Shown: positions 1 through 64,000 of the stretch, one piece after another
Layout of the letters: each line of letters begins with the position of its first letter
Position numbering within the stretch: position 1 is the first letter of the stretch
The notes under the pieces: model-generated
The model's input: the letters and a program-made list of their open reading frames with translations, nothing else
Databases searched by the model: none
Told to the model about the DNA's origin: nothing
Assembly: GCA_021810605.1 (NCBI GenBank)
Contig: JAJZIL010000001.1
Location: 67,412-131,411 of the forward strand
Reading direction: 5' to 3'
Length of the DNA stretch: 64,000 bases
Source: a bacterium
GTDB lineage: Bacteria; Patescibacteriota; Dojkabacteria; JAKAPS01; JAJZLI01
Position numbers and translations under genes: made by a program

Positions 1-172
1 TTTTAGCAACTTTTACTTTATCTGAATATTCATCTCCCAGCTCTTCAATAACAGGAGATAGCATATGACAAGGCATACACCAATCTGCCCAAAAATCTAC
101 AATTACAATTTTTTCCTTTTCATCTAATACTTCTTTTTTAAATGATTCTGAAGTTAAATCTATGTGTGACAT
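1..172 (-). CDS. trxA: thioredoxin (partial; N-terminal part in window, C-terminus beyond window start)
   Basis: Reverse-strand translation from ATG at 170-172 gives MSHIDLTSESFKKEVLDEKEKIVIVDFWADWCMPCHMLSPVIEE... with the WCxPC thioredoxin active-site motif. Confidence 0.8.
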   Translation of the reverse strand, partial: MSHIDLTSESFKKEVLDEKEKIVIVDFWADWCMPCHMLSPVIEELGDEYSDKVKVAK

Positions 173-215
173 ATATAAACCCTATTAAATTAATTACATT
201 AAGTATAACAAAAAA

Positions 216-240
216 AGACGGGAATAAAAACCCGTCTTTT
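216..240. terminator. GC-rich hairpin AGACGGG-N8-CCCGTCT flanked by an A-run and a T-run (bidirectional intrinsic terminator between pilin and trx genes)
   Basis: Seen directly: aaaaaAGACGGGaataaaaaCCCGTCTtttt. On the minus strand the stem is followed by T7, immediately downstream of the stop of the 266..853 gene. Confidence 0.6.
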
Positions 241-265
241 AATGTGAATATATGATTATTTGGAA

Positions 266-853
266 TTAACTCCCACCATTATATTCATAAACTAAAGGAT
301 AACCAGCTGTATTTGTAGTTGCCCCTCTTGGAAGAGTTGCTCCATTTCCAGTAGAGAAAACTAATATTTTATCTCCAGCTATATTCTCTCCTACATAATA
401 ATTTCCAGCAGGAATAGAACCTAAATCACTACTAATTGCACTATATAGACTAGAAGTTGAAGTTAATTGTTCACAATCTCCAGCTGCTGTTCCAGTTGCA
501 ATAGTTAAAGTAACATTAGGAATAGTTCCAGTTCCAGTTACACAATAAGGCGTTCCTAATGAAGAACCAGTTACACTAAATCCAAGTGGAGTTGATGTTG
601 TAGTATCAAGAACACTCCCTGTAGATGGTTGTGGAATTCCAGTTGGATAATTTCCTTTGTTATCAACTGTATATGTCTGTATTGCCTTATAAATCTGTTG
701 AACATTACTCTCTGTTGTAGTATTGTTTGCATCGGCAATTCTTCCAATTGGATCCAATGCTATAAACACAACTAAAGCTAAAATAGCTATAATAACTATA
801 ACTATCAATATTTCAATAAGGGTAAAACCTTTTTTATTCTTTATATTTTTCAT
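266..853 (-). CDS. type IV pilin / pseudopilin-like protein (prepilin N-terminal methylation motif)
   Basis: N-terminus MKNIKNKKGFTLIEILIVIVIIAILALVV = class III signal peptide (G|FTLIE) plus hydrophobic helix; Thr/Gly/Ser-rich C-terminal domain. Confidence 0.75.
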   Translation of the reverse strand: MKNIKNKKGFTLIEILIVIVIIAILALVVFIALDPIGRIADANNTTTESNVQQIYKAIQTYTVDNKGNYPTGIPQPSTGSVLDTTTSTPLGFSVTGSSLGTPYCVTGTGTIPNVTLTIATGTAAGDCEQLTSTSSLYSAISSDLGSIPAGNYYVGENIAGDKILVFSTGNGATLPRGATTNTAGYPLVYEYNGGS

Positions 854-920
854 ATTTTTCTCACCTCCTTTATTTTTGTATATATAATAATTTATATTAG
901 TAGTATTTTTTTGTCAATTC

Positions 921-1451
921 TTAAATTTTATAAATTTGATAAGCGACACCATATCCTTTCACATCAATATTTGAACCTTCTCCTAAATCTGTACAAAAAA
1001 CTACTACTTTTGTACCATATACATTTTTAGCAATATAAAAATCTCCTATTGGAAGAGATCCACTAAGGTAAGGTGCTATTTGATTTGCAATAACTGATCC
1101 TTTCACTATAGACAGACATGAATTTTCAAAAGCTCCTGCTTGTATACAATTAGGGATTCCTAATGCATTACCCATAACATTAAATCCTGCTCCTATACCA
1201 GAAGTTTGAGTATTATTTATCATTAGAGGAGAAGATATTGCAGGGATTGAACTTGGAAGTTGACCTTTATGTAGAAGACTATATTCTTCAATTGCACTCA
1301 TAATCCTTTCTACCTCTTTTTCTTTATTTATGTTATATGTATCTGACACAGCTTTAACAGGATTAATTTCAAAAAAAACAATAAGAGTAAACAAAGCTAT
1401 TGTAACTAAAAATAAAAGTATCTCAGATATTCCAAATTTTTTACCGTTCAT
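921..1451 (-). CDS. pilin-like protein, divergent paralog of 266..853
   Basis: N-terminal basic stretch then hydrophobic helix (KKFGISEILLFLVTIALFTLIVF); shares internal motifs with neighbour (LGIPNC vs LGTPYC, YY(I/V)GEN..G.K(I/V)(L/V)VF). Confidence 0.55.
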   Translation of the reverse strand: MNGKKFGISEILLFLVTIALFTLIVFFEINPVKAVSDTYNINKEKEVERIMSAIEEYSLLHKGQLPSSIPAISSPLMINNTQTSGIGAGFNVMGNALGIPNCIQAGAFENSCLSIVKGSVIANQIAPYLSGSLPIGDFYIAKNVYGTKVVVFCTDLGEGSNIDVKGYGVAYQIYKI

Positions 1452-1507
1452 ATACTACAATTCAGAATAGCATAATGGCTAAATTTTTCAACAGTTCTAT
1501 TGAAAAG

Positions 1508-1516
1508 TTATCCACA
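1508..1516 (+). promoter_or_regulatory. perfect DnaA box TTATCCACA about 55 nt upstream of the dnaA start
   Basis: Seen directly in aaaagTTATCCACAatttg. Confidence 0.6.
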
Positions 1517-1572
1517 ATTTGATATTCTATGTACTTACAAATCTGTTCCATAATATTTTTCAAAAATAAATT

Positions 1573-2916
1573 ATGCATGATAATGTTAATGCAATCTGGA
1601 AGATTGCATCATCTCAAATAAAAATTAAGATTAATGAAAATAATTTTAAGATCTGGTTTAATAAAATAAAACTTGAATCTATACAAAATAATGTTGCAAC
1701 TATTTCTTGTCAAAACTCTTTTACATCCGACTACATACAAAAAAATTATCTAAATATAGTTAAAAATTCAATAAAAGAAGTTTATGGGTCAAATATTGAC
1801 TTAGTTTTCAAAGTAAGGCCAGAAGATATTAATTTAGAAGAGGAACCTATATTTGCATCTTTTGATGAGACAAAGAATAAAAATATAACTCTTCATTCAA
1901 ATTTAAATCCTAAATACAAGATTTCAAATTTTATAGTTGGATCCTCAAATAGGCTTGCTCATGCAGCAGCTTTAGCTATAATAGATTCTCCAGGAACTCT
2001 TTATAATCCTTTTTTTATATATGGAGGAGTTGGTCTAGGAAAAACACATCTTATGCAAGCTATTGGAAATGAACTATTATCTAAAAATCCAGATATAAAA
2101 ATTACATATATGAGTAGTGAGACACTTTTAAATGATTTTATAAACTCAATAGTAAAAGGAAAAAATGAAAATTTTAGAAAAAAATATAGAGAAAATGATA
2201 TTCTCATAATAGATGATATTCAATTTATATCTGGAAAAAAGGGAATTCAGGAAGAATTTTTTCATACATTTAATACATTACAACAAGCAAATAAACAGAT
2301 AATTTTGGCTTCAGATAGACATCCAAAAGAAATTGAAAATCTAGAGGAACGTTTAGTTTCTCGTTTTGAAGGTGGGATGGTAGCAGATATAACTAATCCA
2401 GATGAAGAGATGAGAATAGCAATTCTTAGAAAAAAATGCCAGGAAAAAAATATAGAAATTGATGAAGAAATTATAAATTTAATATCTGAGAATATTAATT
2501 CTAATATAAGGGAATTAGAAGGAATTCTAACAAAGATAGTTGCAACTGAAAATATTTTAAATAAAAAACTTAGTAAGGATGAGGTTTCAAAACTTATTGG
2601 TATTAATATAAAGAAAAGAAATAGAATTTTGAAGCCAAAGGATATACTTACTGGTGTTTGTGAAAAATTCGGAATATCTCAAAGAGAAATAATTGGAGAA
2701 AAAAGAACAAATAAAATTGCTCTTCCTAGACAAGTTGCTATGTATATGCTTAGAAAAGATCTAAATTTACCTTTGACTGAAGTTGCAAATATACTTAAGA
2801 GAAAAGATCATACTACAGTTTTACATGCTGTGGATAAGATAGAGAAATTAATAGATTCAGATGTATATATAAAAGATGATATTAGTGATATAAGAAGCTC
2901 TTTAGATAGATTTTAA
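1573..2916 (+). CDS. dnaA: chromosomal replication initiator protein DnaA
   Basis: AAA+ Walker A GGVGLGKTHL, Walker B ILIIDDIQF, C-terminal DnaA DNA-binding helix-turn-helix (LPRQVAMYMLRKDLNLPLTEVANILKRKDHTTVLHAVDKIE). Confidence 0.97.
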   Translation: MHDNVNAIWKIASSQIKIKINENNFKIWFNKIKLESIQNNVATISCQNSFTSDYIQKNYLNIVKNSIKEVYGSNIDLVFKVRPEDINLEEEPIFASFDETKNKNITLHSNLNPKYKISNFIVGSSNRLAHAAALAIIDSPGTLYNPFFIYGGVGLGKTHLMQAIGNELLSKNPDIKITYMSSETLLNDFINSIVKGKNENFRKKYRENDILIIDDIQFISGKKGIQEEFFHTFNTLQQANKQIILASDRHPKEIENLEERLVSRFEGGMVADITNPDEEMRIAILRKKCQEKNIEIDEEIINLISENINSNIRELEGILTKIVATENILNKKLSKDEVSKLIGINIKKRNRILKPKDILTGVCEKFGISQREIIGEKRTNKIALPRQVAMYMLRKDLNLPLTEVANILKRKDHTTVLHAVDKIEKLIDSDVYIKDDISDIRSSLDRF

Positions 2917-3232
2917 AAATGTGATTTTAATGTGTTATCTATGTGGATTATATGTTTATAACCTTTTGATTTTGTGGATATTAATTTATAGTAATAAACA
3001 TATATTTTTAATTTATACTACATCTATACACATTATTAAATCCATAAAAATAACATTTTTAAATTTTTAAATACTATGTTTGCAATAAAAAAATAAAATG
3101 TATATTATGAACAAATTAAACACACTAATATTTACTTTTATAAAAAGATATATTTACATTTAGTTTAAGTTATGAACATTACTACTTAAACTACTAATTT
3201 TATATATAATATATTATATAGATTTAATAAAT
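2917..3232. other. candidate oriC segment: AT-rich dnaA-dnaN spacer with two DnaA-box-like sites (TGTGGATTA 2942-2950; TGTGGATAT 2973-2981)
   Basis: Each box has one mismatch to TGTGGATAA (complement of TTATCCACA). The 316-bp spacer is extremely AT-rich and has the classic dnaA-dnaN position. Confidence 0.45.
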
Positions 3233-4369
3233 ATGGATATAAATATTATTAGAGAAAATTTTATAGAACTTTTAAATTTTAATATTAAAACACAATCATC
3301 TAAGGTTAGTATTCCAATCCTTTCAAATGTATATATAGAAGCAAAAGATGGTAAATTAACTTTAAAAAGTACTAATCTTGAAAACAGTATAATCTCTGTA
3401 TCTGGAGTTGAAGTAAAAAAAGAAGGTGTTACTACTGTAAATATGAAAAATTTATATGATTTTGTTTCTAATCTTAAATCAGAAGTTATAAATATTAAAC
3501 TAAATGATAATCAACTTACAGTATCAGATAATAACAATCATATTCTTTTAAATACTATATCTGCAGAAGAATTTCCAGAAATACCAGATTCTAAAGGAGA
3601 TCTAATTTTAAAAATACCTGCTTTTGATTTTGCGACAGCACTTGATAAAGTAACATTTTCAACTTCAACTGATCTTTCAAAAGTAATATTATCAGGAGTT
3701 TTATTTCAATTTGATGATAAAGTTCTAAAACTTGTTGGTATTAATGGATTTAGATTCTCTAGTTTTGAGGTAGATAAAATAGTAAATGAGTCTAAAACTG
3801 AATTATCTGAGATAATAGTACCTTCTTATTCATTAGATAGTATATCAAAGATTATAAAGGATTTATCTATGGATAATGATTCTTTTGTATATGTATATAT
3901 GTTTGGAAAGAACAATCAATTAATTTTTGAAATAGAAAATGTTAAGTTTGTAGTAAGGTTAATAGAAGGTAAATATCCTGATTATCAAAAAATTTTCCCA
4001 ACAGATTATGAATGTGAATTCACTATATCTACAGAAGATTTAAAAGATGTTGTTAAATTATCAAGTATATTCAGATTTAAAGATATATCTAGAATATATT
4101 TAGATATAGATCCTAAGGAAGGTGCAATTAGATTTCAATCTTCTTTAAAGGAGGTTGGAGAAAGTAATTCTATTATAAAGACAAAGATTAAAGGAAATAA
4201 ATCAGTAGTGAGTTTTAATTCTAAATATATAATGGATTTTTTAAATCATACAGATTCTGATAAATTAGAGGTTTTTATTAATCCTTCATCTTTGAAAAAA
4301 GTATCAAAATTTCAAGAAAAAGATAATTCTAAATTTATTTATCTAGTAATGCCTCTTTTAGAAAGGTAA
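3233..4369 (+). CDS. dnaN: DNA polymerase III beta subunit (sliding clamp)
   Basis: 378 aa, three-domain clamp length, immediately after dnaA; N-terminal MDINIIRENFIELLNFNIKTQS... pattern typical of DnaN. Confidence 0.9.
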   Translation: MDINIIRENFIELLNFNIKTQSSKVSIPILSNVYIEAKDGKLTLKSTNLENSIISVSGVEVKKEGVTTVNMKNLYDFVSNLKSEVINIKLNDNQLTVSDNNNHILLNTISAEEFPEIPDSKGDLILKIPAFDFATALDKVTFSTSTDLSKVILSGVLFQFDDKVLKLVGINGFRFSSFEVDKIVNESKTELSEIIVPSYSLDSISKIIKDLSMDNDSFVYVYMFGKNNQLIFEIENVKFVVRLIEGKYPDYQKIFPTDYECEFTISTEDLKDVVKLSSIFRFKDISRIYLDIDPKEGAIRFQSSLKEVGESNSIIKTKIKGNKSVVSFNSKYIMDFLNHTDSDKLEVFINPSSLKKVSKFQEKDNSKFIYLVMPLLER

Positions 4370-4698
4370 TTTTTATAAGTAAATTATCTTTATTATTTAT
4401 TAGAATATTAATAAAGTTCTTTTGTAACTATAACTTATTATTTTAAAGTATTTAATAAAATGTTATTAAAAGTACTCTATTTTGTAGTTTTATTATTTTT
4501 AATAGATAAAATATACTAACATGTTATATAAATTGATTTAGAGTATAAATAAAATCAAATATAACTATATTAAAATGTATATCAAAATGTGAATATTAAT
4601 AGATATTCCAAAATTTTATTATATGGAATATATTTACAAAGTGTATAAATATTAATACAAGGATATTTTATAGATTTTAGATATAATTAATTTTTTAG

Positions 4699-4980
4699 TT
4701 ATATTTTCTCTACTCTTATTTTTAAATCTTTAATTAAATCAGTTGAATTCTTCTGAATTAAATCTATTATTTCAGATTTTCTTAGAAGTATTTCTTGTGC
4801 AATATTAGGATTATTTGATATTAAATTTATAGTTCCGTTTTTTATATTTTTGAGTTTTATATTATATTTTATATCTATATCTAATATATTCTCTATAGAT
4901 CCATATATAAGATCTCTATCCTTTATTTTATCTTTTATATCATTCATAGAAATATTATTAATTTTTAGCTTTTTAAGCAT
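4699..4980 (-). CDS. DUF721 / DciA-like small protein
   Basis: KNGTINLISNNPNIAQEILLRKSEIIDLIQKN resembles the DUF721 core (KNGVLTVEVDSSAWAQELSFLKPEILEKLN); located next to dnaN as DUF721/DciA genes typically are. Confidence 0.5.
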   Translation of the reverse strand: MLKKLKINNISMNDIKDKIKDRDLIYGSIENILDIDIKYNIKLKNIKNGTINLISNNPNIAQEILLRKSEIIDLIQKNSTDLIKDLKIRVEKI

Positions 4981-5359
4981 TTGATATTTTTTTTATAAAA
5001 TCATCTGCTTTAGAATATTTTTTATCTTTTATAACTTTAAAAACATTTAATATATCATTTGTTGATATAGCTTCTTTTCCTGCAAATTTTTTTATTTCAG
5101 AAGAATCTAAGTCAACATTTAACCTATATTTATTAACCATATTATTTAATGGTTTTACAACATAAAGAATACTTTTTGTAAGACAATTATCACACATTAA
5201 ATAAACTATTGTGAGATTATCATTTCTATCTATTAATTCAATCATCCCTTTATCATGGTATGCACCACATTTATCACAATATGAAGGAATAATATCTAAT
5301 ATATCCTTTATTTCTTTATTATTATTCTTTTTTGTTTTTATATTTATTTTTTTATTCAT
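4973..5359 (-). CDS. hypothetical zinc-ribbon protein (CxxC...CxxC)
   Basis: CDKCGAYHDKGMIELIDRNDNLTIVYLMCDNC; stop overlaps the start of the downstream DUF721 gene (ATGCTTAA overlap). Confidence 0.5.
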   Translation of the reverse strand: MNKKINIKTKKNNNKEIKDILDIIPSYCDKCGAYHDKGMIELIDRNDNLTIVYLMCDNCLTKSILYVVKPLNNMVNKYRLNVDLDSSEIKKFAGKEAISTNDILNVFKVIKDKKYSKADDFIKKISNA

Positions 5360-5368
5360 TTGTATATA

Positions 5369-6478
5369 TTATATATCTTTTGTCAATTTTTTTTTAGATA
5401 TATGAGTAACTGATACTATTAGTATAAATATGAATATAATTACAAAACCTAATATTATTGATTTATGAAATCCTGTTATTATAAGGGCAATTAATCCTAA
5501 TAAAAATGTAAAAAAATATTCTATTAAAGCAACTTTTCTTTGAGACAAACCTAAATCTAATAATCTATGATGTAGGTGACGTTTATCATTTATATTCATT
5601 AATGATATTAAAGATTTAGGTTTGTCTTCTATTATTCTTGATATTATAACCCAAACAAGGTCTATTACTGGAATTGATAAAACCATTAATGTTGATGCTA
5701 GTTTTGCTCCAGAGTAAATAGAAAGAACAGCAATTATAAAACCATAGACACTCTTTCCACTAGCTCCTGAGAATATTTTTGAAGGATAAAAATTATAAAA
5801 AAGAAATCCTATCATTAATCCTGCAAATATAAAACCTAGAAAAGCTGTATTGATAGTTTGAAATCTTACAGATAGTAAAGCTATTATTATAGCTATAATA
5901 GATATATTTCCTTCTGCCAATCCATCAGATCCAGCCATCCATTTAACTGCATTGATTATGACTAATATCCATATTATTGTTAAAAATAGGGATACAAAAT
6001 ATAGGTGTACTCCTAAAAATTCAAAAGGAATTCTATTTAGAGAAAAGATTCCACCTAATGGTTTTGATACATAATTAATATCTATTCCTGCAAAAGTTAT
6101 AAATAGTGTTGCTAAAATTTGGATAAATATTTGTATTTTTGCACTTAGATCATATACATCATCAATTATTCCTCCTACTAGAAGAATAATTATACCTATA
6201 ATAAAAACAATTAAGTCTGTATTTATTTGTACATAAAATAAAATTAAGACTATAAATGGAACTATAACAGAAACTCCACCTAATTTTAATTTAGCAGTTT
6301 TATGAATTCTTCTATTTGCAGTAGTATCAGTTCTTTCTTTTGGAGGTAAGTCATAAATTTTAAACTTTTTAGATATTATTCCTATTATAGGAGTTAAAAG
6401 TAAGGATATAAAAAAAGATTCTATAAATATAGGAAAAAAGTAAATATATTTTAAATAAACAAATAAAAAATTATTCAT
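5369..6478 (-). CDS. glycosyltransferase family 4 polyprenyl-phosphate HexNAc-1-phosphate transferase (WecA/TagO-like; MraY superfamily)
   Basis: Multi-TM protein; motifs DDVYDL, NAVKWMAGSDGLAEGN (NxxNxxDGxDGLA) and KRHLHHRLLDLGLSQRKV (HLHHRL is WecA/TagO-type rather than the MraY HHH). Confidence 0.75.
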   Translation of the reverse strand: MNNFLFVYLKYIYFFPIFIESFFISLLLTPIIGIISKKFKIYDLPPKERTDTTANRRIHKTAKLKLGGVSVIVPFIVLILFYVQINTDLIVFIIGIIILLVGGIIDDVYDLSAKIQIFIQILATLFITFAGIDINYVSKPLGGIFSLNRIPFEFLGVHLYFVSLFLTIIWILVIINAVKWMAGSDGLAEGNISIIAIIIALLSVRFQTINTAFLGFIFAGLMIGFLFYNFYPSKIFSGASGKSVYGFIIAVLSIYSGAKLASTLMVLSIPVIDLVWVIISRIIEDKPKSLISLMNINDKRHLHHRLLDLGLSQRKVALIEYFFTFLLGLIALIITGFHKSIILGFVIIFIFILIVSVTHISKKKLTKDI

Positions 6479-6912
6479 ATAACTGTTTGTAATATTTTAT
6501 ATATATCCAGAACTATAAAGATATTAATAATTAAGCCTAGAGTATTTGTCATGAAATACAAACTTTTGACCTTATAGTAGCTTTTATATGATACATAAAA
6601 GAAAGATAGGCAACTGAATATTATAAATATGAGTGGAATAAAAATAAAAATTTTAGGATAAAGATTAAAATTATTATTTAAAAGTAATATTGGAATCTTA
6701 CTACTTAAAGAAAAATAATAATAATATATAAAAAAAATATAAATAAATATAAGGAATATATTAATAAATATATATATCCATGTATAAAAGTTTTTCCAGA
6801 ATGATATTAGGTTTAATGTATCAATTACATTTGATAGAAATTTTTTATTATTTTCTATTATTGAAGACTTTTTTATATCAAGAGGTATCTGATTTAATTT
6901 TCTTTGATCCAT
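6475..6912 (-). CDS. hypothetical integral membrane protein
   Basis: Highly hydrophobic and low complexity; ATGA-type overlap with the downstream GT4 gene. Confidence 0.4.
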   Translation of the reverse strand: MDQRKLNQIPLDIKKSSIIENNKKFLSNVIDTLNLISFWKNFYTWIYIFINIFLIFIYIFFIYYYYFSLSSKIPILLLNNNFNLYPKIFIFIPLIFIIFSCLSFFYVSYKSYYKVKSLYFMTNTLGLIINIFIVLDIYKILQTVI

Positions 6913-7013
6913 AATAAAAGTATATCATAAATGATCATTTATACTATCGATATTAAAAAGAAATTGTATTAATTTATTTAAAAATAGCAATAGTAATATT
7001 TATGATTTTTTAA

Positions 7014-9080
7014 TTAAAGATTTCCATTTATATTGCTAATAGATTGATTTGTCATATAATAATAAATATTTTTATTAAGATTTGTTTTTAATAGATTTAA
7101 TATAAAAATTTTATTATTTGATGCTATTATTCCCTTTATGAAATTTGGGTTTTTTGTGTATGATGTAATCTTGTTATAAATTGAGTTATTTATATAAAAA
7201 ACTCCAGAAGTAGGCATTCCAAATGCATTTGAACTTAAATTAGCTATATCTTTTGCATTTACTATTAACCCTAAATTTTTACTTGCGGAATTTAAATCTC
7301 CAGAATTGACAGAAAAAATAGTTTTTACTATTGAACCATTTTTAATTAAAACATACTCATATTTTACTATATTAACATTTCCAGAATTAAATTCAGGAGA
7401 ATTATAAAATACTAGCATGTAATTTTTATTTCCAGAAAGAATTTCATATAGATAATCTAAATTATTGTTATTTTCAGATATTAAATTTTTATTATTTAAA
7501 GAGAGTTTTTCTAGATATGTATAAAATGAAGTTTTAAATCCAGTTTGAAGAGATTGTAATTTTTTGATTTGTGAATTTTGATAATTTAAATTAGTAAGGT
7601 TATATAAAGAAGATATTGCACTTATATTGTTATTATTTGAAAAATCATAAAAAAAAGTATTTATATTTTTCTCTTTGATTATAGTATTATTTATTGAATT
7701 GCTTGTATTAACAGATATCTGAAATGTTTTATAAAAATTGTTATAAATTGGGATATATTTAAAGACAGGAGAAATTATTCCTAGTAGATAAACTGTTTGT
7801 TTTTCGGAATTAAGTAGTTTACTATTTTGGGTTGCAAGAGTTCCAATATTTTCTTTTCCAAAGTTTATTTCTTCTGAATAAATATAACTTTTTGAATTTT
7901 CATAATTTATAACTATGAATCCTATATATACTATAAATATAAACAATATGATTGCTATAAATGTAATAAAATAAAAAAATTTTTTCCCTTTTGGGGATCT
8001 ATTTCTTAGATCTATTTTTGATCTATCTTTAAGATATGCATTTTTTATATTATCAAAATCATGTATATTGATATCATCTTTAATTTTTTCTTTTTCCATA
8101 ACTTTGTTATCTTCAATTACTTCCTTTAAATTAACATCATCTATATGATTTTTAATTTTTTCTATATCTATACTAGAAGAATTATTAAGCATATTAGATA
8201 ATTTATATTCTATTGTATTTCTTATTCCTTCTTCAAAATTTGTTTTTACTTCCCAATTATCGAGAATATTAATTGGATTTTTTATCCTATCTTCTATTTT
8301 TCTATCTCTTGGTTCACTATTTACAACAGGAAACCCAGTAAGATCAGATATTCTAAATGCTAGCGATATATTTGATATATCTTCTTTATTTGAAAGTGAA
8401 AAATCTCCTTTTTTTTGAGAAAATAGTATATTAAATATCCCAGAGACTGCATCATCAATATATATATAATGAGAGAAAGAATGTTCTTTTCTGACTTTTA
8501 TAACCTCCTCTTTTTTGATACTTTCTATAATCATATTAATAGGACTTTTTATAAATACATCAATTCTTTCTCCATAAACATCAGCAATCCTTATCAATGA
8601 GATATTTAAATCATCCATCTCTTTCAATACTTTATTTTCTATAATTTCTTCATAATTATTAAAATTAGAGTTTTCTTTCTTATTAATATTTATAGTAACA
8701 ACAGATTTAGAGTTATAATATTTAGAGATTTCAAAAAAATTATCAAGAAGTTTTACATTTTTATCAATATCAAGTTCTTGATCATATTCAAAATTAGAAA
8801 TAAATATACAGAACCCAATATCTATTATGCTGTTTATTATCTCATCAATATTTATTTCAGAGAGAGTATCTATTACTTTTATTTCACCTTTTATTCCAGA
8901 TTCTTTAATTGTTTTTAATTTTCTAATATTATCAGAATTCTTTTTTGTAACACTATCTAATATAAGTACATTTCCTCCATTTTTAGAGATCTCTTCAGAA
9001 AGTTTTTCTCCTAAAAAATTTAATCCATTAAATATTATGGTTGTAGGTAGTTTTTTTACAAAGAAATTTTTATTTTGCAT
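7014..9080 (-). CDS. membrane protein with degenerate N-terminal NAD-dependent epimerase/dehydratase-like domain, one TM helix and an N/Y/S-rich C-terminal extracytoplasmic domain
   Basis: N-terminal 300 aa carry epimerase-fold landmarks (LIRIADVYGERID, YIYIDDAVSGI, TGFPVV...DNWEVKTNFEEGIRNTIEY) but a degenerate GxxGxxG. TM is FFYFITFIAIILFIFIVYIGFIVI. Operon with the GT4 gene. Confidence 0.55.
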   Translation of the reverse strand: MQNKNFFVKKLPTTIIFNGLNFLGEKLSEEISKNGGNVLILDSVTKKNSDNIRKLKTIKESGIKGEIKVIDTLSEINIDEIINSIIDIGFCIFISNFEYDQELDIDKNVKLLDNFFEISKYYNSKSVVTININKKENSNFNNYEEIIENKVLKEMDDLNISLIRIADVYGERIDVFIKSPINMIIESIKKEEVIKVRKEHSFSHYIYIDDAVSGIFNILFSQKKGDFSLSNKEDISNISLAFRISDLTGFPVVNSEPRDRKIEDRIKNPINILDNWEVKTNFEEGIRNTIEYKLSNMLNNSSSIDIEKIKNHIDDVNLKEVIEDNKVMEKEKIKDDINIHDFDNIKNAYLKDRSKIDLRNRSPKGKKFFYFITFIAIILFIFIVYIGFIVINYENSKSYIYSEEINFGKENIGTLATQNSKLLNSEKQTVYLLGIISPVFKYIPIYNNFYKTFQISVNTSNSINNTIIKEKNINTFFYDFSNNNNISAISSLYNLTNLNYQNSQIKKLQSLQTGFKTSFYTYLEKLSLNNKNLISENNNNLDYLYEILSGNKNYMLVFYNSPEFNSGNVNIVKYEYVLIKNGSIVKTIFSVNSGDLNSASKNLGLIVNAKDIANLSSNAFGMPTSGVFYINNSIYNKITSYTKNPNFIKGIIASNNKIFILNLLKTNLNKNIYYYMTNQSISNINGNL

Positions 9081-9175
9081 TATAATAAAAGATTAACAGG
9101 TTTATTTCTGTATGTAAATTATTGCTTAGATTTATAGACTTTTCCAGATTATTTGAAAGGTATTTTATTTCATAG

Positions 9176-9205
9176 TTGACAAATAAATACAGAGAGTGCT
9201 AATAT
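9176..9205 (+). promoter_or_regulatory. sigma70-like promoter of the hrcA-grpE-dnaK operon (TTGACA-N18-TAATAT)
   Basis: Seen directly: catagTTGACAaataaatacagagagtgcTAATATat. Confidence 0.5.
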
Positions 9206-9215
9206 ATTAGCAGTT
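9194..9215 (+). promoter_or_regulatory. CIRCE-like inverted repeat (GAGTGCTAA-tata-TTAGCAgTt) overlapping the -10 element; putative HrcA operator with non-canonical half-site order and spacing
   Basis: Half-sites match CIRCE halves (TTAGCACTC / GAGTGCTAA) but are arranged 9-N4-9 in everted order; core GCTAATATATTAGC is a perfect palindrome. Confidence 0.5.
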
Positions 9216-9235
9216 AAATTATTTGTTTGCCAAAT

Positions 9236-9958
9236 ATGACACCAAGACAAGCTAAAATACTTGAGTATGTGATATTGGAATATATGGAGACTGCACAAGC
9301 AGTAGGCTCTGTTGCAATGGCAAATAAATATGGGATCAATGTATCTCCTGCGACTATAAGAAATGAGATGTCAAATCTTATAAATCAAGGGTTTCTTTCG
9401 AAAGAGCATTTTTCTTCAGGGAGAATCCCTACGATAGTTGGATTTAGGTATTACATTGAGAATTTGCTCTTTGAAGAACAACTTAATTATCTAGAGGAGA
9501 TGGAGATAAAAGAAAAACTCCACGCAGTAAGGTTTCAAAAGGAAAAAATTTTAAGAAGTGCAGTAGAATCTTTAGCTAAGTCTTTGAAATATACTGCGAT
9601 AGCTCTTGCTTCAGATTCTATTTATTATGCAGGTATTTCTGAAATTTTAGATTATCCTGAGTTTGAAGATATCTCTACACTTAGGAATATAATGTCTGTT
9701 ATAGAGAATTATGATATATTAGAGAGTATTTTTGAAAAAGGGAATAAATTTGAGGGTGGAGTTAAAATTTTAATGGGAGAAGAAACAGGTTTTGCTAGTT
9801 TTAACTCTTGTTCTATTGCTTATTCTGGGTTCAGAATACATAGAGGGGAGCAAGGTTATCTTGCAGTGATAGGACCTTTTAGAATGGATTATAAAAAGGT
9901 ACTTCCTTATTTAAGATATACAGTAGAAGTCTTGGAAGAGGCTACTTCTGGTTGGTAA
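9236..9958 (+). CDS. hrcA: heat-inducible transcription repressor HrcA (short form)
   Basis: MTPRQAKILEYVILEYMETAQAVGSVAMANKYGINVSPATIRNEMSNLINQGFLSKEHFSSGRIPT matches the HrcA N-terminal winged-helix consensus; the track ORF starts at TTG 9227, ATG at 9236 is more likely. Confidence 0.85.
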   Translation: MTPRQAKILEYVILEYMETAQAVGSVAMANKYGINVSPATIRNEMSNLINQGFLSKEHFSSGRIPTIVGFRYYIENLLFEEQLNYLEEMEIKEKLHAVRFQKEKILRSAVESLAKSLKYTAIALASDSIYYAGISEILDYPEFEDISTLRNIMSVIENYDILESIFEKGNKFEGGVKILMGEETGFASFNSCSIAYSGFRIHRGEQGYLAVIGPFRMDYKKVLPYLRYTVEVLEEATSGW

Positions 9959-9977
9959 TTTTATTATATAAATAATT

Positions 9978-10535
9978 ATGGCTGAAAAAAAAATAAAGAA
10001 AGAACAAAAAAAAGATATATCAGAAGAAACTATTGATATTGGAGAAGATACTATAATAGAAGAATTGGACTTAAAAGATAAAATGATAGAGTCACTGACT
10101 CATGAAAAAGAAGATTTAGAGATAAAACTTAAATCTGCTCTTTCTGATTATCAAAATTTTAAGAGAAGAGTTGAAACAGAGAAAGAGAATAGTTCTAATG
10201 TACTTAACAATATTGTTTTAAGAGAATTTCTAAATGTTTTAGATAATATATATCTTTATATGAAGCATTTAGAAAAAGACAAAAGTGTTAGTGATTCTAT
10301 TTTATCAGGAATCAAATTGATTTATGATCAGTGTAATGAGATAGTAGTATCTCAAGGTCTATCATTAGAAGAAGTAAAAGAAGGAGATAGTGTATCTCCC
10401 CTACTTCATGAAGTTGTAGGTACAGTTACAGGAGAAAGAGATGGAATAATTACAGAGGTGGTTAGGGTAGGATATGTAAAAGATGGAAATGTAGTAAGAG
10501 CTGCAAGAGTCATTGTTGAAAAAAAAGAAATTTAA
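9978..10535 (+). CDS. grpE: nucleotide exchange factor GrpE
   Basis: Coiled-coil N-terminus and LSDYQNFKRRVETEKEN region typical of GrpE; position between hrcA and dnaK. Confidence 0.9.
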   Translation: MAEKKIKKEQKKDISEETIDIGEDTIIEELDLKDKMIESLTHEKEDLEIKLKSALSDYQNFKRRVETEKENSSNVLNNIVLREFLNVLDNIYLYMKHLEKDKSVSDSILSGIKLIYDQCNEIVVSQGLSLEEVKEGDSVSPLLHEVVGTVTGERDGIITEVVRVGYVKDGNVVRAARVIVEKKEI

Positions 10536-10557
10536 TTTATTTTAGTATATAAAAATT

Positions 10558-12492
10558 ATGTCAAAAATATTAGGAATCGATCTAGGAACAACTAATTCTG
10601 CTATGGCCTTTATGGAAGGTGGAGAGCCAGTAGTAATAACTAACTCTGAAGGAGCTAGAACAACACCTTCTGTTGTTGCAATACTTCCAGATAAGTCTAG
10701 AGCTGTTGGAGTTAGTGCAAAGAACCAAATGGTATTAAATCCTAAGCAAACTTTTTATTCTATAAAAAGGCTTATAGGAAGATCTTTTGATGATGAAGAG
10801 GTTCAGAGAGATATAAAGGTTTTTCCATTTGAGCTTAGAAAATCCTCTTCAGGAGGAGTTGAGGTTAAAGTTGGAGATGAGTGGTTAGCACCAGAGGCTA
10901 TATCAGCTATGGTTCTATCTAAACTTAAAGCAGATGCAGAAGCTTTTTTAGGTGAAAAAATTACAGAAGCTGTTATTACAGTTCCTGCTTATTTTGATGA
11001 TTCTCAAAGACAAGCTACTAAAAATGCAGGAAAAATTGCAGGGTTAGATGTAAAAAGAATAATTAATGAACCTACTTCTGCTGCTCTTGCATATGGTTTT
11101 GATAAAAAAGGAGAACAAACAATTGTAGTATACGATTTAGGTGGAGGAACTTTCGATGTATCTGTATTAGAGTTAGGAGATGGAATTTTTGAAGTTATTG
11201 CTACTAACGGGGATACTCACCTTGGAGGAGATGATTTTGATAGAAGAATAATTGATTTTATTGCAGATGATTTCAAAAAAACTAATGGGATTGATTTAAG
11301 AACTGATTCTGCAGCATTACAAAGACTTAAAGAAGCAGCAGAAAAGGCAAAAATAGAGCTTTCTTCTACAAATCAAGCTCAAATAAATATACCTTTCATA
11401 ACATCAGATGCAAATGGTCCAAAACATTTAAATATGACTATGACTAGAGCTCAACTAGAATCTCTTGTTAAAGATTTGGTTACAAGTACAATGGATCCTG
11501 TAAAAAAAGCTTTATCTGATGCGAAGAAGAAAGTAGAAGATATTGATGAGGTTATTTTGGTTGGTGGTATGACTAGAATGCCTGCTATTACAGATGCTGT
11601 AAAAGACTTTTTTAAGAAAGAACCTAATAAGAGTGTTAATCCTGATGAAGTTGTAGCTATTGGAGCTGCTGTACAGGGAGGTGTTTTATCTGGAGATGTT
11701 AGAGATGTAACTCTTCTAGATGTAACTCCTTTATCTTTAGGAATTGAGACATTAGGAGGAGTTTCCACAAGGATTATAGAGAGAAATTCTACAATTCCTA
11801 TTCAGAAGAAGCAGGTTTTCACTACGGCAGCTGACACTCAAACATCTGTAGAAATTCATATTCTACAAGGAGAGAGAGAATTTGCAAAAGATAATAAAAC
11901 TTTAGGTAGATTTATACTTGATGGTATTGCTCCAGCTAAAAGAGGAATTCCTCAAATAGAAGTAACTTTTGATATTGATGCAAATGGAATACTAAAAGTC
12001 TCTGCTCAAGATAAAGCTACAGGAAAAGAACAACATATAACTATTACTGCAAATACTTCTTTGTCAGACTCAGAAATAGAGAAATTACTAAAAGAGGCTA
12101 AAGAACACGAAGAAGAGGATAAAAAGAAAAAAGAGTTAGTAGATGTTAAGAATTCAGCAGAAACAGTAGCTTTTTCAGCTGAAACTTTCTTGAATGAAAA
12201 TAAAGATAAAATTGATCAAGAGAAACAGGATCAAATGCAATCTAAAATAACAGAACTTAGAGATATAGCTTCTAAAGAGGATACAGACAAAGAGTCTATT
12301 GAAAAAGCTCTTTCTGAATTGGAAACTTTAATGCAAGAGATTGGTTCCTCTATGAATCAACAAGCATCTTCTGAATCTAATCCTACTGGAGAAGAAAATC
12401 CTCCAGAAGGAGATGGTGCAACAGATCAAACAGATCAAAACTCAGGAGGAAGTGATTCAACTGATGATGTAAAAGAGGGTGAAGTTCTCTAA
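10558..12492 (+). CDS. dnaK: molecular chaperone DnaK (Hsp70)
   Basis: Hsp70 signatures [31 protein letters not shown]; 644 aa. Confidence 0.98.
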
Positions 12493-12503
12493 ACTTTGAT
12501 CAA

Positions 12504-12541
12504 TTAAGGGAGGTTTAATCCTCCCTTAATGTTATTTTATT
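12504..12541 (+). terminator. rho-independent terminator after dnaK (TTAAGGGAGG-tttaat-CCTCCCTTAA followed by a T-rich run)
   Basis: Perfect 10-bp stem, 6-nt loop, then tgttattttatt. Confidence 0.8.
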
Positions 12542-12552
12542 AATATAAGGGT

Positions 12553-12834
12553 ATGCATTATTATAATCAACCAGGTGTTCACAATTTAAATTTTATTCCT
12601 TTTGCCTTTTTTGGGGCATTGATGTTTGGTTTATTTTGGTTAATTGTGATCATTATTCTCGTATACTTTTTTAAAAAATCTAAACATCATAGACACCATA
12701 TACATTATGGATCATTAGGTTCGAATAGTGCAGAAAATCTTCTGAAAGAGAGATTCGTAAAAGGAGAGATTAATGATGAAGAGTATAAGCGAATGAAAAA
12801 AACTTTATCCGAAGATGTAGAGGATAAAAAATAA
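12553..12834 (+). CDS. small membrane protein with C-terminal SHOCT domain
   Basis: TM helix FGALMFGLFWLIVIIILVYFF, His-rich linker, then ENLLKERFVKGEINDEEYKRMKKTL (SHOCT motif). Confidence 0.6.
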   Translation: MHYYNQPGVHNLNFIPFAFFGALMFGLFWLIVIIILVYFFKKSKHHRHHIHYGSLGSNSAENLLKERFVKGEINDEEYKRMKKTLSEDVEDKK

Positions 12835-12919
12835 AAATTCAGTAATTCATAGAAAATTTTTCGATAATAAATATTTTTTCTTCTCTCAAATTATTAGTAT
12901 GTTTTTTACATAATATATT

Positions 12920-13576
12920 ATGTCAAATGAAGTTTTTCCTACAAATAAATTTTTAACAACAGGAGCTATTTTAATGGGCTTAAGCTTAGGTGTAGCCCAT
13001 GGAGATGCTCTATTTCAAAAAGAGATTTCTAATACTAAAACAATAGATAACATTTATTCAAATTTAGTCAAAAAAGATTTTGCTTTTAATTCAAAATTTC
13101 CTTCTAAAGTAGAGGTGTATAGTCAGACGGTTGCAATTGATGGTGAAATTCAAAAAGATTTAACAATATCTTCTATATCAGAGAATAACTCAACTAGGTA
13201 TGTAATAAGTGTTTTTACTCCATTAGTAAATACTTATTCTAAAGGAATTCCTAATTTATCGGCTATTTCAATAAGTGTTGGAGGTTATGATGGTAATCCA
13301 TATACACGATCAACATTTGAACAACAAAATTACTATTATTTTGATATGTTAAAAACTAGTGGATTTTGGAGTATAAATAAATTTGGATATAATCTTTTAG
13401 GGAATGAAAAAATACCTAAAAGATATAAATTAACAATAGGTGATAATACAAAGTTATCTCAAAAAGAAAAGCTAGTTCTTAGAGAAGTTATATCACAGGC
13501 ACAATCTGTTATATCTTCCGCAAAGGAAGGTTTAAATGTAAAACATCATGGATCTCAAATTATATTAAAATCTTAA
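12920..13576 (+). CDS. hypothetical secreted protein (paralog A)
   Basis: Signal-peptide-like N-terminus (LTTGAILMGLSLGVAHG); shares blocks with 13636..14403 (FNSKFPSKVEVYSQTV / KSKFPPKVKVSHNLV; TRYVISVFTPLV / AEYVIDYRTPLV). Confidence 0.5.
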   Translation: MSNEVFPTNKFLTTGAILMGLSLGVAHGDALFQKEISNTKTIDNIYSNLVKKDFAFNSKFPSKVEVYSQTVAIDGEIQKDLTISSISENNSTRYVISVFTPLVNTYSKGIPNLSAISISVGGYDGNPYTRSTFEQQNYYYFDMLKTSGFWSINKFGYNLLGNEKIPKRYKLTIGDNTKLSQKEKLVLREVISQAQSVISSAKEGLNVKHHGSQIILKS

Positions 13577-13635
13577 ATATACAAAGCATCTAATCCTATA
13601 GAGTTGACTAATATATATATTTAGATATATAATCT

Positions 13636-14403
13636 ATGTATATGTTTATTGAGAAAGGTAATAGAATAGAAGAGAAACAAAAAATAAGAAAAATTGCATT
13701 AGCAGGGTTATTTTCTGTTGGTATTGGTATGAATTCTCATATTGCAGAGCCAATAGTACATTCTAAACCAGAGCCAATACTACATTCTAAAAAAGATGTA
13801 CATAAAGGAAAAGAAACTATTTTTAATAGACTTAGTAATGTATATGGGTTTTTTGAAGGACAAATTTTATCCCCTGATTTTGCTATAAAATCAAAATTTC
13901 CTCCTAAAGTAAAAGTTTCTCATAATTTAGTAAGTATATCAAATTATCTAGAAAATCAAACTCAGATAACTTCTACATCTTATGATAATACAGCAGAATA
14001 TGTGATAGATTATAGAACTCCTTTAGTATTTGGAAAAACTAATGAGCCAAAAGGATATATTCCAAATAGGTCTTATATAAGTATTCAGGTAAATCCCGGA
14101 GTAAAAAATTCTCAATTTGAAACTTTAAAAAATCAAGGAGATACAAGTTTTACTGCTGCATCAATTTCAAAAGATCCTAATGGTGTTTGGAATGTCCAAT
14201 GGATGGGAGAAAATGTTATTGGAAGTACTGATTTTCCTTTTAAATATAGTTTCTCTGCGAGTGTTAATTCAGGAGTATTTATGCCTGCAAAAGAAAGAGA
14301 ACTGGATGAAGTTTTAACTAAAATGGAAGGTATAATTCTTGCTGCAAAAAGAGGAGATTCCCTTATAACAGATAATTCTTTAGAGTATATAAAAACAAAA
14401 TAA
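13636..14403 (+). CDS. hypothetical secreted protein (paralog B of 12920..13576)
   Basis: Signal-peptide-like IALAGLFSVGIGMNSHIA; paralogous blocks as above. Confidence 0.5.
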   Translation: MYMFIEKGNRIEEKQKIRKIALAGLFSVGIGMNSHIAEPIVHSKPEPILHSKKDVHKGKETIFNRLSNVYGFFEGQILSPDFAIKSKFPPKVKVSHNLVSISNYLENQTQITSTSYDNTAEYVIDYRTPLVFGKTNEPKGYIPNRSYISIQVNPGVKNSQFETLKNQGDTSFTAASISKDPNGVWNVQWMGENVIGSTDFPFKYSFSASVNSGVFMPAKERELDEVLTKMEGIILAAKRGDSLITDNSLEYIKTK

Positions 14404-14425
14404 TATTGAGTATATTCTCGATTTA

Positions 14426-14635
14426 TTAACTAAATTTCTTTTCCAAAAATTTATTAATTTTAAGAGTTTCTATTTTTGTAAACTTTTTAACTTTATTTTT
14501 CTTAGTTACTACTTTTACAGAAAAATCATCATCCTGTTCTGTTATAATTTCAAGATCATTTATAAATTTTACTTTTTCCTCGTCTGGAAGAATCTCATCA
14601 AGATTTAAGTGTTTTATATATTGAAAATTAATCAT
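14426..14635 (-). CDS. hypothetical small protein
   Basis: 69-aa ORF only; Lys/Asp-rich, no recognisable motif. Confidence 0.25.
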   Translation of the reverse strand: MINFQYIKHLNLDEILPDEEKVKFINDLEIITEQDDDFSVKVVTKKNKVKKFTKIETLKINKFLEKKFS

Positions 14636-14799
14636 TATCTATATTGTATCAGGTAATCTATATTATTCAATATTAAAATAAGTTTATTAAAGTATTATGA
14701 GAAAAATATAGCTGTAGATAAGGAAATTGTTTGACTTTTATTTGTAATGATATAAGTTTTTAGTATTTTTATCTCTCAGGTTCATATTCTTTTTTATTT

Positions 14800-15768
14800 A
14801 TGATAATATTCCTATTTATGATTATTGAAGATAAATTATATGGAACTATAGATATAGATTCTCCTGTTATGATAGATCTGATAAACTCTGCTCCTGTACA
14901 AAGGCTTAAAGGTATTATTCAATCAGGAGTTCCAGAAAAGTATAATAGGAGAAGTTTTTCTAGGTTTGAGCATTCTTTAGGGGTAATGTTTTGTCTGAAA
15001 TTTGTTGGTGCTAGTGAGGAAGAACAAATTGCAGGACTTTTGCATGACGTATCTCATACTGCATTCTCTCATACTATAGATTGGGTTTTGGAAACTAGTA
15101 ATAATGAAACATTTCAAGATGATAATCATGAAGATTATATTGAAAATTCTGTAATTCCAAGTATTTTAGAAAAATATGGATATAGTAGTAATAGAATTGT
15201 AGATTATAAAAATTTTCCTCTTTTAGAACAAGATATCCCTAATTTATGTGCAGATAGATTAGATTATTCTATTAAAGAATTTCCTTACAAAATTGCAAAA
15301 GAATGTTTATTAAATCTTACCGTGAAGGAAGATTTACTGGTATTTAAAAATGAAGAGAGTGCTTTTCTTTTTGCAGATAATTTTTTAGATATTCAAAATA
15401 ATTTGTTTGGAGGAAAAGATTCTGTTGTAAAGGATATTATATTTGTAGACATCTTAAAAAAAGCTTTTGAAAAAGGAGCAATTTCAATGGAAGATTTTTG
15501 GAGAGATGATAATTTTGTTTTAGAAAAAGTAGAGAAGCTGGAAGACCCTTTTATTCAAAAAAGAATTAAAATACTTTTAGACAAGGATTTTAATTCTTTT
15601 GAACTAAGTGATAAAGTTATTTATAAAAAATTTAGATATGTAGATCCGTTTTTTATTTCAGGAGCAGTTCTTAAGAGACTAAGTAGTAAAAATAATAAAT
15701 TCAGAAAAAAGCTAGAAGAATCTATGAAAATAAATAAGCAGGGTATACATGTTATAAAAATTGATTGA
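14800..15768 (+). CDS. HD-domain phosphohydrolase, dNTP triphosphohydrolase (Dgt/SAMHD1)-like
   Basis: RFEHSLGV ... LLHDVSHTAFSH matches the HD motif pair of dGTPase/SAMHD1-family enzymes; only 322 aa. Confidence 0.65.
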   Translation: MIIFLFMIIEDKLYGTIDIDSPVMIDLINSAPVQRLKGIIQSGVPEKYNRRSFSRFEHSLGVMFCLKFVGASEEEQIAGLLHDVSHTAFSHTIDWVLETSNNETFQDDNHEDYIENSVIPSILEKYGYSSNRIVDYKNFPLLEQDIPNLCADRLDYSIKEFPYKIAKECLLNLTVKEDLLVFKNEESAFLFADNFLDIQNNLFGGKDSVVKDIIFVDILKKAFEKGAISMEDFWRDDNFVLEKVEKLEDPFIQKRIKILLDKDFNSFELSDKVIYKKFRYVDPFFISGAVLKRLSSKNNKFRKKLEESMKINKQGIHVIKID

Positions 15769-15832
15769 AAAAGTTATATATATATTAGTATTTATTGAAA
15801 ATTAAACTACAGAAGTGTAATATATAAGGTAT

Positions 15833-16465
15833 ATGAAAGTATATGATATTTCTTACTTACTAAATGAGTCTACTCCAATATATCCTGGGAATGCTAATTT
15901 TTCAATAAAAAGAGTTCAGAATATGCCTAAAGACAGTTCTAATTCATCAGCAATAACAATGGGTTCCCATTTTGCGACACATATAGATGCACCAGTTCAT
16001 GTAATAGAGGATGGTAAGGGTATAGATAAGTTCCCTATAGATAGATTTGTAGGAAAATGTGATGTATTAGATTTTTCTGTGCTAGATACAGAATCTATAG
16101 ATAAAAAAGATTTAGAAAAGAAGAATATAAAAAACAATATAGTTTTAATTAAAACAAAAAATTCTATTAGAGGGTTTGATATTTTTCATGAAGATTTCAT
16201 ATATTTGTCGGATAGTGGATCAGATTATCTATTGTCAAAGGGGGTAAAGCTTGTAGGTATAGATGGTCCTTCTATAAAAAAATTTAGATATCATCCTGAT
16301 TATGTGCATAACAATTTGCTAGGAAATGATTGTTTGATAGCAGAAGGGCTTAATTTATTAGAAGTTTTACAAGGAGAATATTTCTTTTTAGGAGCTCCTT
16401 TAAATTTTGAAGGTTCTGATGCTTCTCCTGCAAGAATTATTTTAATAGAGGATTTTTATGAATAA
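15833..16465 (+). CDS. cyclase-family metal-dependent hydrolase (kynurenine formamidase-like, PF04199-type)
   Basis: MGSHFATHIDAPVHV = HxGTHxDAPxH-type motif; 8-nt overlap with downstream gnd. Confidence 0.7.
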   Translation: MKVYDISYLLNESTPIYPGNANFSIKRVQNMPKDSSNSSAITMGSHFATHIDAPVHVIEDGKGIDKFPIDRFVGKCDVLDFSVLDTESIDKKDLEKKNIKNNIVLIKTKNSIRGFDIFHEDFIYLSDSGSDYLLSKGVKLVGIDGPSIKKFRYHPDYVHNNLLGNDCLIAEGLNLLEVLQGEYFFLGAPLNFEGSDASPARIILIEDFYE

Positions 16466-17378
16466 AAAAATAGCAATAATAGGTTTAGGTAAAATGGGTC
16501 TTAATATTGGATTAAATCTAAAAGATAAAAAAATCGATGTTTTTGGATTTACAGATACAAAAGAAGGTTTTGATTATGCAAAAGAGCAAGGGTTAGAAGT
16601 ATTTTCTACATTAGATGAAACTATTTCAAATTTTGGAGAGGATATTAGAATTTTTTGGTTGATGGTTCCTTCTCAAGCAGTAGATACGGTTTTATTTTCA
16701 GAATCTGAAGGTTTAGCAATAAAACTTAAAGAGGGAGATATAATTATAGATGGAGGAAATTCACACTATAAAGATTCCATAGAAAGATATAATAAACTTA
16801 AAAAGAAAGGTATTAATTTTATTGATTGTGGAACTTCAGGAGGAGTTGAAGGTGCTAGAAGAGGAGCTTGTCTTATGATTGGAGGAGATAAGGATATATA
16901 TAATCAAACTGAATGGATTTTTCAATCTGTTGCTATGGAAAATGGTTATGGATATATAGGAGAAGCTGGTTCTGGTCATTACGTTAAAATGATTCATAAT
17001 GCTATAGAGTATGGAATGCTACAATCTATAGCAGAAGGTGTAAATTTAGTTGAGAATGGGAAGTATCCAAATGTGAATATTGAATCTCTATTAGGGGTTT
17101 GGAATCATGGAAGTATTATCGAGTCATATCTAACTAAGGTTTTAGAAAAACAACTTAAAAATTACCCCAATTTGGATGAAATTGAGCCTGTTGTAGATGA
17201 CAATGGCGAGGGTGCTTGGACCATAATGGAAGCAATTGAGCAAAGAATTCCTCTTAGTGTTGGGGCAATCTCTCTTTTTGAAAGATATTCTTCAAAAGGA
17301 AAGGATGATGATGCTAATAAGTTTATAGCTCTTATGAGAAATGGTTTTGGAGGACATGCCATTACTAAAAAAGATTAA
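16458..17378 (+). CDS. gnd: 6-phosphogluconate dehydrogenase (decarboxylating), short YqeC-like form
   Basis: N-terminal Rossmann IAIIGLGKMGLNIGLNL; 6PGDH signature YVKMIHNAIEYGMLQSIAEG. Confidence 0.85.
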   Translation: MNKKIAIIGLGKMGLNIGLNLKDKKIDVFGFTDTKEGFDYAKEQGLEVFSTLDETISNFGEDIRIFWLMVPSQAVDTVLFSESEGLAIKLKEGDIIIDGGNSHYKDSIERYNKLKKKGINFIDCGTSGGVEGARRGACLMIGGDKDIYNQTEWIFQSVAMENGYGYIGEAGSGHYVKMIHNAIEYGMLQSIAEGVNLVENGKYPNVNIESLLGVWNHGSIIESYLTKVLEKQLKNYPNLDEIEPVVDDNGEGAWTIMEAIEQRIPLSVGAISLFERYSSKGKDDDANKFIALMRNGFGGHAITKKD

Positions 17379-17396
17379 TATTATTAAAAAAAAATT

Positions 17397-18059
17397 ATGA
17401 AGATATTTATAGATAGTGCTCAAATAGAACAAATAAAGGAGTTAGAAGATTTAGGTGTGATCTCAGGTATCACAACTAATCCCACTCTAGCTTCAGTTAC
17501 TGGGAAAAATTTTAAAGATTTAGTAAGTGAGATATTCTCTACTCTCTCTAAGGATAGAATAATAAATCTTGAAGTTATAGCTACAGATTATGAAACTATT
17601 TTAAAACAAGCTAGAGCTCTTGCTGCTTTAGATAATAGAGTAGTTGTAAAAATACCTTGTATTCCAGATGGTCTAAAAGCTTGTAAAAAACTTTCAGAAG
17701 AAGGTATTCGTGTAAATATAACTTTAGTTTTCTCTCCTATGCAGGCACTTTTATGTGCTAATGCAGGTGCATATTTTGTATCCCCTTTTGTAGGAAGATT
17801 AGAGGATATATCTGTAGATGGAATGGAGATTGTATCTGAAATAGTTAAAATATATAAAAATTATGATTATAAGACGCAAATTCTTTTTGCTTCTGTAAGA
17901 TCTGTTGAGCATATAAGATTAGCAGCTCTTGCAGGTGTTGATGTAGTTACTTCTCCTTATGAGTATATAAAAGAATTATATAAACATCCTCTAACAGATA
18001 CAGGATTAGCTAAATTTTTAAAAGATTGGACTGATGCTAAGGAGGAGTTCATTGTATGA
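17397..18059 (+). CDS. tal: transaldolase (short Fsa/TalC-type)
   Basis: MKIFIDSAQIEQIKELEDLGVISGITTNPTLA and internal VVVKIP (Schiff-base Lys region); 220 aa. Confidence 0.85.
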   Translation: MKIFIDSAQIEQIKELEDLGVISGITTNPTLASVTGKNFKDLVSEIFSTLSKDRIINLEVIATDYETILKQARALAALDNRVVVKIPCIPDGLKACKKLSEEGIRVNITLVFSPMQALLCANAGAYFVSPFVGRLEDISVDGMEIVSEIVKIYKNYDYKTQILFASVRSVEHIRLAALAGVDVVTSPYEYIKELYKHPLTDTGLAKFLKDWTDAKEEFIV

Positions 18060-18484
18060 ATATCTATATAGCTTCAGATCATAGAGGTTTTGATCTAAAA
18101 ACTGAGGTTATAGAGTATTTAAAATCTGAGAAAATTCTCGATATGGGGCCTTTTGAATATAATCATGAAGATGATTATCCTATTTTTGCACATCTTGTTG
18201 CAAAAAAAGTTTTAGAGAATCCAGATTCTTTTGGAATCCTTATTTGTGATACTGGTTTGGGTATGGATATGACTGCAAATAAATATAAGGGAATTCGAGC
18301 AGCATTGTGCACTGATTCATTTTTTGCTTATAGAGCAAGATTACATAATGACGCAAATATACTCGTTTTATCTGCTGAATATGATAAAATTGATTTCAGA
18401 GAAATAGTTAAAATGTTTTTTTCTACTCAACCTTCAGAAGAAATAAGACATAAAAGGAGAGTAAAAGAGATAGATGAATTATGA
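18056..18484 (+). CDS. rpiB: ribose-5-phosphate isomerase B
   Basis: MNIYIASDHRGFDLK ... ILICDTGLGMDMTANKYKGIRAALC matches the RpiB/LacAB family. Confidence 0.9.
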   Translation: MNIYIASDHRGFDLKTEVIEYLKSEKILDMGPFEYNHEDDYPIFAHLVAKKVLENPDSFGILICDTGLGMDMTANKYKGIRAALCTDSFFAYRARLHNDANILVLSAEYDKIDFREIVKMFFSTQPSEEIRHKRRVKEIDEL

Positions 18485-19086
18485 TTATTCCTGCAATATT
18501 AGAAAATAATAAAGAATCCTTAATAAAAAGAGTTAATCAAGTAAAGTCTTTTTCAAGAAAAGTTCATATAGATATAATGGATCAGACTCTTACAGATCAA
18601 AGAACTCTCTCCATTTCAGATATTCCATTAGATTTACCTGTTCAGATAGAGTTACATTTAATGGTTACTACTCCTAGTCTATATCTAGAAAGTATAAAGA
18701 ATCTTAATCCATACAAATTAATAATTCACTCAGAGAGTGATATTTTTGAAAAAGAAGTAAATTTAATGAGAAATTTTTTTAATATTTATGCAGGTGTTAA
18801 TATTAATACTCCAGTAGACGAAGTTATATCAATTAAAGAGAAATTAGCAGGAGTTCTCTTAATGTCAGTTAATATGGGTGCTTCAGGAAAAAATTTTAAT
18901 ATAAAAGTTCTTGATAAAGTAAAGGAAGTTTCTCAATATTTTTCAAATATACAATTAGATGGGGGAATAAATGAGGAAAATCTAAGTATTTGCAAATCAT
19001 TAGGGGTAAAAGATTTTGCAATTCATACTACACTTTTTTCAAGTCCTAATATAGAAGATGAATTTTTAAAACTCAAAGAATTGTAA
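18481..19086 (+). CDS. rpe: ribulose-phosphate 3-epimerase-like
   Basis: IIPAIL ... VHIDIMDQTL ... LDGGINEENL parallels RPE IAPSIL ... HVDVMDGHF ... VDGGIN; somewhat divergent. Confidence 0.65.
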   Translation: MIIPAILENNKESLIKRVNQVKSFSRKVHIDIMDQTLTDQRTLSISDIPLDLPVQIELHLMVTTPSLYLESIKNLNPYKLIIHSESDIFEKEVNLMRNFFNIYAGVNINTPVDEVISIKEKLAGVLLMSVNMGASGKNFNIKVLDKVKEVSQYFSNIQLDGGINEENLSICKSLGVKDFAIHTTLFSSPNIEDEFLKLKEL

Positions 19087-19134
19087 ATTAGACTATAAGA
19101 TTTGTTATACTATTGTTGATGAGTTTATTTTATT

Positions 19135-20277
19135 ATGAGAAATGAAACAGATACTTTTCCAGATTCTAAGGTTAGTAAAGAAGATTCTTTAAGAGATACT
19201 AAAAGTTCTATTCAAACTACATTAAGACATTTCAGAGAATTTAATAATAATGCCCCTACTTTTTCTGTTGAAGGACAAGAGAGACTAGATTCTAAAGAAT
19301 CTAGTGTGACCTATGAGTATAATACACTAATAGATGAAAAAACTGGACAAAAGTATAGAATTGCAATTCTTAATAAAGAAGAATTAGATAAAGGTACTGT
19401 TCCTACTATTTTAACATTACAGTTTAATACTATAGTTGAGCATGGTTCTATGAATTATTTTGCTCAAGAAATTTCTCAAGGAGGCAGACCTGTAATTATT
19501 ATAGAAAGTCCTTCTATTGGTAAGTCATCTGATATGACAAAAGAACAATTTTTTACTTTAAGAAAAGGGGATAACCCATTTTCAGAAATATCAGAGAGCT
19601 TATTAAGAAGTTTAAATCCTATATTAAAGGTTAATAATGGAACAAATAAGCAGATAGATGTAGCAGGATATTCTCAGGGTGCTATTACAGCTTTAAGTAT
19701 TACAGAAGTTGCAAATTCCTTAGGAATAAGTGTGAGAAAAGCTTTCTTGTTAGAGATTCCTGGAGTAAAAGATTTTGCAAAAGAAGGGGGGAATTTTAAA
19801 AAATTTAAATCAAGTGCAAAAATTATGGCAGCATTTATTTCTGAAGGAGCAAATTTATCTTGGTATCAAAATGATCCACATGATAAAAAACAAAGAATTG
19901 TTAGTGGAGTAGAAGTTCCGGAGAATTCAGTAAAGATTTATGGAAGGTTCGTAAAGAATCTAGCAATTAAACCTATTTTTAGAAAAGGAATCTTAACTGC
20001 ATATCCAACTGCTATGGCAAGGAGAGTAGTTCCAAATATATTAAATGCTGCTTTAGAAAAACAGCCTGATATGAAATGTATTTTCTTAAGTGGTTCTGAT
20101 AGTAATATTACCCTTAAGGAAGATATATATGACTCAATAAAACCATATCTTAATACTGGTAGGATAAGACGAATTATTCTTCCTGGAGATACTCATTCAG
20201 TTGGAGAAAGAGCTAAAAGAGTAGGTTCTTTATTTAGAAGAACTATGGATGATACAATCACAAAACTATCAAAATAA
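19135..20277 (+). CDS. alpha/beta-hydrolase-like protein (GxSxG nucleophile elbow)
   Basis: VAGYSQGAITAL (G-Y-S-Q-G) and later PGDTHS; otherwise no specific family recognised. Confidence 0.45.
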   Translation: MRNETDTFPDSKVSKEDSLRDTKSSIQTTLRHFREFNNNAPTFSVEGQERLDSKESSVTYEYNTLIDEKTGQKYRIAILNKEELDKGTVPTILTLQFNTIVEHGSMNYFAQEISQGGRPVIIIESPSIGKSSDMTKEQFFTLRKGDNPFSEISESLLRSLNPILKVNNGTNKQIDVAGYSQGAITALSITEVANSLGISVRKAFLLEIPGVKDFAKEGGNFKKFKSSAKIMAAFISEGANLSWYQNDPHDKKQRIVSGVEVPENSVKIYGRFVKNLAIKPIFRKGILTAYPTAMARRVVPNILNAALEKQPDMKCIFLSGSDSNITLKEDIYDSIKPYLNTGRIRRIILPGDTHSVGERAKRVGSLFRRTMDDTITKLSK

Positions 20278-20291
20278 ATTGATATTTAGGG

Positions 20292-20531
20292 TTAATAGCT
20301 AGTAGAGTTTGATGGGGTATTGCTTGAAGGAGTATTATAGGATCCATTATTGTATGTAGGAGTAGCGTTTGTTTTATTAGAATTAGAACTATTATTAGAT
20401 GATCCTGTCCAAACTTGGGACCCACTTACGTGCAGATTTGGATACACTAGAAACCATAAAAACCACCCAACTACAACTCCTATAAGAAAAGATATTAGAA
20501 TAAGAAAAATTTTAGATGATAAAAACTTCAT
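20292..20531 (-). CDS. small membrane protein with Ser/Asn/Thr-rich tail
   Basis: Single TM (IFLILISFLIGVVVGWFLWFLV), then SGSQVWTGSSNNSSNSNKTNATPTYNNGSYNTPSSNTPSNSTSY. Confidence 0.4.
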   Translation of the reverse strand: MKFLSSKIFLILISFLIGVVVGWFLWFLVYPNLHVSGSQVWTGSSNNSSNSNKTNATPTYNNGSYNTPSSNTPSNSTSY

Positions 20532-20636
20532 ACTTCTATATTTTTATATGTATTTATTAAAATAAAATTAAAACCAAATATATTTTATGGTTTTTTAAGT
20601 TTGTGTATATCTATAAAGAAAGGAGTAAGTATTTTT

Positions 20637-22097
20637 TTATTCCCAATTTCTAGAATCTTTCTTTATAAATTCATCTAAATTACTAGGACCTTTACTTCTA
20701 GGTTCATAAATAATAGGTGAAATATTTTTTATGTCATTTTCTATTTTATCAACTAATCTCCAAGCATTTTCTATCTCATCAGAACGTGTAAAATTAATCT
20801 GATTTCCTAGAATACAGTCTATTAAAAGTTTTTCGTATTCACTTTTTAATTCTCCAAAATAATCAGAATATTTATATAACATATCTATATCTGATAATAT
20901 ATAATCTGACACAGAGGGGATTTTTCCTAGAAGATTTAATTCAATTCCTAAATCAGGTTGTATTAGAAATTTTAATATATTAGGTTTATTAGATCCTTTA
21001 AAAAGTCTAGATCCATTTTTTTTAAAAATTACTGATATTTCAGTCCTTTTTTCATTTAAATATTTTCCTGTTTGTACATATATTGGTATACTACTCCATC
21101 TATCATTTTGGATTTTTAATTTTAGGGCAATAAAAGTCTCTCTTTTTGATTCTGAAGAGACATTATTCTCTTCCTTATATCCTTTGTACTGTGCTTTTAG
21201 AGAAGATTCATAAATTATAGATTTTAATATATTATTTTTTTCTTCTCTTATATATTCCTCTTTAAACTCATGAGGTTTTTCCATTGTAAGGATAGAGAGA
21301 ATTTGTAGTATATGATTTTGGAAGACATCAATAAGTGCTCCATTTGCATCATAAAAGGCTCCTCTATCTTCAACACCCATATCTTCTAATACCTTAATCT
21401 GTATATTATCTATATAATCCTTATTCCATATATTTTCGAATATATTATTTGCAAACCTAAATGAAAATATATTCTGTACAGGTTCTTTTCCTAAATAATG
21501 GTCGATTCTGAATATTTGTTTTTCACTAAATCCAGAGAGTATAGTTTTGTTAAGTTCGATAGAACTTTCAAGGTTATGTCCAAAAGGTTTTTCTAATATT
21601 ATTCTTGTGAAAGTTGAATGTTCTTTACATGGTATATTAAGTCCTGTATCTATAAGAGAAGATATAGTTTCATTATATATTGCAGGTGGAAGTGCTAGAT
21701 AAAATATTCTTGAGTTACAGACTTTATCAAGCTCTACTTTTAACCTTATTAATTCACTCTTTTTAGTAAAATCACATTTAAAATATTTAATCCTATTATA
21801 AAAATCATCTCTTTCTTTTTTTTGCGGAATAGTATCATTAAATCTTGATGTAAAGTCACTATTACTACTATCAATTCTGCCAAGAGCAATTATATTAAAT
21901 TTATCTTTAAACGAGGAATCTGTATATAAATTATATAAAGATGGAAATAATTTTCTGTGTGCTAGATCTCCTGTTGCTCCAAAAATTACAATATCAATAC
22001 TTTTTTCAAAAATTTCTTTATTAAATTCCATAAATTTATGTATATTTACTAAGTTTCTCTTTCTCCTTTTCAAATCCTGGTTTTGATAGCAAGGCAT
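20637..22097 (-). CDS. zwf: glucose-6-phosphate 1-dehydrogenase
   Basis: VIFGATGDLAHRKLFPSLYNLY (NADP-binding) and RIDHYLGKE active-site motif. True start may be the internal Met at 22031 (MEFNKEIF...), which would remove the 62-nt overlap with pgi. Confidence 0.9.
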   Translation of the reverse strand: MPCYQNQDLKRRKRNLVNIHKFMEFNKEIFEKSIDIVIFGATGDLAHRKLFPSLYNLYTDSSFKDKFNIIALGRIDSSNSDFTSRFNDTIPQKKERDDFYNRIKYFKCDFTKKSELIRLKVELDKVCNSRIFYLALPPAIYNETISSLIDTGLNIPCKEHSTFTRIILEKPFGHNLESSIELNKTILSGFSEKQIFRIDHYLGKEPVQNIFSFRFANNIFENIWNKDYIDNIQIKVLEDMGVEDRGAFYDANGALIDVFQNHILQILSILTMEKPHEFKEEYIREEKNNILKSIIYESSLKAQYKGYKEENNVSSESKRETFIALKLKIQNDRWSSIPIYVQTGKYLNEKRTEISVIFKKNGSRLFKGSNKPNILKFLIQPDLGIELNLLGKIPSVSDYILSDIDMLYKYSDYFGELKSEYEKLLIDCILGNQINFTRSDEIENAWRLVDKIENDIKNISPIIYEPRSKGPSNLDEFIKKDSRNWE

Positions 22098-23334
22098 ACA
22101 TATATTCTTTTCCTTTTTCTACTCCAGGTTGATTAAATGTATTTATATTGAACATAACTCCAAGATAGGATACAGCCATTTCAAAAAAGAAAAATAGTTC
22201 TCCCAAGCTATTTTCATTGATCCTATCTATAAAAATAGTCCCATTAGTTCTACTATTTTCCATTAAAGATATACTAGTAGCTAATCTTTCTTTTTTGATA
22301 ATGTCTTCAAAAGATACATTATCAAGGTATGATACCTCAGATAAATTTGTTTTAATTTTTATATTACTATCAAAATGATCAGGAATGATAAATGTTATTA
22401 CTTTATCATTAGGCCCTTCATTATATAACTGTATCTGAGAGTGCTGATCAGTTGATCCTAAAGAAGCAATTGGAGTTATTCCTGCATAGATTTCTTTATT
22501 ATCTAATGAGAGTTTTTTCCCTAGACTTTCAGCCCAAAGTTGTCTATACCAAAATCCAAATCTTTCTAACCTTTTAGAATAAGGCATAAGTACAGAAATA
22601 TTTTTTTTCATTTTACTGAAATAAAGATATTGTAGTTGAGAAAATGCTAATGCATCATTATATTCAGGATCTAGACTATTAGTTTGCTCATCAATTTCTT
22701 GAGCTCCCTTTATCATATTATCTATATTAAGTCCCATTATATCTACAGTAAGAAGTCCAATTATAGAAAGTACTGAAAACCTATCTCCTACATTACTAAT
22801 TCCTTCTATTATCTGAATATTGTATTCAGAAGCGAGATCTCTTATAGTACTTTTTGGCTCTGAGGTAGTTATTATTATATGATCTTCAACTTTATCTCTT
22901 CCCATTTGTTTTTCAATTTGAGATTCTATATAAAGGAAATTTGCTATAATCTCAATTGTTTCTCCTGATTTAGATATTATATTAAAAACACTATCTTCTA
23001 GAGAAATATTATTAAAAAAAGAATCTAATTCGTCAGGATCAGTATTAGATCCTATAAAAAGAATGTTAACCCCACTTTTATTTTCAAGTGCATTAACTAT
23101 TGTTCTAGATCCCAAGTCAGATCCTCCAATACCCACAATTACATAATTTTTATATTTCTTTCGAATTTCTTCTCCTATACTTTTAATTTCTTCTACATTA
23201 GAGTAAATGAGGTTTCTAAAAGTAAGTTTATCTTTATTAATACTTTCTCTTTCTAGTTTAAAAAAATCTCCTTTTGATAAAGAGAGATCTTTTATTTGAG
23301 GGGACAACATGTTTGTATAATCGTATCTTAACAT
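22036..23334 (-). CDS. pgi: glucose-6-phosphate isomerase
   Basis: GIGGSDLGSRT and the PGI signature GSTDQHSQIQL. Confidence 0.9.
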   Translation of the reverse strand: MLRYDYTNMLSPQIKDLSLSKGDFFKLERESINKDKLTFRNLIYSNVEEIKSIGEEIRKKYKNYVIVGIGGSDLGSRTIVNALENKSGVNILFIGSNTDPDELDSFFNNISLEDSVFNIISKSGETIEIIANFLYIESQIEKQMGRDKVEDHIIITTSEPKSTIRDLASEYNIQIIEGISNVGDRFSVLSIIGLLTVDIMGLNIDNMIKGAQEIDEQTNSLDPEYNDALAFSQLQYLYFSKMKKNISVLMPYSKRLERFGFWYRQLWAESLGKKLSLDNKEIYAGITPIASLGSTDQHSQIQLYNEGPNDKVITFIIPDHFDSNIKIKTNLSEVSYLDNVSFEDIIKKERLATSISLMENSRTNGTIFIDRINENSLGELFFFFEMAVSYLGVMFNINTFNQPGVEKGKEYMYALLSKPGFEKEKEKLSKYT

Positions 23335-23699
23335 CTCAATTTATCTAAATTTAACTAAATAATTATAGAGTTTTCACCTATTTTTATCAATATGAATTAT
23401 TGTAAGTAATATTAATATAATTAATTTTTATGAAAGAAACATTAGATGAGAATAGAGTAGTTATAGAATGTTGTTTTTCTTATGATACTTTACTTTTAAG
23501 GTGTAAAAAATTTTTTGAATGAATATTTAATATAGATAGATACAATAAATATAATTTAGAATAAAGATATCTTTTAAATAATATAAGTTGCATAAATAAA
23601 AAAAGATTTAGATAAATTATATAAATTTTTATCAATAATCTAATTTAACCTACTTTAATAAATAAGGTTTTAATTTTTAATCTAAAAATTATATTTTAT

Positions 23700-23728
23700 T
23701 TGAAGATATTATATTTATAAGGTATAAT
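23700..23728 (+). promoter_or_regulatory. candidate promoter of rpmH-rnpA-yidC (TTGAAG-N17-TATAAT)
   Basis: Seen directly about 24 nt upstream of the rpmH ATG; background is AT-rich so chance matches are possible. Confidence 0.4.
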
Positions 23729-23751
23729 AAGTTTTATCATTTTTAATAGTT

Positions 23752-23934
23752 ATGAAAAGAACTTATCAGCCAAAAAAATTAAAAGCACTAAAAAAGTTAG
23801 GATATCTAAAAAGAAGTGCTTCTCATGGAGGAAGAAATGTACTTAAAAGGAGAAGACTTAAAGGAAGAGAAGTGCTAACAATTTCAGATATTTTTAGAAA
23901 AATAGGAAAAAAACCTAGAAATAGGGTAAGATAG
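23752..23934 (+). CDS. rpmH: 50S ribosomal protein L34 (with about 16-aa basic C-terminal extension)
   Basis: [11 protein letters not shown]...[21 protein letters not shown] matches the L34 consensus; extra [16 protein letters not shown] tail. Confidence 0.85.
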
Positions 23935-23938
23935 TAGT

Positions 23939-24277
23939 ATGTTACCTTCTAAAAATAGGCTTAGATCAGGATACCTAAAGATTTATAAAGACAAGAAAAG
24001 TGTTTCTAATAAATACTTTCTTCTATTCTACAAAGAGAACAATACCAATTATTCAAAATTTGGATTTGTGATAAGAAAGAAGGTTGGAAAAGCTTTTTTT
24101 AGAAATAAGATAAAGAGACGGTTTAGATTTGCTATAAGAGAGAATTTAGAAAATATATCTCCTGGGTTTGATTTTATATTTTTAATAAATCATAATTTTA
24201 CTGATTGGGAACAAGTTTCTTTTGAGGAAATAAAAAATAATATATTTGAAACTTTAAAAAGTATAAATAAAATATGA
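23939..24277 (+). CDS. rnpA: ribonuclease P protein component
   Basis: Basic small protein with RnpA-like FGFVIRKKVGKAFFRNKIKRRFR; conserved rpmH-rnpA-yidC order. Confidence 0.75.
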   Translation: MLPSKNRLRSGYLKIYKDKKSVSNKYFLLFYKENNTNYSKFGFVIRKKVGKAFFRNKIKRRFRFAIRENLENISPGFDFIFLINHNFTDWEQVSFEEIKNNIFETLKSINKI

Positions 24278-25125
24278 ATATTTTTAGTGCTATTGGTGGA
24301 TTTTTTGTTTTGATATGGAATACCTTTTTATTTAATCCAATTATAAATATATTTGTATTCTTTTATAAAATTTCTTTTTCTAATCTTGGTTTAGCTATAG
24401 TGATTATTACTATTCTTTTAAGATTATTACTCTGGCCTTTGCTAAAATCTCAACTTAGTACAACTAAAAACATGCAGAGTGTTCAACCTAGACTTGCAGA
24501 GATTCAGAAAAAATATAGTAAAGATCTAGTAAAACTTAGAGAGGAACAAATGAAAATATTTAAAGAGGAAGGAGTGAATCCTTTAGGTAGTTGTTTTTCA
24601 CTCTTAATTCAGTTACCAATTTTATGGGGGGTTTATGAAGCTATTCTAGTAATGTCTCAACATAAAGCTCAATATCTAAATAAACTTGTATATTTTTCTT
24701 TTCTACACTATCCAGCTAATTATCATTATAATTTAAATTTTCTAAATATAAATGTTGGAAAAGATGCTATTACAGTAGGATTTTTTAGTGTAGCTGCAAT
24801 AAGTTATATAATATTATCTTTATTAGTTGCTTATTCTCAGTATTTAGTATCGAAGGTATCTTTACCTAATATGAAAAGTGAGATAGCAGAAGAAAAAACA
24901 GCATTAGAATTAAAAGATAAATCAAAAGGAGATGATAAGGCTTTGAATATTGATCCAAATGCTTTTAGTGGTATGATCTCAAAACAACTTTTGTATCTTA
25001 TGCCAGCACTTCTTTTGATTATATCATTAGGAATACTGGGCCCTATCCCTGCTGCATTATCAATTTATTGGGCTGTACAGTCATTTGTGATATATGCTCA
25101 AACAAAATTCTTTTTCAGAAAATAA
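24274..25125 (+). CDS. yidC: membrane protein insertase YidC/Oxa1 (short form)
   Basis: LAIVIITILLRLLLWPL ... VQPRLAEIQKKY ... MKIFKEEGVNPLGSCFSLLIQLPILWGVY is the YidC core. Confidence 0.85.
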   Translation: MNIFSAIGGFFVLIWNTFLFNPIINIFVFFYKISFSNLGLAIVIITILLRLLLWPLLKSQLSTTKNMQSVQPRLAEIQKKYSKDLVKLREEQMKIFKEEGVNPLGSCFSLLIQLPILWGVYEAILVMSQHKAQYLNKLVYFSFLHYPANYHYNLNFLNINVGKDAITVGFFSVAAISYIILSLLVAYSQYLVSKVSLPNMKSEIAEEKTALELKDKSKGDDKALNIDPNAFSGMISKQLLYLMPALLLIISLGILGPIPAALSIYWAVQSFVIYAQTKFFFRK

Positions 25126-25274
25126 TTATTTTATAAAAATATCTTTTTTGATAAATTACATACAGGAATAGGCTAATGAGAAAAATATTATTGATTGAGA
25201 AGCCTTCTTAAATCTCTAATTTAAGAGAATTTTCTATTAGATTTAAACTATTCTTGTCTTTCTTTTTCACAAAT

Positions 25275-26009
25275 CTAAGAATAGGACTGTTCTTTAGAAC
25301 GTCTATAAAGTTCTACCCAATCATTAAAAGTTAAATTTTGGGCTCTTTTCTCTTTAAATTTGCCTAAATAATCACCTTTAATAACATTTCCTAATTTTTT
25401 CCTTGGAGATGAAAATCCGATATTTACATAACTCTCTAATTCTTTTTGTTCTTTGTCAAAATTATAGATGTTTTTTATATATATAATTTGTGAATCTACC
25501 TTAGGTACAGGTATAAAATTTTCTTTTTTTATAATATCTCCTTTTTCTATATCTTTTGCATAAATTTTAAGTGTATTGAATAATTTTTCTCCTTCAGTTG
25601 TATATTTTTGTGCTACTTCTTTTTGAAGTATGACATATATATTTTTTGCTCTAATACTCCCTTTTAAAAATAAAGAAATTATATCTTTTGATATATAATA
25701 TGGAAGTGCAGAAACAAGTGAGAATTTAGTGTAAGGAATACTAGATAAGTCATATTTTAAAATATCTTCTAATATAACTGATGTTTTTGGAAATTTTTCA
25801 TTCAGTATTGGTATGAAGCGTATGTCTTTCTCTATACAGAGAATATTTTTAGTTTTAGTTATGAGTTTTTCAGTTATTGCTCCATTTCCAGGACCAATTT
25901 CAATAATAGATTCATCTTTATTAACATACTGTATTAATTTTTCAGCATAATTCCCTTTTATTAGAAAATTTTGACCTAATGATTTATCGAGTTTAATCTT
26001 AGAGTACAT
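25275..26009 (-). CDS. rsmA: 16S rRNA (adenine1518/1519-N6)-dimethyltransferase
   Basis: LGQNFLIKGNYAEKLI ... IIEIGPGNGAITEKL (SAM-binding) is the KsgA/RsmA signature. Confidence 0.9.
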   Translation of the reverse strand: MYSKIKLDKSLGQNFLIKGNYAEKLIQYVNKDESIIEIGPGNGAITEKLITKTKNILCIEKDIRFIPILNEKFPKTSVILEDILKYDLSSIPYTKFSLVSALPYYISKDIISLFLKGSIRAKNIYVILQKEVAQKYTTEGEKLFNTLKIYAKDIEKGDIIKKENFIPVPKVDSQIIYIKNIYNFDKEQKELESYVNIGFSSPRKKLGNVIKGDYLGKFKEKRAQNLTFNDWVELYRRSKEQSYS

Positions 26010-26274
26010 TTTTTAAATTGATCTGAGGTACTAAACTTGTATTAGAGTAAATGTACTTTTTTGATATCTGGTTATATAGTTTTTCATAACCTTTTATATT
26101 TACATATGTTATTGGTGGAACTGTATTTAGAGTATTGTTTGAAGATATTGCAAAAAGATTAATTATTATAATATTAATTATTAAAATTATTATAACAATA
26201 ACTATCTCTATGATCTCAATAGGATGTTTTGAAAATATATTACTCTTTTTTAATTTATTCTTTTTTGTCTTCAT
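25999..26274 (-). CDS. small single-TM protein at end of the pilus-assembly operon
   Basis: ORF with one hydrophobic helix; 4-nt overlap with upstream PilO-like gene; no motif. Confidence 0.3.
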   Translation of the reverse strand: MKTKKNKLKKSNIFSKHPIEIIEIVIVIIILIINIIIINLFAISSNNTLNTVPPITYVNIKGYEKLYNQISKKYIYSNTSLVPQINLKNVL

Positions 26275-26834
26275 TGTATATATAGGTCTAGTGTAATAGA
26301 TGTATTTACTAAATTACTAACTCCGCCTTTTTGAGAAGTCATATTAATCATTATTATGTTTGAAAAATAATAGGAATTTTCTAACATTCGGATATATTCA
26401 GTTGTTCCTTGGAATGTTCCTGTTATATTTAAACTTACTGATAATGTTTTTCCAGCAGAAGTTGGTGTTGCAGAAGTTCCGGATCCTAGTTCTATTGATT
26501 GACTTGATACTGTTGCAGATCCAAATGCTATTTGAGCACTTACTCCTGTGATCTGTGCTATTATATTTTCTTGATTAACCCAATTACTTATTGAATTTTG
26601 AGAGATTAGAGTATTATATAGAAAATTTACTTTTTGGGCATATTGTTGTTTTTGATAAAGTAATGTTTGTTCTTCTAAATCTTTTTGTTTTATTGTAGAT
26701 AAAGTTACATTCAAAGATCTTTTACTGGTTCTAGTTTGAATGTATATATTATAGCTAAGGTATAAAGCATAGATTATTACTATTGATATAAGAAGATATA
26801 TTATATATTTTTTATATTCTTTATTTACTTTCAT
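26271..26834 (-). CDS. PilO-like type IV pilus assembly protein (TM anchor plus coiled coil)
   Basis: N-terminal TM (IIYLLISIVIIYALYLSY) then coiled-coil segment; position after the PilM-PilN gene. Confidence 0.45.
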   Translation of the reverse strand: MKVNKEYKKYIIYLLISIVIIYALYLSYNIYIQTRTSKRSLNVTLSTIKQKDLEEQTLLYQKQQYAQKVNFLYNTLISQNSISNWVNQENIIAQITGVSAQIAFGSATVSSQSIELGSGTSATPTSAGKTLSVSLNITGTFQGTTEYIRMLENSYYFSNIIMINMTSQKGGVSNLVNTSITLDLYIQ

Positions 26835-28419
26835 TATAGTTAAAAATCATTGTAAATCCAGGATTTATTGTACTCTCAAAATTAGATATTGGCATATTTA
26901 GTTTTGAAAAGTCAGTTTGCAAATTGATATTATTTTCTAGTTGTGTAATCTGAGTTTGGTTTTGAGCTTCTCCCTGTATTTTAATTTGCCAAATTGCTTG
27001 AGACCCTTTACCTACATTTGTTATATCAAGATTATTTAAAAAGACTCCATTAGGGACTAGATTAGAAATTTGAGATATTACATAAGACCAATGATACTGT
27101 GTTGTATAAGTTTGTGTTAATGTTGTAATTTGAGTATTCATATTATTAATTGAGCTAGATACACCTTTATATTTAGGATTTTTTATCTGCATTTGATAGT
27201 AATTAATCTGAGTATTTATACCTTTTATATCGATATTATCTATAAATGTTAGAAATACAAAGATTAAAGAAAGTAATACTAAGTTAAGAAGTAAAAATTT
27301 TAAGGCAGAAAATCCAAATTTAAGAAAATATGCTTGTATTGTTTTACTTTTTTGCTTTTTTGGGAGAAGATTTATGTATGTAGATGATGGAACTTTGTTT
27401 AAAAGTTCCAATCCTATTATAGGTACATAAGGAGATATTTGTTCATGCTTCTCCCATTGCAGAATTGGATAAACCTTTATATTTATCTTTGCTTTTTCTA
27501 CGACAACTTTGGTCATTTCTTGAATTCTCTCTATAACTCCATCTAAAGAGGCTGTCTCTCCATATATATATACTTTTTTGATTTTTTCTTCTCCATAGAA
27601 ATTAAGAGCTTTTTTCAATTCTTGATCAACTTGTAGAAATAAGTTCTCTATATGTTTTGCAAACTCATCATCTTTTGTTTTTATACCATTTTTTTCTAAA
27701 TATTCATTAATTTTCTCATCATTTAGTTTAAGATATTCTCCTGTAGTTTTAACTATTTGATTCAATCCAAAGTAGAATGAAGTAGAAAACTGTATAGCAT
27801 CTTTTTTATTAATTGCTATATTTGTAACACTCTTTCCCATATCTAATAGAAGATACTCTTCATCTTCTTTATTAAGAGTTATTGCTCTAAGTGCTGATTG
27901 AGCCCTTCCTTCAAAGAGTAGAGGAGTTATTCTTACAAGCTTTAAAGTGTCTATAAATGAATCTGCACTTTCTTTTGATACTGCAGTTACTATAACTTCA
28001 TAATTGTCATCATCTTCAGATAGAACATCATATGTCCAATAGATATCATCTTCCTTCATTGGAATTAAAGTAGATAACTGAAATTGTATTGCTTTTTCTA
28101 TTTTATTAATTTCTACTTTTGGAATTTTTACAATTTGAGAATATATCTGATCATCAGGGATTATTACAACTGCAAAACGTGTTTTTATTTTTTTTGGATT
28201 TTTTTTAGATAGTATTATATTGAGTTTTTCTATTACTGCATTAGGTTGTCTTATTATTCCTGCAATAAAAGTTGAAGCAGGGAGTTCTTCCTCTCCTATA
28301 TTTGTTAATGTGTAATGGTCTTTCTTTTTTTCAAATTCAACAACTTTTAATGATCCTGAAGATATGTCTATTGCAAATACCTTTTCTCGCCTTATTATAT
28401 CTTTGAGCAGATTTTCCAT
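26821..28419 (-). CDS. pilM: type IV pilus assembly protein PilM fused to a PilN-like TM/periplasmic segment
   Basis: N-terminal actin-like ATPase fold start (FAIDISSGSLKVVEF...) about 350 aa, then TM (FLLLNLVLLSLIFVFLTF) and periplasmic tail. Confidence 0.7.
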   Translation of the reverse strand: MENLLKDIIRREKVFAIDISSGSLKVVEFEKKKDHYTLTNIGEEELPASTFIAGIIRQPNAVIEKLNIILSKKNPKKIKTRFAVVIIPDDQIYSQIVKIPKVEINKIEKAIQFQLSTLIPMKEDDIYWTYDVLSEDDDNYEVIVTAVSKESADSFIDTLKLVRITPLLFEGRAQSALRAITLNKEDEEYLLLDMGKSVTNIAINKKDAIQFSTSFYFGLNQIVKTTGEYLKLNDEKINEYLEKNGIKTKDDEFAKHIENLFLQVDQELKKALNFYGEEKIKKVYIYGETASLDGVIERIQEMTKVVVEKAKINIKVYPILQWEKHEQISPYVPIIGLELLNKVPSSTYINLLPKKQKSKTIQAYFLKFGFSALKFLLLNLVLLSLIFVFLTFIDNIDIKGINTQINYYQMQIKNPKYKGVSSSINNMNTQITTLTQTYTTQYHWSYVISQISNLVPNGVFLNNLDITNVGKGSQAIWQIKIQGEAQNQTQITQLENNINLQTDFSKLNMPISNFESTINPGFTMIFNYNESK

Positions 28420-28746
28420 AAATTCATATTACATTATTTTTACATTTTAGTTAATGCCTGTATGCATTACATGTACCTATACCAAAAATAGTCTGTAAAA
28501 GAATATAATCTGATTAATACAGAATATACAATATCATATATATTAGTAGATCACATTATCTTCCTATTTCTAATGAATTAGTGTTTCTTTAATTTATATA
28601 AATGTATTAATAGGTTAAAATAGAAGTAATATTTTTTTGGAAGAGCAAAGTCATATAAATACTTATAAAATAGCTTAGGTATATAATTTAGGAAGTACAA
28701 AAGGTATAAATAGAGGATTAGATTATATAACAATTGCTTTATATAA

Positions 28747-29199
28747 TGGCAACTAAATTAGTATAATACTAATCAGGGATGTGATTATTTATTTAAAATA
28801 AATGAAGGTATTGGTGCTATAGTTTGGACATTTAATGAGGAGTATGGAAAAATTAAGTTTCCAAATGGAGCTCAGATGGAAGGAAACAGTTCCTACTATT
28901 ACTAAAAATAATGTATATATTGGATCTACTAGTGTCAAAAGATATTTGATGTATCTGTTTCTACTGGAAAAATCTAGTCTCAGAATGCTGTAGGTCTAAA
29001 TAATAAGCCATTTGTTATATTAGATAGTAATTTGTATTATGATAATGGGTTGGGGAATATCCTTGTATATAATAGACATACAGGAAAGTATCTTGCTGAA
29101 AGAACTACTGGAGGGGAAGTTGCAGTGAGTGGTTTGACCTATTCTAATGGTTTCTTTTATGTAGATAATACTGCTGGAAGATTTTTTATTTTTAAATAG
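28747..29199 (+). pseudogene. decayed PQQ-repeat beta-propeller gene (at least 3 frame disruptions)
   Basis: Three consecutive ORF fragments in different frames with propeller-repeat-like content: GIGAIVWTFNEEYGKIKFPNGAQ..., NNVYIGSTS..., and KPFVILDSNLYYDNGLGNILVYNRHTGKYLAERTTGGEVAVSGLTYSNGFFYVDNTAGRFFIFK. Confidence 0.5.
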
Positions 29200-29205
29200 A
29201 CTACA

Positions 29206-30636
29206 TTAATTTATCTCATTCCATGAAAGTATCTGAGTTGTTCCAGAGATAATATTAAATCCTGTAGTGGCATTAATTATTGTAGGATCTAGTGTTATCT
29301 GAGTTCCATTTATTGCGTTATAGTCACTATAATATAAGTTATTAATATTAAGGGATCCACCTGCCCAAATGGCTCCATTTATATTAATTGTAGAATTTCC
29401 ATCATTGGGTGTTACATCTGAAGGCATATCAATATCATCATTGATAGATATATTACCAGGAGTATATATTACTCCTGTGACATTGAATTCTAGATTTGTT
29501 CCATTGACTCCAATATAGATACCTTGATTTCCAGCTACTAGTGCAGGAAGATATTTTCCAGATGAAGGGGAGTATGGAGAAGTATCGATAAAACTTGCAT
29601 TTGTAGAGATTCCATTTTTAGACAGTAAAGATGAGTTTGTAAAGTTATATACAATAGGATTTCCTGCACTGTCTGTAGTGGGGAGATTTAAAGAATTAGA
29701 GTTTACATAATAAACTCCTGCAGGAGGAGTAATAGTATCAATTCCTGAGGATACATTAGAGTACCCTTGTAAATAAGATTCAAAGCTAGGTGTCGAATTG
29801 AAATATGTTCCGTTACTTTGAGCTAGACTAATCCATTGAGCTAATGGAAATGTAGGAAGGTTAATCTGAGGAGGAGGAGCAAGATTAACTATTGAACCAA
29901 TAGTTGAGTTATTTATTAAACAAGAAGATCCACCCCAGTATGTAGAATTATTACAAGAAATTTGTCCTGCAAGGTTAGAATTATATATCCAACTAAATAG
30001 ATTTGTACTAAGATTAAATATAGAGTTAGTATTTGTATTATTAACCTGCCAGAAATAATTTCCAAAACCATTTCCATTGCCAACAGAATTTATATTATCA
30101 GAATTGAAATTAACTTGAAAGAATTGCAATTCATTATTTGATTGTACATTTCCCTGAACTTGAAACCATTCTCCGGCTATATAATTATTTGCAAATAATG
30201 CATAATTAAGTATTGGTGGATTTTGCCCCATCTGTATTACAACTTGTAAACTTCTTTGAATTGCTATATTACTACTAGATCCATATTGATAAGCTTGAGC
30301 AATAGATACTATTGTAGCTTGTTCTGGAGATACAGATGTATTATATGTAACAGTTACATTATCTGACCCATTAATTTGAGCATCTATGGGGGATACAAAA
30401 GCTCCTCCTGTGAAACTTGAGCCATTTTCTCCAATTTGTAACATCGCATTTTCAACCCCTGATTCAGCTAGATATTTTACTTGTGAATCCAGTATGTCAT
30501 TTTGAGAAAGTTGATACTCAGAAGTTGCTATTGTTAAAATTGTTGTCATAACAGTTAAAAGTACTGCAGTTAAAACTATAATTGCAATTATTGCAGCCTG
30601 TCCTCTATTGTCTTCTTTGTGTTGCTGTTGTTTCAT
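29206..30636 (-). CDS. PilX-like large minor pilin / putative pilus tip adhesin
   Basis: N-terminus NRGQAAIIAIIVLTAVLLTVMTTILTIATSEYQLSQN resembles the PilX N-terminal domain; 476 aa, N/S/T/G-rich globular region. Confidence 0.5.
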   Translation of the reverse strand: MKQQQHKEDNRGQAAIIAIIVLTAVLLTVMTTILTIATSEYQLSQNDILDSQVKYLAESGVENAMLQIGENGSSFTGGAFVSPIDAQINGSDNVTVTYNTSVSPEQATIVSIAQAYQYGSSSNIAIQRSLQVVIQMGQNPPILNYALFANNYIAGEWFQVQGNVQSNNELQFFQVNFNSDNINSVGNGNGFGNYFWQVNNTNTNSIFNLSTNLFSWIYNSNLAGQISCNNSTYWGGSSCLINNSTIGSIVNLAPPPQINLPTFPLAQWISLAQSNGTYFNSTPSFESYLQGYSNVSSGIDTITPPAGVYYVNSNSLNLPTTDSAGNPIVYNFTNSSLLSKNGISTNASFIDTSPYSPSSGKYLPALVAGNQGIYIGVNGTNLEFNVTGVIYTPGNISINDDIDMPSDVTPNDGNSTININGAIWAGGSLNINNLYYSDYNAINGTQITLDPTIINATTGFNIISGTTQILSWNEIN

Positions 30637-31123
30637 ATGTTTTTTTAGTTATAATACCACTTGTACCTACATTAGATTCTGTAATATTTACAAGTATTGT
30701 AGGAGAGATTCCTGTGTTAGCTTCTTCACTAAATGATAAATCATATGTATATATATTTGAAGAAGATATCTGTTCAGGAGTATTATTATCATATTGAGAG
30801 TAAATAATCCCATTTGAAGAATAAAACATAATTTTATCTCCTCCTGAGTCTGTTTGTACTATTAAATCATTAGTTGTAGTATTAGTTGGATTTGGAGTCA
30901 ATACTTGATATCCATCTTCAACTGTTTGAGTTATCTCTTTCATACTTATCCTTATAGTATCATTTGCGTTAGCAATTGTTGTTATTTTATTTTGTGTAGA
31001 TATTAAATCTACAAGTATTGTAGTAGTTACAATAATAATAATCCCTAATATTAGTACATAAAGTATAGTTTCAATAAGTGTTTGTCCATTATTATTATTT
31101 CCCATAATTAAAAGGATTGCCAA
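30605..31123 (-). CDS. pseudopilin (prepilin-type N-terminus)
   Basis: GNNNNGQTLIETILYVLILGIIIIV (G|QTLIE plus hydrophobic helix). Confidence 0.65.
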   Translation of the reverse strand: MAILLIMGNNNNGQTLIETILYVLILGIIIIVTTTILVDLISTQNKITTIANANDTIRISMKEITQTVEDGYQVLTPNPTNTTTNDLIVQTDSGGDKIMFYSSNGIIYSQYDNNTPEQISSSNIYTYDLSFSEEANTGISPTILVNITESNVGTSGIITKKTYETTATQRRQ

Positions 31124-31602
31124 TTAGTTAAATATTCAGTCTCTGAGTAAGAAAAATTTTCTCCAAATGAGTTGAAGGATACATTTGCAGTAACTTCCAT
31201 AGAATTTGTATCAATTGGTTGTGTGGTATCTGTTGTAAATGTATTGGAATTTGATCTATATGCTGGAGCAATTACAACATCAACAGTATACTCATTATAT
31301 GTTTCTGATCCTGGAACAAGTTCCCATCCTTGTACTATGTGGGGTGTAGCATTCGTTGGATTATATTGAAGATAATATTCTCCTGCAACAAGATTTGACC
31401 ATGATTGATTCTGTACTGCATAAAGACTCTCTATTTGTTGTTGTAGTAAATATTTTGCTTCTAATTTTTGTTTTGATATTTCTATCGATTTATATACTAG
31501 TTGTACTGAAAAAAGGGAAGATCCAAAAATTATAGCTATAATAGTTATAGTCAAAAGTAATTCAATAAATGCTTGTCCTTTATTATTAATATACTGCTCC
31601 AT
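31108..31602 (-). CDS. pseudopilin (prepilin-type N-terminus)
   Basis: NNKGQAFIELLLTITIIAIIFG (G|QAFIE plus helix). Confidence 0.65.
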   Translation of the reverse strand: MEQYINNKGQAFIELLLTITIIAIIFGSSLFSVQLVYKSIEISKQKLEAKYLLQQQIESLYAVQNQSWSNLVAGEYYLQYNPTNATPHIVQGWELVPGSETYNEYTVDVVIAPAYRSNSNTFTTDTTQPIDTNSMEVTANVSFNSFGENFSYSETEYLTNWQSF

Positions 31603-32053
31603 TATTATTTATATTCATTAATATAAAATAACTTGAGTTTCCTATATCAAAGGATACTCCAGAGTTAGTAAGTTGTCCATTTACAGAGTTAAATATAATT
31701 GGATTATTTTCTGAAGGGGTAAGATTATAAAGTGTTACCTCAGGAGGAAAATAATATGTATCATTAGCACTATTAGTAGAAGAATAGTTGTTTCCAGGAA
31801 ATAGGGTAATTTGATTAGTTTGGAATTCTATTCCATACTGACTAAATCCTGCAAGATTATCAAGTGCATCATCTTGAGCTTCTTTTATCATTGAATATAC
31901 GTTTTGATTTGCACTATCTACATTTGTATGGGTAAGTAATGTCAGATAAGAGAATCCTATGAGCAATGACATTATACCTAGTATTGTTATTACTATTAAA
32001 ATCTCTATGAGTGTAAATCCTTTATTTTGCTGGTGCATTTCCTCCTGCTCCAC
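31586..32053 (-). CDS. pseudopilin / minor pilin (canonical GFTLIE motif)
   Basis: QNKGFTLIEILIVITILGIMSLL. Confidence 0.75.
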   Translation of the reverse strand: MEQEEMHQQNKGFTLIEILIVITILGIMSLLIGFSYLTLLTHTNVDSANQNVYSMIKEAQDDALDNLAGFSQYGIEFQTNQITLFPGNNYSSTNSANDTYYFPPEVTLYNLTPSENNPIIFNSVNGQLTNSGVSFDIGNSSYFILMNINNNGAVY

Positions 32054-33278
32054 TTGCTGCGGAAGTCCCTGAAGTACTTCCGATACTTCCTGTCATCTGA
32101 TATATTGGTGCTATTACTGAGAGTGCTATCAAAAGGACTCCACCTCCCATAACAAATAACATTAAAGGTTCAATTATTACTGACAGATTTGCTAAAGTAT
32201 CATCTACTTGGTTTTGATAAAATTCTGCAACGGAAAGAAGCATTTCAGAAGTATTCCCAGTTTTATCTCCAACAGCAATCATTCTTGTAGCAAGATTAGG
32301 AAAAAGTTTTGGATATTTTGATAAAGTTGGAGATATTTGATCTCCTCTCTCTACACTAGCTCCTAACTCAATTATGATTTTTTTATATGCTTCATTTGAT
32401 ACAGTATCTTTTACAATAGTAATGGATTGATTTATAGGAATTCCACTTTTAAGAAGATTTCCTAATGTTCTTGAAAAATTTGTTACATTTATTTTTTTTA
32501 TAATCTCTCCTACTATTGGGATTTTTACGGAGATAACATTCCATGCATATTTTGCTTGTGGAAGTCTTAGAAGTGCTCTAAATACAAATATAAGGATAAT
32601 AATTAATATTAATACCTCTAATCCATAATGAGTAAGAATATTAGATAAATCTATCATTATTTGAGTAGGTAGAGGGAGAGATTCTCCACTTCCTTTAAAA
32701 AGACCACTTAACTGAGGGAATACAAAAATTATTAATCCTATTGAAACTATAAGCATTATGCTTACTATGATTGCAGGATACATCAAAGCTCCTATAACTT
32801 TTTTTCTTAAATCATAACTTTTTTGTACTTGATCTTTAATAAGAACTGTGTTTTCAGAAATAGTACCACTAGTCTCTCCAATTTCCATCATTTTTACTAT
32901 CAGTGGTGTAAAGATATAAGGATATTTTTTCATAGTATCAGAGAGCTTATTTCCAGATTCTACATTATATTTTAAATCTTCAATAACAGTTTTAAATACC
33001 TTGGTTTCTGCATCTTGTACAAGGGAGTCAAGTGTATCTGCTAGTGAGAGTCCTGCTGTAAGCATTTTTCCCATATGGTCAAAAAAAAGAAGCTTTTCTA
33101 CTAATTTTACCCTTCCCTTTGTTGCATTCTTTGTCTTATCTTTGCTCTCCTCAATTGAAAGAATTGTAAGATTTTCAGATCTGATGATCTCCATTGCTTC
33201 ATCTTTTCCAGATGCACTAACAGTACCTTTTTTAACATCTCCTTGTAGATCTGTAGCTTCATAAATAAATTCTGCCAT
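32022..33278 (-). CDS. pilC: type IV pilus platform protein PilC (GspF family)
   Basis: 418 aa; N-terminal MAEFIYEATDLQGDVKKGTVSASGKDEAMEIIRSENLTILSIEE typical of PilC/GspF; two repeated 3-TM modules. Confidence 0.85.
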   Translation of the reverse strand: MAEFIYEATDLQGDVKKGTVSASGKDEAMEIIRSENLTILSIEESKDKTKNATKGRVKLVEKLLFFDHMGKMLTAGLSLADTLDSLVQDAETKVFKTVIEDLKYNVESGNKLSDTMKKYPYIFTPLIVKMMEIGETSGTISENTVLIKDQVQKSYDLRKKVIGALMYPAIIVSIMLIVSIGLIIFVFPQLSGLFKGSGESLPLPTQIMIDLSNILTHYGLEVLILIIILIFVFRALLRLPQAKYAWNVISVKIPIVGEIIKKINVTNFSRTLGNLLKSGIPINQSITIVKDTVSNEAYKKIIIELGASVERGDQISPTLSKYPKLFPNLATRMIAVGDKTGNTSEMLLSVAEFYQNQVDDTLANLSVIIEPLMLFVMGGGVLLIALSVIAPIYQMTGSIGSTSGTSAASGAGGNAPAK

Positions 33279-33380
33279 ACTTAAAATATATAGATTTTAG
33301 CTTATAAAAGCAAGTTATTTTTATATGATTAGATGAGTTATAACTTTATGATTAACTCTTATGATATAATTTAAAATTAT

Positions 33381-34019
33381 ATGGATGAGCAAAGTATAGA
33401 GAATATACCAAAAGAGGTTCTGACTGAACAGTATAAACAACTTTTGATAGAGGTAGATTCACTCAAGAAGGATTTATCTGTTAGTCAAGTAAAATTAAAG
33501 GATAATTCTGTACAGATAGAAATTCTTTTAAGACAAATTGATAGGTTAAGACATGATGGAAAAATAGATAAAATGACAAATCTATTTAACAATAATTATC
33601 TTGAAGACAGCTCTGTTGTCTCTGAATTAGAGTCATTATCAAAGAATGGTATAGATTTTGGTATAATTTTTATAGATTTAAATGATCTTAAAAAAATAAA
33701 TGATTCAAAGGGACATAAAGAAGGAGATAAATATATAATTGAATCTTCTAAAGCATTAGTGGAAGTAATTTCTGCTAGAGATACAGTTGTAAGAAAGGGG
33801 GGAGATGAATTTGTAGTTATTGTAAGGCATATTAATTCAGAATATTTACCAAATATAGAAAATACAATTTTAGATAGAATAAAACTATCTTTTTCAGAAA
33901 AGGGTATTAGTGCATCTTTGGGTTTTGCATTATCTTCTGAATGTGGTCATAGTCTAAAGGATACAATAAATTTAGCAGATCAGAGGATGTATATTGTAAA
34001 AAAGGAAGCAAAAAAATAA
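33381..34019 (+). CDS. diguanylate cyclase (GGDEF domain) with N-terminal coiled coil, no sensor domain
   Basis: GIIFIDLNDLKKINDSKGHKEGD ... RKGGDEFVVIV (GGDEF motif present). Confidence 0.8.
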   Translation: MDEQSIENIPKEVLTEQYKQLLIEVDSLKKDLSVSQVKLKDNSVQIEILLRQIDRLRHDGKIDKMTNLFNNNYLEDSSVVSELESLSKNGIDFGIIFIDLNDLKKINDSKGHKEGDKYIIESSKALVEVISARDTVVRKGGDEFVVIVRHINSEYLPNIENTILDRIKLSFSEKGISASLGFALSSECGHSLKDTINLADQRMYIVKKEAKK

Positions 34020-34095
34020 ATATATAAAATACTATATTTGAAGATTTAAATAATTAACTTTATATTTCATATTACTCATAATATATATATGCTAT

Positions 34096-34118
34096 CTGTA
34101 ATAATAGTATTATTACAG
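34096..34118. repeat. perfect 23-bp palindrome CTGTAATAATA-G-TATTATTACAG between the GGDEF gene and ndh
   Basis: Seen directly; followed by aattttatc (possible weak terminator) and about 130 nt upstream of the ndh start (possible operator). Confidence 0.5.
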
Positions 34119-34249
34119 AATTTTATCTAGCAGGAATATCTATTCTAAATATCTAAATTAAATCTACTGTGATAGGAATAACTTCAAATTTGCATTGTAT
34201 TTATAATACTATCATAATAGATAAACATAAATATAAATATAGATATTTT

Positions 34250-35503
34250 ATGCAATTAGATAAGAAATTAAAGAAAATAAAAAGAGTAGTAATACTAGGT
34301 GCTGGTTTTGGTGGAGTGAATCTATATAGATCACTTCATAAATTAGTACATGGAGATAAAGATTGGGAATTTGTAATAATTTCTGATAATAATTATTTCC
34401 TTTTTACACCTCTTATCCATGAAGTTGCAACGGGGTCACTTTTCCCAGAAGATTTAGTTTTTCCAATAAGAGAGAATTTTTCATGCTGTGTAAGAGAGGT
34501 AATTGTAGATAAGGTTATATCAATTGATGCATATAAAAAAAATGTTATTCTTAAAAATGAAAAGATTTCTTTTGATTATTTAGTTATATCAACAGGTGCT
34601 TCTGTAAATTATTGGGGGATTGAAGGAGCTTTAGAAAATTCAATTCCTCTTTATGATATAAAAGATGCTATAAAATTAAAAAATAATCTTATTTCTGTTT
34701 TTGAAAAGGCTAATGAAGTTAAACAGAAGAGTATAAAAATAGTTATTGTTGGTGGAGGGGCTACTGGGATAGAGCTTGCTACAGAAATAGTGGAATTTGT
34801 GGAGAGAATGAAGCCATTTTATGAAAATCTGAAAATATTAGATACAAAGATAAAGGTTGAGATACTTAATTCTTCTACAAAATTTATCCCTAATTTCCCG
34901 GATAAAGTAAGAAAGAAAATATTATCTATTTTATCAAGAGAGGATAATGATCTTTCAATACTTCTAGATTCTAAAGTCATGAAAGTAGATAGTAGTAGTG
35001 TATATCTTTTAGATAAGAGGAAGTTAGATTATGATCTTCTAGTTTGGGCTGCGGGTGTAAAACCTAATACTCCAAAGATTAATATTGATAGTGTAAAAAC
35101 TGATGAAAGAATTAAAGTAGATAAATATTTTAATATTAAACCATTTAAAAATATATTTGCTATTGGAGATGTTGCTGATTTTAAGGATATTAACGGGAAC
35201 TCTCTACCTCAATTTGCTCAAATAGCAGAAGAAGAGGGTAAGATTTGTGCAGAAAATATATATAGGATATCTAAAAAACTATCACCTATATCTTTTGAGT
35301 ATAAAGGAAAAGGGTTGCTACTTTCATTAGGACGTAATAATGCTATAGTGTCTTTAAAAAATGTAATATTTACAGGAAAAACTGCTTGGATACTATGGAA
35401 ATTTATATATTTAGGGTTAATGTTTGGAAAAGGAACTAGATTAAGGGTATTTAGTCAATGGATTATAAATAGTTTATCTCCTAGGAATATCTCTAAGATT
35501 TAG
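34250..35503 (+). CDS. ndh: type II NADH dehydrogenase / FAD-dependent pyridine nucleotide-disulfide oxidoreductase
   Basis: Two Rossmann motifs VVILGAGFGG and IVIVGGGATGIELA; start placed at the internal Met (MQLDKK...) rather than the track start at 34169. Confidence 0.75.
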   Translation: MQLDKKLKKIKRVVILGAGFGGVNLYRSLHKLVHGDKDWEFVIISDNNYFLFTPLIHEVATGSLFPEDLVFPIRENFSCCVREVIVDKVISIDAYKKNVILKNEKISFDYLVISTGASVNYWGIEGALENSIPLYDIKDAIKLKNNLISVFEKANEVKQKSIKIVIVGGGATGIELATEIVEFVERMKPFYENLKILDTKIKVEILNSSTKFIPNFPDKVRKKILSILSREDNDLSILLDSKVMKVDSSSVYLLDKRKLDYDLLVWAAGVKPNTPKINIDSVKTDERIKVDKYFNIKPFKNIFAIGDVADFKDINGNSLPQFAQIAEEEGKICAENIYRISKKLSPISFEYKGKGLLLSLGRNNAIVSLKNVIFTGKTAWILWKFIYLGLMFGKGTRLRVFSQWIINSLSPRNISKI

Positions 35504-35614
35504 AGAAAATCTCAATATTATACACTTTAGTATAATAATTTGTACTCAATATTTTATGCTTTAATATTTAAATTTGGTTGCAAAATTTTATTACTTAGTG
35601 CACAATATAAGTAT

Positions 35615-37039
35615 ATGGATGATAATCTTATACGGAAAACACTAGATTTTTATAATCCATTTTGGAGAAATATTTTATCTATAGAAAATACACCATTATA
35701 TAGAAGGGATATATATGACAGTATATTTATATCAGTTAAAGAGATAAAACAGATAATTTCAATAACTGGACCAAGAAGAGTGGGAAAGACGACTATACTT
35801 CGTCAGATCATATTTGATCTAATTAAAGAGAATGATGTAAGTCCACTAGATATAATATATATATCAATGGATGATCCATATATATACTCTAATTCTTCAG
35901 ATCCAATTTTTTTTGATAGACTAATCGAAGTATATGAAAAATATATCTTAAGAGAAAAAATACAAAATAGAACTATATATTTCCTTATAGATGAGATTCA
36001 TAAATTTAAAGATTGGCAACTATTTTTAAAGAAATACTATGATAGAGGTATAAATATAAAATTTATTATATCAGGGTCAGTTGAACAGTCTATATTGGGA
36101 AAAAGTAAGGAATCTTTAGCAGGAAGAATCAAGAATTTTAAAGTATATACTTTTTCATTTTATGAGTATATATACTATAAACTTTCTTTTGATGATAAAG
36201 TCGATATACTGAAAAAAGAGAATATATTAAAGCTAATTTTAAAAATTCATGATTTAAAAAAGAATATTTTTATAAATCCACTAATTTTTTTTGCTGATCT
36301 AGACCAAATACTTCCAGATTTTATCTTTTATGAAGATGAAATATTTAGATACTTTTATGAATATCTAATTATAGGAGGATTTATAGAGAGTTGGAGTATT
36401 GATAGTAAGGATATGCAATATGAATATCTATATCAAACACAAATTGAAAAGGTATTGCTACAGGATATATATATATTAGAAGATATTAAAAATACAAAAA
36501 TTCTTGCAACTATGTTTTTTAAATTTTCTGAAAATTTTGCTTCAGAATTTAGTCTTAACTCATTAGTAAAAGATATTGGAGTACATAGAGATACAATTGA
36601 AAGATATATTACTCTTCTTAAAGATTCTAATTTGATTTTTTCACTTTCTAAATATGGAGAGAATGCTAGTAAAATATCTAATATTAAAATATTTTTAGTT
36701 GATATTGGTATAAGAAATAGTATATTAAAAATAAAAGAAGAAGAGATTGTAGGAAATAAGATATTATTTCTTAAATATATTGAAAACCTATCTTTACTTT
36801 CAATAATACGTTATTCAAATGCATTAGGTATAAACTACTATAGAGAAAGAGAGAAAGAAATTAATTTTATACTTAATTATTCTTCTGGTAATATTGCTAT
36901 AAACCTAGATAATATGAAGAAAAGTCTTTTTGATAAATTTAAATTTGATTATATATTTAATCTTATTGGAGAAACTCAGATAAAAAAGGATAGTAATATA
37001 ATATCAATACCATATATAATATTTCTTCTTTCTTTGTAA
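35615..37039 (+). CDS. AAA+ ATPase of the AAA_14/DUF4143 family
   Basis: Walker A ITGPRRVGKTT; Walker B FLIDEIH; architecture typical of DUF4143-containing ATPases; start placed at the internal Met (MDDNLIRK...). Confidence 0.65.
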   Translation: MDDNLIRKTLDFYNPFWRNILSIENTPLYRRDIYDSIFISVKEIKQIISITGPRRVGKTTILRQIIFDLIKENDVSPLDIIYISMDDPYIYSNSSDPIFFDRLIEVYEKYILREKIQNRTIYFLIDEIHKFKDWQLFLKKYYDRGINIKFIISGSVEQSILGKSKESLAGRIKNFKVYTFSFYEYIYYKLSFDDKVDILKKENILKLILKIHDLKKNIFINPLIFFADLDQILPDFIFYEDEIFRYFYEYLIIGGFIESWSIDSKDMQYEYLYQTQIEKVLLQDIYILEDIKNTKILATMFFKFSENFASEFSLNSLVKDIGVHRDTIERYITLLKDSNLIFSLSKYGENASKISNIKIFLVDIGIRNSILKIKEEEIVGNKILFLKYIENLSLLSIIRYSNALGINYYREREKEINFILNYSSGNIAINLDNMKKSLFDKFKFDYIFNLIGETQIKKDSNIISIPYIIFLLSL

Positions 37040-37074
37040 ATTATTTGAATAGAGCATACTTTCTTAATATAAAA

Positions 37075-38745
37075 TCACTCTTTTACTACTCTTAGTACCT
37101 CTTCTATTGATGTGAGTCCTTCAGATGCTTTTGCAAGGCCATCTTCTATCATAAGACTCATACCATTTGATTGAGCTATTTTTTGAATAACCTCTCCACT
37201 TTCTTTTTTTGTAATTAATTCTTTTATTTTATCGTTAATTTCTAATATCTCATATATACCAATCCTACCTTTATATCCATTATTACAGTATTCACAACCT
37301 ACTGCTTTATAATATTTATTATTTGTAACTTTTTTACCAACTCCTTTTTTTTCATATTGTTCAGAGAGGATACTTAACTCTTTTGCATCCATTTTATATT
37401 CTTTTTTACACGTATTACATAATTTTCTTACTAACCTTTGTGCAATAACAACATTAAGAGTTGAGGCTACAAGAAAAGATTCTACCTGCATATCTATAAG
37501 TCTAGGAATTGCCCCAGATGCATCATTGGTATGTAGAGTAGATAGAACTAAATGTCCAGTCATTGCAGCATTAATAGCTATGTCTGCAGTTTCATTATCT
37601 CTAATTTCTCCAACCATGATAATATCAGGGTCTTGTCTTAAAAAAGATCTTAATCCATTTGCAAAGGTCAGTCCAATGTTGGCAGAGACCTGAGTTTGGT
37701 TGACTCTAGGCATAGTATATTCAATTGGATCTTCAACTGTATTAATATTAACTTCTGGTGTATTTAGCTGAGATAATATAGTATAGAGAGTTGTACTTTT
37801 TCCTGATCCAGTAGGTCCTGTTACTAATATCATTCCAACAGTTCTTTTTATAGAATCTTTAATTTTTTCTAAATCTCCTCCTCTAAAACCAAGTGCTTCT
37901 AGATTATATGATTTAGCATTATCTTCTAAAAGTCTTGTTACTACAACCTCTCCAAAATATACAGGCATAGTAGATACTCTAAAAGATATCTCTTGGTCAT
38001 TAACTAGTGTTTTAAATCTTCCATCTTGAGGAAGTCTATGTTCATCAATTTTAAGGTTAGATAATATTTTAATTCTTGCAACAACTGCCTTATGTATATC
38101 TAATGAATATGTTGCTTGATCGTGTAGTATTCCATCTATTCTATATCTTATAACAGCTCTTTCCTCTAAAGGTTCTAGATGTATATCAGATGCACCCATT
38201 GTTTTTGCGTATTCTAATATAGTATTCGTAATATTAATTATAGGTAATGCCTCAGTATCTTCACTTTTTACATCTTTGGACTCTTTCTCATTTTTTTCTA
38301 TAATATTTTTTAATTCTTCTTTTATTGAAGTTTTATATAATTTTAATCCTTCAAAAAAAGATGTCTCTGTTATAAAGTAAGGATCAATTATATAACCAGT
38401 TCCTTTTTTTAGAAACTCTATTGTATTAATATCTCTTGGATTAGTCATTCCTATCTTTAAAGTAGATTCACTCTTATCAAATGCTATAATTTTTTTCTCA
38501 ATAGCAATTTTTTCTGGGATTATTTTTACTGTTTCAGGATTAATTGTTTTATGAATTAGCGATGTATGTGGGATTGAGTACTCTTTAGTAATCAAATTTC
38601 CTAATTCTTCCTCTGTTATAAGGTTACTACCTATGACTAATTCTTCAATAGAACTTGAAATTTGCTTAGATTTCTCTTCTAATTTCTCATACTCCTCTTT
38701 ACTGGTATAATTATTTTTTATAAGAAGTTCTTTGATATCCATCAC
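37075..38745 (-). CDS. pilB: type IV pilus assembly ATPase PilB (GspE family)
   Basis: Walker A VTGPTGSGKSTT, Walker B MVGEIRD, His box LVLSTLHTN, C-terminal tetracysteine CNTC...CEYC. Confidence 0.9.
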   Translation of the reverse strand: MMDIKELLIKNNYTSKEEYEKLEEKSKQISSSIEELVIGSNLITEEELGNLITKEYSIPHTSLIHKTINPETVKIIPEKIAIEKKIIAFDKSESTLKIGMTNPRDINTIEFLKKGTGYIIDPYFITETSFFEGLKLYKTSIKEELKNIIEKNEKESKDVKSEDTEALPIINITNTILEYAKTMGASDIHLEPLEERAVIRYRIDGILHDQATYSLDIHKAVVARIKILSNLKIDEHRLPQDGRFKTLVNDQEISFRVSTMPVYFGEVVVTRLLEDNAKSYNLEALGFRGGDLEKIKDSIKRTVGMILVTGPTGSGKSTTLYTILSQLNTPEVNINTVEDPIEYTMPRVNQTQVSANIGLTFANGLRSFLRQDPDIIMVGEIRDNETADIAINAAMTGHLVLSTLHTNDASGAIPRLIDMQVESFLVASTLNVVIAQRLVRKLCNTCKKEYKMDAKELSILSEQYEKKGVGKKVTNNKYYKAVGCEYCNNGYKGRIGIYEILEINDKIKELITKKESGEVIQKIAQSNGMSLMIEDGLAKASEGLTSIEEVLRVVKE

Positions 38746-40173
38746 TTATTCGTTTGGAGGGACTGTGTAATTGCCATTCGTTATCTTTATGAGTAGAGAC
38801 AATACCTCACTTTGTGCTTGAGAAAGAGTAATCTTTCCTGATATTACTGTATCAAATATATTTGATACAGCTCTGTAATCACCTATTTTCCAAGATTTTG
38901 AACTTGGAGCCATTTGTATAAATGGAATCATATATTTATATTGTGTAGCAAGATTAGCCATATCTACTCTAGGAAATATTTCTCCAACAACTTCATTATT
39001 TTTAAGCTCATTATTATATAGTTGTTGTAGTACACTTTTAGAGTCTAAGTACCTTACAAATTGCCAAGCTGCTGTTGGATGTTGAGAGTATTTAGTAACA
39101 GCCTTTGCAAAATATAAAGAAAGATTTACAGTTTTTCCTGGTAATTGTGGTGGTGTAGCTACTCCTAAATCAATATTGGGATTTAATTTTAATATATTTT
39201 GTATTTCCCAAGATGGTTCAAAAACCATAGCAACTGAACCTCCAGCAAATGCAGATACAGAGTTAGGAAAAGTAGCTTCCCATCCATCTTCTGCAGCAAT
39301 AGAATTATATAGATTTAGTGCTTCTTGACCATTTTGCCCATTTGCAAAAGTTACTGCACTAGAAGATAGCATACTAGTATTATTTATAAACATTAAATAG
39401 GTGAGGATGTTATAGGCATTATTTATATTAGAGGTATTAGTACCTATATCTACTGCAGCTTGAGTTACATTTCCATTACTATCTTTTACTACTAGTTTAG
39501 GTATTTGAGATACAAATGTATTTATATTTTCAGAAGGTGCAGATAACCCAGCTTTTGCAAATTCAGTTTTATTATATAATAAGGCTAATCCATCATAATT
39601 TTCAGGTAATGCATAAATCTTTCCTTGACTAGTAAGGTCATTTACAGCTGTTGTATAGAAAAGATTCTGGAATTGAGACATATCTATTACAGATGAAGGA
39701 GCAGGTGATAGGAATTTTTGATATATAGGAAGATAGGTATTTCCAATAGGAACTATATCAGGTTCATTTATCCCAGAAGAGAGTTTATTAAAAAGAGAAC
39801 TTTCATAATAAGTAGATGGGACTAATGTATATTGTATTTTTATTCCAGGATGAAGTTTTTCATATTCTTTTATAACCGGCTCATAAACACTCGCAGGTTG
39901 TCTTATTCCCCACATAGTTAGAGTTATATTATTATATTGAGTATTAACTTTTCTGTATTCTAAATAATATATTACTAATGATCCTATGATAAGTATTAGT
40001 ACAAAAGATATTATTCCTATATATATTAATCTTTTCTTTTTTCTTCTAATTTCATTAATCTCTACAAATGTATTATCTGTCAAAGCATTTTGAGAATCAT
40101 TAGATATGACATCCTCTTTTTTAGGCTCAGGTGTCTGAGTAGGAGTATTTGTATTCTGATTGTTATCTTGCAT
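38746..40173 (-). CDS. membrane-anchored extracellular solute-binding protein (SBP family 1-like), orphan
   Basis: N-terminal TM, then LTMWGIRQPASVYEPVIKEYEKLHPGIKIQYTLVPSTYYESSL typical of sugar-type SBPs; no permease or ATPase genes adjacent. Confidence 0.55.
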   Translation of the reverse strand: MQDNNQNTNTPTQTPEPKKEDVISNDSQNALTDNTFVEINEIRRKKKRLIYIGIISFVLILIIGSLVIYYLEYRKVNTQYNNITLTMWGIRQPASVYEPVIKEYEKLHPGIKIQYTLVPSTYYESSLFNKLSSGINEPDIVPIGNTYLPIYQKFLSPAPSSVIDMSQFQNLFYTTAVNDLTSQGKIYALPENYDGLALLYNKTEFAKAGLSAPSENINTFVSQIPKLVVKDSNGNVTQAAVDIGTNTSNINNAYNILTYLMFINNTSMLSSSAVTFANGQNGQEALNLYNSIAAEDGWEATFPNSVSAFAGGSVAMVFEPSWEIQNILKLNPNIDLGVATPPQLPGKTVNLSLYFAKAVTKYSQHPTAAWQFVRYLDSKSVLQQLYNNELKNNEVVGEIFPRVDMANLATQYKYMIPFIQMAPSSKSWKIGDYRAVSNIFDTVISGKITLSQAQSEVLSLLIKITNGNYTVPPNE

Positions 40174-40181
40174 AATATATA

Positions 40182-41042
40182 CTATATATTATTAACATAA
40201 TCTTTCAATTCAGTCCAGAGTTCTGGATTTTCCTTAGCGTACTCTAGTGTAGTCTTTAGAAAATTTAGAGGGTCTCCTGTAGTTAACCATTTTCCATCTA
40301 TTTTTGTTGCAAGTACTTTATCAGAATGAGTTAGTCTTGATATTGCATCTGTAAGCCAAAGTTCATTGTTTTTCCCAAGATTTTTTTTTGCAAGCTCTTC
40401 TATTACATCTTGATTTAAAATATATCTTCCAAAAGAAACTAAGTTGGAAGTAGTATCTTCAATCTTTGGTTTTTCAACAATACTTTTAACAGTTACTCCA
40501 TCTTCTTTAAGTTGAACATTACTATATTTACTAATTTCTTCTCTTGGTAACTCCTGTGTTGCTAGAACTATATTCCCATGATGTTTATATGAAAAATCAA
40601 TTAACTGTTTAGTTGCAGGAATTTTTGATTTTACAATATCATCTCCAAACATATATACAAAGTTCTCCTCATCTTTTATTAGATTTTGAGCTACAAGAAG
40701 AGGTGTTCCATTTCCATAAGGTAGATGCTTTTTTTGTCTGACATAGATGTAATTAGCTTTTTTAGGAAGTTCTTTTAATTCTTCCAATATTTCTAATTTT
40801 CCACTTTCTTCAAGATGAAACTCTAAGTCAATATTATTATCAAAATGACTTTCTAGAGTATATTGCCCTCTTGTTACCATTATTATGTCCTTAATTCCAG
40901 AATCAATCAATTCTTCTACAAGATATTGAATAATTGGTTTGTTTATAATAGGGAGCATTTCTTTTGGCTGTACCTTAGTTGCAGGTAAAAATCTTGTTCC
41001 ATAGCCAGCCAGTGCTATTACTGCTTTTGTAATTTTATTCAT
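40182..41042 (-). CDS. galU: UTP--glucose-1-phosphate uridylyltransferase
   Basis: KAVIALAGYGTRFLPATKVQPKEMLPIINKPIIQYLVEE matches the GalU N-terminal signature. Confidence 0.85.
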   Translation of the reverse strand: MNKITKAVIALAGYGTRFLPATKVQPKEMLPIINKPIIQYLVEELIDSGIKDIIMVTRGQYTLESHFDNNIDLEFHLEESGKLEILEELKELPKKANYIYVRQKKHLPYGNGTPLLVAQNLIKDEENFVYMFGDDIVKSKIPATKQLIDFSYKHHGNIVLATQELPREEISKYSNVQLKEDGVTVKSIVEKPKIEDTTSNLVSFGRYILNQDVIEELAKKNLGKNNELWLTDAISRLTHSDKVLATKIDGKWLTTGDPLNFLKTTLEYAKENPELWTELKDYVNNI

Positions 41043-41122
41043 AAATATTATTCTATATCATATCAAGTATAAAATACAAATCTAGCTTTAAATATTATTA
41101 TCTTTATGATATCTTATATAGT

Positions 41123-43189
41123 ATGGAGAATACTGAAAATGCGCATGCAGTACCACAAAATATAATGAGTGTCGAGTTCAAATTGATAGGAGATTTGTCT
41201 TTGAAACAATTTGTTTTTATAGCTGTTCCTCTGACACTAGGTTTTATAATGTATGTTTTTCATGTAAATAATTATATAACAATTGTATTTACTGGTTTTT
41301 TACTTCTAATAGCACTATTTATAGATTTTGTTCCTGTAGATGATAGACCATTAGATGATTTAATAGTAAATTTTTTAATTGCAATTAAAAACCCAACACA
41401 AAGAGTTTGGAGAAAAAATCCAGAATTTCCAAATATACTTAAAATTCCTAAAATATTAATGCCACAAGAAAAAAAGGATAGTGAAATTGCTACATTTATG
41501 TATCAATCTCCAATAGATAGTAATCTTAATTCACCTTCATCTTCAGATGCTTCGAAATTTTTAGATCAAAGAGAGAAAATTCTTATTGATAATATAGATA
41601 AATTAAATGATTCTCTCAATTCTACACCATCTGGAAACTCAATGGTATCTCCTTCTATTAATAATAATATTCCTTCTTCAGGGATGAATATAAATCCTCC
41701 TTTTATAAATCCATCAGGGAATAATATTAATTCTAATAATCCTCAGAAAGATGAAGTTAATCAATCACAAAATGTAGGAATGGGAACTGGGAATACGAGT
41801 TCGAATATATCATCTCAAAATTTAGGGAATAATAATTCTCCATTTGTTAATAATATTGGAGTAGACCAAAATTTATCGAAATCATCCTCTTTTTCTAATA
41901 ACAATAGTGTAAATGTATTGGAACCTCTAAGAAAACCAGATCCAAAAGATTTCTATAAAAAGTCTTCTGAAGATAATATTGAACATCCTATAAACACTGC
42001 AGTTTTTAATACAGGAAGTATTCCTACAGTTGATCCTAATATTAATCCTCAGAATCCATTTAATTCTGGAGTAGGGAATATTAGTTCAAATTTTGTTCCT
42101 AATACTCCACCTATAACAAATCCTAATATGGGAGTACCTCAAATGAATATTCCAAAAGTAGATAAGAATTATATTAATCCTAATAACAACCCTCCTATAC
42201 AAAATGAAATTAATAACTTCTCTCAACAACCAAGTGTAAATTTGCCACCTATACAACCAGATACAAATATTTCTCAGGGGCAGAATACTGTTCAATCTCT
42301 AACTCAAACAACAGTATCTACTTCATTTGATAGTAATTTAAGTGAACCTCCTGATACTTCGAGTGTGTCAGTAGATACAAATGCTATTCCTCATTCTTAT
42401 GATTATCTATCTTCCTCACCTTCAGAGACTCCTAAAATAGATGAAAATATTGTTAGTCAAACTGTAAATACTAATAAAACTCTTGATCCAGATATTGATA
42501 TAAAAAAAATACTTGAGAAACTAGAAAAACTTGAGAAAGAAAATGATAAGTTAAAAAAACAAGTTGATGAGCAAAATGAAAAAATTGATATAGCTCAAGA
42601 AGTCATAGATCAAAAAAATAGACAAGATGAAATTAATGTATCTAACGTATCCTCGGAGACTCCTTCTCCAAGTCCACAAGATGATATTTCTAATACATTG
42701 GGTATTAATCCTGTATTTGAAAATAATTCTATTCAACCTAGTGTAGATACTACAATTTTAGATTCTAAGAATCAGAAGGAAATTCCTTCTGAAAATAACT
42801 TAAGTTCCTCTATGACTAATCTTACATCACAATCTAATGTATCTACTCAGAATCCAGAGACTACAAAGTCTTCTAAGCAAGAGAGTTTGAAGAAAGAAGA
42901 TATTTTAAAATACCTTCCAGATTTTGTCAGTAATCCGAATATAATCTCTGGTGTAGTTATGAAAAATACAGGGCAGATCCTTCCTGATACAGTAATAATA
43001 ATAAAAGATTCTTCACAAAAACCAGTTAGAGCTATTAAGACTAATCAATTAGGACAATTCTTTATTAGGACTCCTCTTTTGTCAGGAACGTATAATTTAG
43101 AAATTGCATATCAAGGTTTGACATTTGATCCTATCTTTATAGAACTTGATGATACTGTTAAGGATCCTATGTTAATTTATTCAAAATAA
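41123..43189 (+). CDS. PrgI/VirB3-like two-TM protein fused to a long low-complexity extracellular region, coiled coil and C-terminal CarboxypepD_reg-like beta-sandwich
   Basis: N-terminus VEFKLIGDLSLKQFVFIAVPLTLGFIMYVF plus second TM (PrgI-family pattern); about 400 aa N/S/P-rich; coiled coil ILEKLEKLEKENDKLKKQVDEQNEKIDIAQE; C-terminal ISGVVMKNTGQILPDTVIIIKD...GQFFIRTPLLSGTYNLEIAYQG. Confidence 0.5.
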   Translation: MENTENAHAVPQNIMSVEFKLIGDLSLKQFVFIAVPLTLGFIMYVFHVNNYITIVFTGFLLLIALFIDFVPVDDRPLDDLIVNFLIAIKNPTQRVWRKNPEFPNILKIPKILMPQEKKDSEIATFMYQSPIDSNLNSPSSSDASKFLDQREKILIDNIDKLNDSLNSTPSGNSMVSPSINNNIPSSGMNINPPFINPSGNNINSNNPQKDEVNQSQNVGMGTGNTSSNISSQNLGNNNSPFVNNIGVDQNLSKSSSFSNNNSVNVLEPLRKPDPKDFYKKSSEDNIEHPINTAVFNTGSIPTVDPNINPQNPFNSGVGNISSNFVPNTPPITNPNMGVPQMNIPKVDKNYINPNNNPPIQNEINNFSQQPSVNLPPIQPDTNISQGQNTVQSLTQTTVSTSFDSNLSEPPDTSSVSVDTNAIPHSYDYLSSSPSETPKIDENIVSQTVNTNKTLDPDIDIKKILEKLEKLEKENDKLKKQVDEQNEKIDIAQEVIDQKNRQDEINVSNVSSETPSPSPQDDISNTLGINPVFENNSIQPSVDTTILDSKNQKEIPSENNLSSSMTNLTSQSNVSTQNPETTKSSKQESLKKEDILKYLPDFVSNPNIISGVVMKNTGQILPDTVIIIKDSSQKPVRAIKTNQLGQFFIRTPLLSGTYNLEIAYQGLTFDPIFIELDDTVKDPMLIYSK

Positions 43190-43201
43190 GATTTAATAGT
43201 T

Positions 43202-43888
43202 ATGGCTTTATTTGGAAATTCAACACAAAATAATACTCCTATTGTAGCAACTACACAGGATCATCTTAATATATATGATATAAAGGATAATTTTTTAATA
43301 TTAAAGGATAAGAATGTATGTGTAGTAATTGAAACTTCTGCAGTAAATTTTTATCTATTATCTGAAGTAGAGCAGAATTCTAAAATATATGCTTTTGCAG
43401 GAATGCTTAATTCTCTTGGTTTTTATATACAGGTAATGATTCATACTGAAAATGTTGATATATCTTCATATCTTAAAAATATAGATGAATATAAGATAAA
43501 ACAGCAAGACCCTAAGATAAAATATCAAATTGATATATATAGAAAATTTGTTAAAGATCTTATTGTTAAAAATAATGTTTTAGATAAGCATTTTTATATT
43601 GTAATTCCATATCTAACACTTATGCCTAAAAAACCTAGTTTTACTAGTAAAATTTTTGGGAAAGAAGATTCTAATTTTGATGTTGACAGTATGATTTCAC
43701 AGTCATCTTCAAGACTTATTCCTAGAAGGGATCATGTTATAAGACAGCTTTCTAGAATGGGATTAAAATCCAAACAGCTTGAGAGTGCTGAACTTATAAA
43801 ACTTTTTTATAATATATATAATCCTATGAATGCTAAAATTAGAGAAGGTTTTGATGAATATACTAGTCCTATTGTAACTTATAAATAA
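43202..43888 (+). CDS. VirB4 N-terminal-segment-like protein (probable first part of a split Gram-positive-type VirB4)
   Basis: IYDIKDNFLILKDKNVCVVIETSAVNFYLLSEVEQNSKIYAFAGMLNSLGFYIQVMIHTENVDISSYL follows the pattern recalled for the extreme N-terminus of PrgJ/TcpF/TraE-type VirB4 ATPases; stops 2 nt before the next ORF in another frame. Confidence 0.4.
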   Translation: MALFGNSTQNNTPIVATTQDHLNIYDIKDNFLILKDKNVCVVIETSAVNFYLLSEVEQNSKIYAFAGMLNSLGFYIQVMIHTENVDISSYLKNIDEYKIKQQDPKIKYQIDIYRKFVKDLIVKNNVLDKHFYIVIPYLTLMPKKPSFTSKIFGKEDSNFDVDSMISQSSSRLIPRRDHVIRQLSRMGLKSKQLESAELIKLFYNIYNPMNAKIREGFDEYTSPIVTYK

Positions 43889-43890
43889 AT

Positions 43891-46401
43891 ATGAAAATAC
43901 CTTTTAATCTTTTAAAAAATAATGATAATAATCAGACAAATAATGTAGTTCAGGGGTCTATCGATAATCCTGTGATTGAAGGGAATCCTAATTATAAGAA
44001 TACAGATCCAGTTTCTTCTTTTGGTATGGGGATAAATTCAATTAAGGATATTATTGCTCCCCCTTCAATAGAGGTTGATTTCTCTCATATAAAAATAGGT
44101 GAGAAATTTTATAGAACATATTTTGTATTAGCATACCCTAGATATGTTGTTCCAAATTGGCTTTCTCCTCTTATCACATTTGAGCATTCAATTGATATAA
44201 GTATGTTTTATTATCCTATTAATGCTGCAGCTGTAATAACTAAACTTAGAAATAAGATTGCTGAGATGGAAGCTTCTACAAATAATCTAATAGAATCTGG
44301 AAAGGTGATGGATCCTAATTTGAAAGTTGCTTTATCAGATGCGAAGGAATTACAAGAAAATTTAGCAAAAGGAGCGGAGAGATACTTTCATTTTGCATTA
44401 TATGTGACAGTAAGGGCTGGTAGTCAAAATGAGTTAGAAGATATTTCTAAAAATTTAGAGTCTACAATGGGTGCAATGTCACTTATTATAAAACCATCAA
44501 CACTTCAGATGGAAGAAGGTTTTTTATCAACACTTCCTTCAGCAAGTGACAAGCTCTATTATACACATAATATGGATACAACATCCATTGCAACAACTTT
44601 TCCTTTTGTATCCTCTGAGCTTACTTCTGATAGAGGTGTACTATATGGTATTAATAAAGCCAATAAAAGTTTAGTAGTATTTGATCGATTTGAATTAGAA
44701 AATGCTAATTCAGTTATTTTTGCAAAGTCAGGTGCAGGAAAAAGTTATTTAGTAAAGTTAGAGGCATTAAGATCTTTAATGTTAGGAACACAGATAATAA
44801 TAGTGGATCCAGAGAGTGAGTATGAACAGTTATGTAAATCTTTAAATGGTGTGTATATAACATTTTCTCAAGATACTGGATCTAAGATAAATCCTTTTGA
44901 TCTATCAGGTGTTTATGAAGAAGGTGAAGATGAATTAAGGTTTAAAATTCTTTCTCTACATGGTCTTTTTAAAGTTATGTTAGGTGAAGATGGAGGAATT
45001 AGTAGTATGGAAAATGCTATTTTAGACAAAGCTTTGATTTTGACATATCGAGATAAAGGCATAACATTTGATCCTGATACACAAACAAAACAACCACCAT
45101 TAATGGAAGATCTATATAAGATTCTTCAATCAATGGAAGAGCAAGAAGCACATTCTTTAGCACAAAGGTTAGAAAAATATGTTAAAGGTTCTGCTTCTGG
45201 AATTTTTGATCAACAGACAAATGTAAATTTAGATAATGACTTTATTGTTTTTTCAATAAAAGATCTTTCAGATGAATTAAGGCCAGTATCTATGTATTTA
45301 ATGTTAGATTTTATATGGACTAGGGTAAAGAAAGAGCTTAGGAGAAGGATTTTTATAATAGATGAAGCCTGGCTTTTAATGAAGTATCCAGATTCAGCAG
45401 AGTTTGTTTATGCAGTAGCAAAAAGAGCAAGGAAATATTATCTTGGACTGACAACTATTTCTCAGGATGTAGATGATTTTCTTTCTAGTGATTATGGAAA
45501 AGCTGTAGTGACTAACTCTTCAATACAGATATTATTGAGACAGTCTCCAACTGCAATGGATCATTTAGCAGAAGTATTTTATCTTTCTGCAGGGGAGAAA
45601 AATTTATTGCTTAGTGCGGAAGTAGGAGAAGGAATATTTTTTGTTGGAGCTAATCATGTGGCAATCCAGGTTCTTTCATCTGAATATGAAAATACTCTTA
45701 TAACAACAAATCCTGAAGAAATATTAAAAATGAGGAGAAGTCAGTCATCTTTAGACAGAATTGTTCCTAATAATGCAATGAATGAGAACTCTAAAGTGTA
45801 CACTGTAAATAATCCAAAAATAGTAGTAAATATGTCTCAAAATAAGTCTAATACAATATCTGATACAGAAGAAAATACAAATTTAAATCCTTTAGAGAAT
45901 GAGAATGTATTATTTGATGATAGTACAGCTCAAGATACTAATAATACAGCTCCAAATATTAATAATTTTGATCTGTCTGGTGATACTGCAGATAATTCTA
46001 GTGCTATTCAAACTCAAAATGAATTTATTGATACTACAGAAAATTTAAATATTCCTCCTGTAGATAATAATTCTAATCCAATTATTACTCAAAATATGGA
46101 GGAAAACGTTTCTAGTACTAATGATCAAATACCTAATCCTAATTTAGGACAAAGTATTAATGCAGTTCCAGATTTTAACACAAGTACTCAAAGTGATAAT
46201 GGTGTAGATATTCCAACTGAATCTATTCCAGATACTGTAGATATTTCATCTACAAATAGACCTAATGTTAATCCTATTACTCAAGATGCTCAAAAAAATC
46301 AGGTAGAAAGCTCTTATGATACAATAGATACCAATTTAGGAACAACATATTCATTTAAGAATTTTACCCAAGAGAATCCTGTGAATAATTCTCCTCAATA
46401 A
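43891..46401 (+). CDS. VirB4/TraC/PrgJ-like type IV secretion ATPase with about 230-aa low-complexity C-terminal tail
   Basis: N-domain FSHIKIGEKFYRTYFVLAYPRYVVPNWLSPLITFEHSIDISMFYYP; Walker A FAKSGAGKSY; Walker B IFIIDEAWLL; RKYYLGLTTISQDVDDF; tail rich in N/T/S/P/D. Confidence 0.8.
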   Translation: MKIPFNLLKNNDNNQTNNVVQGSIDNPVIEGNPNYKNTDPVSSFGMGINSIKDIIAPPSIEVDFSHIKIGEKFYRTYFVLAYPRYVVPNWLSPLITFEHSIDISMFYYPINAAAVITKLRNKIAEMEASTNNLIESGKVMDPNLKVALSDAKELQENLAKGAERYFHFALYVTVRAGSQNELEDISKNLESTMGAMSLIIKPSTLQMEEGFLSTLPSASDKLYYTHNMDTTSIATTFPFVSSELTSDRGVLYGINKANKSLVVFDRFELENANSVIFAKSGAGKSYLVKLEALRSLMLGTQIIIVDPESEYEQLCKSLNGVYITFSQDTGSKINPFDLSGVYEEGEDELRFKILSLHGLFKVMLGEDGGISSMENAILDKALILTYRDKGITFDPDTQTKQPPLMEDLYKILQSMEEQEAHSLAQRLEKYVKGSASGIFDQQTNVNLDNDFIVFSIKDLSDELRPVSMYLMLDFIWTRVKKELRRRIFIIDEAWLLMKYPDSAEFVYAVAKRARKYYLGLTTISQDVDDFLSSDYGKAVVTNSSIQILLRQSPTAMDHLAEVFYLSAGEKNLLLSAEVGEGIFFVGANHVAIQVLSSEYENTLITTNPEEILKMRRSQSSLDRIVPNNAMNENSKVYTVNNPKIVVNMSQNKSNTISDTEENTNLNPLENENVLFDDSTAQDTNNTAPNINNFDLSGDTADNSSAIQTQNEFIDTTENLNIPPVDNNSNPIITQNMEENVSSTNDQIPNPNLGQSINAVPDFNTSTQSDNGVDIPTESIPDTVDISSTNRPNVNPITQDAQKNQVESSYDTIDTNLGTTYSFKNFTQENPVNNSPQ

Positions 46402-46421
46402 TAGTAGTAAATAGAATATAT

Positions 46422-47153
46422 TTATGATATAAGTTTTGCTTTAACAATAAAACGTTGTGTTCCTATACCTGGAGGGATACAAGTCATAAGAGTAAGATAT
46501 CTTTTTCCTGGAGGATATTGTAATACAGATATATCATTAGGTGATACTACTTGTGTTTGAAATACCTCATATGTATAATTTTCTCCTTTGAATTTAGCAA
46601 ATATTTTATCACCAATTTTAAGTTGTAATATATTCGTAAATATTCCTAAAAAAGATGACGGATATAAATCTGCAAACCATTGTGGGGCAGAGTGCCCATA
46701 AATATATACATTTCCAACCTGTCCTGGAAGGGCAGTTCCCTTCATTTGAGCAAGTGAATTAACTAGAATTTTTTCATATGCATTTGTATTAAATCCATCA
46801 ACTTCAGATTTTACAGGAACATTATTAAGGTTTATGGTAGGAATAGATATATGGAAATAACCTGTATAGGTGTTATTTTTTTGAAAATTTTCTGCTTGTA
46901 TAATTTGTGAAAAATATGAAGCATTTGGATCTGCATTTACTATTTTTGTTTGGTATTGGTGGAATATATTCTGATCTATATAATAGTTGATTATGGGAGA
47001 GATAGCTATTATGACAAAAAACCCACCTACAAAAATTAGAAACATAGCACCATAATTAAATCTTTTTTTTGCTACTCTTGTTCTTTTTCTAGCATTTAAC
47101 TTAATTTTTGGAGGCTTATTATTAATCTTTTTTACATACATATATCTGGACAT
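46422..47153 (-). CDS. sortase family transpeptidase
   Basis: N-terminal TM, conserved His (IYGHSAPQWF), catalytic Cys in LTLMTCIPP (TLxTC) and downstream Arg (QRFIVKAKL). Confidence 0.7.
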   Translation of the reverse strand: MSRYMYVKKINNKPPKIKLNARKRTRVAKKRFNYGAMFLIFVGGFFVIIAISPIINYYIDQNIFHQYQTKIVNADPNASYFSQIIQAENFQKNNTYTGYFHISIPTINLNNVPVKSEVDGFNTNAYEKILVNSLAQMKGTALPGQVGNVYIYGHSAPQWFADLYPSSFLGIFTNILQLKIGDKIFAKFKGENYTYEVFQTQVVSPNDISVLQYPPGKRYLTLMTCIPPGIGTQRFIVKAKLIS

Positions 47154-47219
47154 ACTTTTATTATAGCATTTATTTTACCTCTGTCAGTATATTGACTTAT
47201 ATGCTAAAATAATTCAGGT

Positions 47220-48317
47220 ATGAGTGATTATTATGAAATATTAGGCATATCCAAATCAGCAGACGAGAAAGAAATAAAAAGAGCATATAGAAAGCTTGCA
47301 GGTGAGTATCATCCTGATAAAAATAGTTCTCCTGATGCGGATAAAAAATTTAAAGAAATTAATGAGGCATACTCTGTTCTATCAGATAGTCAAAAAAGAG
47401 CTAATTATGATAGATTTGGAAATGCTGAGCCCTTTGGTCCTGGAGGAAATTCCGGTTCTGGTGGGTATGAAGAAAGTACTGGAGGATTTTCAAATTTCTC
47501 ATCTGCAGGGTTTGGAGGATTCGAGGATATATTCTCAGATTTTTTTGGAGGTAATTTTAATTTTTCTGATTCAAGAAATAGTAATAGTTCAAAGGACTCT
47601 TCTGGAGAAGATATTAGGGTTATAATTGATGTAACTCTAGAGGAGGTTATTTTCCCAACTGAGAGAGAAATTGCTTTTTATGCAATGAATAAATGTTCTC
47701 ACTGTAAAGGAACTGGATCTAAAAGTGGAAAAGTATCAGTTTGTAGTAATTGTAATGGAACCGGAAAGGTTAGAAAAGTAACTCAAAGTTTTATTGGAAA
47801 TATTGCAATGGAGAGTATCTGTAATACTTGTAAAGGTACTGGGAAGGTTATCTCAGATAAATGTAATTATTGTTTAGGTACAGGTAGGGTTAAGGAGATA
47901 AAAAAAATGAAAATTAAAATACCACAAGGTGCAAATGATGATACTGTACTAAAATTTGCTGGAGCAGGTTCAGTAGGTGAGAATAATGCTTCAAGTGGTG
48001 ATTTATATATAAATATTAAAGTGGCACAACATAAATTATATAAAAGACAAGGGAATGATCTTTTAGGAGTAGTTACTATTGATATCCCTACAGCTGTATT
48101 AGGAGGTATAGTTCCTGTTCAGACAATATATGAGAAAGTTAACTTAAAAATACCTTCAGGAGTACAAGATGGAGAGAAATTTAAGATAAAGAATAAAGGA
48201 GTTCCTTTTCTTCATGGACACAAGGTAGGAGATTATATAGTAACAATTAAAATTAATATACCTAAACATCTTTCTTTTAAAGAAAAAAAGTTATATCAAG
48301 AATTGAAAGATATATAA
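47220..48317 (+). CDS. dnaJ: molecular chaperone DnaJ
   Basis: J domain with HPD (YHPDKN), G/F-rich linker, four CxxCxGxG zinc-finger repeats. Confidence 0.95.
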
Positions 48318-48329
48318 TAATCTAAGTTT

Positions 48330-48368
48330 AATTTAGATTCCTATAGATTTTAATAATAAATCTAAATT
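48330..48368. terminator. AT-rich hairpin AATTTAGATT-N19-AATCTAAATT followed by TTTTTG; possible bidirectional terminator between dnaJ and udg
   Basis: Seen directly; stem is all A/T so stability is low. Confidence 0.25.
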
Positions 48369-48441
48369 TTTGTTTGAATATAAAATTGTACACTTAAGAA
48401 GAATTTTCCTATTTTATTATTAAAGGATACTCATCATAATA

Positions 48442-48987
48442 TTAGATGTTTTGTAATGTAGTTATAGTTTTTATTATTTGAAAATCCTCTCTAAGGACAG
48501 ACTTCATATTAGGATTATATAATCCTACTGCTGGATGATAAAGTGGAATAATTTTATATTTTCCATATTTAAAAACTTTGCCATGTATTTGAGATATTTT
48601 TCTATCTTTTAGGAATAATGAAGTAGAATATCTTCCGAGGGTACATATAAGAATAGGGTCAATTAATTTTATTTGTATTTTTAAATAAGGGGAACAGGCA
48701 TTGATCTCATCTTCTTTAGGATCCCTATTTTGAGGTGGTCTACATTTTACTATATTTGTAATAAATATATCTTCTCTTTTAAGATTTATACTTTCTAACA
48801 ACTCATCAAGAATTTTTCCTGACCTTCCACAAAAAGGTATTCCTTCTCTATCCTCATTCTCTCCTGGAGCTTCTCCTATAAAGAATATTTTAGAGTGAAT
48901 ATTACCTTCTCCTGGTACTGCATTTTTTCTATCTTTGCATAAGTTACACTTATTGCAGTTAATAATTTCTTTTCTTATCTTATCCAT
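48442..48987 (-). CDS. uracil-DNA glycosylase, family 4
   Basis: CNKCNLC ... GEGN ... IFFIGEAPGENED ... GIPFCGRSGKILDELL is the family-4 UDG motif set. Confidence 0.85.
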   Translation of the reverse strand: MDKIRKEIINCNKCNLCKDRKNAVPGEGNIHSKIFFIGEAPGENEDREGIPFCGRSGKILDELLESINLKREDIFITNIVKCRPPQNRDPKEDEINACSPYLKIQIKLIDPILICTLGRYSTSLFLKDRKISQIHGKVFKYGKYKIIPLYHPAVGLYNPNMKSVLREDFQIIKTITTLQNI

Positions 48988-50015
48988 TAATATCCAATAG
49001 GTAAGAATAGTTTTAAATTATCTTTATTGATCTCTACTAAATCTATCTTTTCAAGTAGAATCTTTTTAGCAACTCTTCTTCCAATATTCATAAGAACTCT
49101 CTCAAGTTCTCTTATTCCTGCCTCATATCCGAGAGGCCTTATTATATCAGCCCATATATCATCATCTATTTTTATTTGACTCTCAGATAACCCAATTTGT
49201 TTATATACCTTAGGCATTATAAAATCTTTAGCTATTTTTAATTTTTCATCATCTGAGTATGAAGAAAATCGTATAATTTCTAGCCTATCAAGTAGAGCTG
49301 ATGATATAGTTCCTAGATTATTTGCAGTTAGTATAAACATTACTTTTGATAGATCAATTGGAAAATCTATGTAATGATCTATAAATGATGAATTTTGTTC
49401 AGGATCTAATATCTCTAAAAATGTTGCCATTATAGCAGATCGGACACTTCCTTCATCTGAAATTTTATCAAATTCATCTAAGAGTATTACAGGATTCATA
49501 CTTCCAGCTCTAGCTATAGCTTTAATAATATATCCAGGTTCTGCATCTGGATTAACCTTTGACTGCCCTCTAATTTCTAATACTGAAGATATTCCGCCAA
49601 GAGCTATTCGTACAAAATTCCTATTTAGTGCTTCAGCGATTGATTTTGCAATTGTAGTTTTTCCAATCCCTTGTAATCCTACAAAACATAAAACTGGAGC
49701 AGGCTGATCTTTGTTAAAATTCATTGATGCAAGGTATTCTAGAACTCTCTCTTTGACATCATTCATTCCATAATGGTTTTTATCTAGAATTGATTTAGCA
49801 TTAGAAATATCTAAATTATCAGTAGTAATTGTATTCCAAGGAATTTGAGTGATCGTATCTATATATTTAGAAGCAACTTCATAGTCCGATGAATAGCTTT
49901 TAAATTTAGACATTCTCTCTAGTCTTCTTAATATTATTTCTGTATTTTCTTTAAGTGTATCTGGGAGAAAGTTATCTGTAACCTTATCTTTTAAATTCTG
50001 TATATCATCTGTCAT
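48987..50015 (-). CDS. Lon-like AAA+ ATPase module lacking both the N-terminal LON domain and the S16 protease domain
   Basis: Collinear with Lon residues about 250-600: YIDTITQIPWN ... HYGMNDVKERVLEYLA; Walker A GLQGIGKTT; LLDEFDK; ILDPEQNSSFIDHYIDFPIDLSKVMFILTAN; LLDRLEIIRFSSYSDDEKLKIAK. ORF ends right after the AAA module. Confidence 0.8.
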   Translation of the reverse strand: MTDDIQNLKDKVTDNFLPDTLKENTEIILRRLERMSKFKSYSSDYEVASKYIDTITQIPWNTITTDNLDISNAKSILDKNHYGMNDVKERVLEYLASMNFNKDQPAPVLCFVGLQGIGKTTIAKSIAEALNRNFVRIALGGISSVLEIRGQSKVNPDAEPGYIIKAIARAGSMNPVILLDEFDKISDEGSVRSAIMATFLEILDPEQNSSFIDHYIDFPIDLSKVMFILTANNLGTISSALLDRLEIIRFSSYSDDEKLKIAKDFIMPKVYKQIGLSESQIKIDDDIWADIIRPLGYEAGIRELERVLMNIGRRVAKKILLEKIDLVEINKDNLKLFLPIGY

Positions 50016-50018
50016 AAT

Positions 50019-50669
50019 TTAAAATATTCTTCCGATTAAATATCCAAGTAAAGCTGCAATCATACCAATTATCATTATTTCAAGCCCATTCTTTATTCTA
50101 GATTGACCTTTTTCTACTGTTTTTACAAGCCCTATTATAAGAAGTGTTAATGCAGATAAGATGATTGATAAAGGTAGAGCTATAGGTACTTTTAGAAATA
50201 TGTATGGAAGAGTTGGAATTATAGCTCCAATTAAGAATGATGCTCCCATAAAAATTGCATCTATTATTGGACTTACAATTTTATCAATATCTATTCCTAA
50301 TATCAGATTAGAGGCTATCTTTTTCCCAAATTCTGGATAATCTTTTATTATTTCCATAAATTTTTTGATATCAGATTTTTTCAATTTATCTTCAGTTAAT
50401 TCTTGTTCAATTAGAATTTCTGACATTTCTTTAGAATTCTTTGATTTTATCTCTAATACATCTTTTTGAGTTTTGGCTCCAAGATAAGTTCCTGTAGCCA
50501 TAGATATAGCACCTCCAACTCCTGCAGTTAGAGCTGATATTATTAGTATTCTAGTATCAGAAACATATGCAAGTGTTGTAGTAAGAATAATTGTTGTAAC
50601 TAGTCCATCTTGTATTCCAAATACGATCTGTTTGATTTGAAATATAAGACTATCTTTAAGTTTTGACAT
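50019..50669 (-). CDS. VIT1/CCC1-family membrane protein (putative Fe/Mn transporter)
   Basis: GIQDGLVTTIILTTTLAYVS ... core and five TMs consistent with PF01988. Confidence 0.65.
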   Translation of the reverse strand: MSKLKDSLIFQIKQIVFGIQDGLVTTIILTTTLAYVSDTRILIISALTAGVGGAISMATGTYLGAKTQKDVLEIKSKNSKEMSEILIEQELTEDKLKKSDIKKFMEIIKDYPEFGKKIASNLILGIDIDKIVSPIIDAIFMGASFLIGAIIPTLPYIFLKVPIALPLSIILSALTLLIIGLVKTVEKGQSRIKNGLEIMIIGMIAALLGYLIGRIF

Positions 50670-50829
50670 GATATAAATATATCATAATTTACTCTAAAAA
50701 TAAATTTTATATATTTTAGTTTTATGCTAATAATAAATGTTATTTTTAAGTATTAAGTATTATTTTTTACAGATTTTTATTAATATGATATACTTATTCT
50801 TAATTTATATAGTAATATTAGGTAATTAT

Positions 50830-51807
50830 ATGGCAGCACAATCTGATTTTTTAATAGCAATACATCAAATAGCCTCTGAAAGGGGTATAGAGACTCAAGA
50901 TGTTATTGAAGCTGTAAATGAAGCTCTAGCTGCTGCATATAGAAAGGATTATTCTGTTGAAGAGGAAGATGTAGTTGAAGCAAAAATAGATGATAATACA
51001 GGAGATTTCAAAGTTACTGTTAATGGAAAAGATTCTACTCCAAAAGATTTTGGAAGAATTGCATCTCAAACTGCAAAACAGGTAATTTTACAAAAAGTAT
51101 CTGAGACTGAAAGAGATACATTACTATCTCAAATAGAAAAAAGAATAGGTACCTTAGAGATGGGAACTGTACAAAGGTTTGATGGACAAAATATTGTTGT
51201 AGAGGTAGGAAAGATTTCTGCTATTATGCCTCAACAAGAACAAATTTATGGAGAAATTTTAAGACCAGGTACTAAAATCAAAGTTTATTTAAAAGAAATT
51301 CAAGAATTTCCAACAGGTGGAAGAAAACTTATTGTATCTAGATCCTCTGATCTTTTTATTAGAGCTTTATTTGAAAATGAAGTTCCTGAAATTTCAAACT
51401 CTACAGTTATAATAAAAGATATTGCAAGAGAAGCTGGGTCTAGGACAAAAGTTGCAGTATTTTCTGATGCTCAAGGAATAGATCCAATAGGTGCTTGTGT
51501 AGGTCAACGTGGAATGAGAATTATTGCTATGACTAATGAACTAGGAAATGAAAAAATTGATATTATTCTTTGGGATGAAGATTTAGAAAAGTATATAAAA
51601 AATTCTCTTTCTCCAGCAAAACCAGTTGCACTAAAGTTTGATAAAGAAGAAAAACATGTAATAGTAATTGTTCCTGATGACCAATTATCTTTAGCTATAG
51701 GTAAGGATGGACAAAATGTTAGATTAGCTGCAAAGCTTACCTCTTGGAGTATAGATATAGAATCTGATGGTATAAAATCTGAAGAAGAGCCTTCTTTAGA
51801 AAAATAA
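50830..51807 (+). CDS. nusA: transcription termination/antitermination factor NusA
   Basis: MAAQSDFLIAIHQIASERGIETQDVIEAVNEALAAAYRKDY matches the NusA N-terminal domain, followed by S1 and KH regions; start set at ATG 50830 (AGGTAA upstream) rather than 50737. Confidence 0.85.
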   Translation: MAAQSDFLIAIHQIASERGIETQDVIEAVNEALAAAYRKDYSVEEEDVVEAKIDDNTGDFKVTVNGKDSTPKDFGRIASQTAKQVILQKVSETERDTLLSQIEKRIGTLEMGTVQRFDGQNIVVEVGKISAIMPQQEQIYGEILRPGTKIKVYLKEIQEFPTGGRKLIVSRSSDLFIRALFENEVPEISNSTVIIKDIAREAGSRTKVAVFSDAQGIDPIGACVGQRGMRIIAMTNELGNEKIDIILWDEDLEKYIKNSLSPAKPVALKFDKEEKHVIVIVPDDQLSLAIGKDGQNVRLAAKLTSWSIDIESDGIKSEEEPSLEK

Positions 51808-51947
51808 AAATTCTAATTATCTTATTTTTCTATAAGTAAAGGAATTTTTAAATTATAATAGTCCCAGATGTTAATAGTTTTCTTCAGTATATAATACTAT
51901 GATTTTTTGTTTTAATGGCTTTTTGATGCTATACTAAGCATATATAT

Positions 51948-53447
51948 ATGAGTAAAAAAGTAAAAGAGATACAATTACGAAGACCTCCTGTTATTACAAT
52001 AATGGGACATGTTGATCACGGGAAAACCTCTATTTTAGATGCTATAAAAGGATCTGATGTAGTTGCAAAAGAAGCAGGAGGAATTACTCAGAATATTACT
52101 GCATTTGATATAAATTTTAAAGGTAGACATCTTACTCTTATAGATACCCCTGGGCATGAACTCTTCTCGAATATGAGGAAAAGTGGTGTTCTAATGACAG
52201 ATTTAGTACTTCTCATTATCGCAGTAGATGATGGAATTATGCCTCAAACAAGGGAAGTAATTCAAATAATAAAAGATAATAATCTTAAAACAATTGTAGT
52301 TTTTAATAAAATTGATCTTCCTTCTAATAATATTACAAAGATAAAGTCAGATTTAGCAAGGGAAGGTATTTTATTAGAAGGATATGGGGGAGATATTCCT
52401 TTTCAAGAAGTTTCAGCAAGATCAAAAATAGGTATTGATGATCTAATAGATCTTATTTTTCTTCAATATGATCTATTAGAAGATATATATACTCCTGAGA
52501 ATACAAACTCACTAGTAGTTTTAGAATCATATAAAGATGCTCATGTAGGTAATATAAGTCTGTGTATTGTACAGAATGGAGAAGTAAATGTAGGGGAATA
52601 TATTTATTCTTTACAAAAAGGAGAGTTAGGTAAGATTAGGTCTTTAAAAAATGATAAGATGGAGAGCATAAAAGAAGCAACTGAATCTGCTCCTATATAT
52701 TTATCTGGACAAAAAGATTTTTTGAATGTAGGAGATACAATAATCTTTTCAAAATCTAAATTGAATATAGAACCTCAACAAACTAATCTAATAGAGCAAA
52801 TTGACGAATTTAATGAAGAAGATTTATTTGCAGAAAAAAGTGAAGTTAAAAAGCTTTCAATTATTCTTAAATCAGATACTGTAGGTTCTCTAGAGGCTAT
52901 TGTTTCTGCTTTAGAAAGTATTGAACTTAATAATATCAATATTGATATATTTAAAAAAGATTTAGGAGATATATCTGAAGAAGATCTAAATACTGCAAAA
53001 GATACACATTCCATAATAATAGGATTTAATATTAAAGCTAGTCCTAGAATTAAAAAAATTGCTCAAAGTATGCATATAGTTCTTATGATATATGATATTT
53101 TATATAGATTAGTTGAAGATGTTAAGGATGCAGCAGAATCACTTATTCCTCCAGAATATATAGAAATTGATAATGGAAGAGCGGAAATTAAACAGGTTAT
53201 AACTCTATCAAATAAATCTATAGTTCTAGGATCTCTTGTTTTTGAAGGAAAAATCTTAAATTCTTCTAAATGTAAGATATTAAGAAAGGATGAAGTTATC
53301 TTTGAGGGAAAAATTACCTCGTTAAAACATTTAAAAAATGAAGTTAAAGAAGTTGCTACTGGTACAGAATGTGGTATAATAGTGTCTCATAGCATTGATG
53401 CTATGGAAGGAGATATAATAGTATCCTACATAGTTGATAAAGTGTAA
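51948..53447 (+). CDS. infB: translation initiation factor IF-2 (short form beginning at the G domain)
   Basis: ITIMGHVDHGKTSILDAI (G1), DTPGHE (G3), NKIDL (G4); conserved nusA-infB order; only 499 aa. Confidence 0.9.
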   Translation: MSKKVKEIQLRRPPVITIMGHVDHGKTSILDAIKGSDVVAKEAGGITQNITAFDINFKGRHLTLIDTPGHELFSNMRKSGVLMTDLVLLIIAVDDGIMPQTREVIQIIKDNNLKTIVVFNKIDLPSNNITKIKSDLAREGILLEGYGGDIPFQEVSARSKIGIDDLIDLIFLQYDLLEDIYTPENTNSLVVLESYKDAHVGNISLCIVQNGEVNVGEYIYSLQKGELGKIRSLKNDKMESIKEATESAPIYLSGQKDFLNVGDTIIFSKSKLNIEPQQTNLIEQIDEFNEEDLFAEKSEVKKLSIILKSDTVGSLEAIVSALESIELNNINIDIFKKDLGDISEEDLNTAKDTHSIIIGFNIKASPRIKKIAQSMHIVLMIYDILYRLVEDVKDAAESLIPPEYIEIDNGRAEIKQVITLSNKSIVLGSLVFEGKILNSSKCKILRKDEVIFEGKITSLKHLKNEVKEVATGTECGIIVSHSIDAMEGDIIVSYIVDKV

Positions 53448-53478
53448 AATTTTCTGCCCATTGAATTTTAATATTTAA

Positions 53479-54582
53479 ATGGATAAAGAAAATAATTTAG
53501 AAAATATTATAAACTTAAGTACTAAAATTCTTTTAGTTACAAATACAAGACCGACATTAGATAGTATTGCTTCTATTTTCTTAATGTGGCATTTTATTAC
53601 TGTAAATTTTAAAAAAACAGTAAATATATATATACAAAATTTCCCATATAGGTTTGAGTATCTTTTTAATTACTCAATGTTAGAGCAAAAAGATATCATT
53701 ACTCAATTTTTAAGAGAATATAAGCTTTCAATAAAGAAACAAAATATAGTTATAGATCATGTTAAATATAATACAGATAAAGATAATTTTAATTTCTCTA
53801 TATCTTTAAAAAAAGGTGCATTAGAACTATCAAGTATAGATTTAAAAAAAGCATCTTTTGAATATGACCTTATTATAACTTTAGATACTGAAAATTTAAA
53901 TTTTTTAGGTGATATATATAAAACATATAAATCTGATTTTGAAAGTAATATTAAGATTATAAATATAGATAGTCATCCAGGGAATCTGAAATATGGAGAT
54001 TTAAATATAATATCTGAAGAATATTCTTCTACATCAGAGATAGTTTTTAATATTATGTCTGAATATAACAGTATTATGTCTAAGAAAGAGTATCAACTTG
54101 TTTTAATGAGTATTCTTTCAAATACTGAAAATCTTTCATCACAATATATATCAATGAAAACTTTTCAAAATTTATCTTTACTTCAATCAATCGGAGGAAA
54201 TTTGAAATCATCTCTCTTAGAGATTAACTCTCCTTCAAGTATTGAAGATTTAAAAGTTAAAGCTAACATACTTAAAAATATATCTGAGTATAAAAATAAT
54301 TCTAAGAACTATATATATTCAATAATAAGTAAAGGAGAGATAATGTCTTCATACCTTAATGATATAGTAATAAAAGATATAGATTTGGTATGTATTGGTA
54401 TTAAGTCTAAAATTGGGTTGAAAATATATATAAAAGATTTGAAAAATGTATTAACAGTAAAACTTTTGATTGAATATTTTGAAGATGTAAAGTATGATCA
54501 AGGAGTATATATTTTTAGTTCTAGTGAAAATAATATTGAGAATATTTTAGAAAGAATATCTAAAATTAAACCTGTTTCATAG
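53479..54582 (+). CDS. DHH-family (NrnA-like)-related protein with degenerate catalytic motifs
   Basis: ILLVTNTRPTLDSIASIFLM parallels the DHH motif I region (IVIVSHxxPDGDALGS); IITLDTEN occupies the DHH motif position (DHH replaced by DTE). Confidence 0.4.
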   Translation: MDKENNLENIINLSTKILLVTNTRPTLDSIASIFLMWHFITVNFKKTVNIYIQNFPYRFEYLFNYSMLEQKDIITQFLREYKLSIKKQNIVIDHVKYNTDKDNFNFSISLKKGALELSSIDLKKASFEYDLIITLDTENLNFLGDIYKTYKSDFESNIKIINIDSHPGNLKYGDLNIISEEYSSTSEIVFNIMSEYNSIMSKKEYQLVLMSILSNTENLSSQYISMKTFQNLSLLQSIGGNLKSSLLEINSPSSIEDLKVKANILKNISEYKNNSKNYIYSIISKGEIMSSYLNDIVIKDIDLVCIGIKSKIGLKIYIKDLKNVLTVKLLIEYFEDVKYDQGVYIFSSSENNIENILERISKIKPVS

Positions 54583-56620
54583 AGAATTTTAGTCTTCCTT
54601 GATCATCTTCTCCTATAACTTTAACTGTCACTTCTTGTCCTTCTTTTACTATACTGTTAGCATCTTTAACAAAATCATTGGACATCTCAGATACATGTAC
54701 TAGCCCAGATATAGATGGAGTAATATTAACAAATGCTCCGAAATTCATTATTTTAGAGACTTTTCCTTTATATATTCCTCCAATTTCTAATTCTTTTACA
54801 ATTGCAGAAATCATTTCTATTGCAATTGTCTTACTTTCCTCAGATATTGTTGCAATTGATACAACTCCATCATCGGATATATCTATTTCAGCTCCAGATT
54901 TTTCAATTATATTCTTTATAACTTTTCCACCAGGACCAATTAACTCTCCTATCTTATCTTGTTTAATTTTCATTACTTCTATTTGAGGTGCATATGCAGA
55001 GATTTTATCTCTAGGAGAATCAATAACTTTTAGCATCTCAGAAAGAATAAATTCTCTTGCTTCTTTTGCCTGTTTTAATGCTTTTCCTAGTATTTCTACT
55101 GGAATACCTTTTAGCTTATTATCCATTTGAAGAGCTGTTATTCCATTTTTTGTTCCTGCTACTTTAAAATCCATATCTCCAAAATGATCCTCTGGGCCTT
55201 GAATATCAGTAAGTATTACATAATCTTTTTGACTCTCTTCCTTTATAAGTCCCATAGCAATTCCAGATACTGGATTTTTAATTTTTACTCCTGCAGCCAT
55301 TAAAGATAGGGTAGATCCACATACTGATGCCATAGAAGATGATCCATTTGAAGATAGTGTTTCTGATACCACTCTTATTGCATAAGGAAATTCTTCAGGA
55401 TCAGGAATCTGTTTTTCTAAAGCTCTTTCTGCTAATGCACCATGTCCGATATCTCTTCTTCCAGGATAGTAGAGATTTCTACTTAACTCTCCAACTGACC
55501 AACCAGGGAAGTTATAATGGTGGAGATATCTTTTTGTTTCTTCTCCATCTATACTTTCAATTGTTTGCTGTTGTTTTAAAGGAGCTATAGTTGCTACTGA
55601 AAGAACTTGAGTCTCTCCTCTTTGAAAAAGAGCAGAACCATGAGTTCTAGGTAATATATCTATATCGATTGTAAGTTTTCTTACTTCATCAAATTTTCTT
55701 TTATCAGGTCTAATTTTTTTATTTAAAATACCTTCACGAGTAGTTTTGCGAGTAAGATACTCAATTGCTTCACTAATCTCTCCTTCTTCAAAGTCTTCTA
55801 AAAACCTTTCTTTAATTCTATGATGTAGATGTTTATCATTCTCATTCCATATTGAATCTTCTATCTCTTTATAGAATTCTTTTTCTACTAATTTTAGTAA
55901 ATCTTCAGATATTTTTACACTCTTATATTCTAATTTAGAAATATTTGCCTCTTTAAGAAAATCTTCTTGAAGTTTAATAAAATCCTCAGAAGATTTTTTC
56001 CCAAATTCAATAGCTTTTATCATTGTATCTTCTAATATACTATCAGCACCAGATTCAATCATTGATATAGAATTTTTAGTTGCAGATAATGTTAGATTTA
56101 AAGGAAGTGAATTTATTATATCTACAGAAGGATTAAGTATAAATTCATTATCTTTTAATCCTATACATACAGAGCCAACAGGGCCTTCTATGGGTATTCC
56201 TCCTAACATTAATGCTAGAGAAGATGCATTAATTGCAAGGATTCCTGGATCATTTAATTTATCATAAGATAAAACATTAACTACTAATTGAACTTCATTT
56301 CTAAAATCTTCACTAAATAATGGTCTGAGTGATCTATCTATTATTCGAGCCTTGAGAATCTCATCAGTAGAAGGTCGACCTTCTCTTTTTATAAATCTAG
56401 ATGAAGATATAATTCCACTTGCATATAATTTTTCTAAATATTCAACAGTCAGAGGGAAAAAATTTATATATTCATCTTTTTCTTTAGTTACAACTGTTGC
56501 GAGAACTACAGTATCTCCGGCAGTCGCAAGAACTGAAGAAAGTGCTTGTTGTGCTAATCTGCCAGTTTCAAAAGAATATTTCACATTGGCAATATTAGCT
56601 TCTTTTTTTATTACACTCAT
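54566..56620 (-). CDS. pnp: polyribonucleotide nucleotidyltransferase (PNPase)
   Basis: Two RNase PH domains, KH region and C-terminal S1 domain (GKVSKIMNFGAFV...); classic rpsO-pnp pairing. Confidence 0.95.
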   Translation of the reverse strand: MSVIKKEANIANVKYSFETGRLAQQALSSVLATAGDTVVLATVVTKEKDEYINFFPLTVEYLEKLYASGIISSSRFIKREGRPSTDEILKARIIDRSLRPLFSEDFRNEVQLVVNVLSYDKLNDPGILAINASSLALMLGGIPIEGPVGSVCIGLKDNEFILNPSVDIINSLPLNLTLSATKNSISMIESGADSILEDTMIKAIEFGKKSSEDFIKLQEDFLKEANISKLEYKSVKISEDLLKLVEKEFYKEIEDSIWNENDKHLHHRIKERFLEDFEEGEISEAIEYLTRKTTREGILNKKIRPDKRKFDEVRKLTIDIDILPRTHGSALFQRGETQVLSVATIAPLKQQQTIESIDGEETKRYLHHYNFPGWSVGELSRNLYYPGRRDIGHGALAERALEKQIPDPEEFPYAIRVVSETLSSNGSSSMASVCGSTLSLMAAGVKIKNPVSGIAMGLIKEESQKDYVILTDIQGPEDHFGDMDFKVAGTKNGITALQMDNKLKGIPVEILGKALKQAKEAREFILSEMLKVIDSPRDKISAYAPQIEVMKIKQDKIGELIGPGGKVIKNIIEKSGAEIDISDDGVVSIATISEESKTIAIEMISAIVKELEIGGIYKGKVSKIMNFGAFVNITPSISGLVHVSEMSNDFVKDANSIVKEGQEVTVKVIGEDDQGRLKFSMKQV

Positions 56621-56910
56621 TTTTTAAGACCCAATCTTTTAATTAACATGGAATATCTTTCTTGATCTTTTGATTCAAGAAAAGCTAGAATTCTTCTTCT
56701 TTTTCCAATAAGTTGAAGTAATCCTCTTCTAGAGTGGTTATCTTTCTTATTTAATTTAAGATGTTCTGACAATTGAAGTATTCTCTGAGTGAATAATGCA
56801 GCCTGTACCTCAGGAGACCCATTATCACCATCATGAGTTGCAAAACTCTTAATTATTTTGTCTCGACTATTTTTTAAAAAGTCGATATCCTCATTGATTT
56901 TTTTAACCAT
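56617..56910 (-). CDS. rpsO: 30S ribosomal protein S15
   Basis: GSPEVQAALFTQRILQLSEHLKLNKKDNHSRRGLLQLIGKRRRILAFL matches the S15 consensus. Confidence 0.9.
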   Translation of the reverse strand: MVKKINEDIDFLKNSRDKIIKSFATHDGDNGSPEVQAALFTQRILQLSEHLKLNKKDNHSRRGLLQLIGKRRRILAFLESKDQERYSMLIKRLGLKK

Positions 56911-57053
56911 TTTTTGATCAAATAAAAATAATACCTAATTGGGTATATTTAATTATAAAATATTTAGTAAAAGAAGCTTTCTATATCTGATACTAACACA
57001 AATTCTGAATAAAAGTCAAAACATCACAATTATCCCTATATATATTTTATTTG

Positions 57054-58019
57054 TTAAGGTGCACAACTCCACCTCCATATCTGTTTTTCAGATATTAATT
57101 TAGCCATTTCAGCTATTTGAGCATAAGGATTTCCAATTCCATAGGATATATAAGGGTTTATTTTTTTGTTATAAAAGGTATTCGGCATAAACTGAGCTAT
57201 TCCATAAGCCCCAGATGACTGTGAATTTGGTATTTCAGGTTCAAACTGACTTTCACATTTAATTATATTTACCATTATTGATGAACTTACCTTATAATAA
57301 GAAGCAGCCTTATTTATGAAATATATATATGCACTCTCTCCTACAGGATATCTTGATGTGGTATTAGGAATACTTAATATATTTCCCAAATTTTTAGAAA
57401 TACTATTTTTTGTTGATTGTTCAAAATTAATATTTAGTACTTTCTGAGCATAAGGTATAGATAGAAGATCAATATTACTTATTTCTTTTGGATTGATTTT
57501 ATCTGTATCTATTTCTATTGATTCTCGATCTGCAATGCTCTCCATTATTGGAACCACATCCATATTTAGGGTAGTATCAATTATATTATTTTTATGTGAA
57601 TAAAAATTTTTTCCAACTGTGTTAGCTTGTGATTCAATATATATTCCAAAAGTTCCAGGAATTGATATTAATGTTGCAAATACTAGACTACTTACTCCAT
57701 GCTCTTTTACAAAAGCTCGAATTTTATTCCTAATAGATACTCTATCAGATTTAGTAAGGTTACTTCCAACAGCTTTATCATGAATTCTATCTAAAGAATC
57801 TTTTATAGTATTTGTTGGACTAGTTTCCAGATTGTGAACTGCACAAAAAAAGGCATAAAGTGTCTCATTACTGAGGACTCCTTCTTCAGCAGCTGAGGAT
57901 ACTCTTCTTGTAGAAAGCGATAATAAATCTATTTCGTCTGCTACAAGATGATTACCCTCCATGACAACAGTGAACTCATCTTGAGTATCACCGTGTTCGA
58001 AAGTTTTTCTTTCGATCAT
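57054..58019 (-). CDS. lytic transglycosylase (SLT domain) protein
   Basis: C-terminal CESQFEPEIPNSQSSGAYGIAQFMPNTF = SLT catalytic E-S ... G-(L/I)-(M/A)-Q motif. Confidence 0.65.
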   Translation of the reverse strand: MIERKTFEHGDTQDEFTVVMEGNHLVADEIDLLSLSTRRVSSAAEEGVLSNETLYAFFCAVHNLETSPTNTIKDSLDRIHDKAVGSNLTKSDRVSIRNKIRAFVKEHGVSSLVFATLISIPGTFGIYIESQANTVGKNFYSHKNNIIDTTLNMDVVPIMESIADRESIEIDTDKINPKEISNIDLLSIPYAQKVLNINFEQSTKNSISKNLGNILSIPNTTSRYPVGESAYIYFINKAASYYKVSSSIMVNIIKCESQFEPEIPNSQSSGAYGIAQFMPNTFYNKKINPYISYGIGNPYAQIAEMAKLISEKQIWRWSCAP

Positions 58020-58335
58020 AGGCTTATCTTCTAATCTAAATTTAAAGAACCTGACATTTTATATGACTTATAATATTTTGTCAAGTATTAAGTGTGTTGA
58101 AAAATTTTTTAATGTTATTTGTATTTTTATTGTGAGAGTATTATTTTCTGATACAAATAGAGATGTATATTCAAAGTAATACAGTAGGAGTTCTAAAAGA
58201 TCTAGATTAAAGTTTTAGGTATAAAGAGGTTGAGAAATATTTAATTAAAGATAATATTATTTTTACTCAAATAGGGTAGAAAGTATGTGATCATATCTAG
58301 ACAATTAAAACTTTCTCTGTTAGTATTTTTGTATA

Positions 58336-59604
58336 GTGGGATATATAAAGAATATAAAAGACTTATCAAAAAATAATAAGAGAGATGTAGTATTATCCCT
58401 CATAGAAGTAGCTCTTAGCTCAATTGATCCGAGCAATGTGCTTAATGAAAGTATAAATTATTCACAAGGAATATTAACTGTACAAAATCAAGAATTTAAT
58501 TTATCTAAGTATAAAAAAATATATCTTTTAGGTATAGGAAAAGGCTCCTCATATCTATCAAGTTTGATAAATTCTAAATTGGAAGAACATATAGAAAAGG
58601 GTTTTGTAATTGATCTTATTGGAGAGAGTAGTAAGAATATTAAAACTACAATAGGGACACATCCTTTACCTTCTGCTACTAATTTTGAATTTACAAAGAA
58701 TGTAATATCAGAATTCCAGAACCTATCTTCAGAGGATTTAGTAATTAGTATAATATGTGGAGGAGGATCTTCTCTTTTTGAATATAGTAGCATATCTCTG
58801 GAAGATAAGATTAGAGTAGAGAGTGAACTTCTACACTCAGGAGCTGATATCTATGAAATGAATACTCTTAGAAAACATTTATCTCTTGTTAAAGGAGGTA
58901 ATCTTGCAAAAATTTGTTATCCTGCAACTGTTATAAATCTAATATTCTCAGATGTTCTAGGAAATGATCTCTCTTTTATTGCATCAGGTCCTTTAGTATA
59001 TGATGAAACTACAAGAGAAGATGCTATTAAAATAGTCAAAAAATATAGTATTGATATTGATATAGAATTTATAAAAGAGACACCAAAAGATAAATCTATA
59101 TTTATAGGAGTTAAAAATTTTCTATTACTGACTAATATGACACCACTTAAGGCTATGGAAAATAAAGCTCAACAAATGGGTATTAAAGTATCAATATTTT
59201 CAGATAGAGTAAATGGTATTGCTAGAGATTTAGGATGTCAGCTTATAAATAAATGTCATAAAGGTGAGATTCTTCTTGCAGGAGGAGAAACAACTGTTGT
59301 AGTAAAAGGAAAAGGTATGGGAGGGAGAAACCAGGAAGTTGTTGCTGGTGCATTTGATTGTATTAAGGACAATATAATTATAACTTCTTTTGGTACTGAT
59401 GGTTGGGATAATTATCTTGTTGCAGGTGCAATTGCCGATATTGATTCTATAAAAAGATCAAAAGAATTATCTTTAGATGTAAAATATTATTTAGATAATA
59501 ATAATACTTTACCTTTTTTTCAAAGTTTAGAAGATACTATAGATACAGGAAAATTATCTTCAAATGTATCGGATTTAATGATAGTCTACAAATTTGCAAC
59601 ATAA
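58336..59604 (+). CDS. glycerate 2-kinase (MOFRL family)
   Basis: LLGIGKGSSYL ... IICGGGSSLFE ... LLAGGETTVVVKGKGMGGRNQE match MOFRL glycerate kinases; apparent GTG start. Confidence 0.7.
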   Translation: MGYIKNIKDLSKNNKRDVVLSLIEVALSSIDPSNVLNESINYSQGILTVQNQEFNLSKYKKIYLLGIGKGSSYLSSLINSKLEEHIEKGFVIDLIGESSKNIKTTIGTHPLPSATNFEFTKNVISEFQNLSSEDLVISIICGGGSSLFEYSSISLEDKIRVESELLHSGADIYEMNTLRKHLSLVKGGNLAKICYPATVINLIFSDVLGNDLSFIASGPLVYDETTREDAIKIVKKYSIDIDIEFIKETPKDKSIFIGVKNFLLLTNMTPLKAMENKAQQMGIKVSIFSDRVNGIARDLGCQLINKCHKGEILLAGGETTVVVKGKGMGGRNQEVVAGAFDCIKDNIIITSFGTDGWDNYLVAGAIADIDSIKRSKELSLDVKYYLDNNNTLPFFQSLEDTIDTGKLSSNVSDLMIVYKFAT

Positions 59605-59630
59605 AGTTTCGAGTGTTATATTAAATATAT

Positions 59631-60491
59631 ATGCTCAACGATATTACTGATAAAAAAGTAAAATTTTTAGAAGAAAAAGCATTAGAAATAAGGGAAGCAA
59701 TAATACATATGCTCTTGACTGCTAAGTCAGGTCATACTGCAGGTCCTTTAGGTTTAGCTGATATATTTTCTGTTCTATATTTTCATACTCTAAATCATTT
59801 TCCTCATGATCCAGAATGGGAAGATCGAGATAGATTGATTCTATCTAATGGTCATGTTTGTCCTGTTAGATATGCAACTATGGCTCTATCTGGTTATTTC
59901 CCTTTAAAAGAATTATCCACTCTTAGACAATTAGATTCAAGATTACAAGGTCATCCTCATAGGACTTCACTACCTGGGCTTGAAACTACATCTGGACCAT
60001 TAGGAGAGGGAATTTCACAGGCAATAGGTATCGCTTTATCTGCAAAACTAGATCAGAAAGATTATCATGTGTATGTTATTACTGGAGATGGTGAACATAA
60101 TGAAGGCAATATCTGGGAATCTATTATGATGGGATCAAGATATAAATTAGATAATCTTACTGTCATAATAGATAGAAATAATATACAAATTGATGGTTTT
60201 ACTGAAAATGTTATGCCTCTTGATGATTTAAGTGCAAAATATGAATCATTTGGATGGTTTGTAATTGATATAGATGGGAATAATATAAGTGAGATTGCTC
60301 AGTCTCTTGCAAAAGTGCAAAATATTCATGAGAAACCGACTGTAATAATTGCACATACTATTCCTGGAAAAGGGGTTGATTTTATGCAGAATGATTATCT
60401 TTGGCATGGAAAACCTCCAAAACCAGATGAAGCAAAGGTTGCTTTAAAGGAGCTTAGAACACTTAAAAATAAAATTGAGAATGATTATTAA
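59631..60491 (+). CDS. transketolase, N-terminal (TPP-binding) subunit
   Basis: SGHTAGPLGLADIFSVLYFHTLNHFPHDPEWEDRDRLILSNGH and GDGEHNEGNIWE (TPP motif). Confidence 0.9.
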   Translation: MLNDITDKKVKFLEEKALEIREAIIHMLLTAKSGHTAGPLGLADIFSVLYFHTLNHFPHDPEWEDRDRLILSNGHVCPVRYATMALSGYFPLKELSTLRQLDSRLQGHPHRTSLPGLETTSGPLGEGISQAIGIALSAKLDQKDYHVYVITGDGEHNEGNIWESIMMGSRYKLDNLTVIIDRNNIQIDGFTENVMPLDDLSAKYESFGWFVIDIDGNNISEIAQSLAKVQNIHEKPTVIIAHTIPGKGVDFMQNDYLWHGKPPKPDEAKVALKELRTLKNKIENDY

Positions 60492-60493
60492 TT

Positions 60494-61483
60494 ATGTTAA
60501 ATGATGAACTATTTTTAAATAAAAATATATTTTCTGATTCTGTAGAAAAAAAGGCTACAAGAGAGGGATATGGTGATGAACTGGTAATCTTAGGAGATGA
60601 AAATAATAATATAGTTGTTCTTACTGCAGATCTAGCAGAGTCTACTAAAGTAGATAAATTTCAAAAGAAATATCCAGATAGATTTTTTGAATGTGGTATA
60701 GCAGAGCAAAGTATGGTTGCTGTAGCTGCAGGGTTTGGAGTAAATGGTAAAAGAGCTTTTAGTTCATCATATGCAACTTTTTCTCCTGGAAAGAATTGGG
60801 AAACGATTCGTACTACCGTTGCATATAATGATTCTGATGTAAAAATAGCAGGACATCATGCAGGTCTTATGACCGCACAAGACGGTGCGACTCATCAAGC
60901 ATTAGAAGATATAGCTCTTATGAGAGTTCTTCCTAATATGAAAGTACTTTGTCCATGTGATTATTATGAAGCTATGAAAGTTACAAAAACTGCAGGAGAA
61001 AACTATGGCCCATTTTATCTAAGATTTACAAGAGAGGTTACTCCTGTAATTACTACTGAAGCTACTCCATTTACACTTGGAGAAAATTATTCTTATTGGA
61101 TAAGTGAAAAACCTCAGTGTATAGTCTTTGCAACAGGTTATACTCTTTATTATGCACTTCTGGCTGCAAGTTTACTTAAAAAGGAAGGTATAGAATTAGA
61201 AGTAATAAATATTTCTTCTATAAAACCTATAAATAAAGAATTTATAGTATCTAAGGTTAAGAATGTGAGAAAAGTACTAACAGTAGAAGATCATCAAGTT
61301 GCAGGAGGAATGGGGTCTTTAATAGCTGAGATTCTTTCTCAAGAGTGCCCATCCTTTATAGAATTTGTTGGTATGAATGATCAATTTGGAGAATCAGGGA
61401 CTTTTTCAGAACTTGTATCAAAGTATAGTATAGATGAGAAAGGTATAATAAAATTAATTTACAAATTATTAAAAAAATCATGA
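60494..61483 (+). CDS. transketolase, C-terminal (pyrimidine-binding) subunit
   Basis: FFECGIAEQSMVAVAAGF; immediately follows the N-terminal subunit gene (2-nt gap). Confidence 0.9.
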   Translation: MLNDELFLNKNIFSDSVEKKATREGYGDELVILGDENNNIVVLTADLAESTKVDKFQKKYPDRFFECGIAEQSMVAVAAGFGVNGKRAFSSSYATFSPGKNWETIRTTVAYNDSDVKIAGHHAGLMTAQDGATHQALEDIALMRVLPNMKVLCPCDYYEAMKVTKTAGENYGPFYLRFTREVTPVITTEATPFTLGENYSYWISEKPQCIVFATGYTLYYALLAASLLKKEGIELEVINISSIKPINKEFIVSKVKNVRKVLTVEDHQVAGGMGSLIAEILSQECPSFIEFVGMNDQFGESGTFSELVSKYSIDEKGIIKLIYKLLKKS

Positions 61484-63138
61484 ATGATATAAATGAATTA
61501 AAACAAGAAATACAGAAAAGAATAAAAGGTGAAGTATCTGATGATAATGATGTTCTAGAATTTCATAGTAGAGATACTTCAATTTTTAAAAGAAGACCTC
61601 AACTTGTAGTATTTCCTTATTCACAAGAGGATATTGAAGAGTTGGTTAAGATTGTAAATGAGAATAAAGCTCAAATAGCAAATTTATCTATAACTCCACG
61701 TTCTGGTGGAACTTGTATGTCAGGAGGAACTATTACAGACTCAATTGCTCTTGATATGAAGTATCTTAATAAACTTAAAAAATTCTCTAAAGAAGATATG
61801 TATGCTATTGTAGAACCAGGTTTGTATTATAGAGATTTTGAAAAAGTAGCAGATGAGAATAATGTTGTATATCCATCATATCCTGCATCAAAAAATATCT
61901 GTGCATGGGGTGGAATTGTTAATAATAATTCAGGTGGAGAAAAATCTTTGAATTATGGAAAAACTCAAGATCATGTAGAAGAAGTAAATATGATACTTTC
62001 TGATGGATCCTTATATAATTTCAAAAAATTAACTAAAACTGAATTAGACGAAAAAATGAAAGGAGATGGATTTGAGGCAGATATATATAGAAAAACATTT
62101 GATTTATTTGAAAAGAATGATGAATTTATAAAGAAATCCAAACCTAATGTGTCAAAAATATCATCTGGATATAATATTTGGAATGTTTGGAATAAAGAAG
62201 ATCAGACTTTTAATCTTTCTCAAGTCTTTATTGGAGCTCAAGGTACTTTGGGTGTTATGACTGATGCAAAAATAAAATTTATAGAGAAGAAAAAATATGA
62301 AGGTATGTTAATTGTATTTATGGATAGTTTTGATAATCTTCCTGAAATAATAAATCATGTACTAAAATATAAACCAGAAAGTTTTGAAAGTTTTGATAAT
62401 TATACTTTTAAATTAGCATTAAAATTCTTTTTTGCATTTTCTAAACTTTTGGGAAGTAATATATTAAAAATGCCTTTTGAATTTTTTCCAGAATTTATGC
62501 TTGTTCTAAGAAATGGTCTTCCTAAGTTAATTCTTTTAATTGAATTCAATGAAGATAATAAGGAGATAATTGATGAGAATATTTCTAATCTTGAAAAAGA
62601 CTTATCAGTATATAAGAATGCATATATGAGAAAAGCAAAAAATGATCGCGATATCGAAAAATATTTTGCTATAAGAAGAGAAAGTTTTAATCTTCTTAGA
62701 CAAAGGATAAAAAATTTAAAATCAGCACCATTTATAGATGATATTATAGTAAGACCTGAGAATCTTCCAGATTTTCTGCCTAAAATTTATGATATATTAG
62801 ATTCAGAAAAGCTTCTTTATACAGTCGCTGGACATATGGGGGATGGTAATTTCCATATTATTCCACTTATGGATTTAAGACTTAAAGAGGAAAGAGATAA
62901 AATATTTAGAATTGCAGATAAGGTTTATGATCTAGTTCTCTCATATAAGGGAGTTATTACTGCAGAACATAATGATGGTTTAATTAGAAGTCCATATCTT
63001 CTACAGGAGTATGGGGACGATATATATAATATATTTAAAGAGTTAAAAAATATATTTGATCCACATTTTATATTTAATCCAAATAAAAAGATTGGAATAA
63101 CAAAGGAATTTTCGGCATCACTGATAGCTGATGATTAA
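61480..63138 (+). CDS. FAD-binding oxidoreductase (GlcD / D-lactate dehydrogenase-like, PCMH-type FAD domain)
   Basis: PRSGGTCMSGG FAD-binding motif about 80 aa from the N-terminus; 552 aa. Confidence 0.7.
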   Translation: MNDINELKQEIQKRIKGEVSDDNDVLEFHSRDTSIFKRRPQLVVFPYSQEDIEELVKIVNENKAQIANLSITPRSGGTCMSGGTITDSIALDMKYLNKLKKFSKEDMYAIVEPGLYYRDFEKVADENNVVYPSYPASKNICAWGGIVNNNSGGEKSLNYGKTQDHVEEVNMILSDGSLYNFKKLTKTELDEKMKGDGFEADIYRKTFDLFEKNDEFIKKSKPNVSKISSGYNIWNVWNKEDQTFNLSQVFIGAQGTLGVMTDAKIKFIEKKKYEGMLIVFMDSFDNLPEIINHVLKYKPESFESFDNYTFKLALKFFFAFSKLLGSNILKMPFEFFPEFMLVLRNGLPKLILLIEFNEDNKEIIDENISNLEKDLSVYKNAYMRKAKNDRDIEKYFAIRRESFNLLRQRIKNLKSAPFIDDIIVRPENLPDFLPKIYDILDSEKLLYTVAGHMGDGNFHIIPLMDLRLKEERDKIFRIADKVYDLVLSYKGVITAEHNDGLIRSPYLLQEYGDDIYNIFKELKNIFDPHFIFNPNKKIGITKEFSASLIADD

Positions 63139-63162
63139 AATATTTTAACCAAATACTCTGAG

Positions 63163-64000
63163 ATGAAGATTTGGAAAATAAAATTAGATAGAAGAAAGCA
63201 TCTTGGACTTTTTGCAGCAGTGCTGTTTTCCATTGGTAGTATAGTTGGAGGAGGAATTTTTGCTCTTACTGGTTTAGCAATAAAAGATTCGGGATACTTA
63301 TCTCTTATTTCTTTTTTTATAGCATTTATAATTATTCTAATATCGGCACTATCGTACTCTCAGTTATCTATAATGTATCCATCAGATGGAGGTGGTTATC
63401 TTTTTACAAAAGAGTTATTAGGAAATTTTTGGGGTTTTCTAACAGGGTGGGGTATATATATTAGTAGTTGTATTTTTATAGCATTTGTACTTCATATATT
63501 TGGAATATATCTTAGAGAATTTTTTATTCATTCTCTAAGTAGTACAGAGGCATCAGTTATAGCCTTTATTGTACTTTTTGTGGCTGCAATTTTGAATATT
63601 TCAGAAACAGGGTGGTTTGAAGGAACTTTAGTATTTTTTAATATATTAATATTATTAATATTTATTGTAATAGGTTTATTTCATATACAAGGATTTAGTT
63701 CTCATTATTATATAAGTAGTTTTAAATCTATATTCTCTACTATTGAGATTATATTTATATCATTTATGGGTTTTCAAGCTATTACTAATATATCCCAAGA
63801 AGTAGAGACTCCTAGAAAAAATATACCAAGAGCAATATTTATCTCTCTTTTTTTAGTATTAATATTATATCTTTTAATTGATATTGTCGTACTCTCAGTT
63901 CTAAAAGGTTCATTTGGAGTATCTTCAGTTATCATTGCAGCAGAAAGAATTATGGGACCTTTCTTTATATTACTTCCTATCTCTGCTTTAATATCAACTC
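63163..64000 (+). CDS. amino acid permease (APC superfamily), partial, continues beyond window
   Basis: LFSIGSIVGGGIFALTGLAIKDSG consensus of APC transporters; multiple TMs. Confidence 0.7.
   Translation, partial: MKIWKIKLDRRKHLGLFAAVLFSIGSIVGGGIFALTGLAIKDSGYLSLISFFIAFIIILISALSYSQLSIMYPSDGGGYLFTKELLGNFWGFLTGWGIYISSCIFIAFVLHIFGIYLREFFIHSLSSTEASVIAFIVLFVAAILNISETGWFEGTLVFFNILILLIFIVIGLFHIQGFSSHYYISSFKSIFSTIEIIFISFMGFQAITNISQEVETPRKNIPRAIFISLFLVLILYLLIDIVVLSVLKGSFGVSSVIIAAERIMGPFFILLPISALIST

Follow-up and report, generated by a model that had tools for sequence, protein, structure and literature searches.

Results

A short HrcA heads a chaperone operon in a Dojkabacteria genome

The analysed window is a 64-kb stretch of DNA with a G+C content of 27.5%, from a member of Candidatus Dojkabacteria in the candidate phyla radiation (CPR). 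Three consecutive genes in it were identified by their Pfam matches as a heat-shock operon:

9236..9958, plus strand: hrcA, short form, 240 aa, with its ATG at 9236 (PF01628, 1.5e-24)
9978..10535, plus strand: grpE (PF01025, 1.2e-23)
10558..12492, plus strand: dnaK (PF00012, 1.2e-253)

An open reading frame (ORF) of 93 amino acids with a SHOCT domain (12553-12834) follows dnaK, in the place of dnaJ.

The closest named homologues of the encoded HrcA belong to Candidatus Dojkabacteria (WS6). An alignment of 20 homologues shows no variation in the SPATIRNEM helix or the GRIPT wing, and the same half-site specificity is therefore expected for this repressor. Residues 3-81 align to residues 17-95 of Thermotoga maritima HrcA (1STZ; sequence match E = 1e-11), and residues 104-178 align weakly to 1STZ 202-279. 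The AlphaFold model of the protein (pLDDT 89.6) gave TM-scores to 1STZ of 0.77 (query) and 0.60 (target). From this partial alignment and fold match it follows that about 100 residues of the T. maritima protein, roughly 96-201, are without a counterpart here; most simply, we take them to be the inserted dimerising domain of 1STZ. With the gene present, its motifs invariant and its modelled fold matching, autoregulation of hrcA-grpE-dnaK by HrcA is a natural reading and a likely one.

The reported motif overlaps an extended −10 promoter

A promoter scan placed the best promoter-like site of the region, TTGACA-18-TAATAT with TG, upstream of hrcA. The elements of this site, and the sequences that overlap it, are as follows:

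9176..9181, plus strand: −35 box TTGACA of the hrcA-grpE-dnaK promoter (promoter scan), invariant across all close relatives
9197..9205, plus strand: extended −10 box TGCTAATAT (TG-n-TAATAT; promoter scan), with an 18-nt spacer from the −35 box
9194..9202, no strand: GAGTGCTAA, a perfect CIRCE right-arm sequence by half-site score, overlapping the extended −10 box
9197..9212, no strand: perfect 16-bp palindrome TGCTAATATATTAGCA, at the junction of the extended −10 box and a CIRCE left arm

The two hexamers (9176-9181 and 9200-9205), with the TG at 9197-9198, give 10/12 matches plus TG, and the site can equally be written as TTGACA, 15 nt, then TGC-TAATAT. It thus has the TTGACA-like −35 box, the spacer of 16-18 nt and the TG-n-TAnnnT motif of a sigma-70 extended −10 promoter, and TG.TA...T is invariant in eight aligned relatives. 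Together with the Pfam matches, the scan bears out the original prediction in its identification of an hrcA-grpE-dnaK promoter at this place.

The original prediction had further described a 22-mer with both CIRCE half-site sequences in everted order, 4 nt apart, and a palindromic core coinciding with the TAATAT −10 box. Both descriptions hold. The 22-mer GAGTGCTAATATATTAGCAGTT, which reads GAGTGCTAA-TATA-TTAGCAGTT, has a single copy in the 64-kb window, at 9194-9215; the range first reported for it, 9176-9215, takes in the −35 box as well. The core of the ‘everted’ motif is TGCTAATATATTAGCA, a perfect palindrome of 16 bp.

The palindrome by itself is not remarkable, as the window holds 11 perfect palindromes of at least 16 bp against about 3.8 expected under a first-order Markov model. 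Two longer ones, of 24 bp (CTGTATCAAATATATTTGATACAG, 38847-38870) and 20 bp (TTTTTAATTGCAATTAAAAA, 41372-41391), lie inside long ORFs. What does stand out is the presence of a perfect CIRCE arm in the promoter of hrcA: GAGTGCTAA has the maximum half-site score, 16.3 bits, in a window whose 99.99th percentile is 10.5. When one mismatch is allowed, the sequence occurs in the window at the chance rate (13 observed, 12.1 expected).

GAGTGCTAA is, in large part, the extended −10 box TG-n-TAA. TGCTAnnnT or TGnTAnnnT boxes precede many other genes of the window, so that TGCTAATAT is an ordinary promoter element here. In many cases the box stands only 6-12 nt before the ATG (for example at 33381, 41123, 47153, 6912 and 50669), and −10 boxes so near the start codon suggest, from their position in the sequence, that leaderless or very-short-leader mRNAs may be widespread. 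The Shine-Dalgarno motif is near-absent from the window; the only clear one, AAGGAGGTG, precedes a minus-strand gene starting at 853.

A degenerate CIRCE of canonical geometry adjoins the −10 box

The CIRCE consensus of the class I heat-shock operons, with Bacillus subtilis dnaK and groESL as examples, is TTAGCACTC-N9-GAGTGCTAA (Zuber & Schumann 1994, cited and restated in PMC7464140). Read against it, the right-hand 9-mer of the 22-mer has a second possible partner. Exactly 9 nt past TTAGCAGTT (9207-9215) lies GTTTGCCAA (9225-9233), and the two arms stand in head-to-head order. The resulting element, and the next-best match in the window, are as follows:

9207..9233, no strand: degenerate 9-N9-9 CIRCE TTAGCAGTT-AAATTATTT-GTTTGCCAA, the proposed HrcA operator, from the family matrix, the core pattern and conservation
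9176..9202, no strand: the core promoter as a CIRCE look-alike, TTGACAAAT-N9-GAGTGCTAA, second matrix match (10.0 bits) with a poor left arm

A single nucleotide separates the element at 9207-9233 from the −10 hexamer on its upstream side, and 2 nt separate it from the hrcA ATG on the other; it spans the predicted transcription start (~9212). It has two 9-bp arms in the CIRCE order with a 9-nt spacer, at the promoter of a chaperone operon in a genome that encodes HrcA. In the 22-mer at 9194-9215, the arms are reversed and the spacer is 4 nt.

TTAGCAGTT matches the B. subtilis consensus at 7/9 positions and GTTTGCCAA, which has TGCCAA instead of TGCTAA, at 6/9, giving 13/18 together. A window search with the strict CIRCE consensus and at most three mismatches returned no match, because the element has five. 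The half-sites score 11.6 bits (TTAGCAGTT) and 7.9 bits (GTTTGCCAA), against a 99.9th percentile of 4.1 in the window. The core pattern TTAGCA-N15-TGCTAA, allowed up to two mismatches, has three matches only in the 64 kb, and two of them are adjacent here (9176-9202 and 9207-9233); the second fits with a single mismatch. We also scored the window with a symmetrised matrix, for which 69 CIRCEs from related genomes with a short HrcA (described below) were used. The element at 9207-9233 ranks first with 19.3 bits, followed by 9176-9202 with 10.0 and the next match with 3.1.

As the two adjacent matches are the best two in the window, we considered whether they form a tandem CIRCE and rejected this as the main model. 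The left arm of the upstream match is the −35 box, which scores −5.8 bits; TTGACAAAT has A at position 4, where 137/138 family half-sites have G. On these grounds 9176-9202 is not a second CIRCE. Other promoter-like sequences also top the background list of matrix matches.

The claim of a non-canonical operator had thus missed a 9-N9-9 CIRCE that is the top matrix score of the window. That HrcA still autoregulates the operon stands as likely, given hrcA itself, its motifs and a CIRCE-type sequence at the promoter; that it does so through a rearranged geometry does not, since the 9-N9-9 element shares TTAGCAGTT with the everted pair. We read the ‘inside-out’ operator as an extended −10 box adjoining the left arm of a normal-geometry CIRCE, in an essentially ordinary promoter, and put the probability of this explanation as a whole at about two in three. 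The palindrome at the junction arises because TTAGCA is the reverse complement of TGCTAA, and TGCTAA fits the extended −10 pattern TG-n-TA-A. The ‘everted CIRCE’ would be a by-product of such a −10 box standing next to a CIRCE left arm. What counts against the explanation is that 9207-9233 is weak as a CIRCE, with 13/18 consensus matches and only 5/9 positions complementary between its own two arms.

The 9-N9-9 geometry is conserved in close relatives

The close set comprised 12 sequences: the window and 11 relatives with 52-89% HrcA identity (L096, L081, L089, L087, L082, L097, L086, L090, L098, L092 and L001). All 12 share one layout. It runs from cTTGACAa over 14-15 nt to TGnTAnnnT, then over 1-4 nt to a left arm that is TTAGCA or a single-base variant of it (TTGGCA, TTATCA or CTAGCA), and then over 9 nt to a right arm nnnTGC(T/C)A(A/G), which ends 2-7 nt before the ATG (28 nt in L001). 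In an eight-sequence alignment, variation is absent from the columns of the −35 box, of TG.TA...T, of both CIRCE arm cores and of the start codon.

Aligning related hrcA promoters, which the original prediction had proposed as a check, speaks against a rearranged operator. The 9-N9-9 geometry is kept in 14/14 distinct close or Dojkabacteria relatives, and the N9 spacer is constant throughout them, whereas the everted spacing varies. Most close relatives have 4 nt separating the TGnTAn hexamer from the left arm; the distance is 7 nt in L092, L001 and L097, and 1 nt in L099, whose box TGCTAAACT and left arm CTAGCACTT overlap. At or below 66% HrcA identity, the 9-mer on the −10 side scores −3.0 to −18.7 bits, and the canonical arms stay positive. 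In L004, L100 and L002 the CIRCE precedes the −10 box: in the first two, the arm TTAGCACTT contains a −35-like TTGAC and an extended −10 box lies 1 nt past the right arm, and the arrangement in L002 is similar.

RNAalifold analysis of eight relatives found a single shared inverted repeat, the canonical CIRCE arms, and no compensatory changes, as would be expected if the palindrome is bound by protein and not if it forms an RNA structure.

Two further features of these loci were observed. Upstream of hrcA in L082 (66% HrcA identity; 2850-2945), and also in L083-L085, the box cTTGACA(a/t) occurs four times in tandem at intervals of about 15 nt, and in L082 the last copy serves as the −35 box for hrcA. 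GrpE is far longer in L099 (1021-2004, 327 aa) and L100 (2226-3119, 297 aa) than in the window (185 aa), and that of L099 has an additional YecM-family Pfam match.

Short-HrcA genomes carry CIRCE in its usual form

The wider set consisted of 80 hrcA loci (L001-L080) from short-HrcA genomes, most of which are Microgenomates and a few Dojkabacteria, and the median length of the HrcA ORF across them is 240 aa. A CIRCE was called as 9-N9-9 with at most four mismatches within 250 nt upstream of hrcA. Such an element was found at 69/80 loci, compared with 2/1600 shuffled upstream regions, so that the short repressor accompanies a normal operator geometry. Neither the window nor any of the loci L001-L080 contains groEL motifs.

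At 67/69 sites the CIRCE is preceded, at a distance of 2-5 nt, by the end of a TTGACA box, and 44/69 sites have an extended −10 box within their N9 spacer. Loci L005-L080 (Microgenomates and other Patescibacteria) resemble the window in their short HrcA, their −35 box cTTGACAa and their arms, TTAGCA(C/G)T(C/A)-N9-(G/T)A(G/C)TGCTAA. They differ in the placing of the operator: there the CIRCE begins 2-5 nt past the −35 box with the −10 box in its spacer, whereas in the clade of the window the entire CIRCE lies downstream of the −10 box.

A conserved GAG and a possible third half-site

A different account of the perfect arm GAGTGCTAA is that it is itself bound by HrcA. The operator would then be composite, R'-N4-L-N9-R, with L and R the canonical arms and R' an extended −10 box that became a complete CIRCE arm within a single young subclade of Dojkabacteria. 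One HrcA dimer would sit on L-N9-R and an extra subunit or dimer would contact R', covering the −10 box and offsetting the weak arms. We regard this as unlikely, though more probable than the other alternatives.

The case for it comes from the five closest genomes, those with at least 75% HrcA identity (the window, L096, L081, L089 and L087). Across them GAGTG(C/A)TAA is invariant at 8/9 positions and is better kept than either canonical arm. The GAG triplet, which has no known promoter role, is invariant in 5/5, next to a 12-nt spacer with 43% pairwise identity; by our own estimate three invariant GAG columns would arise by chance with a probability of about 0.02, a figure that takes the invariance of an unconstrained column as about 0.28 and ignores shared ancestry. 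The sequence is GAGTGCTAA, at the maximum score, in the window, L081 and L089, and GAGTGATAA in L087 and L096 (8.5 bits in L087). Its gap to the left arm is a constant 4 nt in all five. By arithmetic on the coordinates, the core hexamers centre at about 9199.5, 9209.5 and 9230.5, that is, 10 and 21 bp apart, which would set all three on one face of the helix. The canonical arms are, moreover, weakest where R' is perfect: in L081, the closest genome with a long contig, the element is weaker still than that of the window (TTATCAATT and GATTGCCAG, with the left half at 1.4 bits).

Against these points, a third half-site within 0-15 nt was found at 0/69 of the canonical CIRCEs of the wider relatives, and the R' feature is lost at or below 66% HrcA identity, where its score falls below noise. 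Five or six of its nine bases are already demanded by the (R)TG-n-TA pattern of an extended −10 box. The partner position 9 nt upstream of R' is TTGACAAAT, which, at −5.8 bits and with A at the near-invariant G, is no half-site. The five genomes are closely related, and the conservation is therefore only weakly independent. On the pattern of sequence conservation, GAGTG(C/A)TAA may serve as an auxiliary third HrcA half-site in these five genomes.

Other readings of the symmetry

Very improbable, in our assessment, is the view closest to the original prediction, in which the everted pair GAGTGCTAA-N4-TTAGCAGTT alone is the operator and is bound by an HrcA dimer of altered geometry. Both 9-mers are present, with a perfect 16-bp palindrome over the −10 box, and an HrcA without some 100 residues of the T. 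maritima protein could in principle have a different dimer spacing. Yet the short HrcA accompanies 9-N9-9 CIRCEs at 69/80 loci, the everted spacing takes values of 1, 4 or 7 nt among relatives, and the left 9-mer ceases to be CIRCE-like at or below 66% identity. The view also leaves unexplained the downstream TGC(T/C)A(A/G) at N9, which is kept in every close relative.

The symmetry of the locus extends over a larger feature:

9170..9239, no strand: 70-bp imperfect dyad with 35-nt arms, 74% complementary, genome-specific

Its outer arms match at 18/27 positions, a level reached by 0.02% of window positions. Read as RNA, the dyad would be a 70-nt hairpin in an mRNA whose 5' end lies farther upstream, where it would act as a thermometer or stability element; we think this barely credible. 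The predicted fold is stable (−20.8 kcal/mol, z = −4.4) and places the ATG in the basal stem, where the start codon region TATGA pairs with TCATA. The hairpin is not conserved, however: relatives share the CIRCE arms only, with z-scores of −1.07 to +1.21 and no compensatory changes. The conserved TTGACA and TGnTAnnnT boxes lie within its left arm, and a transcript beginning at the predicted start (~9212) would therefore be without that arm. A search of Rfam found no family at the gathering threshold anywhere in the window. We take the dyad to be genome-specific and probably without function.

Just as hard to credit is a symmetric bidirectional promoter, in which the palindrome also drives divergent transcription toward the gene starting at 9080: the promoter scan does find TTGGCA-18-TAATAT with TG on the minus strand (9233 down to 9204; 9/12 matches plus TG), but the divergent 688-aa gene (7014-9080) has a promoter-like site of its own, TTTACA-17-TGTTAATCT (9087-9118, minus strand), which ends 9 nt before its ATG in the layout typical of this genome, and by our reading of the sequences the minus-strand boxes are lost in L089 and more distant relatives.

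Discussion

Returning to the preferred reading, an extended −10 box next to a normal-geometry CIRCE, the promoter would work much as in classical systems. From the sequences, their conservation and the identities of the genes, we infer that a sigma-70-type extended −10 promoter drives hrcA-grpE-dnaK, with transcription predicted to start near 9212. An HrcA dimer on 9207-9233 would cover the start and nearly the whole of the short leader, and would block RNA polymerase at the start site. This would amount to classical negative autoregulation, with repression relieved once unfolded protein titrates the chaperones. The predicted transcript would be without most of the CIRCE left arm, which makes a CIRCE hairpin in the mRNA unlikely.

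The class I CIRCE of B. subtilis offers the nearest comparison. The two systems have in common 9-bp arms placed head-to-head around a 9-nt spacer, a position at the transcription start (here predicted), an hrcA-grpE-dnaK operon with the repressor as its first gene, and an expected steric mode of repression. The element of the window differs in its degenerate arms and its AT-rich CPR host (27.5% GC), in a repressor of the 240-aa form with about 100 residues fewer than T. maritima HrcA, in its tight placement 1 nt after the −10 box and 2 nt before the ATG of a leader without Shine-Dalgarno motif, and in the perfect extra arm sequence that overlaps the −10 box. At Pgro and Phrc of Campylobacter jejuni, DNase I footprints of HrcA extend over 30-40 bp and cover the transcription start (PMC7464140). 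There too a single CIRCE-like repeat overlaps the transcription start, which in the window is a predicted one; in C. jejuni, HrcA binding was shown experimentally and HspR acts as a co-regulator (PMC7464140), whereas the element of the window is known from its sequence.

In the collection of papers that we searched, none joins CIRCE or HrcA with Patescibacteria. A scan of JGI metagenomes for the 19-mer GAGTGCTAATATATTAGCA found no contig of the clade of the window and three unrelated matches: one in a coding region, one on a high-GC contig and one in a high-GC rpoH-like promoter with a perfect CIRCE. In L093, an unrelated contig (1995-2065, minus strand; 59.7% GC), a perfect CIRCE, TTAGCACTC-N9-GAGTGCTAA, is followed by TATA-TTAGCA upstream of a gene for an RpoH-like sigma factor; that it shares the 19-mer with the window is probably chance.

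With the main reading, HrcA/CIRCE control extends into the Dojkabacteria and Microgenomates of the CPR with its 9-N9-9 geometry intact. This geometry persists despite a repressor shorter by about 100 residues and in genomes that scarcely use Shine-Dalgarno motifs. The case also holds a caution for motif searches: as TGCTAA also makes a good extended −10 box (TG-n-TAA), promoters of AT-rich genomes can mimic CIRCE arms and so yield spurious ‘everted’ operators.

Beyond this, the one question of broader bearing is whether GAGTG(C/A)TAA, conserved in five close genomes, is a real third half-site. If it is, the repressor would read the −10 box itself, and the promoter element and the repressor half-site would be the same nine bases. 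In that case, the third half-site may make up for the decay of the canonical CIRCE and for the missing inserted domain of the repressor.

Follow-up and report, generated by a model that had tools for sequence, protein, structure and literature searches.

Gene Organization of the Cluster

The window (the whole 64-kb stretch of DNA that was analyzed) contains a cluster of five forward-strand genes in the order cyclase-gnd-tal-rpiB-rpe, with pgi and zwf 1.5 kb downstream. The first gene (15833..16465, +) encodes a cyclase-family protein of 210 amino acids that is a candidate 6-phosphogluconolactonase (6PGL). It is followed by gnd (16458..17378, +), which encodes a short-form decarboxylating 6-phosphogluconate dehydrogenase (TIGR00872, 341 bits, cut-off 297), a tal/fsa-type transaldolase gene (17397..18059, +; PF00923), rpiB (18056..18484, +; RpiB) and rpe (18481..19086, +; Rpe). 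On the minus strand, zwf (20637..22097, -; TIGR00871, 469 bits) encodes the glucose-6-phosphate dehydrogenase that makes the lactone, and upstream of it lies pgi (22036..23334, -), the gene for glucose-6-phosphate isomerase. The true zwf start is probably Met23 at position 22031, 4 nt past the pgi stop codon. Farther away, transketolase is split into an N-terminal subunit (59631..60491, +; PF00456, 205.7 bits) and a C-terminal subunit encoded by the next ORF (60494..61483, +; PF02779 and PF02780). The identities that the first-pass annotation had given to the five clustered genes, to zwf and pgi nearby and to a split tkt at 59.6 kb are all borne out by the ORF calls and family profiles.

The same annotation described the cluster as tightly packed by 8-nt or 4-nt overlaps. 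This is true of the cyclase stop and gnd start, which overlap by 8 nt (ATGAATAA), and of the tal/rpiB and rpiB/rpe junctions, each a 4-nt ATGA overlap, but not of gnd and tal, where an 18-nt gap follows the gnd stop codon. A GAGGA Shine-Dalgarno sequence is located inside the cyclase gene, 5 nt before the ATG of gnd. From the sequence, cyclase expression appears to be tied to that of gnd by the 8-nt overlap and this internal Shine-Dalgarno sequence. The cyclase ATG is itself preceded by AAGG at a distance of 4 nt. The 64-nt gap ahead of the cyclase contains a promoter-like element (TTGAAA-17 nt-TAATAT; 15795..15823, +), which is weak evidence for a promoter; the promoter scan returned 73 sites versus 59 expected in the AT-rich DNA of the window, and both it and the terminator scan were uninformative. 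No RNA genes were identified in the window by Rfam and tRNA scans.

A search for a canonical Pgl was made with the E. coli YbhE-type and Ralstonia DevB-type proteins as phmmer queries (E ≤ 1) and with a six-sequence DevB profile (E ≤ 0.01). There were no matches among the stop-to-stop ORFs of at least 60 aa in the 64-kb window, and no beta-propeller was found among its ORFs of 320–380 aa. Within the window, the earlier statement that a recognizable 6PGL homolog is absent therefore holds. The hyp380 ORF (19135-20277), which follows closely after rpe and encodes a GYSQG motif, was tried as an alternative lactonase and rejected. It is without a Pfam match, has only six homologs, none of them near genes of the pentose phosphate pathway (PPP), and the operon of the closest relatives (L012 and L004) is without it.

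Fold, Metal Site and Pocket of the Cyclase

The cyclase was assigned to PF04199 (Cyclase) with 80.4 bits against a gathering threshold of 23.1. An AlphaFold2 model (pLDDT = 95.4) presents the KynB / isatin-hydrolase fold, and a Foldseek search returned TM scores of 0.83–0.90 to 8HMO, 1R61/3KRV and the KynB structures 4COG, 4CO9 and 4COB. The resemblance to KynB (EC 3.5.1.9; TIGR03035) extends to a length of about 210 aa and the HxxTHxDxPxH motif, and a dimer with a composite active site, as in KynB, is expected of the cyclase. The metal motif reads H46-F-A-T-H50-I-D52-A-P-V-H56, which departs from HxGTHxDxPxH by an alanine for glycine at position 3. All six metal and catalytic residues of KynB are kept (H46, H50, D52, H56, H159 and E171), and the catalytic and metal residues are invariant among 56 aligned homologs.

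This invariance bears on whether the protein is an enzyme at all. Accessory proteins are known beside zwf, among them OpcA in cyanobacterial and actinobacterial zwf-opcA-pgl operons, and the cyclase could by that precedent be a hitch-hiker or a non-catalytic regulatory partner such as an OpcA-like effector of Zwf. Since invariant catalytic and metal residues in 56 homologs argue for an active enzyme, such a role is hardly credible.

The pocket differs from that of KynB, with which the cyclase shares 29–32% identity. In KynB, the hydrophobic substrate cavity is formed by Trp20, Val40, Val42 and Leu158 (PMC4243253). Relative to BaKynB, the cyclase has the replacements W20→Y17, V40→S36, V42→S38, L158→D156 and D151→K149, so that only the aromatic position is retained. 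The last of these is a second-shell change, and the metal site may differ from that of KynB because K149 replaces an aspartate that positions a metal-binding histidine.

JGI labels the homologs as arylformamidases, and a genuine kynurenine (aryl)formamidase whose place in the operon is incidental would agree with several of these observations: TIGR03035 is the best NCBIfam match (E = 2.8e-39), the KynB metal ligands are all kept, an aromatic residue (Tyr17) occupies the position of Trp20, and TM scores to the KynB structures are 0.87–0.90. The TIGR03035 score of 135.2 bits is, however, far under the equivalog cut-off of 223.05, the KynB walls V40, V42 and L158 have become Ser, Ser and Asp, and Pfam scans of the PPP-linked loci identified no recurrent kynurenine-pathway families among 148 neighboring genes. 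The protein falls in a clade apart from the solved KynBs. The clustering with genuine KynB proteins that the first-pass annotation had named as evidence against its proposal was thus not found, and we regard a formamidase as very improbable.

The closest solved relatives, 1R61/3KRV from Geobacillus and Mn-bound 8HMO from Bacillus smithii, are uncharacterized (profile E = 2e-63 and 7e-59; TM 0.83–0.85 for 1R61/3KRV and 0.90 for 8HMO). No paper on 8HMO was found in the library searched. They have a KTKNS motif in common with the cyclase but carry LGIER where the cyclase clade has PSIKK. A Bacillaceae relative of 1R61 and 8HMO is found in an hxlB-like/HAD/HxlR context and not with zwf or gnd.

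Genomic Neighborhood of Cyclase Homologs

Homolog loci were gathered with a 19-sequence alignment of the cyclase. In 39 of 80 homolog-encoding genomic loci, the cyclase shares the locus with zwf and/or gnd. About nine gene orders occur, among them cyc-gnd-tal, zwf-gnd-cyc, zwf-cyc-gnd, zwf-cyc, cyc-zwf-gnd, cyc-gnd-zwf, zwf-tkt-tal-cyc, zwf-gnd-pgi-glk-cyc and [archaeal glucose-DH family]-gnd-cyc. The hosts of the PPP-linked loci include many lineages of Patescibacteria, Woesearchaeota and one Gemmatimonadota MAG. Recurring at this frequency and in this many arrangements, the adjacency of the cyclase to PPP genes is beyond chance. Co-occurrence with zwf/gnd in related genomes, which had been proposed as a check, is therefore strongly positive across Patescibacteria, DPANN archaea and the Gemmatimonadota MAG. 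An incidental placement, as a formamidase would require, cannot account for zwf/gnd adjacency in about nine gene orders and two domains.

The K149 residue marks the clade in which the linkage is concentrated: 32 of 40 loci with it are PPP-linked versus 5 of 40 outside, in a Fisher test that treats loci as unrelated. Within 3.2 kb, the eight remaining K149 loci show neither zwf nor gnd, yet the cyclase of one (L037) is part of a zwf-tkt-tal-cyclase operon. In a related 'PSIKKK' subclade the neighbor is instead a NeuB-type gene, and in Acidobacteria the neighbors of the wider KTxNS subfamily are enolase, KDPG aldolase and glgC. Among the best 150 of 14,393 family representatives, no fusion of the cyclase to Zwf or Gnd was found; the fusions that do occur in this set are tandem cyclases, Aldolase_II::cyclase and a probable RNase H artefact.

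The variety of these contexts bears on a second hydrolytic role, in which the cyclase is co-expressed with the oxidative branch and acts on another sugar-phosphate or PPP metabolite (as a phosphatase/phosphoesterase, an esterase, or in the repair of gamma-lactone or acylated adducts) and is not a delta-lactonase. The KTxNS subfamily adjoins varied sugar-phosphate genes, both in Acidobacteria and in Bacillaceae (hxlB-like SIS and HAD phosphatase), a class II aldolase::cyclase fusion exists, and PF04199 includes the phosphotriesterase 8F9X. The tight linkage is nonetheless specific to zwf and gnd, even in those loci that are without any non-oxidative genes, and lactone hydrolysis is the sole reaction between Zwf and Gnd. 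The cyclase also shares the slot of DevB-type Pgl and is exclusive with it at the level of the locus, as described below. Taken together, a role on another metabolite is possible but doubtful.

Locus-Level Exclusivity with DevB-Type pgl

For comparison, 80 zwf-anchored metagenome loci were sampled independently of the cyclase loci as a control. With the DevB profile, a DevB-type pgl was detected beside zwf/gnd in 32 of these 80 loci; the orders seen include DevB-gnd-zwf and gnd-zwf-DevB. The same profile detected none in the 39 cyclase and PPP loci and none in the window. In one zwf-anchored locus (L167), the cyclase is present in place of DevB, and 47 of the 80 sampled zwf loci have neither the cyclase nor a DevB-type pgl nearby. 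The two were never found together in 119 loci, an exclusivity at the level of the locus. The Fisher test gives p of about 1e-7, a value that is not corrected for the relatedness of the loci. The cyclase fills the same operon slots as DevB-type pgl. Pfam scans of 148 unlabeled neighboring genes identified no second lactonase candidate in the form of a recurrent Glucosamine_iso, Lactonase or SGL family.

A Candidate 6-Phosphogluconolactonase

The first-pass annotation had suggested that the cyclase is an analogous lactonase. With zwf/gnd linkage in 39 of 80 loci and locus-level exclusivity with DevB-type pgl, this idea is supported, and the protein is still to be called a candidate. Since the cyclase occupies the "missing" lactone-opening slot in dozens of ultra-small bacteria and archaea, an unrecognized and unrelated version of the lactonase is the probable explanation. 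For the 210-aa protein of this window, we consider it likely, if by no means certain, that it is a metal-dependent 6PGL that replaces DevB/Pgl and YbhE/Pgl without being homologous to either. The wider proposal is that the PF04199 'cyclase/KynB-like' clade is a third independent 6PGL family. In DPANN archaea and many Patescibacteria (CPR), its members would be the usual oxidative-PPP lactonase, at present wrongly annotated as 'cyclase family protein' or arylformamidase; here the balance tips only slightly in favor.

6PGL has already arisen at least two times independently, with YbhE/Pgl as the precedent. DevB/Pgl (PF01182, Glucosamine_iso fold; EC 3.1.1.31) is found in the same positions by zwf/gnd and catalyzes the reaction proposed for the cyclase. 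The two have no relationship in sequence or fold, and DevB is metal-independent whereas the cyclase keeps a binuclear-metal site. The seven-bladed beta-propeller of YbhE/Pgl (PF10282; 1RI6) is likewise unrelated to the predicted KynB-like fold and there is no phmmer match between them. KynB, for its part, differs from the cyclase in genomic partners, which for the cyclase are zwf and gnd and not kynurenine-pathway genes.

Ester and lactone chemistry is present elsewhere in the superfamily. PF04199 includes the metal-dependent carboxylesterase MGS0169 (5IBZ) and the trans-dienelactone hydrolase of Pseudomonas reinekei MT1 (PMC5341072), both of which depend on metal to hydrolyze a bond of the carboxylic ester or lactone type; the proposed reaction is therefore within the repertoire of the family. 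These enzymes differ from the cyclase in a modified QxxxQxDxxxH motif, a length of about 300 aa and hydrophobic substrates, and are distant from it (15–17% identity, TM 0.56–0.80).

As a lactonase, the cyclase would carry out the reaction that connects Zwf to Gnd. In the scheme that follows, we infer which substrate and which metal are used and what each residue does. By analogy with KynB (PMC4243253), the protein would be a homodimer with a Zn2+ or Mn2+ center of one or two ions held by H46, H50, D52, H159 and E171. The metal would activate a water or hydroxide with assistance from His56, as expected from homology to KynB, and the hydroxide would attack C1 of 6-phospho-D-glucono-1,5-lactone. 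The ring would open as the tetrahedral intermediate collapses, giving 6-phosphogluconate that would be passed to Gnd translated from the overlapping next cistron. In place of the hydrophobic walls of KynB, the polar and basic residues S36, S38, D156, K149/K150 and K107/K109 would contact the 6-phosphate and the hydroxyls of the sugar.

The presence of a phosphate on the substrate separates this scheme from one in which the cyclase of at least some lineages opens unphosphorylated D-glucono-1,5-lactone, or acts broadly on aldonolactones, and feeds gluconate and not 6-phosphogluconate. Two Woesearchaeota loci, in which the cyclase follows a PF16912 archaeal glucose-dehydrogenase-family gene and gnd without zwf, are in keeping with such an activity, but no gluconokinase was found in either. 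Zwf, which makes the phosphorylated lactone, is the partner in most loci as it is in the window, and the lysines specific to the clade are suited to an anionic group. An unphosphorylated substrate is thus unlikely.

6-Phosphogluconolactone also hydrolyzes spontaneously, and the lactonase step is for this reason not strictly required. A full-text search of the available library found no paper that links PF04199 or KynB-like proteins to 6PGL or the PPP. The protein is a credible and apparently unpublished candidate for a third, analogous family of 6PGL.

If confirmed, the assignment would account for the "missing 6PGL", the step that metabolic reconstructions of CPR bacteria and DPANN archaea usually lack. 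The assignment would also correct a widespread arylformamidase label, which wrongly implies tryptophan catabolism in organisms of minimal metabolism. A reaction of central metabolism would then have a third, metal-dependent solution, and a phosphosugar lactone would join the amides, lactams and esters in the range of the PF04199 fold.

Organization of the cyclase gene cluster

Mechanical ORF calling with Pfam and NCBIfam scans confirmed every gene named in the first-pass annotation of this AT-rich window (~27% GC). A 210-aa cyclase-family protein (15833–16465; PF04199, 80.4 bits) is followed by short-form gnd (16458–17378; TIGR00872, 341 bits, cut-off 297), tal/fsa (17397–18059), rpiB (18056–18484) and rpe (18481–19086). 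The pgi-zwf pair (23334–20637) lies on the opposite strand and a split transketolase is encoded at 59631–61483. The cyclase carries signals for co-transcription and translation with gnd. The overlap of its stop with the gnd start is ATGAATAA, and GAGGA lies 5 nt 5' of the gnd ATG. In the 64-nt gap 5' of the cyclase there is a promoter-like TTGAAA-17-TAATAT, although matches of this kind exceed background only slightly in the window DNA. The genes had been described as packed with overlaps, which is also correct for tal/rpiB and rpiB/rpe (ATGA at both); the sole inaccuracy is gnd/tal, where there is an 18-nt gap. The identical cyclase-gnd-tal-rpiB-rpe locus is present on contigs of the MAG assemblies GCA_027425015.1 and GCA_027425055.1, which match the window.

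The longest zwf ORF (20637–22097, minus strand) overlaps pgi by 62 nt. The true start is likely Met23 (coordinate 22031), 4 nt past the pgi stop, in which case pgi and zwf would be closely spaced. Neither tRNA genes nor Rfam families at gathering score were found across positions 1–64000.

The first-pass annotation had recognized no 6-phosphogluconolactonase (6PGL) homolog, and within the 64-kb window no ORF resembles either known family, DevB or YbhE. A 380-aa ORF directly 3' of rpe (19135–20277) has a GYSQG motif resembling a nucleophile elbow. No Pfam or NCBIfam model matches it, just 6 of 5.8 billion proteins make up its family, and none of its homologues were found near pentose-phosphate pathway (PPP) genes.

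Fold and active site of the cyclase

The cyclase is a PF04199 member that fails tests for membership of the kynurenine formamidase (KynB), DevB and YbhE families. Its top NCBIfam match, arylformamidase TIGR03035, reaches 135 bits, short of the 223-bit cut-off. The AlphaFold model has high confidence (pLDDT = 95.4) and superposes on 8HMO, a Mn-bound "metal-dependent hydrolase" from Bacillus smithii, and three KynB structures with a TM of 0.87–0.90, and on 1R61/3KRV from Geobacillus with a TM of 0.83–0.85. Cyclase H46, H50, D52, H56, H159 and E171 correspond to H50, H54, D56, H60, H161 and E173 of B. anthracis KynB, which serve there as metal ligands and catalytic histidine (PMC4243253). In an alignment of 56 homologues, H46 is nearly invariant and the other five are invariant, and from these residues the metal centre is predicted to be intact.

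In contrast, the narrow hydrophobic aryl pocket of KynB is altered. V40 and V42, contributed by the partner subunit, are replaced by S36 and S38, L158 by D156, W20 by Y17 and the second-shell D151 by K149. Judged by these substitutions, the cyclase pocket is remodelled and would be polar and basic. A KTKNS motif (residues 107–111) also occurs in 1R61 and 8HMO but is absent from KynB.

Genomic neighbourhood of cyclase homologues

Relatives were sought in one genome per GTDB species; 273 loci were confirmed and the 80 best retained. The cyclase shares its locus with zwf and/or gnd in 39 of these 80, usually within tens of bases, so the co-occurrence in related genomes is borne out. The gene orders include cyc-gnd-tal-(rpiB-rpe / pgi-zwf), zwf-gnd-cyc, zwf-cyc-gnd, zwf-cyc, cyc-zwf-gnd, cyc-gnd-zwf, zwf-tktN-tktC-tal-cyc, zwf-gnd-pgi-ROK kinase-cyc and pgi-zwf-gnd-cyc-HAD. 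The hosts are labelled Nomura-, Taylor-, Specht-, Uhr-, Woese- and Shapirobacteria, Paceibacterota, Saccharibacteria, Woesearchaeota and Gemmatimonadota. The neighbourhood is conserved yet rearranged, with the enzymes that act before and after the lactonase step. Among 148 otherwise unlabelled neighbours no more than 3 kb away, Pfam searches identified no recurrent lactonase-type or kynurenine-pathway family. Several loci have NADPH-consuming redox-defence genes nearby (thioredoxin-reductase-like, AhpC-like and SOD), which fits an NADPH-generating zwf-lactonase-gnd unit.

Two loci from Woesearchaeota have a gene of the archaeal glucose-dehydrogenase family (PF16912; L024:2343–3449, L027:5981–7075) in place of zwf, followed by gnd and the cyclase. 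Here, the cyclase is associated with a lactone-producing dehydrogenase of another fold, which may be an alternative first dehydrogenase in an oxidative PPP-like module of archaea. Neither locus has a gluconokinase nearby.

In a neighbour-joining tree, the PPP-linked cyclases group mainly in a single clade whose signature at positions 147–149 is S-[IV]-K. Either zwf or gnd lies within 3.2 kb in 32 of 40 loci inside this clade versus 5 of 40 outside, counts that ignore shared ancestry. Those five comprise a small cyc-zwf-gnd group, a Gemmatimonadota locus and a Woesearchaeota locus (L022). Of the eight clade members lacking both genes at this distance, one (L037) lies in a zwf-tkt-tal-cyclase operon.

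Paceibacteria-type loci have a conserved ORF of 157–163 aa that runs in divergent orientation to zwf; its N-terminal segment is hydrophobic and it matches no Pfam family (L011:5257–5730, minus strand; equivalents in L009, L013, L017, L018, L019, L021, L025, L028 and L034).

Comparison with DevB

As a control, 80 zwf-anchored metagenome loci were searched with a DevB profile built from Ralstonia Pgl and five PDB sequences. DevB adjoins zwf/gnd in 32 (e.g. DevB-gnd-zwf, gnd-zwf-DevB, zwf-DevB), one carries the cyclase in its place (L167), and 47 have neither nearby. The two were never found together in these 80 loci, nor was DevB detected in any of the 39 cyclase loci with PPP genes. Cyclase and DevB are mutually exclusive at the locus level, and from this distribution the cyclase sits in the operon slot held elsewhere by DevB.

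Four loci encode Zwf and short-form Gnd, the enzymes flanking the lactonase step, as single ORFs of ~800 aa (L088:5926–8346, L091:1416–3803, L094:2–2440, L096:4663–7062). Neither DevB nor the cyclase is present in them. In L088 the fusion is followed by rpiB, a LOG/SLOG-family gene, rpe, tkt and tal. No fusion of the cyclase with Zwf or Gnd was found among the top 150 of 14,393 family representatives.

Other contexts of the family

A related PSIKKK subclade adjoins a NeuB-type gene, and other KTxNS branches adjoin enolase, KDPG aldolase, glgC or hxlB-like/HAD genes. The cyclase precedes enolase in seven Acidobacteria loci (L050, L051, L052, L069, L074, L081, L082), and KDPG/KHG aldolase in three (L046, L066, L077) or glgC in one (L070) from Blastocatellia; these cyclases have D or E where the window cyclase has K149. 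In Bacillaceae, a 1R61-like gene is flanked by an SIS (hxlB-like) gene and by a HAD Hydrolase_3 gene plus HxlR; the gene of an Andersenbacteria-type subclade precedes a NeuB-SAF-AP_endonuc_2 gene; and in P0185 a class II aldolase is fused to a cyclase (loci and proteins of these three contexts: L169:1409–2026 (P0036); P0046; L168:5001–5567 (P0079); P0185). The neighbours of these KTxNS branches and the fusion suggest a broader sugar-phosphate theme for the subfamily, and the exact substrate may vary among its branches.

Proposed function

KynB and isatin hydrolase exemplify the amide and lactam hydrolysis for which PF04199 is known. The family also includes a phosphotriesterase (8F9X), the metal-dependent carboxylesterase MGS0169 and the trans-dienelactone hydrolase of P. 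reinekei MT1 (PMC5341072). Thus, lactone hydrolysis is within the repertoire of the fold.

On balance, the cyclase is predicted to work as a 6-phosphogluconolactonase, and the earlier proposal of an analogous lactonase survives the co-occurrence analysis. A caveat is that the lactone, 6-phosphoglucono-δ-lactone, also opens by spontaneous hydrolysis. A metal-activated hydroxide, with help from His56, would attack C1 of the lactone. The phosphate may be bound by K149/K150 (and K107/K109) and the hydroxyls by D156 and the partner-subunit S36/S38.

Full-text searches found no literature linking the PF04199/KynB-like family to 6PGL or the PPP, and a cyclase-type 6PGL appears to be unpublished. An annotated 6PGL has been reported in some Patescibacteria, so that canonical and cyclase-based solutions may coexist in the phylum. 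If the prediction is true, a known hydrolase fold would gain a new functional variant, a third analogous 6PGL.

Follow-up and report, generated by a model that had tools for sequence, protein, structure and literature searches.

We found that positions ~28577-29199 on the forward strand of the window, which is the whole 64,000-nucleotide stretch of DNA analysed here, are very probably the non-functional 3' remnant of a PQQ-like (BamB-type) beta-propeller gene. The intact gene encodes 444-445 aa, and its product is predicted to be membrane-anchored and extracytoplasmic. The locus is an ordinary pseudogene that had escaped annotation, and its protein family is known. The original prediction had called it a true pseudogene, and this call is upheld by an intact syntenic gene in relatives and by many lesions that recur in independent assemblies.

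The remnant lies in a type IV pilus cluster. We observed the following features around it.

32022-33278, reverse strand: pilC, part of the type IV pilus cluster.
30605-32053, reverse strand: three pilin-like genes of the same cluster.
29206-30636, reverse strand: intact PilX-like minor-pilin-type gene of 476 aa, the upstream half of a split pilus operon.
28420-29205: gene-free gap of 786 bp between the PilX-like gene and the pilM-pilN fusion gene.
26821-28419, reverse strand: intact pilM-pilN fusion gene of 532 aa (Pfam PilM_2 and PilN), the downstream half of the split operon.

The PilX_N match of the PilX-like gene was weak (E 0.005, under the Pfam threshold). Two more small genes come after the pilM-pilN fusion gene. 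We also noted that the fusion of pilM and pilN is shared by all relatives, down to 47% identity.

The window has a GC content of 27.5% overall, and ORFs of at least 100 aa cover 89% of it. The 786-bp gap is its second-longest ORF-free stretch. Further ORF-free stretches of more than 400 bp are located at 4370-4972, 23335-23938 (within which a short L34 gene sits), 56621-57053 and 12493-12919. An interval of approximately 790 bp with no long ORF had been reported between the PilX-like gene and pilM, and we measured 786 bp with no ORF longer than 55 aa on either strand. The three out-of-frame peptides described earlier were all found on the forward strand of the gap. GIGAIVWTF is read in the frame of 28420+3k and VYIGSTS in the +1 frame, while VYNRHTGKYL...FYVD returns to the frame of 28420+3k, past an in-frame TAG at 28975-28977.

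We searched the gap for other kinds of elements. No RNA family was detected in it (Rfam, E<=1), and none reached the gathering threshold across the 64-kb window, which also contains no tRNA genes. Neither a terminator-like site nor transposon-like terminal repeats were found in the 786 bp. The short direct and inverted repeats of the gap reflect blade periodicity (a 120-nt 'GKI' spacing) or chance matches in AT-rich DNA. No paralogue or repeat of the relic was found elsewhere in the 64-kb window, and a literature search on pseudogenes and type IV pili in Patescibacteria returned nothing relevant.

The relic was assigned to its family through intact proteins. The peptide reconstructed from it (144 aa) and the three fragments of that peptide gave no PQQ match in Pfam even at E<=10. 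The relic alone gave nothing against PDB sequences (phmmer) and nothing useful in a word-index search of 5.8 billion proteins. The family assignment is therefore indirect, since the relic alone lacks a significant Pfam, PDB or word-index match. The 73-aa piece that is still in frame (28978-29196) matched the extreme C-terminus of a 445-aa protein, P0001, with 52% identity and E 6.8e-24 in a HMMER search of 1.84 billion representatives. When the whole window was searched by tblastn with P0001, residues 302-445 matched 28768-29196 (E 1e-39) and no other place was hit. Weak collinear tblastn matches were obtained in the more decayed part with residues 257-288 of P0001 and 228-282 of P0008. A family search with P0001 yielded a tight subfamily of proteins of ~430-457 aa. 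One of the twelve family members, P0012, has 408 aa and comes from a 2-kb contig. NCBI lists two subfamily members under the name 'PQQ-binding-like beta-propeller repeat protein [Patescibacteria group bacterium]'.

The closest members were the intact orthologs P0017 and P0018. The repaired 144-aa peptide is 79% identical to their C-termini (blastp, E 2e-80 and 4e-78), and the DNA of the relic is 78-79% identical to the two genes and collinear with them, flanks included. The intact proteins score well above the PQQ_2 (PF13360) cut-off of 27.6 bits (P0001, 96.2; P0017, 89.7; P0018, 86.4). These Pfam matches of the orthologs fall mainly at residues ~110-275, a region mostly deleted in the relic. 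Matches of the intact homologues to PF01011, the family of PQQ-dependent dehydrogenases, are at the level of repeats, with 40-53 bits over ~40-80 residues of a 595-position model. On sequence grounds, we assign the relic to the PQQ_2/BamB-type beta-propeller gene family through orthology. The PQQ beta-propeller call made earlier was thus correct, by way of orthology to intact proteins and not by a direct domain match.

The genes for P0017 and P0018 are carried by L013 and L015, respectively, two contigs of one metagenome. In both contigs an intact propeller gene occupies the same position in the same orientation as the relic. Collinearity at the DNA level between the window, L013 and L015 extends over both flanks and the whole neighbourhood. 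The pilMN genes are 85.9-86.3% identical in DNA in all three pairs, so the window, L013 and L015 are about equidistant. The PilMN protein of the window is 91% identical to the representative of the L013/L015 cluster. The gene orders of the two contigs are as follows.

L015: pilMN (reverse), a DUF5674 gene (forward), a gene of 113 aa (forward), the propeller gene (forward), 6 bp, the PilX-like gene (reverse).
L013: the core found in L015, flanked by a 272-aa gene and, on the opposite side, by small ORFs and a PIN/MazE pair.

The 272-aa gene of L013 (L013:8871-9689, reverse strand) lies between pilMN and the propeller gene. Its borderline match to mTERF, an unusual family for bacteria, sits right on the cut-off with 23.1 bits (E 4e-5). 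On the other side, between the propeller gene and the PilX-like gene, L013 has approximately 2.2 kb of extra DNA with a 91-aa ORF, the PIN/MazE toxin-antitoxin pair and a 71-aa ORF. This DNA is bracketed by a 99-bp direct duplication (L013:11331-11429 and L013:13535-13633, 95% identical) of the 3' end of the PilX-like gene with its stop codon. The duplication resembles the outcome of an insertion that copied a long target, or else a scar left by recombination. Together with the differing cargo of L013 and L015, it points to a variable spot.

We defined the extent of the relic by a three-way DNA alignment with L013 and L015 and by codon-by-codon projection onto 12 family members. Lesions were scored relative to both intact genes. 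The gap is composed of the following parts.

28420-28459, reverse strand: ancestral PilX-to-pilM spacer of ~40 bp, kept beside pilM.
28460-28576: AT-rich filler of 117 bp, about 22% GC, between the relic and the pilM leader.
28577-29199, forward strand: relic of the PQQ_2/BamB-type propeller gene, corresponding to codons ~225/233-445 of the 444-445-aa orthologs P0018 and P0017.
28577-28770, forward strand: most decayed part of the relic, with five indels and up to three stops.
28771-28977, forward strand: middle part, with three indels and one stop, which houses the first two of the fragments described earlier.
28978-29199, forward strand: last 73 codons and the stop codon, with no indel and no premature stop.
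29200-29205: spacer of 6 bp from the relic stop codon to the convergent stop codon of the PilX-like gene (29206-29208), of the same length in L015.

Homology of the relic is firm from ~28604 and weak across 28577-28603. The original prediction had placed the pseudogene at 28747-29199; its 3' end is retained here, while its start is moved to ~28577-28604. Nothing is left of the first ~225-232 codons (~52% of the gene, ~700 bp), and with them the start codon and the sequence encoding the transmembrane helix, the linker and the N-terminal half of the propeller have gone. It had also been suggested that repair of the frameshifts would give an intact ORF of roughly 150 aa. This does not hold, as the intact protein has 444-445 aa and the relic is without the first ~52%. 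The filler at 28460-28576 matches L013 and L015 only weakly (60-77% identity) and is probably leftover upstream cargo or intergenic DNA that remained after a deletion.

In total, seven indels of the relic shift the frame, one further deletion is in frame, and premature stops number three or four. The several frame breaks noticed at the outset are confirmed, and there are many more lesions than three. The indels of the most decayed part are -5 after 28603, +8 at 28622-28629, -20 after 28658, -17 after 28736 and -5 after 28759. Its stops in the ancestral frame are TAG at 28579 (in weakly aligned DNA), TAA at 28616 and TAG at 28676 (TGG to TAG). The GC content of this part is 20%, compared with 31-32% in the orthologs and 21.8% in the non-coding DNA of the window. 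The middle part has +1 at 28880, -1 after 28935, an in-frame -3 after 28967 and a TGG to TAG change at 28975-28977. Both TGG to TAG stops (28676 and 28975) fall on tryptophans that are invariant in the family. In the last 73 codons every family-invariant residue is kept. Among the codons of this 3' part at which the orthologs agree and the window differs, we counted roughly 15-16 synonymous to 7 non-synonymous changes (tally from the per-codon listing). The stop codon of the relic (29197-29199) is TAG, while the orthologs have TAA.

We examined whether these lesions are present in other assemblies. A PilMN protein identical to that of the window is encoded on 23 contigs. Seven loci were compared, from ENA assemblies, two NCBI MAGs (GCA_027425055.1 and GCA_021844045.1) and Logan assemblies of single runs. 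The gap was exactly 786 bp long in all seven assemblies, with 0-3 SNPs relative to the window, and in none of the seven was a gene called within it. SNPs elsewhere set the assemblies apart, and we therefore treat them as independent. The SNPs within the gap are at 28717, 28781 and 29149. Their density can be set against the flanking DNA: 3 in the 786-bp gap and 4 in ~3980 bp of flanking DNA (L006). The one at 29149 turns GGT into AGT within the relic's 'SNG' motif, which replaces a conserved Gly with Ser. The disabling lesions are common to all sampled strains.

Short indels in AT-rich homopolymer runs are a common type of error, and the +1 and -1 frameshifts of the relic both lie in A-rich runs. 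The frame breaks could accordingly be taken for sequencing or assembly errors in a gene that is intact in the cell. We consider this next to impossible. The same 786 bp were recovered from different samples by different pipelines, and because seven independent assemblies carry an identical structure the lesions are not assembly errors. Homopolymer error in particular is ruled out by the deletions of 17-20 bp, the stops created by base substitution and the ~700 bp of coding sequence missing at the 5' end; the +8 and the two -5 indels also argue against errors. An alternative genetic code was considered separately and rejected: the neighbouring genes are open under table 11, the stops are both TAG and TAA, and large indels are present besides.

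We analyzed the structure of the intact protein using an AlphaFold model of P0017 (mean pLDDT 85.5, pTM 0.83). In the model, an N-terminal helix at residues 6-30 leads through a linker of low confidence (32-60) to an all-beta propeller. Foldseek matched this propeller to tetrathionate hydrolase and BamB with E values of 1e-23 to 1e-18, and a profile search against PDB sequences agreed with this result. P0017 and P0018 have no cysteine within their first 60 residues and hence no lipobox. As judged from the model, the intact protein is predicted to be membrane-anchored and extracytoplasmic. The lost protein had been described as an outer-surface one; membrane-anchored and extracytoplasmic is the better description, given the N-terminal helix at 6-30 and the lack of a lipobox. 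A closed propeller ring is impossible from the relic, as only the C-terminal part is encoded.

We then compared the junction between the PilX-like gene and pilM in more distant lineages. In three of them the two genes are separated by only 28-41 bp and the order of the pilus genes is the same. These lineages, by PilMN identity to the window, are as follows.

79% identity: P0134 (L026-L029).
66% identity: P0135 (L008).
62% identity: P0136 (L009, L030).

The spacer beside pilM (28420-28459) matches L026 almost base for base, the window and L026 sharing 29 nt. The motif TTAACTAAAATGTAAAAATAATGTAATAT of the window spacer is also found in L026, where the junction is empty, and the spacer core AAAAATAATGTAA is present in L008 and L009 as well. 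The counterparts of the spacer lie at L026:7960-8000, L008:3979-4019 and L009:5973-6000, in lineages whose PilMN proteins are only 62-79% identical. On the pilM side, the blastn homology of the window with L013 and L015 stops at 28456-28459. From its sequence, the conserved spacer may be a translation-initiation or promoter element for pilMN.

Other genes of the propeller family lie away from pilus genes. Those for P0019 and P0016 stand at the end of a conserved block, after the genes for a giant Kelch/TIG protein and four proteins of ~300 aa, and an ABC transporter follows the block. This block, which may be the 'home' context of the family, was seen in two genomes (L016:1-12222 and L020:1-11594). 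Its Kelch/TIG repeat protein has 1610-2233 aa, its four proteins of ~270-355 aa have essentially no Pfam match apart from one faint Big_6 hit, and the transporter is of the ABC_tran plus ABC_tran_2 type. P0001 adjoins a YfhO-like gene. P0011 adjoins SerRS, with a second paralogue 10 kb off. In L023 two propeller paralogues are located ~10 kb apart (L023:4454-5827 and L023:15686-15827, the latter running off the end), and a DUF5674 gene lies 2 kb from the first of them; a DUF5674 gene is also found beside the propeller gene of L015, in a different context. The longest contig for both P0016 and the 62% PilMN variant has 756,957 bp, which suggests that an empty junction and a propeller gene at another site may occur together in a single genome.

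These comparisons bear on whether the lost protein belonged to the pilus. The C-terminal domain of PilY1 is a propeller, and PilY1 is encoded after pilX in classical minor-pilin operons. The propeller protein could accordingly be an ancestral pilus accessory and a functional analogue of PilY1, with the decay and the absences representing repeated losses of a pilus component. The propeller gene does directly adjoin the PilX-like gene in three lineages, and a membrane-anchored, extracytoplasmic location, as predicted from the model, would suit such a role. We nevertheless regard this explanation as quite improbable. PilY1/PilC was absent among the Pfam matches of P0001, P0017 and P0018 at E<=0.01, and PilY1 was not in the best 50 Foldseek or the best 60 PDB profile hits. 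The propeller gene is convergent with the operon and does not belong to it. Three lineages have an empty junction within an otherwise identical order of pilus genes, family members occur in four contexts without pilus genes, and the cargo of L013 and L015 differs (toxin-antitoxin pair, DUF5674), as at an insertion hotspot. A pilus role is thus not supported, because the junction is empty elsewhere, kin lie away from pilus genes and no match to PilY1/PilC was obtained. We do not retain the earlier label 'pilus-associated': the gene is on the strand opposite to the operon, three lineages lack it at this junction, and its kin are found in non-pilus contexts.

The likeliest reading of the locus is gain followed by loss. 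It is also the simplest, by parsimony over only six lineages, with clean deletions in the other three as the alternative. According to this scheme, accessory DNA would have been inserted right after the stop codon of the PilX-like gene in the ancestor that the window shares with L013 and L015. The inserted block, with the propeller gene, would have sat ahead of the old ~40-bp PilX-pilM spacer and so would have split the pilus operon. In the lineage of the window, a deletion of at least ~1.6 kb would then have taken the 5' half of the propeller gene and upstream DNA, and the remnant, left without promoter or start codon, would have drifted. Transcription of pilMN would then depend on transcripts that read through the relic or on a promoter within it.

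Indels and substitutions in the relic were counted. Overall, 51 bp were lost and 9 gained, and the substitutions specific to the window comprise 31 GC-to-AT versus 16 AT-to-GC changes. On the window branch, the relic has 22 synonymous to 28 non-synonymous changes, compared with 16:7 and 13:5 on the intact branches (three taxa). Divergence on this branch is ~0.08-0.10 over 28653-29053, scarcely above that of the intact branches, so that the substitutions give no demonstration of relaxed constraint. The loss had been described as recent, and this can be kept only in a relative sense: it took place after the split from L013/L015 (~14% DNA divergence) and before the strains diverged (<=0.4%).

The decay is graded from 5' to 3'. 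About 11 lesions fall in 28577-28977. The last 222 bp have none; a uniform distribution would place about 6 there (estimate from the lesion counts). A simple uniform neutral model does not predict this pattern. In a sliding comparison, the extra divergence of the last segment carries on smoothly beyond the relic, through the 3' end of the PilX-like gene and the half that encodes its C-terminus. The window-specific branch at 28950-30150 is about twice as long (0.135-0.21) as in pilMN and the rest of the relic (0.04-0.12), which suggests recombination or diversifying evolution of the C-terminal domain of the PilX-like protein. For the last segment we favour a regional history, that is a recombination tract or variable-region effect, with the divergence mostly gained while the gene still worked; this is based on three taxa. 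Present-day selection on the relic is less likely.

The relic might still have been kept for a part that works, either a small translated ORF or promoter or leader DNA for pilMNO. The last 73 codons are free of lesions and keep the family-invariant residues, and their differences from the orthologs are mostly synonymous. A candidate ORF of 55 aa with a TTG start is present at 29032-29199, and a promoter-like site runs on the reverse strand from 28938 to 28910 (TTGACA, 17 nt, TACATT; 10/12 matches). Retention for either purpose is, however, very improbable. TTG is the sole possible start of the ORF, and the product would be without signal or anchor and, at approximately one and a half propeller blades, unable to fold alone. 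No gene caller called this ORF in the seven assemblies, no stand-alone short homologue was found among 1.84 billion proteins, and the strains vary from G to S at the conserved Gly (29149). The divergence runs unbroken into the 3' end of the PilX-like gene, and selection on the relic explains this less well than a recombination tract or a regional effect does. The gap has no excess of promoter-like sites, with 6 found versus 8.4 expected in shuffled sequence. Most likely, the relic does nothing today.

A broader reading joins several of these elements. In this Patescibacteria clade, the PilX-like/pilM junction would be a hotspot of recombination and insertion, at which genes for surface proteins and toxin-antitoxin systems come, go and replace one another. 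The propeller protein would serve the pilus or host contact as an accessory particular to its lineage. The last 73 codons would either be under residual selection or belong to a recombination tract of recent date that also covers the variable C-terminal half of the PilX-like gene. We hold this combination to be rather unlikely as a whole, and prefer the remnant of an inserted, truncated and drifting propeller gene.

In summary, the locus presents gene decay caught midway in a small AT-rich genome of the Patescibacteria type, a lineage that is usually called streamlined. The intact state in the sister lineages allows rough estimates of the patterns of indels and AT drift. In the history favoured here, accessory DNA entered the clade's pilus operon and divided it, yet all pilus genes are still intact, and the question therefore arises how pilMNO is transcribed. 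The locus also gives a caution that adjacency is a poor guide to function, as genes of the propeller family are found in four or more other contexts.

Several known systems resemble the locus or its intact orthologs. In the minor-pilin operons of type IVa pili, PilY1/PilC is a propeller gene beside a pilX-type gene, and likewise at this locus; the family described here differs from it in orientation, in Pfam matches and in conservation at the junction, and most of its members are encoded elsewhere. BamB (YfgL) has the PQQ_2 family name and the propeller fold in common with the orthologs, and matches the P0017 model with target-normalised TM-scores of 0.54-0.78, mostly ~0.7-0.78, and E values down to 1e-20 (Foldseek). 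BamB is an outer-membrane lipoprotein of the BAM complex, whereas the orthologs are 14-18% identical to it and have a transmembrane helix and no lipobox cysteine. To our knowledge, BAM machinery is not known in Patescibacteria. The likeness to BamB is one of fold and not of function. The best structural match of the P0017 model is tetrathionate hydrolase of Acidithiobacillus ferrooxidans (6l8a and 7cqy; E 1e-23, TM 0.69, 24% identity over ~390 columns), and propeller folds recur across unrelated functions. With ordinary bacterial pseudogene decay the relic shares an intact syntenic ortholog, many lesions, a deletion bias, an excess of GC-to-AT changes and fixation in the population; its strong 5'-to-3' grading is not predicted by a uniform process. 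The closest known system is the Patescibacteria PQQ-like propeller subfamily itself (P0017, P0018, P0019, P0001 and others). The relic matches the C-terminal 43-48% of P0017 and P0018, and differs from the subfamily in that its members are intact whereas the relic is truncated at the 5' end, frameshifted and interrupted by stops.

What the first reader, a model, noticed from the sequence alone, without database searches (positions are those of the whole stretch)
41123..47153. Gram-positive-style type IV secretion-like module (PrgI-like fusion, split VirB4, sortase) without relaxase or coupling protein
Three co-directional genes (41123..46401) encode a PrgI/VirB3-like membrane protein and a VirB4-family ATPase split into two ORFs. 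A sortase is encoded convergently right behind them. No VirD4, relaxase or VirB6 is visible within the flanking genes (galU upstream, dnaJ downstream). A minimal T4SS-like set embedded among housekeeping genes in a reduced genome is not a standard conjugation locus. It may be a surface or host-interaction apparatus, or a DNA-uptake apparatus.
Basis: partly seen in the sequence, partly recalled or inferred. Interest (0 to 1): 0.7.

Follow-up and report, generated by a model that had tools for sequence, protein, structure and literature searches.

The report
Known Patescibacteria type IV secretion core
The three genes are the core (VirB3-like membrane anchor, TrsD, VirB4 ATPase) of the chromosomal, relaxase-less type IV secretion system already described across Patescibacteria (2023-2025 papers); the neighbouring sortase is intact but sits there by accident of gene order.

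Summary
ORFs 41123-43189, 43202-43888 and 43891-46401 encode a PrgI/VirB3-like membrane protein, a TrsD-like protein equivalent to the N-terminal piece of VirB4, and a VirB4 ATPase with intact Walker motifs. An intact sortase lies convergently behind them. No coupling protein, relaxase, VirB6, integrase, tRNA or att-like repeat occurs in the 64 kb window.

The "split VirB4" is not a broken gene. The three abutting ORFs recur in about 80 Dojkabacteria/WWE3-like genomes. They are collinear with trsC-trsD-trsE of the staphylococcal plasmid pSK41 and with single-chain mycoplasma ICE VirB4.

This system is already published. It is the monoderm-type (MPF-FATA-derived) T4SS found in about 80% of Patescibacteria genomes, without a relaxase and near dnaA (Quinonero-Coronel 2025). 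Its counterpart in Southlakia is essential for epibiotic growth (Wang 2023).

The sortase is not part of it. It pairs with dnaJ. In five sister genomes a second T4SS module (VirB2-like pilin, VirB6-like, VirB3-like, TrsD-like, second VirB4) sits between virB4 and the sortase.

Minor items I did not find in the papers I read: the PrgI protein always carries a C-terminal transthyretin-like beta-sandwich, and this lineage has expanded low-complexity linkers.

Verdict: correct reading, low novelty.

The parts
41123..43189 (+). PrgI/VirB3-like membrane protein, 688 aa. N-terminal PrgI domain with a two-helix hairpin (aa ~21-65) and a conserved NPTQRVW segment. N/S/P-rich low-complexity linker with a coiled coil (aa ~110-585). 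C-terminal transthyretin/CnaB-like beta-sandwich (aa 586-688, nt 42878-43186).
   Evidence: Pfam PrgI E=2.1e-4 and CarboxypepD_reg E=1.1e-5. Homologues exceed the PrgI gathering score. The C-terminal domain is present in all 72 PrgI sequences searched, the window's included. AF2 model pLDDT 87, with Foldseek hits to transthyretin-like and CnaB domains. Linker composition N16 S15 P9 %.
43202..43888 (+). TrsD/TraD-like protein, 228 aa. It is the detached N-terminal domain of VirB4.
   Evidence: NCBIfam TrsD E=1.8e-5 and Mbov_0397 VirB4 positions 103-233 at E=3.3e-9. hhalign against pSK41 TrsD gives 93.7%, E=1.9e-7; against the Pontibacillus TrsD-like protein 99.9%, E=1.8e-31. AF2 model pLDDT 77.6; the top 14 PDB hits are all TrwK/VirB4 chains. 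It is a separate ORF in about 77 loci.
43891..46401 (+). VirB4-family ATPase, 836 aa. Core aa ~50-605, with Walker A AKSGAGKS at aa 278-285 (nt 44722-44745) and Walker B IFIIDEAW. C-terminal N/S/T-rich low-complexity tail aa ~611-836 (nt 45721-46398).
   Evidence: NCBIfam CD1110-family VirB4 400 bits, above the cutoff of 325, covering profile positions 186-733. PDB 4ag5 E=2.8e-51. pSK41 TrsE 27% identity, E=6e-45. Walker motifs and tail composition.
46422..47153 (-). Membrane-anchored sortase, 243 aa. It is a neighbour, not a conserved component of the module.
   Evidence: Pfam Sortase 82 bits and TIGR01076 61.7 bits, above the cutoff of 39. Closest solved structures are class C-type sortases. 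It is always divergent from dnaJ, and 5-9 kb from virB4 in L002-L006. No LPXTG protein in the window.
57054..58019 (-). SLT-domain lytic transglycosylase-like protein. A possible VirB1-type cell-wall helper; its link to the module is speculative.
   Evidence: Pfam SLT E=2.5e-8, 33.9 bits, above the cutoff of 21.3. It lies 10.6 kb from virB4. Linkage was not tested.

Best explanation
This is the vertically inherited, chromosomal core of the Patescibacteria type IV secretion system, in a low-GC Dojkabacteria-related genome.

What the parts most likely do:
- The PrgI/VirB3-like protein inserts as a two-helix hairpin in the cytoplasmic membrane.
- Its conserved post-membrane segment recruits TrsD. 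TrsD is structurally the N-terminal domain of VirB4.
- TrsD binds the VirB4 ATPase. Together they would rebuild the VirB3-VirB4 membrane-associated motor that energises assembly and transport in all T4SSs.

There is no relaxase or coupling protein, and the locus has a fixed place among housekeeping genes. So the motor is not used for conjugation. It most likely powers contact-dependent transfer of macromolecules between the episymbiont and its host cell.

Shown here: homology, gene order, conservation, and absence of conjugation genes in the window.

Inferred: the PrgI-TrsD-VirB4 docking order, the cytoplasmic location of the PrgI linker and beta-sandwich, the substrate, and the direction of transport.

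Channel (VirB6) and pilin (VirB2) parts must be encoded elsewhere, be too divergent to recognise, or be absent.
For: Identity of the parts:
- VirB4, TrsD, PrgI and sortase were identified by HMMs.
- Walker A and B motifs are intact.

Conservation and inheritance:
- The triad is conserved as three abutting ORFs in essentially all loci with enough upstream sequence, out of 80 Patescibacteria loci. Identity falls with taxonomic distance: 72-84% in the subclade and 55-64% in Dojkabacteria/WWE3.
- GC content does not differ from the flanks. There is no tRNA and no att-like repeat.

TrsD is the missing N-terminal piece of VirB4:
- The window's TrsD maps to Mbov_0397 positions 103-233.
- TrsD-like proteins of L162 and L002 map to CD1110 profile positions 11-150.
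- The VirB4 ORF begins at CD1110 position 186 and Mbov_0397 position 271.
- The TrsD fold matches TrwK/VirB4.

Same order in known monoderm systems:
- The order matches trsC-trsD-trsE of pSK41 and a Pontibacillus locus.
- The nearest plasmid VirB4s are from monoderms at 31-39% identity.

Literature:
- A Patescibacteria-specific VirB4 clade occurs in 2,407 of 3,035 genomes. TrsD is the most abundant associated component, PrgI/VirB3 is associated, relaxases are rare, and the locus is near dnaA/dnaN/rnpA/ksgA (PMC12102498).
- T4SS genes are essential for epibiotic growth of Southlakia (PMC10633639; PMC12857230).
- The window holds dnaA, dnaN, rnpA and ksgA.
Against: - No VirB6-like channel or VirB2-like pilin is present in 64 kb, so a complete translocon is not demonstrated for this genome.
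- The window's own PrgI score is below Pfam's gathering threshold.
- PrgI compared with pSK41 TrsC is weak (hhalign 15%).
- Essentiality and host-interaction data come from Saccharimonadia, a different class.
- The topology of PrgI rests only on a positive-inside count. Transthyretin/CnaB-like domains are usually extracytoplasmic in bacteria, which sits uneasily with a cytoplasmic placement.
- I made no phylogeny, so placement in the published Patescibacteria clade is by proxy.
Confidence: 0.8

Rival explanations
1. It is a remnant of an integrated conjugative element or plasmid. On this reading the T4SS has decayed, losing its relaxase, coupling protein and VirB6, and its virB4 has been broken into two ORFs.
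For: The closest non-CPR homologues are conjugation ATPases of monoderm plasmids and ICEs. The gene set is incomplete for conjugation. The region just downstream of virB4 is variable between sister genomes and carries AbiE-like toxin-antitoxin genes in L005 and L006.
Against: The three ORFs are intact and abutting. They are conserved across about 80 genomes at the same chromosomal position, with divergence that tracks taxonomy. The TrsD/VirB4 boundary is the same as in functional pSK41. Walker motifs are intact. There is no integrase, tRNA, att repeat or GC shift.
Confidence: 0.04
2. It is a DNA or RNA import machine, like the archaeal Ced system or Helicobacter ComB. On this reading the VirB4 motor pulls host nucleic acid into a cell that cannot make nucleotides.
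For: VirB4-based importers exist. Patescibacteria lack nucleotide synthesis. comEC is dispensable for Southlakia growth while the T4SS is essential (PMC12857230). A 2026 preprint reports host-RNA feeding, T4SS-pilus-like tubes at the parasite-host interface and monophyletic VirB4 in this phylum (10.64898/2026.06.21.733656). A type IV pilus cluster and pilB lie next to the locus.
Against: The match to CedD is only generic (22.6 bits against a cutoff of 600). No CedA/CedB-like or ComB-like partners were identified. No nucleic-acid-binding domain was seen in the three proteins. The direction of transport cannot be read from sequence. This is a sub-case of the main explanation rather than a true alternative.
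Confidence: 0.25
3. It is a joint T4SS-sortase surface apparatus. On this reading the sortase anchors or polymerises a surface adhesin or pilus that works with the VirB4 motor.
For: The sortase is intact and membrane-anchored, and lies 20 bp from the virB4 stop. Gram-positive conjugation systems use sortase-anchored adhesins such as PrgB (my own knowledge).
Against: The adjacency holds only here and in L001. In L002-L006 the genes are separated by 5-9 kb. In most Dojkabacteria loci no sortase lies within 10 kb. The sortase always travels with dnaJ. No LPXTG-type substrate is in the window. The 2025 survey found no PrgB-type adhesins.
Confidence: 0.05

Closest known systems
Patescibacteria-clade T4SS (Quinonero-Coronel et al. 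2025, Microb Genom, PMC12102498; essential T4SS SEML1_0006-0019 of Southlakia epibionticum, Wang et al. 2023, PMC10633639)
   Same: Chromosomal location. Monoderm-type (MPF-FATA-like) VirB4 with TrsD and PrgI/VirB3 encoded next to it. No relaxase or T4CP nearby. In the replication-origin region together with dnaA, dnaN, rnpA and ksgA. Reduced CPR genome with type IV pili.
   Different: No VirB2-like pilin array, VirB6 or VirB1-like gene lies beside virB4 here. The PrgI protein carries a long low-complexity linker and a C-terminal transthyretin-like domain, and VirB4 has a ~225 aa low-complexity tail. Neither feature is mentioned in the papers I read (no occurrence of 'CarboxypepD' or 'sortase').
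pGO1/pSK41 subclass of monoderm conjugative T4SS (trsC-trsD-trsE; equivalent to traC-traD-traE of pIP501)
   Same: Same three genes in the same order. TrsD is 227 aa there and 228 aa here (hhalign 93.7%). TrsE/VirB4 is 27% identical over about 590 aa.
   Different: pSK41 also has TrsK (VirD4), TrsL (TrbL/VirB6), TrsG (CHAP hydrolase), topoisomerase, relaxase and oriT, and it is a mobile plasmid. None of these is present here. TrsC lacks the C-terminal beta-sandwich.
CD1110-family and Mbov_0397-family VirB4 of Clostridioides CTn2 and Mycoplasma ICEs, and the related Pontibacillus megaplasmid locus (L162)
   Same: Best-scoring VirB4 family (400 bits). Mbov_0397 covers VirB3-like, TrsD-like and VirB4 segments in one chain, in the same order as the triad. 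The Pontibacillus locus has the same split VirB3-like/TrsD-like/VirB4 arrangement, 38.6% VirB4 identity and a TrsD match at E=1.8e-31.
   Different: Those loci include a pilin-like protein (Mbov_0395 family), a large membrane protein and a peptidoglycan hydrolase beside virB4. ICE versions are mobile.
R388 TrwM(VirB3)-TrwK(VirB4) inner-membrane complex (PDB 7o41, 8rtb)
   Same: The TrsD model matches TrwK (Foldseek probability 1.0, TM about 0.46-0.49 normalised to the query). By analogy the VirB3-like hairpin holds the VirB4 N-terminal domain at the membrane.
   Different: R388 is a diderm system in which VirB4 is a single chain. It also has VirB6, VirB8, VirB10 and an outer-membrane core.

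Membership tests
Patescibacteria-clade T4SS | VirB4 homologue of monoderm (MPF-FATA) type | tested here: met
   NCBIfam CD1110 family 400 bits, above the cutoff of 325. 4ag5 E=2.8e-51. Nearest plasmid homologues are Bacillota and Actinomycetota.
Patescibacteria-clade T4SS | VirB4 falls inside the monophyletic Patescibacteria clade | tested here: inconclusive
   No tree was built. By proxy, the 80 best genome hits are all Patescibacteria at 55-84% identity, against at most 39% for any plasmid VirB4.
Patescibacteria-clade T4SS | TrsD homologue encoded next to virB4 | tested here: met
   43202-43888 lies 2 nt upstream of virB4. TrsD HMM, hhalign and fold evidence.
Patescibacteria-clade T4SS | VirB3/PrgI homologue near virB4 | tested here: met
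   PrgI E=2.1e-4 for the window protein, below the gathering score. Orthologues score above it. NCBI names orthologues 'PrgI family protein'.
Patescibacteria-clade T4SS | No relaxase or T4CP associated with virB4 | tested here: met
   The Walker-A survey, Pfam scans and ORF reading of the 64 kb window found none. The rest of the genome was not seen.
Patescibacteria-clade T4SS | VirB2-like pilins and VirB6 near virB4 (frequent, but not universal, in the published survey) | tested here: not met
   None in the window. They are present in sister genomes L002-L006, as a second module.
Patescibacteria-clade T4SS | Chromosomal context close to dnaA, dnaN, rnpA and ksgA | tested here: met
   dnaA at 1573, dnaN at 3233, rnpA at 23939 and ksgA at 25275 are in the same window. 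rnpA and ksgA are within about 20 genes of virB4. dnaA is about 40 kb away, outside the paper's 20-CDS range.
Patescibacteria-clade T4SS | Required for epibiotic growth | not testable with these tools
   Shown only for Southlakia epibionticum (PMC10633639).
Conjugative monoderm T4SS (pGO1/pSK41 type) | VirB3-like/TrsD/VirB4 gene order | tested here: met
Conjugative monoderm T4SS (pGO1/pSK41 type) | Coupling protein, relaxase/oriT, VirB6-like channel and cell-wall hydrolase in the same locus | tested here: not met
   Absent from the 64 kb window. Only a distant SLT protein at 57054-58019.
Integrative conjugative element | Integrase, flanking att repeats or tRNA target, compositional shift, patchy distribution | tested here: not met
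   No tRNA, no convincing repeats and GC 0.28-0.31, like the flanks. The locus is present at a syntenic site in about 80 genomes.
Sortase-dependent surface or pilus locus | Sortase with catalytic His/Cys/Arg | tested here: met
   Pfam Sortase 82 bits. YGHS, TLMTC and QRF motifs are visible in the translation.
Sortase-dependent surface or pilus locus | Adjacent substrate with an LPXTG-type sorting signal | tested here: not met
   A regex scan of all ORFs of 60 aa or more found none.
Ced/ComB-type DNA importers | Specific partner proteins (CedA/CedB or ComB2-10) and equivalog-level ATPase match | tested here: not met
   CedD scores 22.6 bits against a cutoff of 600. No partners were recognised.

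The most novel reading that the evidence does not exclude
The class-wide triad would be a self-sufficient machine without a pilin or VirB6. It consists of PrgI with a conserved C-terminal transthyretin-like domain, TrsD, and VirB4 with disordered extensions. Its function would differ from that of the pilus-forming patescibacterial T4SS.

The support is that sister genomes (L002-L006) carry the triad plus a second, complete VirB2/VirB6/VirB3/TrsD/VirB4 module, while this genome and L001 show only the triad at that site. That presence/absence pattern would be a natural experiment separating two T4SS-derived functions in one lineage. The PrgI beta-sandwich would be a new adaptor or substrate-docking element.
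Probability: 0.15. Interest if true: 0.6.

Novelty: already known. Interest (0 to 1): 0.3.

Why it matters
The T4SS of Patescibacteria is one of the few machines shown to be essential for the epibiotic lifestyle of this very large, mostly uncultured group. Its substrate and direction of transport are still unknown.

This locus adds no new kind of system, but it gives three useful details:
- It shows cleanly that the "split" VirB4 is the ancestral TrsD plus VirB4 arrangement shared with staphylococcal plasmids, a Bacillota megaplasmid and (fused) mycoplasma ICEs.
- It shows that in Dojkabacteria and WWE3 relatives the VirB3-like anchor always carries an extra beta-sandwich domain.
- It shows that closely related genomes differ by a whole second T4SS module.

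These points could guide the choice of constructs for structural work and of lineages for comparative or genetic tests.

Tried and rejected
1. I looked for sortase substrates (LPXTG-like motif followed by a hydrophobic tail) in all window ORFs and found none.
2. I looked for VirB2, VirB6, VirB3, TrsD2 and VirB4b of the sister-genome second module in the window by tblastn at E up to 10. Only the known virB4 matched.
3. I scanned metagenome contigs with a VirB4b profile, to learn whether the window's own genome holds the second module elsewhere.
4. The PrgI profile against pSK41 TrsC by hhalign gave only 15% probability. The VirB3 equivalence therefore rests on the Pfam PrgI match, topology and gene order.
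5. The Pfam family PF26593, precomputed for TrsD homologues, is not in the local Pfam copy. Its name could not be checked, and scans of the window TrsD, P0056 and P0116 returned nothing.
6. The sequence search of TrsD against the PDB found nothing meaningful. Only the fold search did.
7. The promoter and terminator scans were no better than shuffled sequence and found no terminators, so operon boundaries are not established.
8. The direct-repeat search for att sites gave only weak chance-like matches.
9. I rejected the pseudogene/ICE-remnant reading and the sortase-as-component reading on the conservation evidence.


Full report
**Setting**

The window is a low-GC stretch (0.20-0.32) of a Patescibacteria/CPR-type chromosome near the replication origin. 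It holds dnaA (1573-2916), dnaN (3233-4369), rnpA, yidC, ksgA, hrcA-grpE-dnaK and pentose-phosphate genes. It also holds a large type IV pilus cluster: a PilM-PilN fusion, a PilO-like gene, pseudopilins, PilC at 26271-33278, pilB at 37075-38745 and pilins at 266-1451. There are no tRNAs. The best genome matches to the VirB4 are all Patescibacteria MAGs. Seven unnamed or 'Patescibacteria group' MAGs match at 72-84%. Candidatus Dojkabacteria (WS6), WWE3 and MAGs labelled Saccharibacteria match at 55-64%. The exact proteins are already in public collections as 'hypothetical protein', on contigs up to 303,618 bp.

**Check of the observation**

The four ORFs exist as described.

- ORF 41123-43189 (688 aa) has a weak PrgI match at its N-terminus (E=2.1e-4, below Pfam's gathering score) and a CarboxypepD_reg-like match at its C-terminus. 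Its orthologues pass the PrgI threshold and NCBI names them 'PrgI family protein'.
- ORF 43202-43888 (228 aa) matches the NCBIfam TrsD/TraD family and positions 103-233 of the 894-position Mbov_0397 VirB4 model.
- ORF 43891-46401 (836 aa) is a clear VirB4. The CD1110 family scores 400 bits against a cutoff of 325. Pfam P-loop_TraG gives 1.4e-29 and PDB 4ag5 gives 2.8e-51. Walker A (AKSGAGKS) and Walker B (IFIIDEAW) are intact.
- ORF 46422-47153 (-) is an intact, membrane-anchored sortase (82 bits; TLMTC motif).

A galU-like gene and dnaJ flank the set. In the whole 64 kb there is no coupling ATPase: the only Walker-A proteins are DnaA, an AAA_14 protein, PilB, VirB4, a Lon-like AAA and IF2. 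I recognised no relaxase or integrase in the ORFs I read or in the uncertain ORFs I scanned against Pfam. There is no VirB6-like polytopic protein either. The polytopic proteins are a GT4/MraY-like protein, YidC, PilC, VIT and an amino-acid permease.

**What the 'split VirB4' is**

It is a conserved two-gene arrangement, not a disrupted gene.

- In the 80 related loci, wherever enough upstream sequence is held, a PrgI-like, a TrsD-like (about 210-230 aa) and a VirB4 (about 790-870 aa) ORF abut or overlap in that order.
- The window's TrsD maps to Mbov_0397 positions 103-233. The TrsD-like proteins of L162 and L002 map to positions 11-150 of the 752-position CD1110 VirB4 model. The window's VirB4 ORF begins at CD1110 position 186 and Mbov_0397 position 271. 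The two proteins together therefore make one full-length VirB4.
- The small VirB3-like protein of a sister genome maps to Mbov_0397 positions 13-96. The mycoplasma ICE protein is thus a one-chain version of the whole triad.
- An AlphaFold model of TrsD (pLDDT 77.6) finds only TrwK/VirB4 chains of the R388 system among its 14 best PDB matches (probability 1.0).
- The same order occurs in the staphylococcal plasmid pSK41 as trsC-trsD-trsE. TrsD matches the CPR TrsD profile at 93.7%, E=1.9e-7. TrsE is 27% identical to the window VirB4 over about 590 residues.
- The same order also occurs in a Pontibacillus megaplasmid locus holding the closest non-CPR VirB4 (38.6%). Its TrsD-like protein matches at E=1.8e-31.

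**The PrgI 'fusion'**

- The C-terminal ~100 residues form a conserved domain found in all 72 PrgI sequences searched, the window's included. It also occurs in WWE3 and other CPR proteins that carry PF12666 plus PF13620.
- Its model (pLDDT 87) is a transthyretin/CnaB-like beta-sandwich.
- Typical Dojkabacteria proteins are about 275 aa. The window's subclade has 540-690 aa because of an expanded N/S/P/Q-rich linker with a coiled coil.
- The VirB4 tail (aa 611-836) is similarly N/S/T-rich. In typical Dojkabacteria that position holds a charged coiled-coil segment. I read both expansions as compositional growth of disordered segments in a 28% GC genome. This is inference.
- A positive-inside count over 68 homologues gives two hydrophobic segments and a ~3-residue loop nearly free of K/R. 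It points to both termini being cytoplasmic. That placement fits VirB3 holding the VirB4 N-terminal domain in R388. It is unusual for this fold, and I could not run a real topology predictor or a multimer prediction.

**The sortase**

The sortase is not part of the module.

- In the subclade it is always divergent from dnaJ.
- It abuts virB4 only here and in L001, where the two stop codons are 20 bp apart.
- In L002-L006, 5-9 kb lie between virB4 and the sortase.
- In most other loci the downstream neighbour of virB4 is a small conserved ORF followed by a Lon-like AAA gene, and no sortase is within 10 kb.
- No LPXTG substrate is in the window.

**The second module in sister genomes**

The inserted DNA in L002-L006 is itself a second T4SS module. 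It contains:
- a VirB2-like pilin (Pfam T4SS_pilin 30.2 bits, above the cutoff of 26.6; Mbov_0395 family E=1.7e-8);
- a 306-343 aa polytopic VirB6-like protein;
- a 95-133 aa VirB3-like protein;
- a second TrsD-like protein;
- a second, shorter VirB4 that is only about 32% identical to the first.

Lineage-specific cargo accompanies it, such as AbiE-like toxin-antitoxin genes. Whether the window's genome has this module elsewhere could not be settled.

**Comparison with what is known**

The finding is a rediscovery of a published system.

- Quinonero-Coronel et al. 2025 (PMC12102498) surveyed 3,035 Patescibacteria genomes. They found a phylum-specific VirB4 clade nested in the monoderm MPF-FATA class in 2,407 of them. 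TrsD was the most abundant associated component and PrgI/VirB3 was frequently adjacent. Relaxases were almost always absent, T4CP was rarely nearby, and the chromosomal position was close to dnaA, dnaN, rnpA and ksgA. They also note that VirB6 is scarce or unrecognisable in some classes.
- Wang et al. 2023 (PMC10633639) showed by Tn-seq that the T4SS genes of Southlakia epibionticum are essential for epibiotic growth.
- The 2025 FEMS review (PMC12857230) highlights these systems.
- A 2026 preprint (10.64898/2026.06.21.733656) reports T4SS-pilus-like tubes at a parasite-host interface and host-RNA feeding.

The window locus meets every testable defining feature except adjacent pilin and VirB6 genes. 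It fails the defining features of a conjugative element or an ICE.

**Mechanism**

Most likely (0.8) this is the membrane-associated VirB3-(TrsD+VirB4) ATPase motor of a non-conjugative T4SS that serves the episymbiont-host interaction. The composition and conservation are shown here. The docking order, the topology, the substrate (protein, DNA or RNA) and the direction of transport are inferred. Nucleic-acid import is a live sub-hypothesis (0.25). The ICE-remnant reading (0.04) and the sortase-coupled reading (0.05) are disfavoured by conservation and synteny.

**Verdict**

The points worth keeping are the conserved PrgI beta-sandwich, the explicit collinearity of the triad with pSK41 trsCDE and with single-chain mycoplasma VirB4, and the presence or absence of a second complete T4SS module among sister genomes.

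Noticed in passing
L002:11634-15204, L003:15602-19193, L004:13271-17009, L005:6259-9944, L006:14661-18430: Five sister genomes carry a second T4SS module between virB4 and the sortase. It holds a VirB2-like pilin (T4SS_pilin / Mbov_0395 family), a VirB6-like polytopic protein, a small VirB3-like protein, a second TrsD-like protein and a short second VirB4 about 32% identical to the first. It is absent at this site in the window and in L001.
   Followed up: partly
L038:12060-12329, L047:12084-12350 and 56 other loci: A small conserved ORF (73-96 aa, C-terminus ...ALRLSNPFKGY) overlaps the 3' end of virB4 in most Dojkabacteria loci. It may be a fourth gene of the operon. It has no Pfam match and is not present in the window's subclade.
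   Followed up: partly
window 48987-50015 (-): A Lon-like AAA+ protein (AAA plus Lon_lid domains, 342 aa) with no Pfam match to a Lon protease domain. Its homologue is the conserved convergent neighbour of virB4 in 65 of 81 loci. Here the sortase, dnaJ and a uracil-DNA-glycosylase-like gene are interposed.
   Followed up: partly
L005:4291-6256 and L006:13242-14496: Gene pairs that by eye resemble AbiE-type toxin-antitoxin (nucleotidyltransferase plus antitoxin) sit in the variable region just downstream of virB4. This suggests the site is an insertion hotspot. I ran no HMM on them.
   Followed up: no
L162 (Pontibacillus sp. ALD_SL1 megaplasmid NZ_CP062975.1, 351801-361354): The closest non-CPR relative of the triad lies in a replicon typed as non-mobilizable, next to flagellar and chemotaxis genes. 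It has an Mbov_0395-type pilin-like protein, a 779 aa unknown protein, a VirB3-like protein, a TrsD-like protein, VirB4 and a large peptidoglycan endopeptidase. So VirB2-like pilins and the TrsD split are not confined to CPR among monoderms.
   Followed up: partly
L001:7200-9295: In the closest relative the PrgI gene reads as two overlapping ORFs (7200-8306 and 8264-9295). This is a frameshift inside the low-complexity linker, either real or an assembly error.
   Followed up: no
window 26271-33278, 37075-38745, 266-1451: A large type IV pilus gene set lies within about 2-15 kb of the T4SS genes: a PilM-PilN fusion, a PilO-like gene, a PilX-like 476 aa protein, three pseudopilins, PilC, PilB and two pilin-like genes beside dnaA. 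A GGDEF protein (33381-34019) lies between PilC and PilB.
   Followed up: partly
window 12920-13576 and 13636-14403: Two adjacent proteins (218 and 255 aa) that look paralogous and secreted, with no Pfam match. They share motifs such as FxSKFPxKVxV. Function unknown.
   Followed up: no
window 57054-58019 (-): A protein with a C-terminal SLT lytic-transglycosylase domain (33.9 bits). It could play the VirB1 role for the T4SS or serve the type IV pilus.
   Followed up: no
window 4001-8000 and 7014-9080 (-): The lowest GC of the window (0.20) lies just after dnaN. There, a 688 aa protein has a weak epimerase-like N-terminus and a long unassigned C-terminal region with a central membrane segment.
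   Followed up: no
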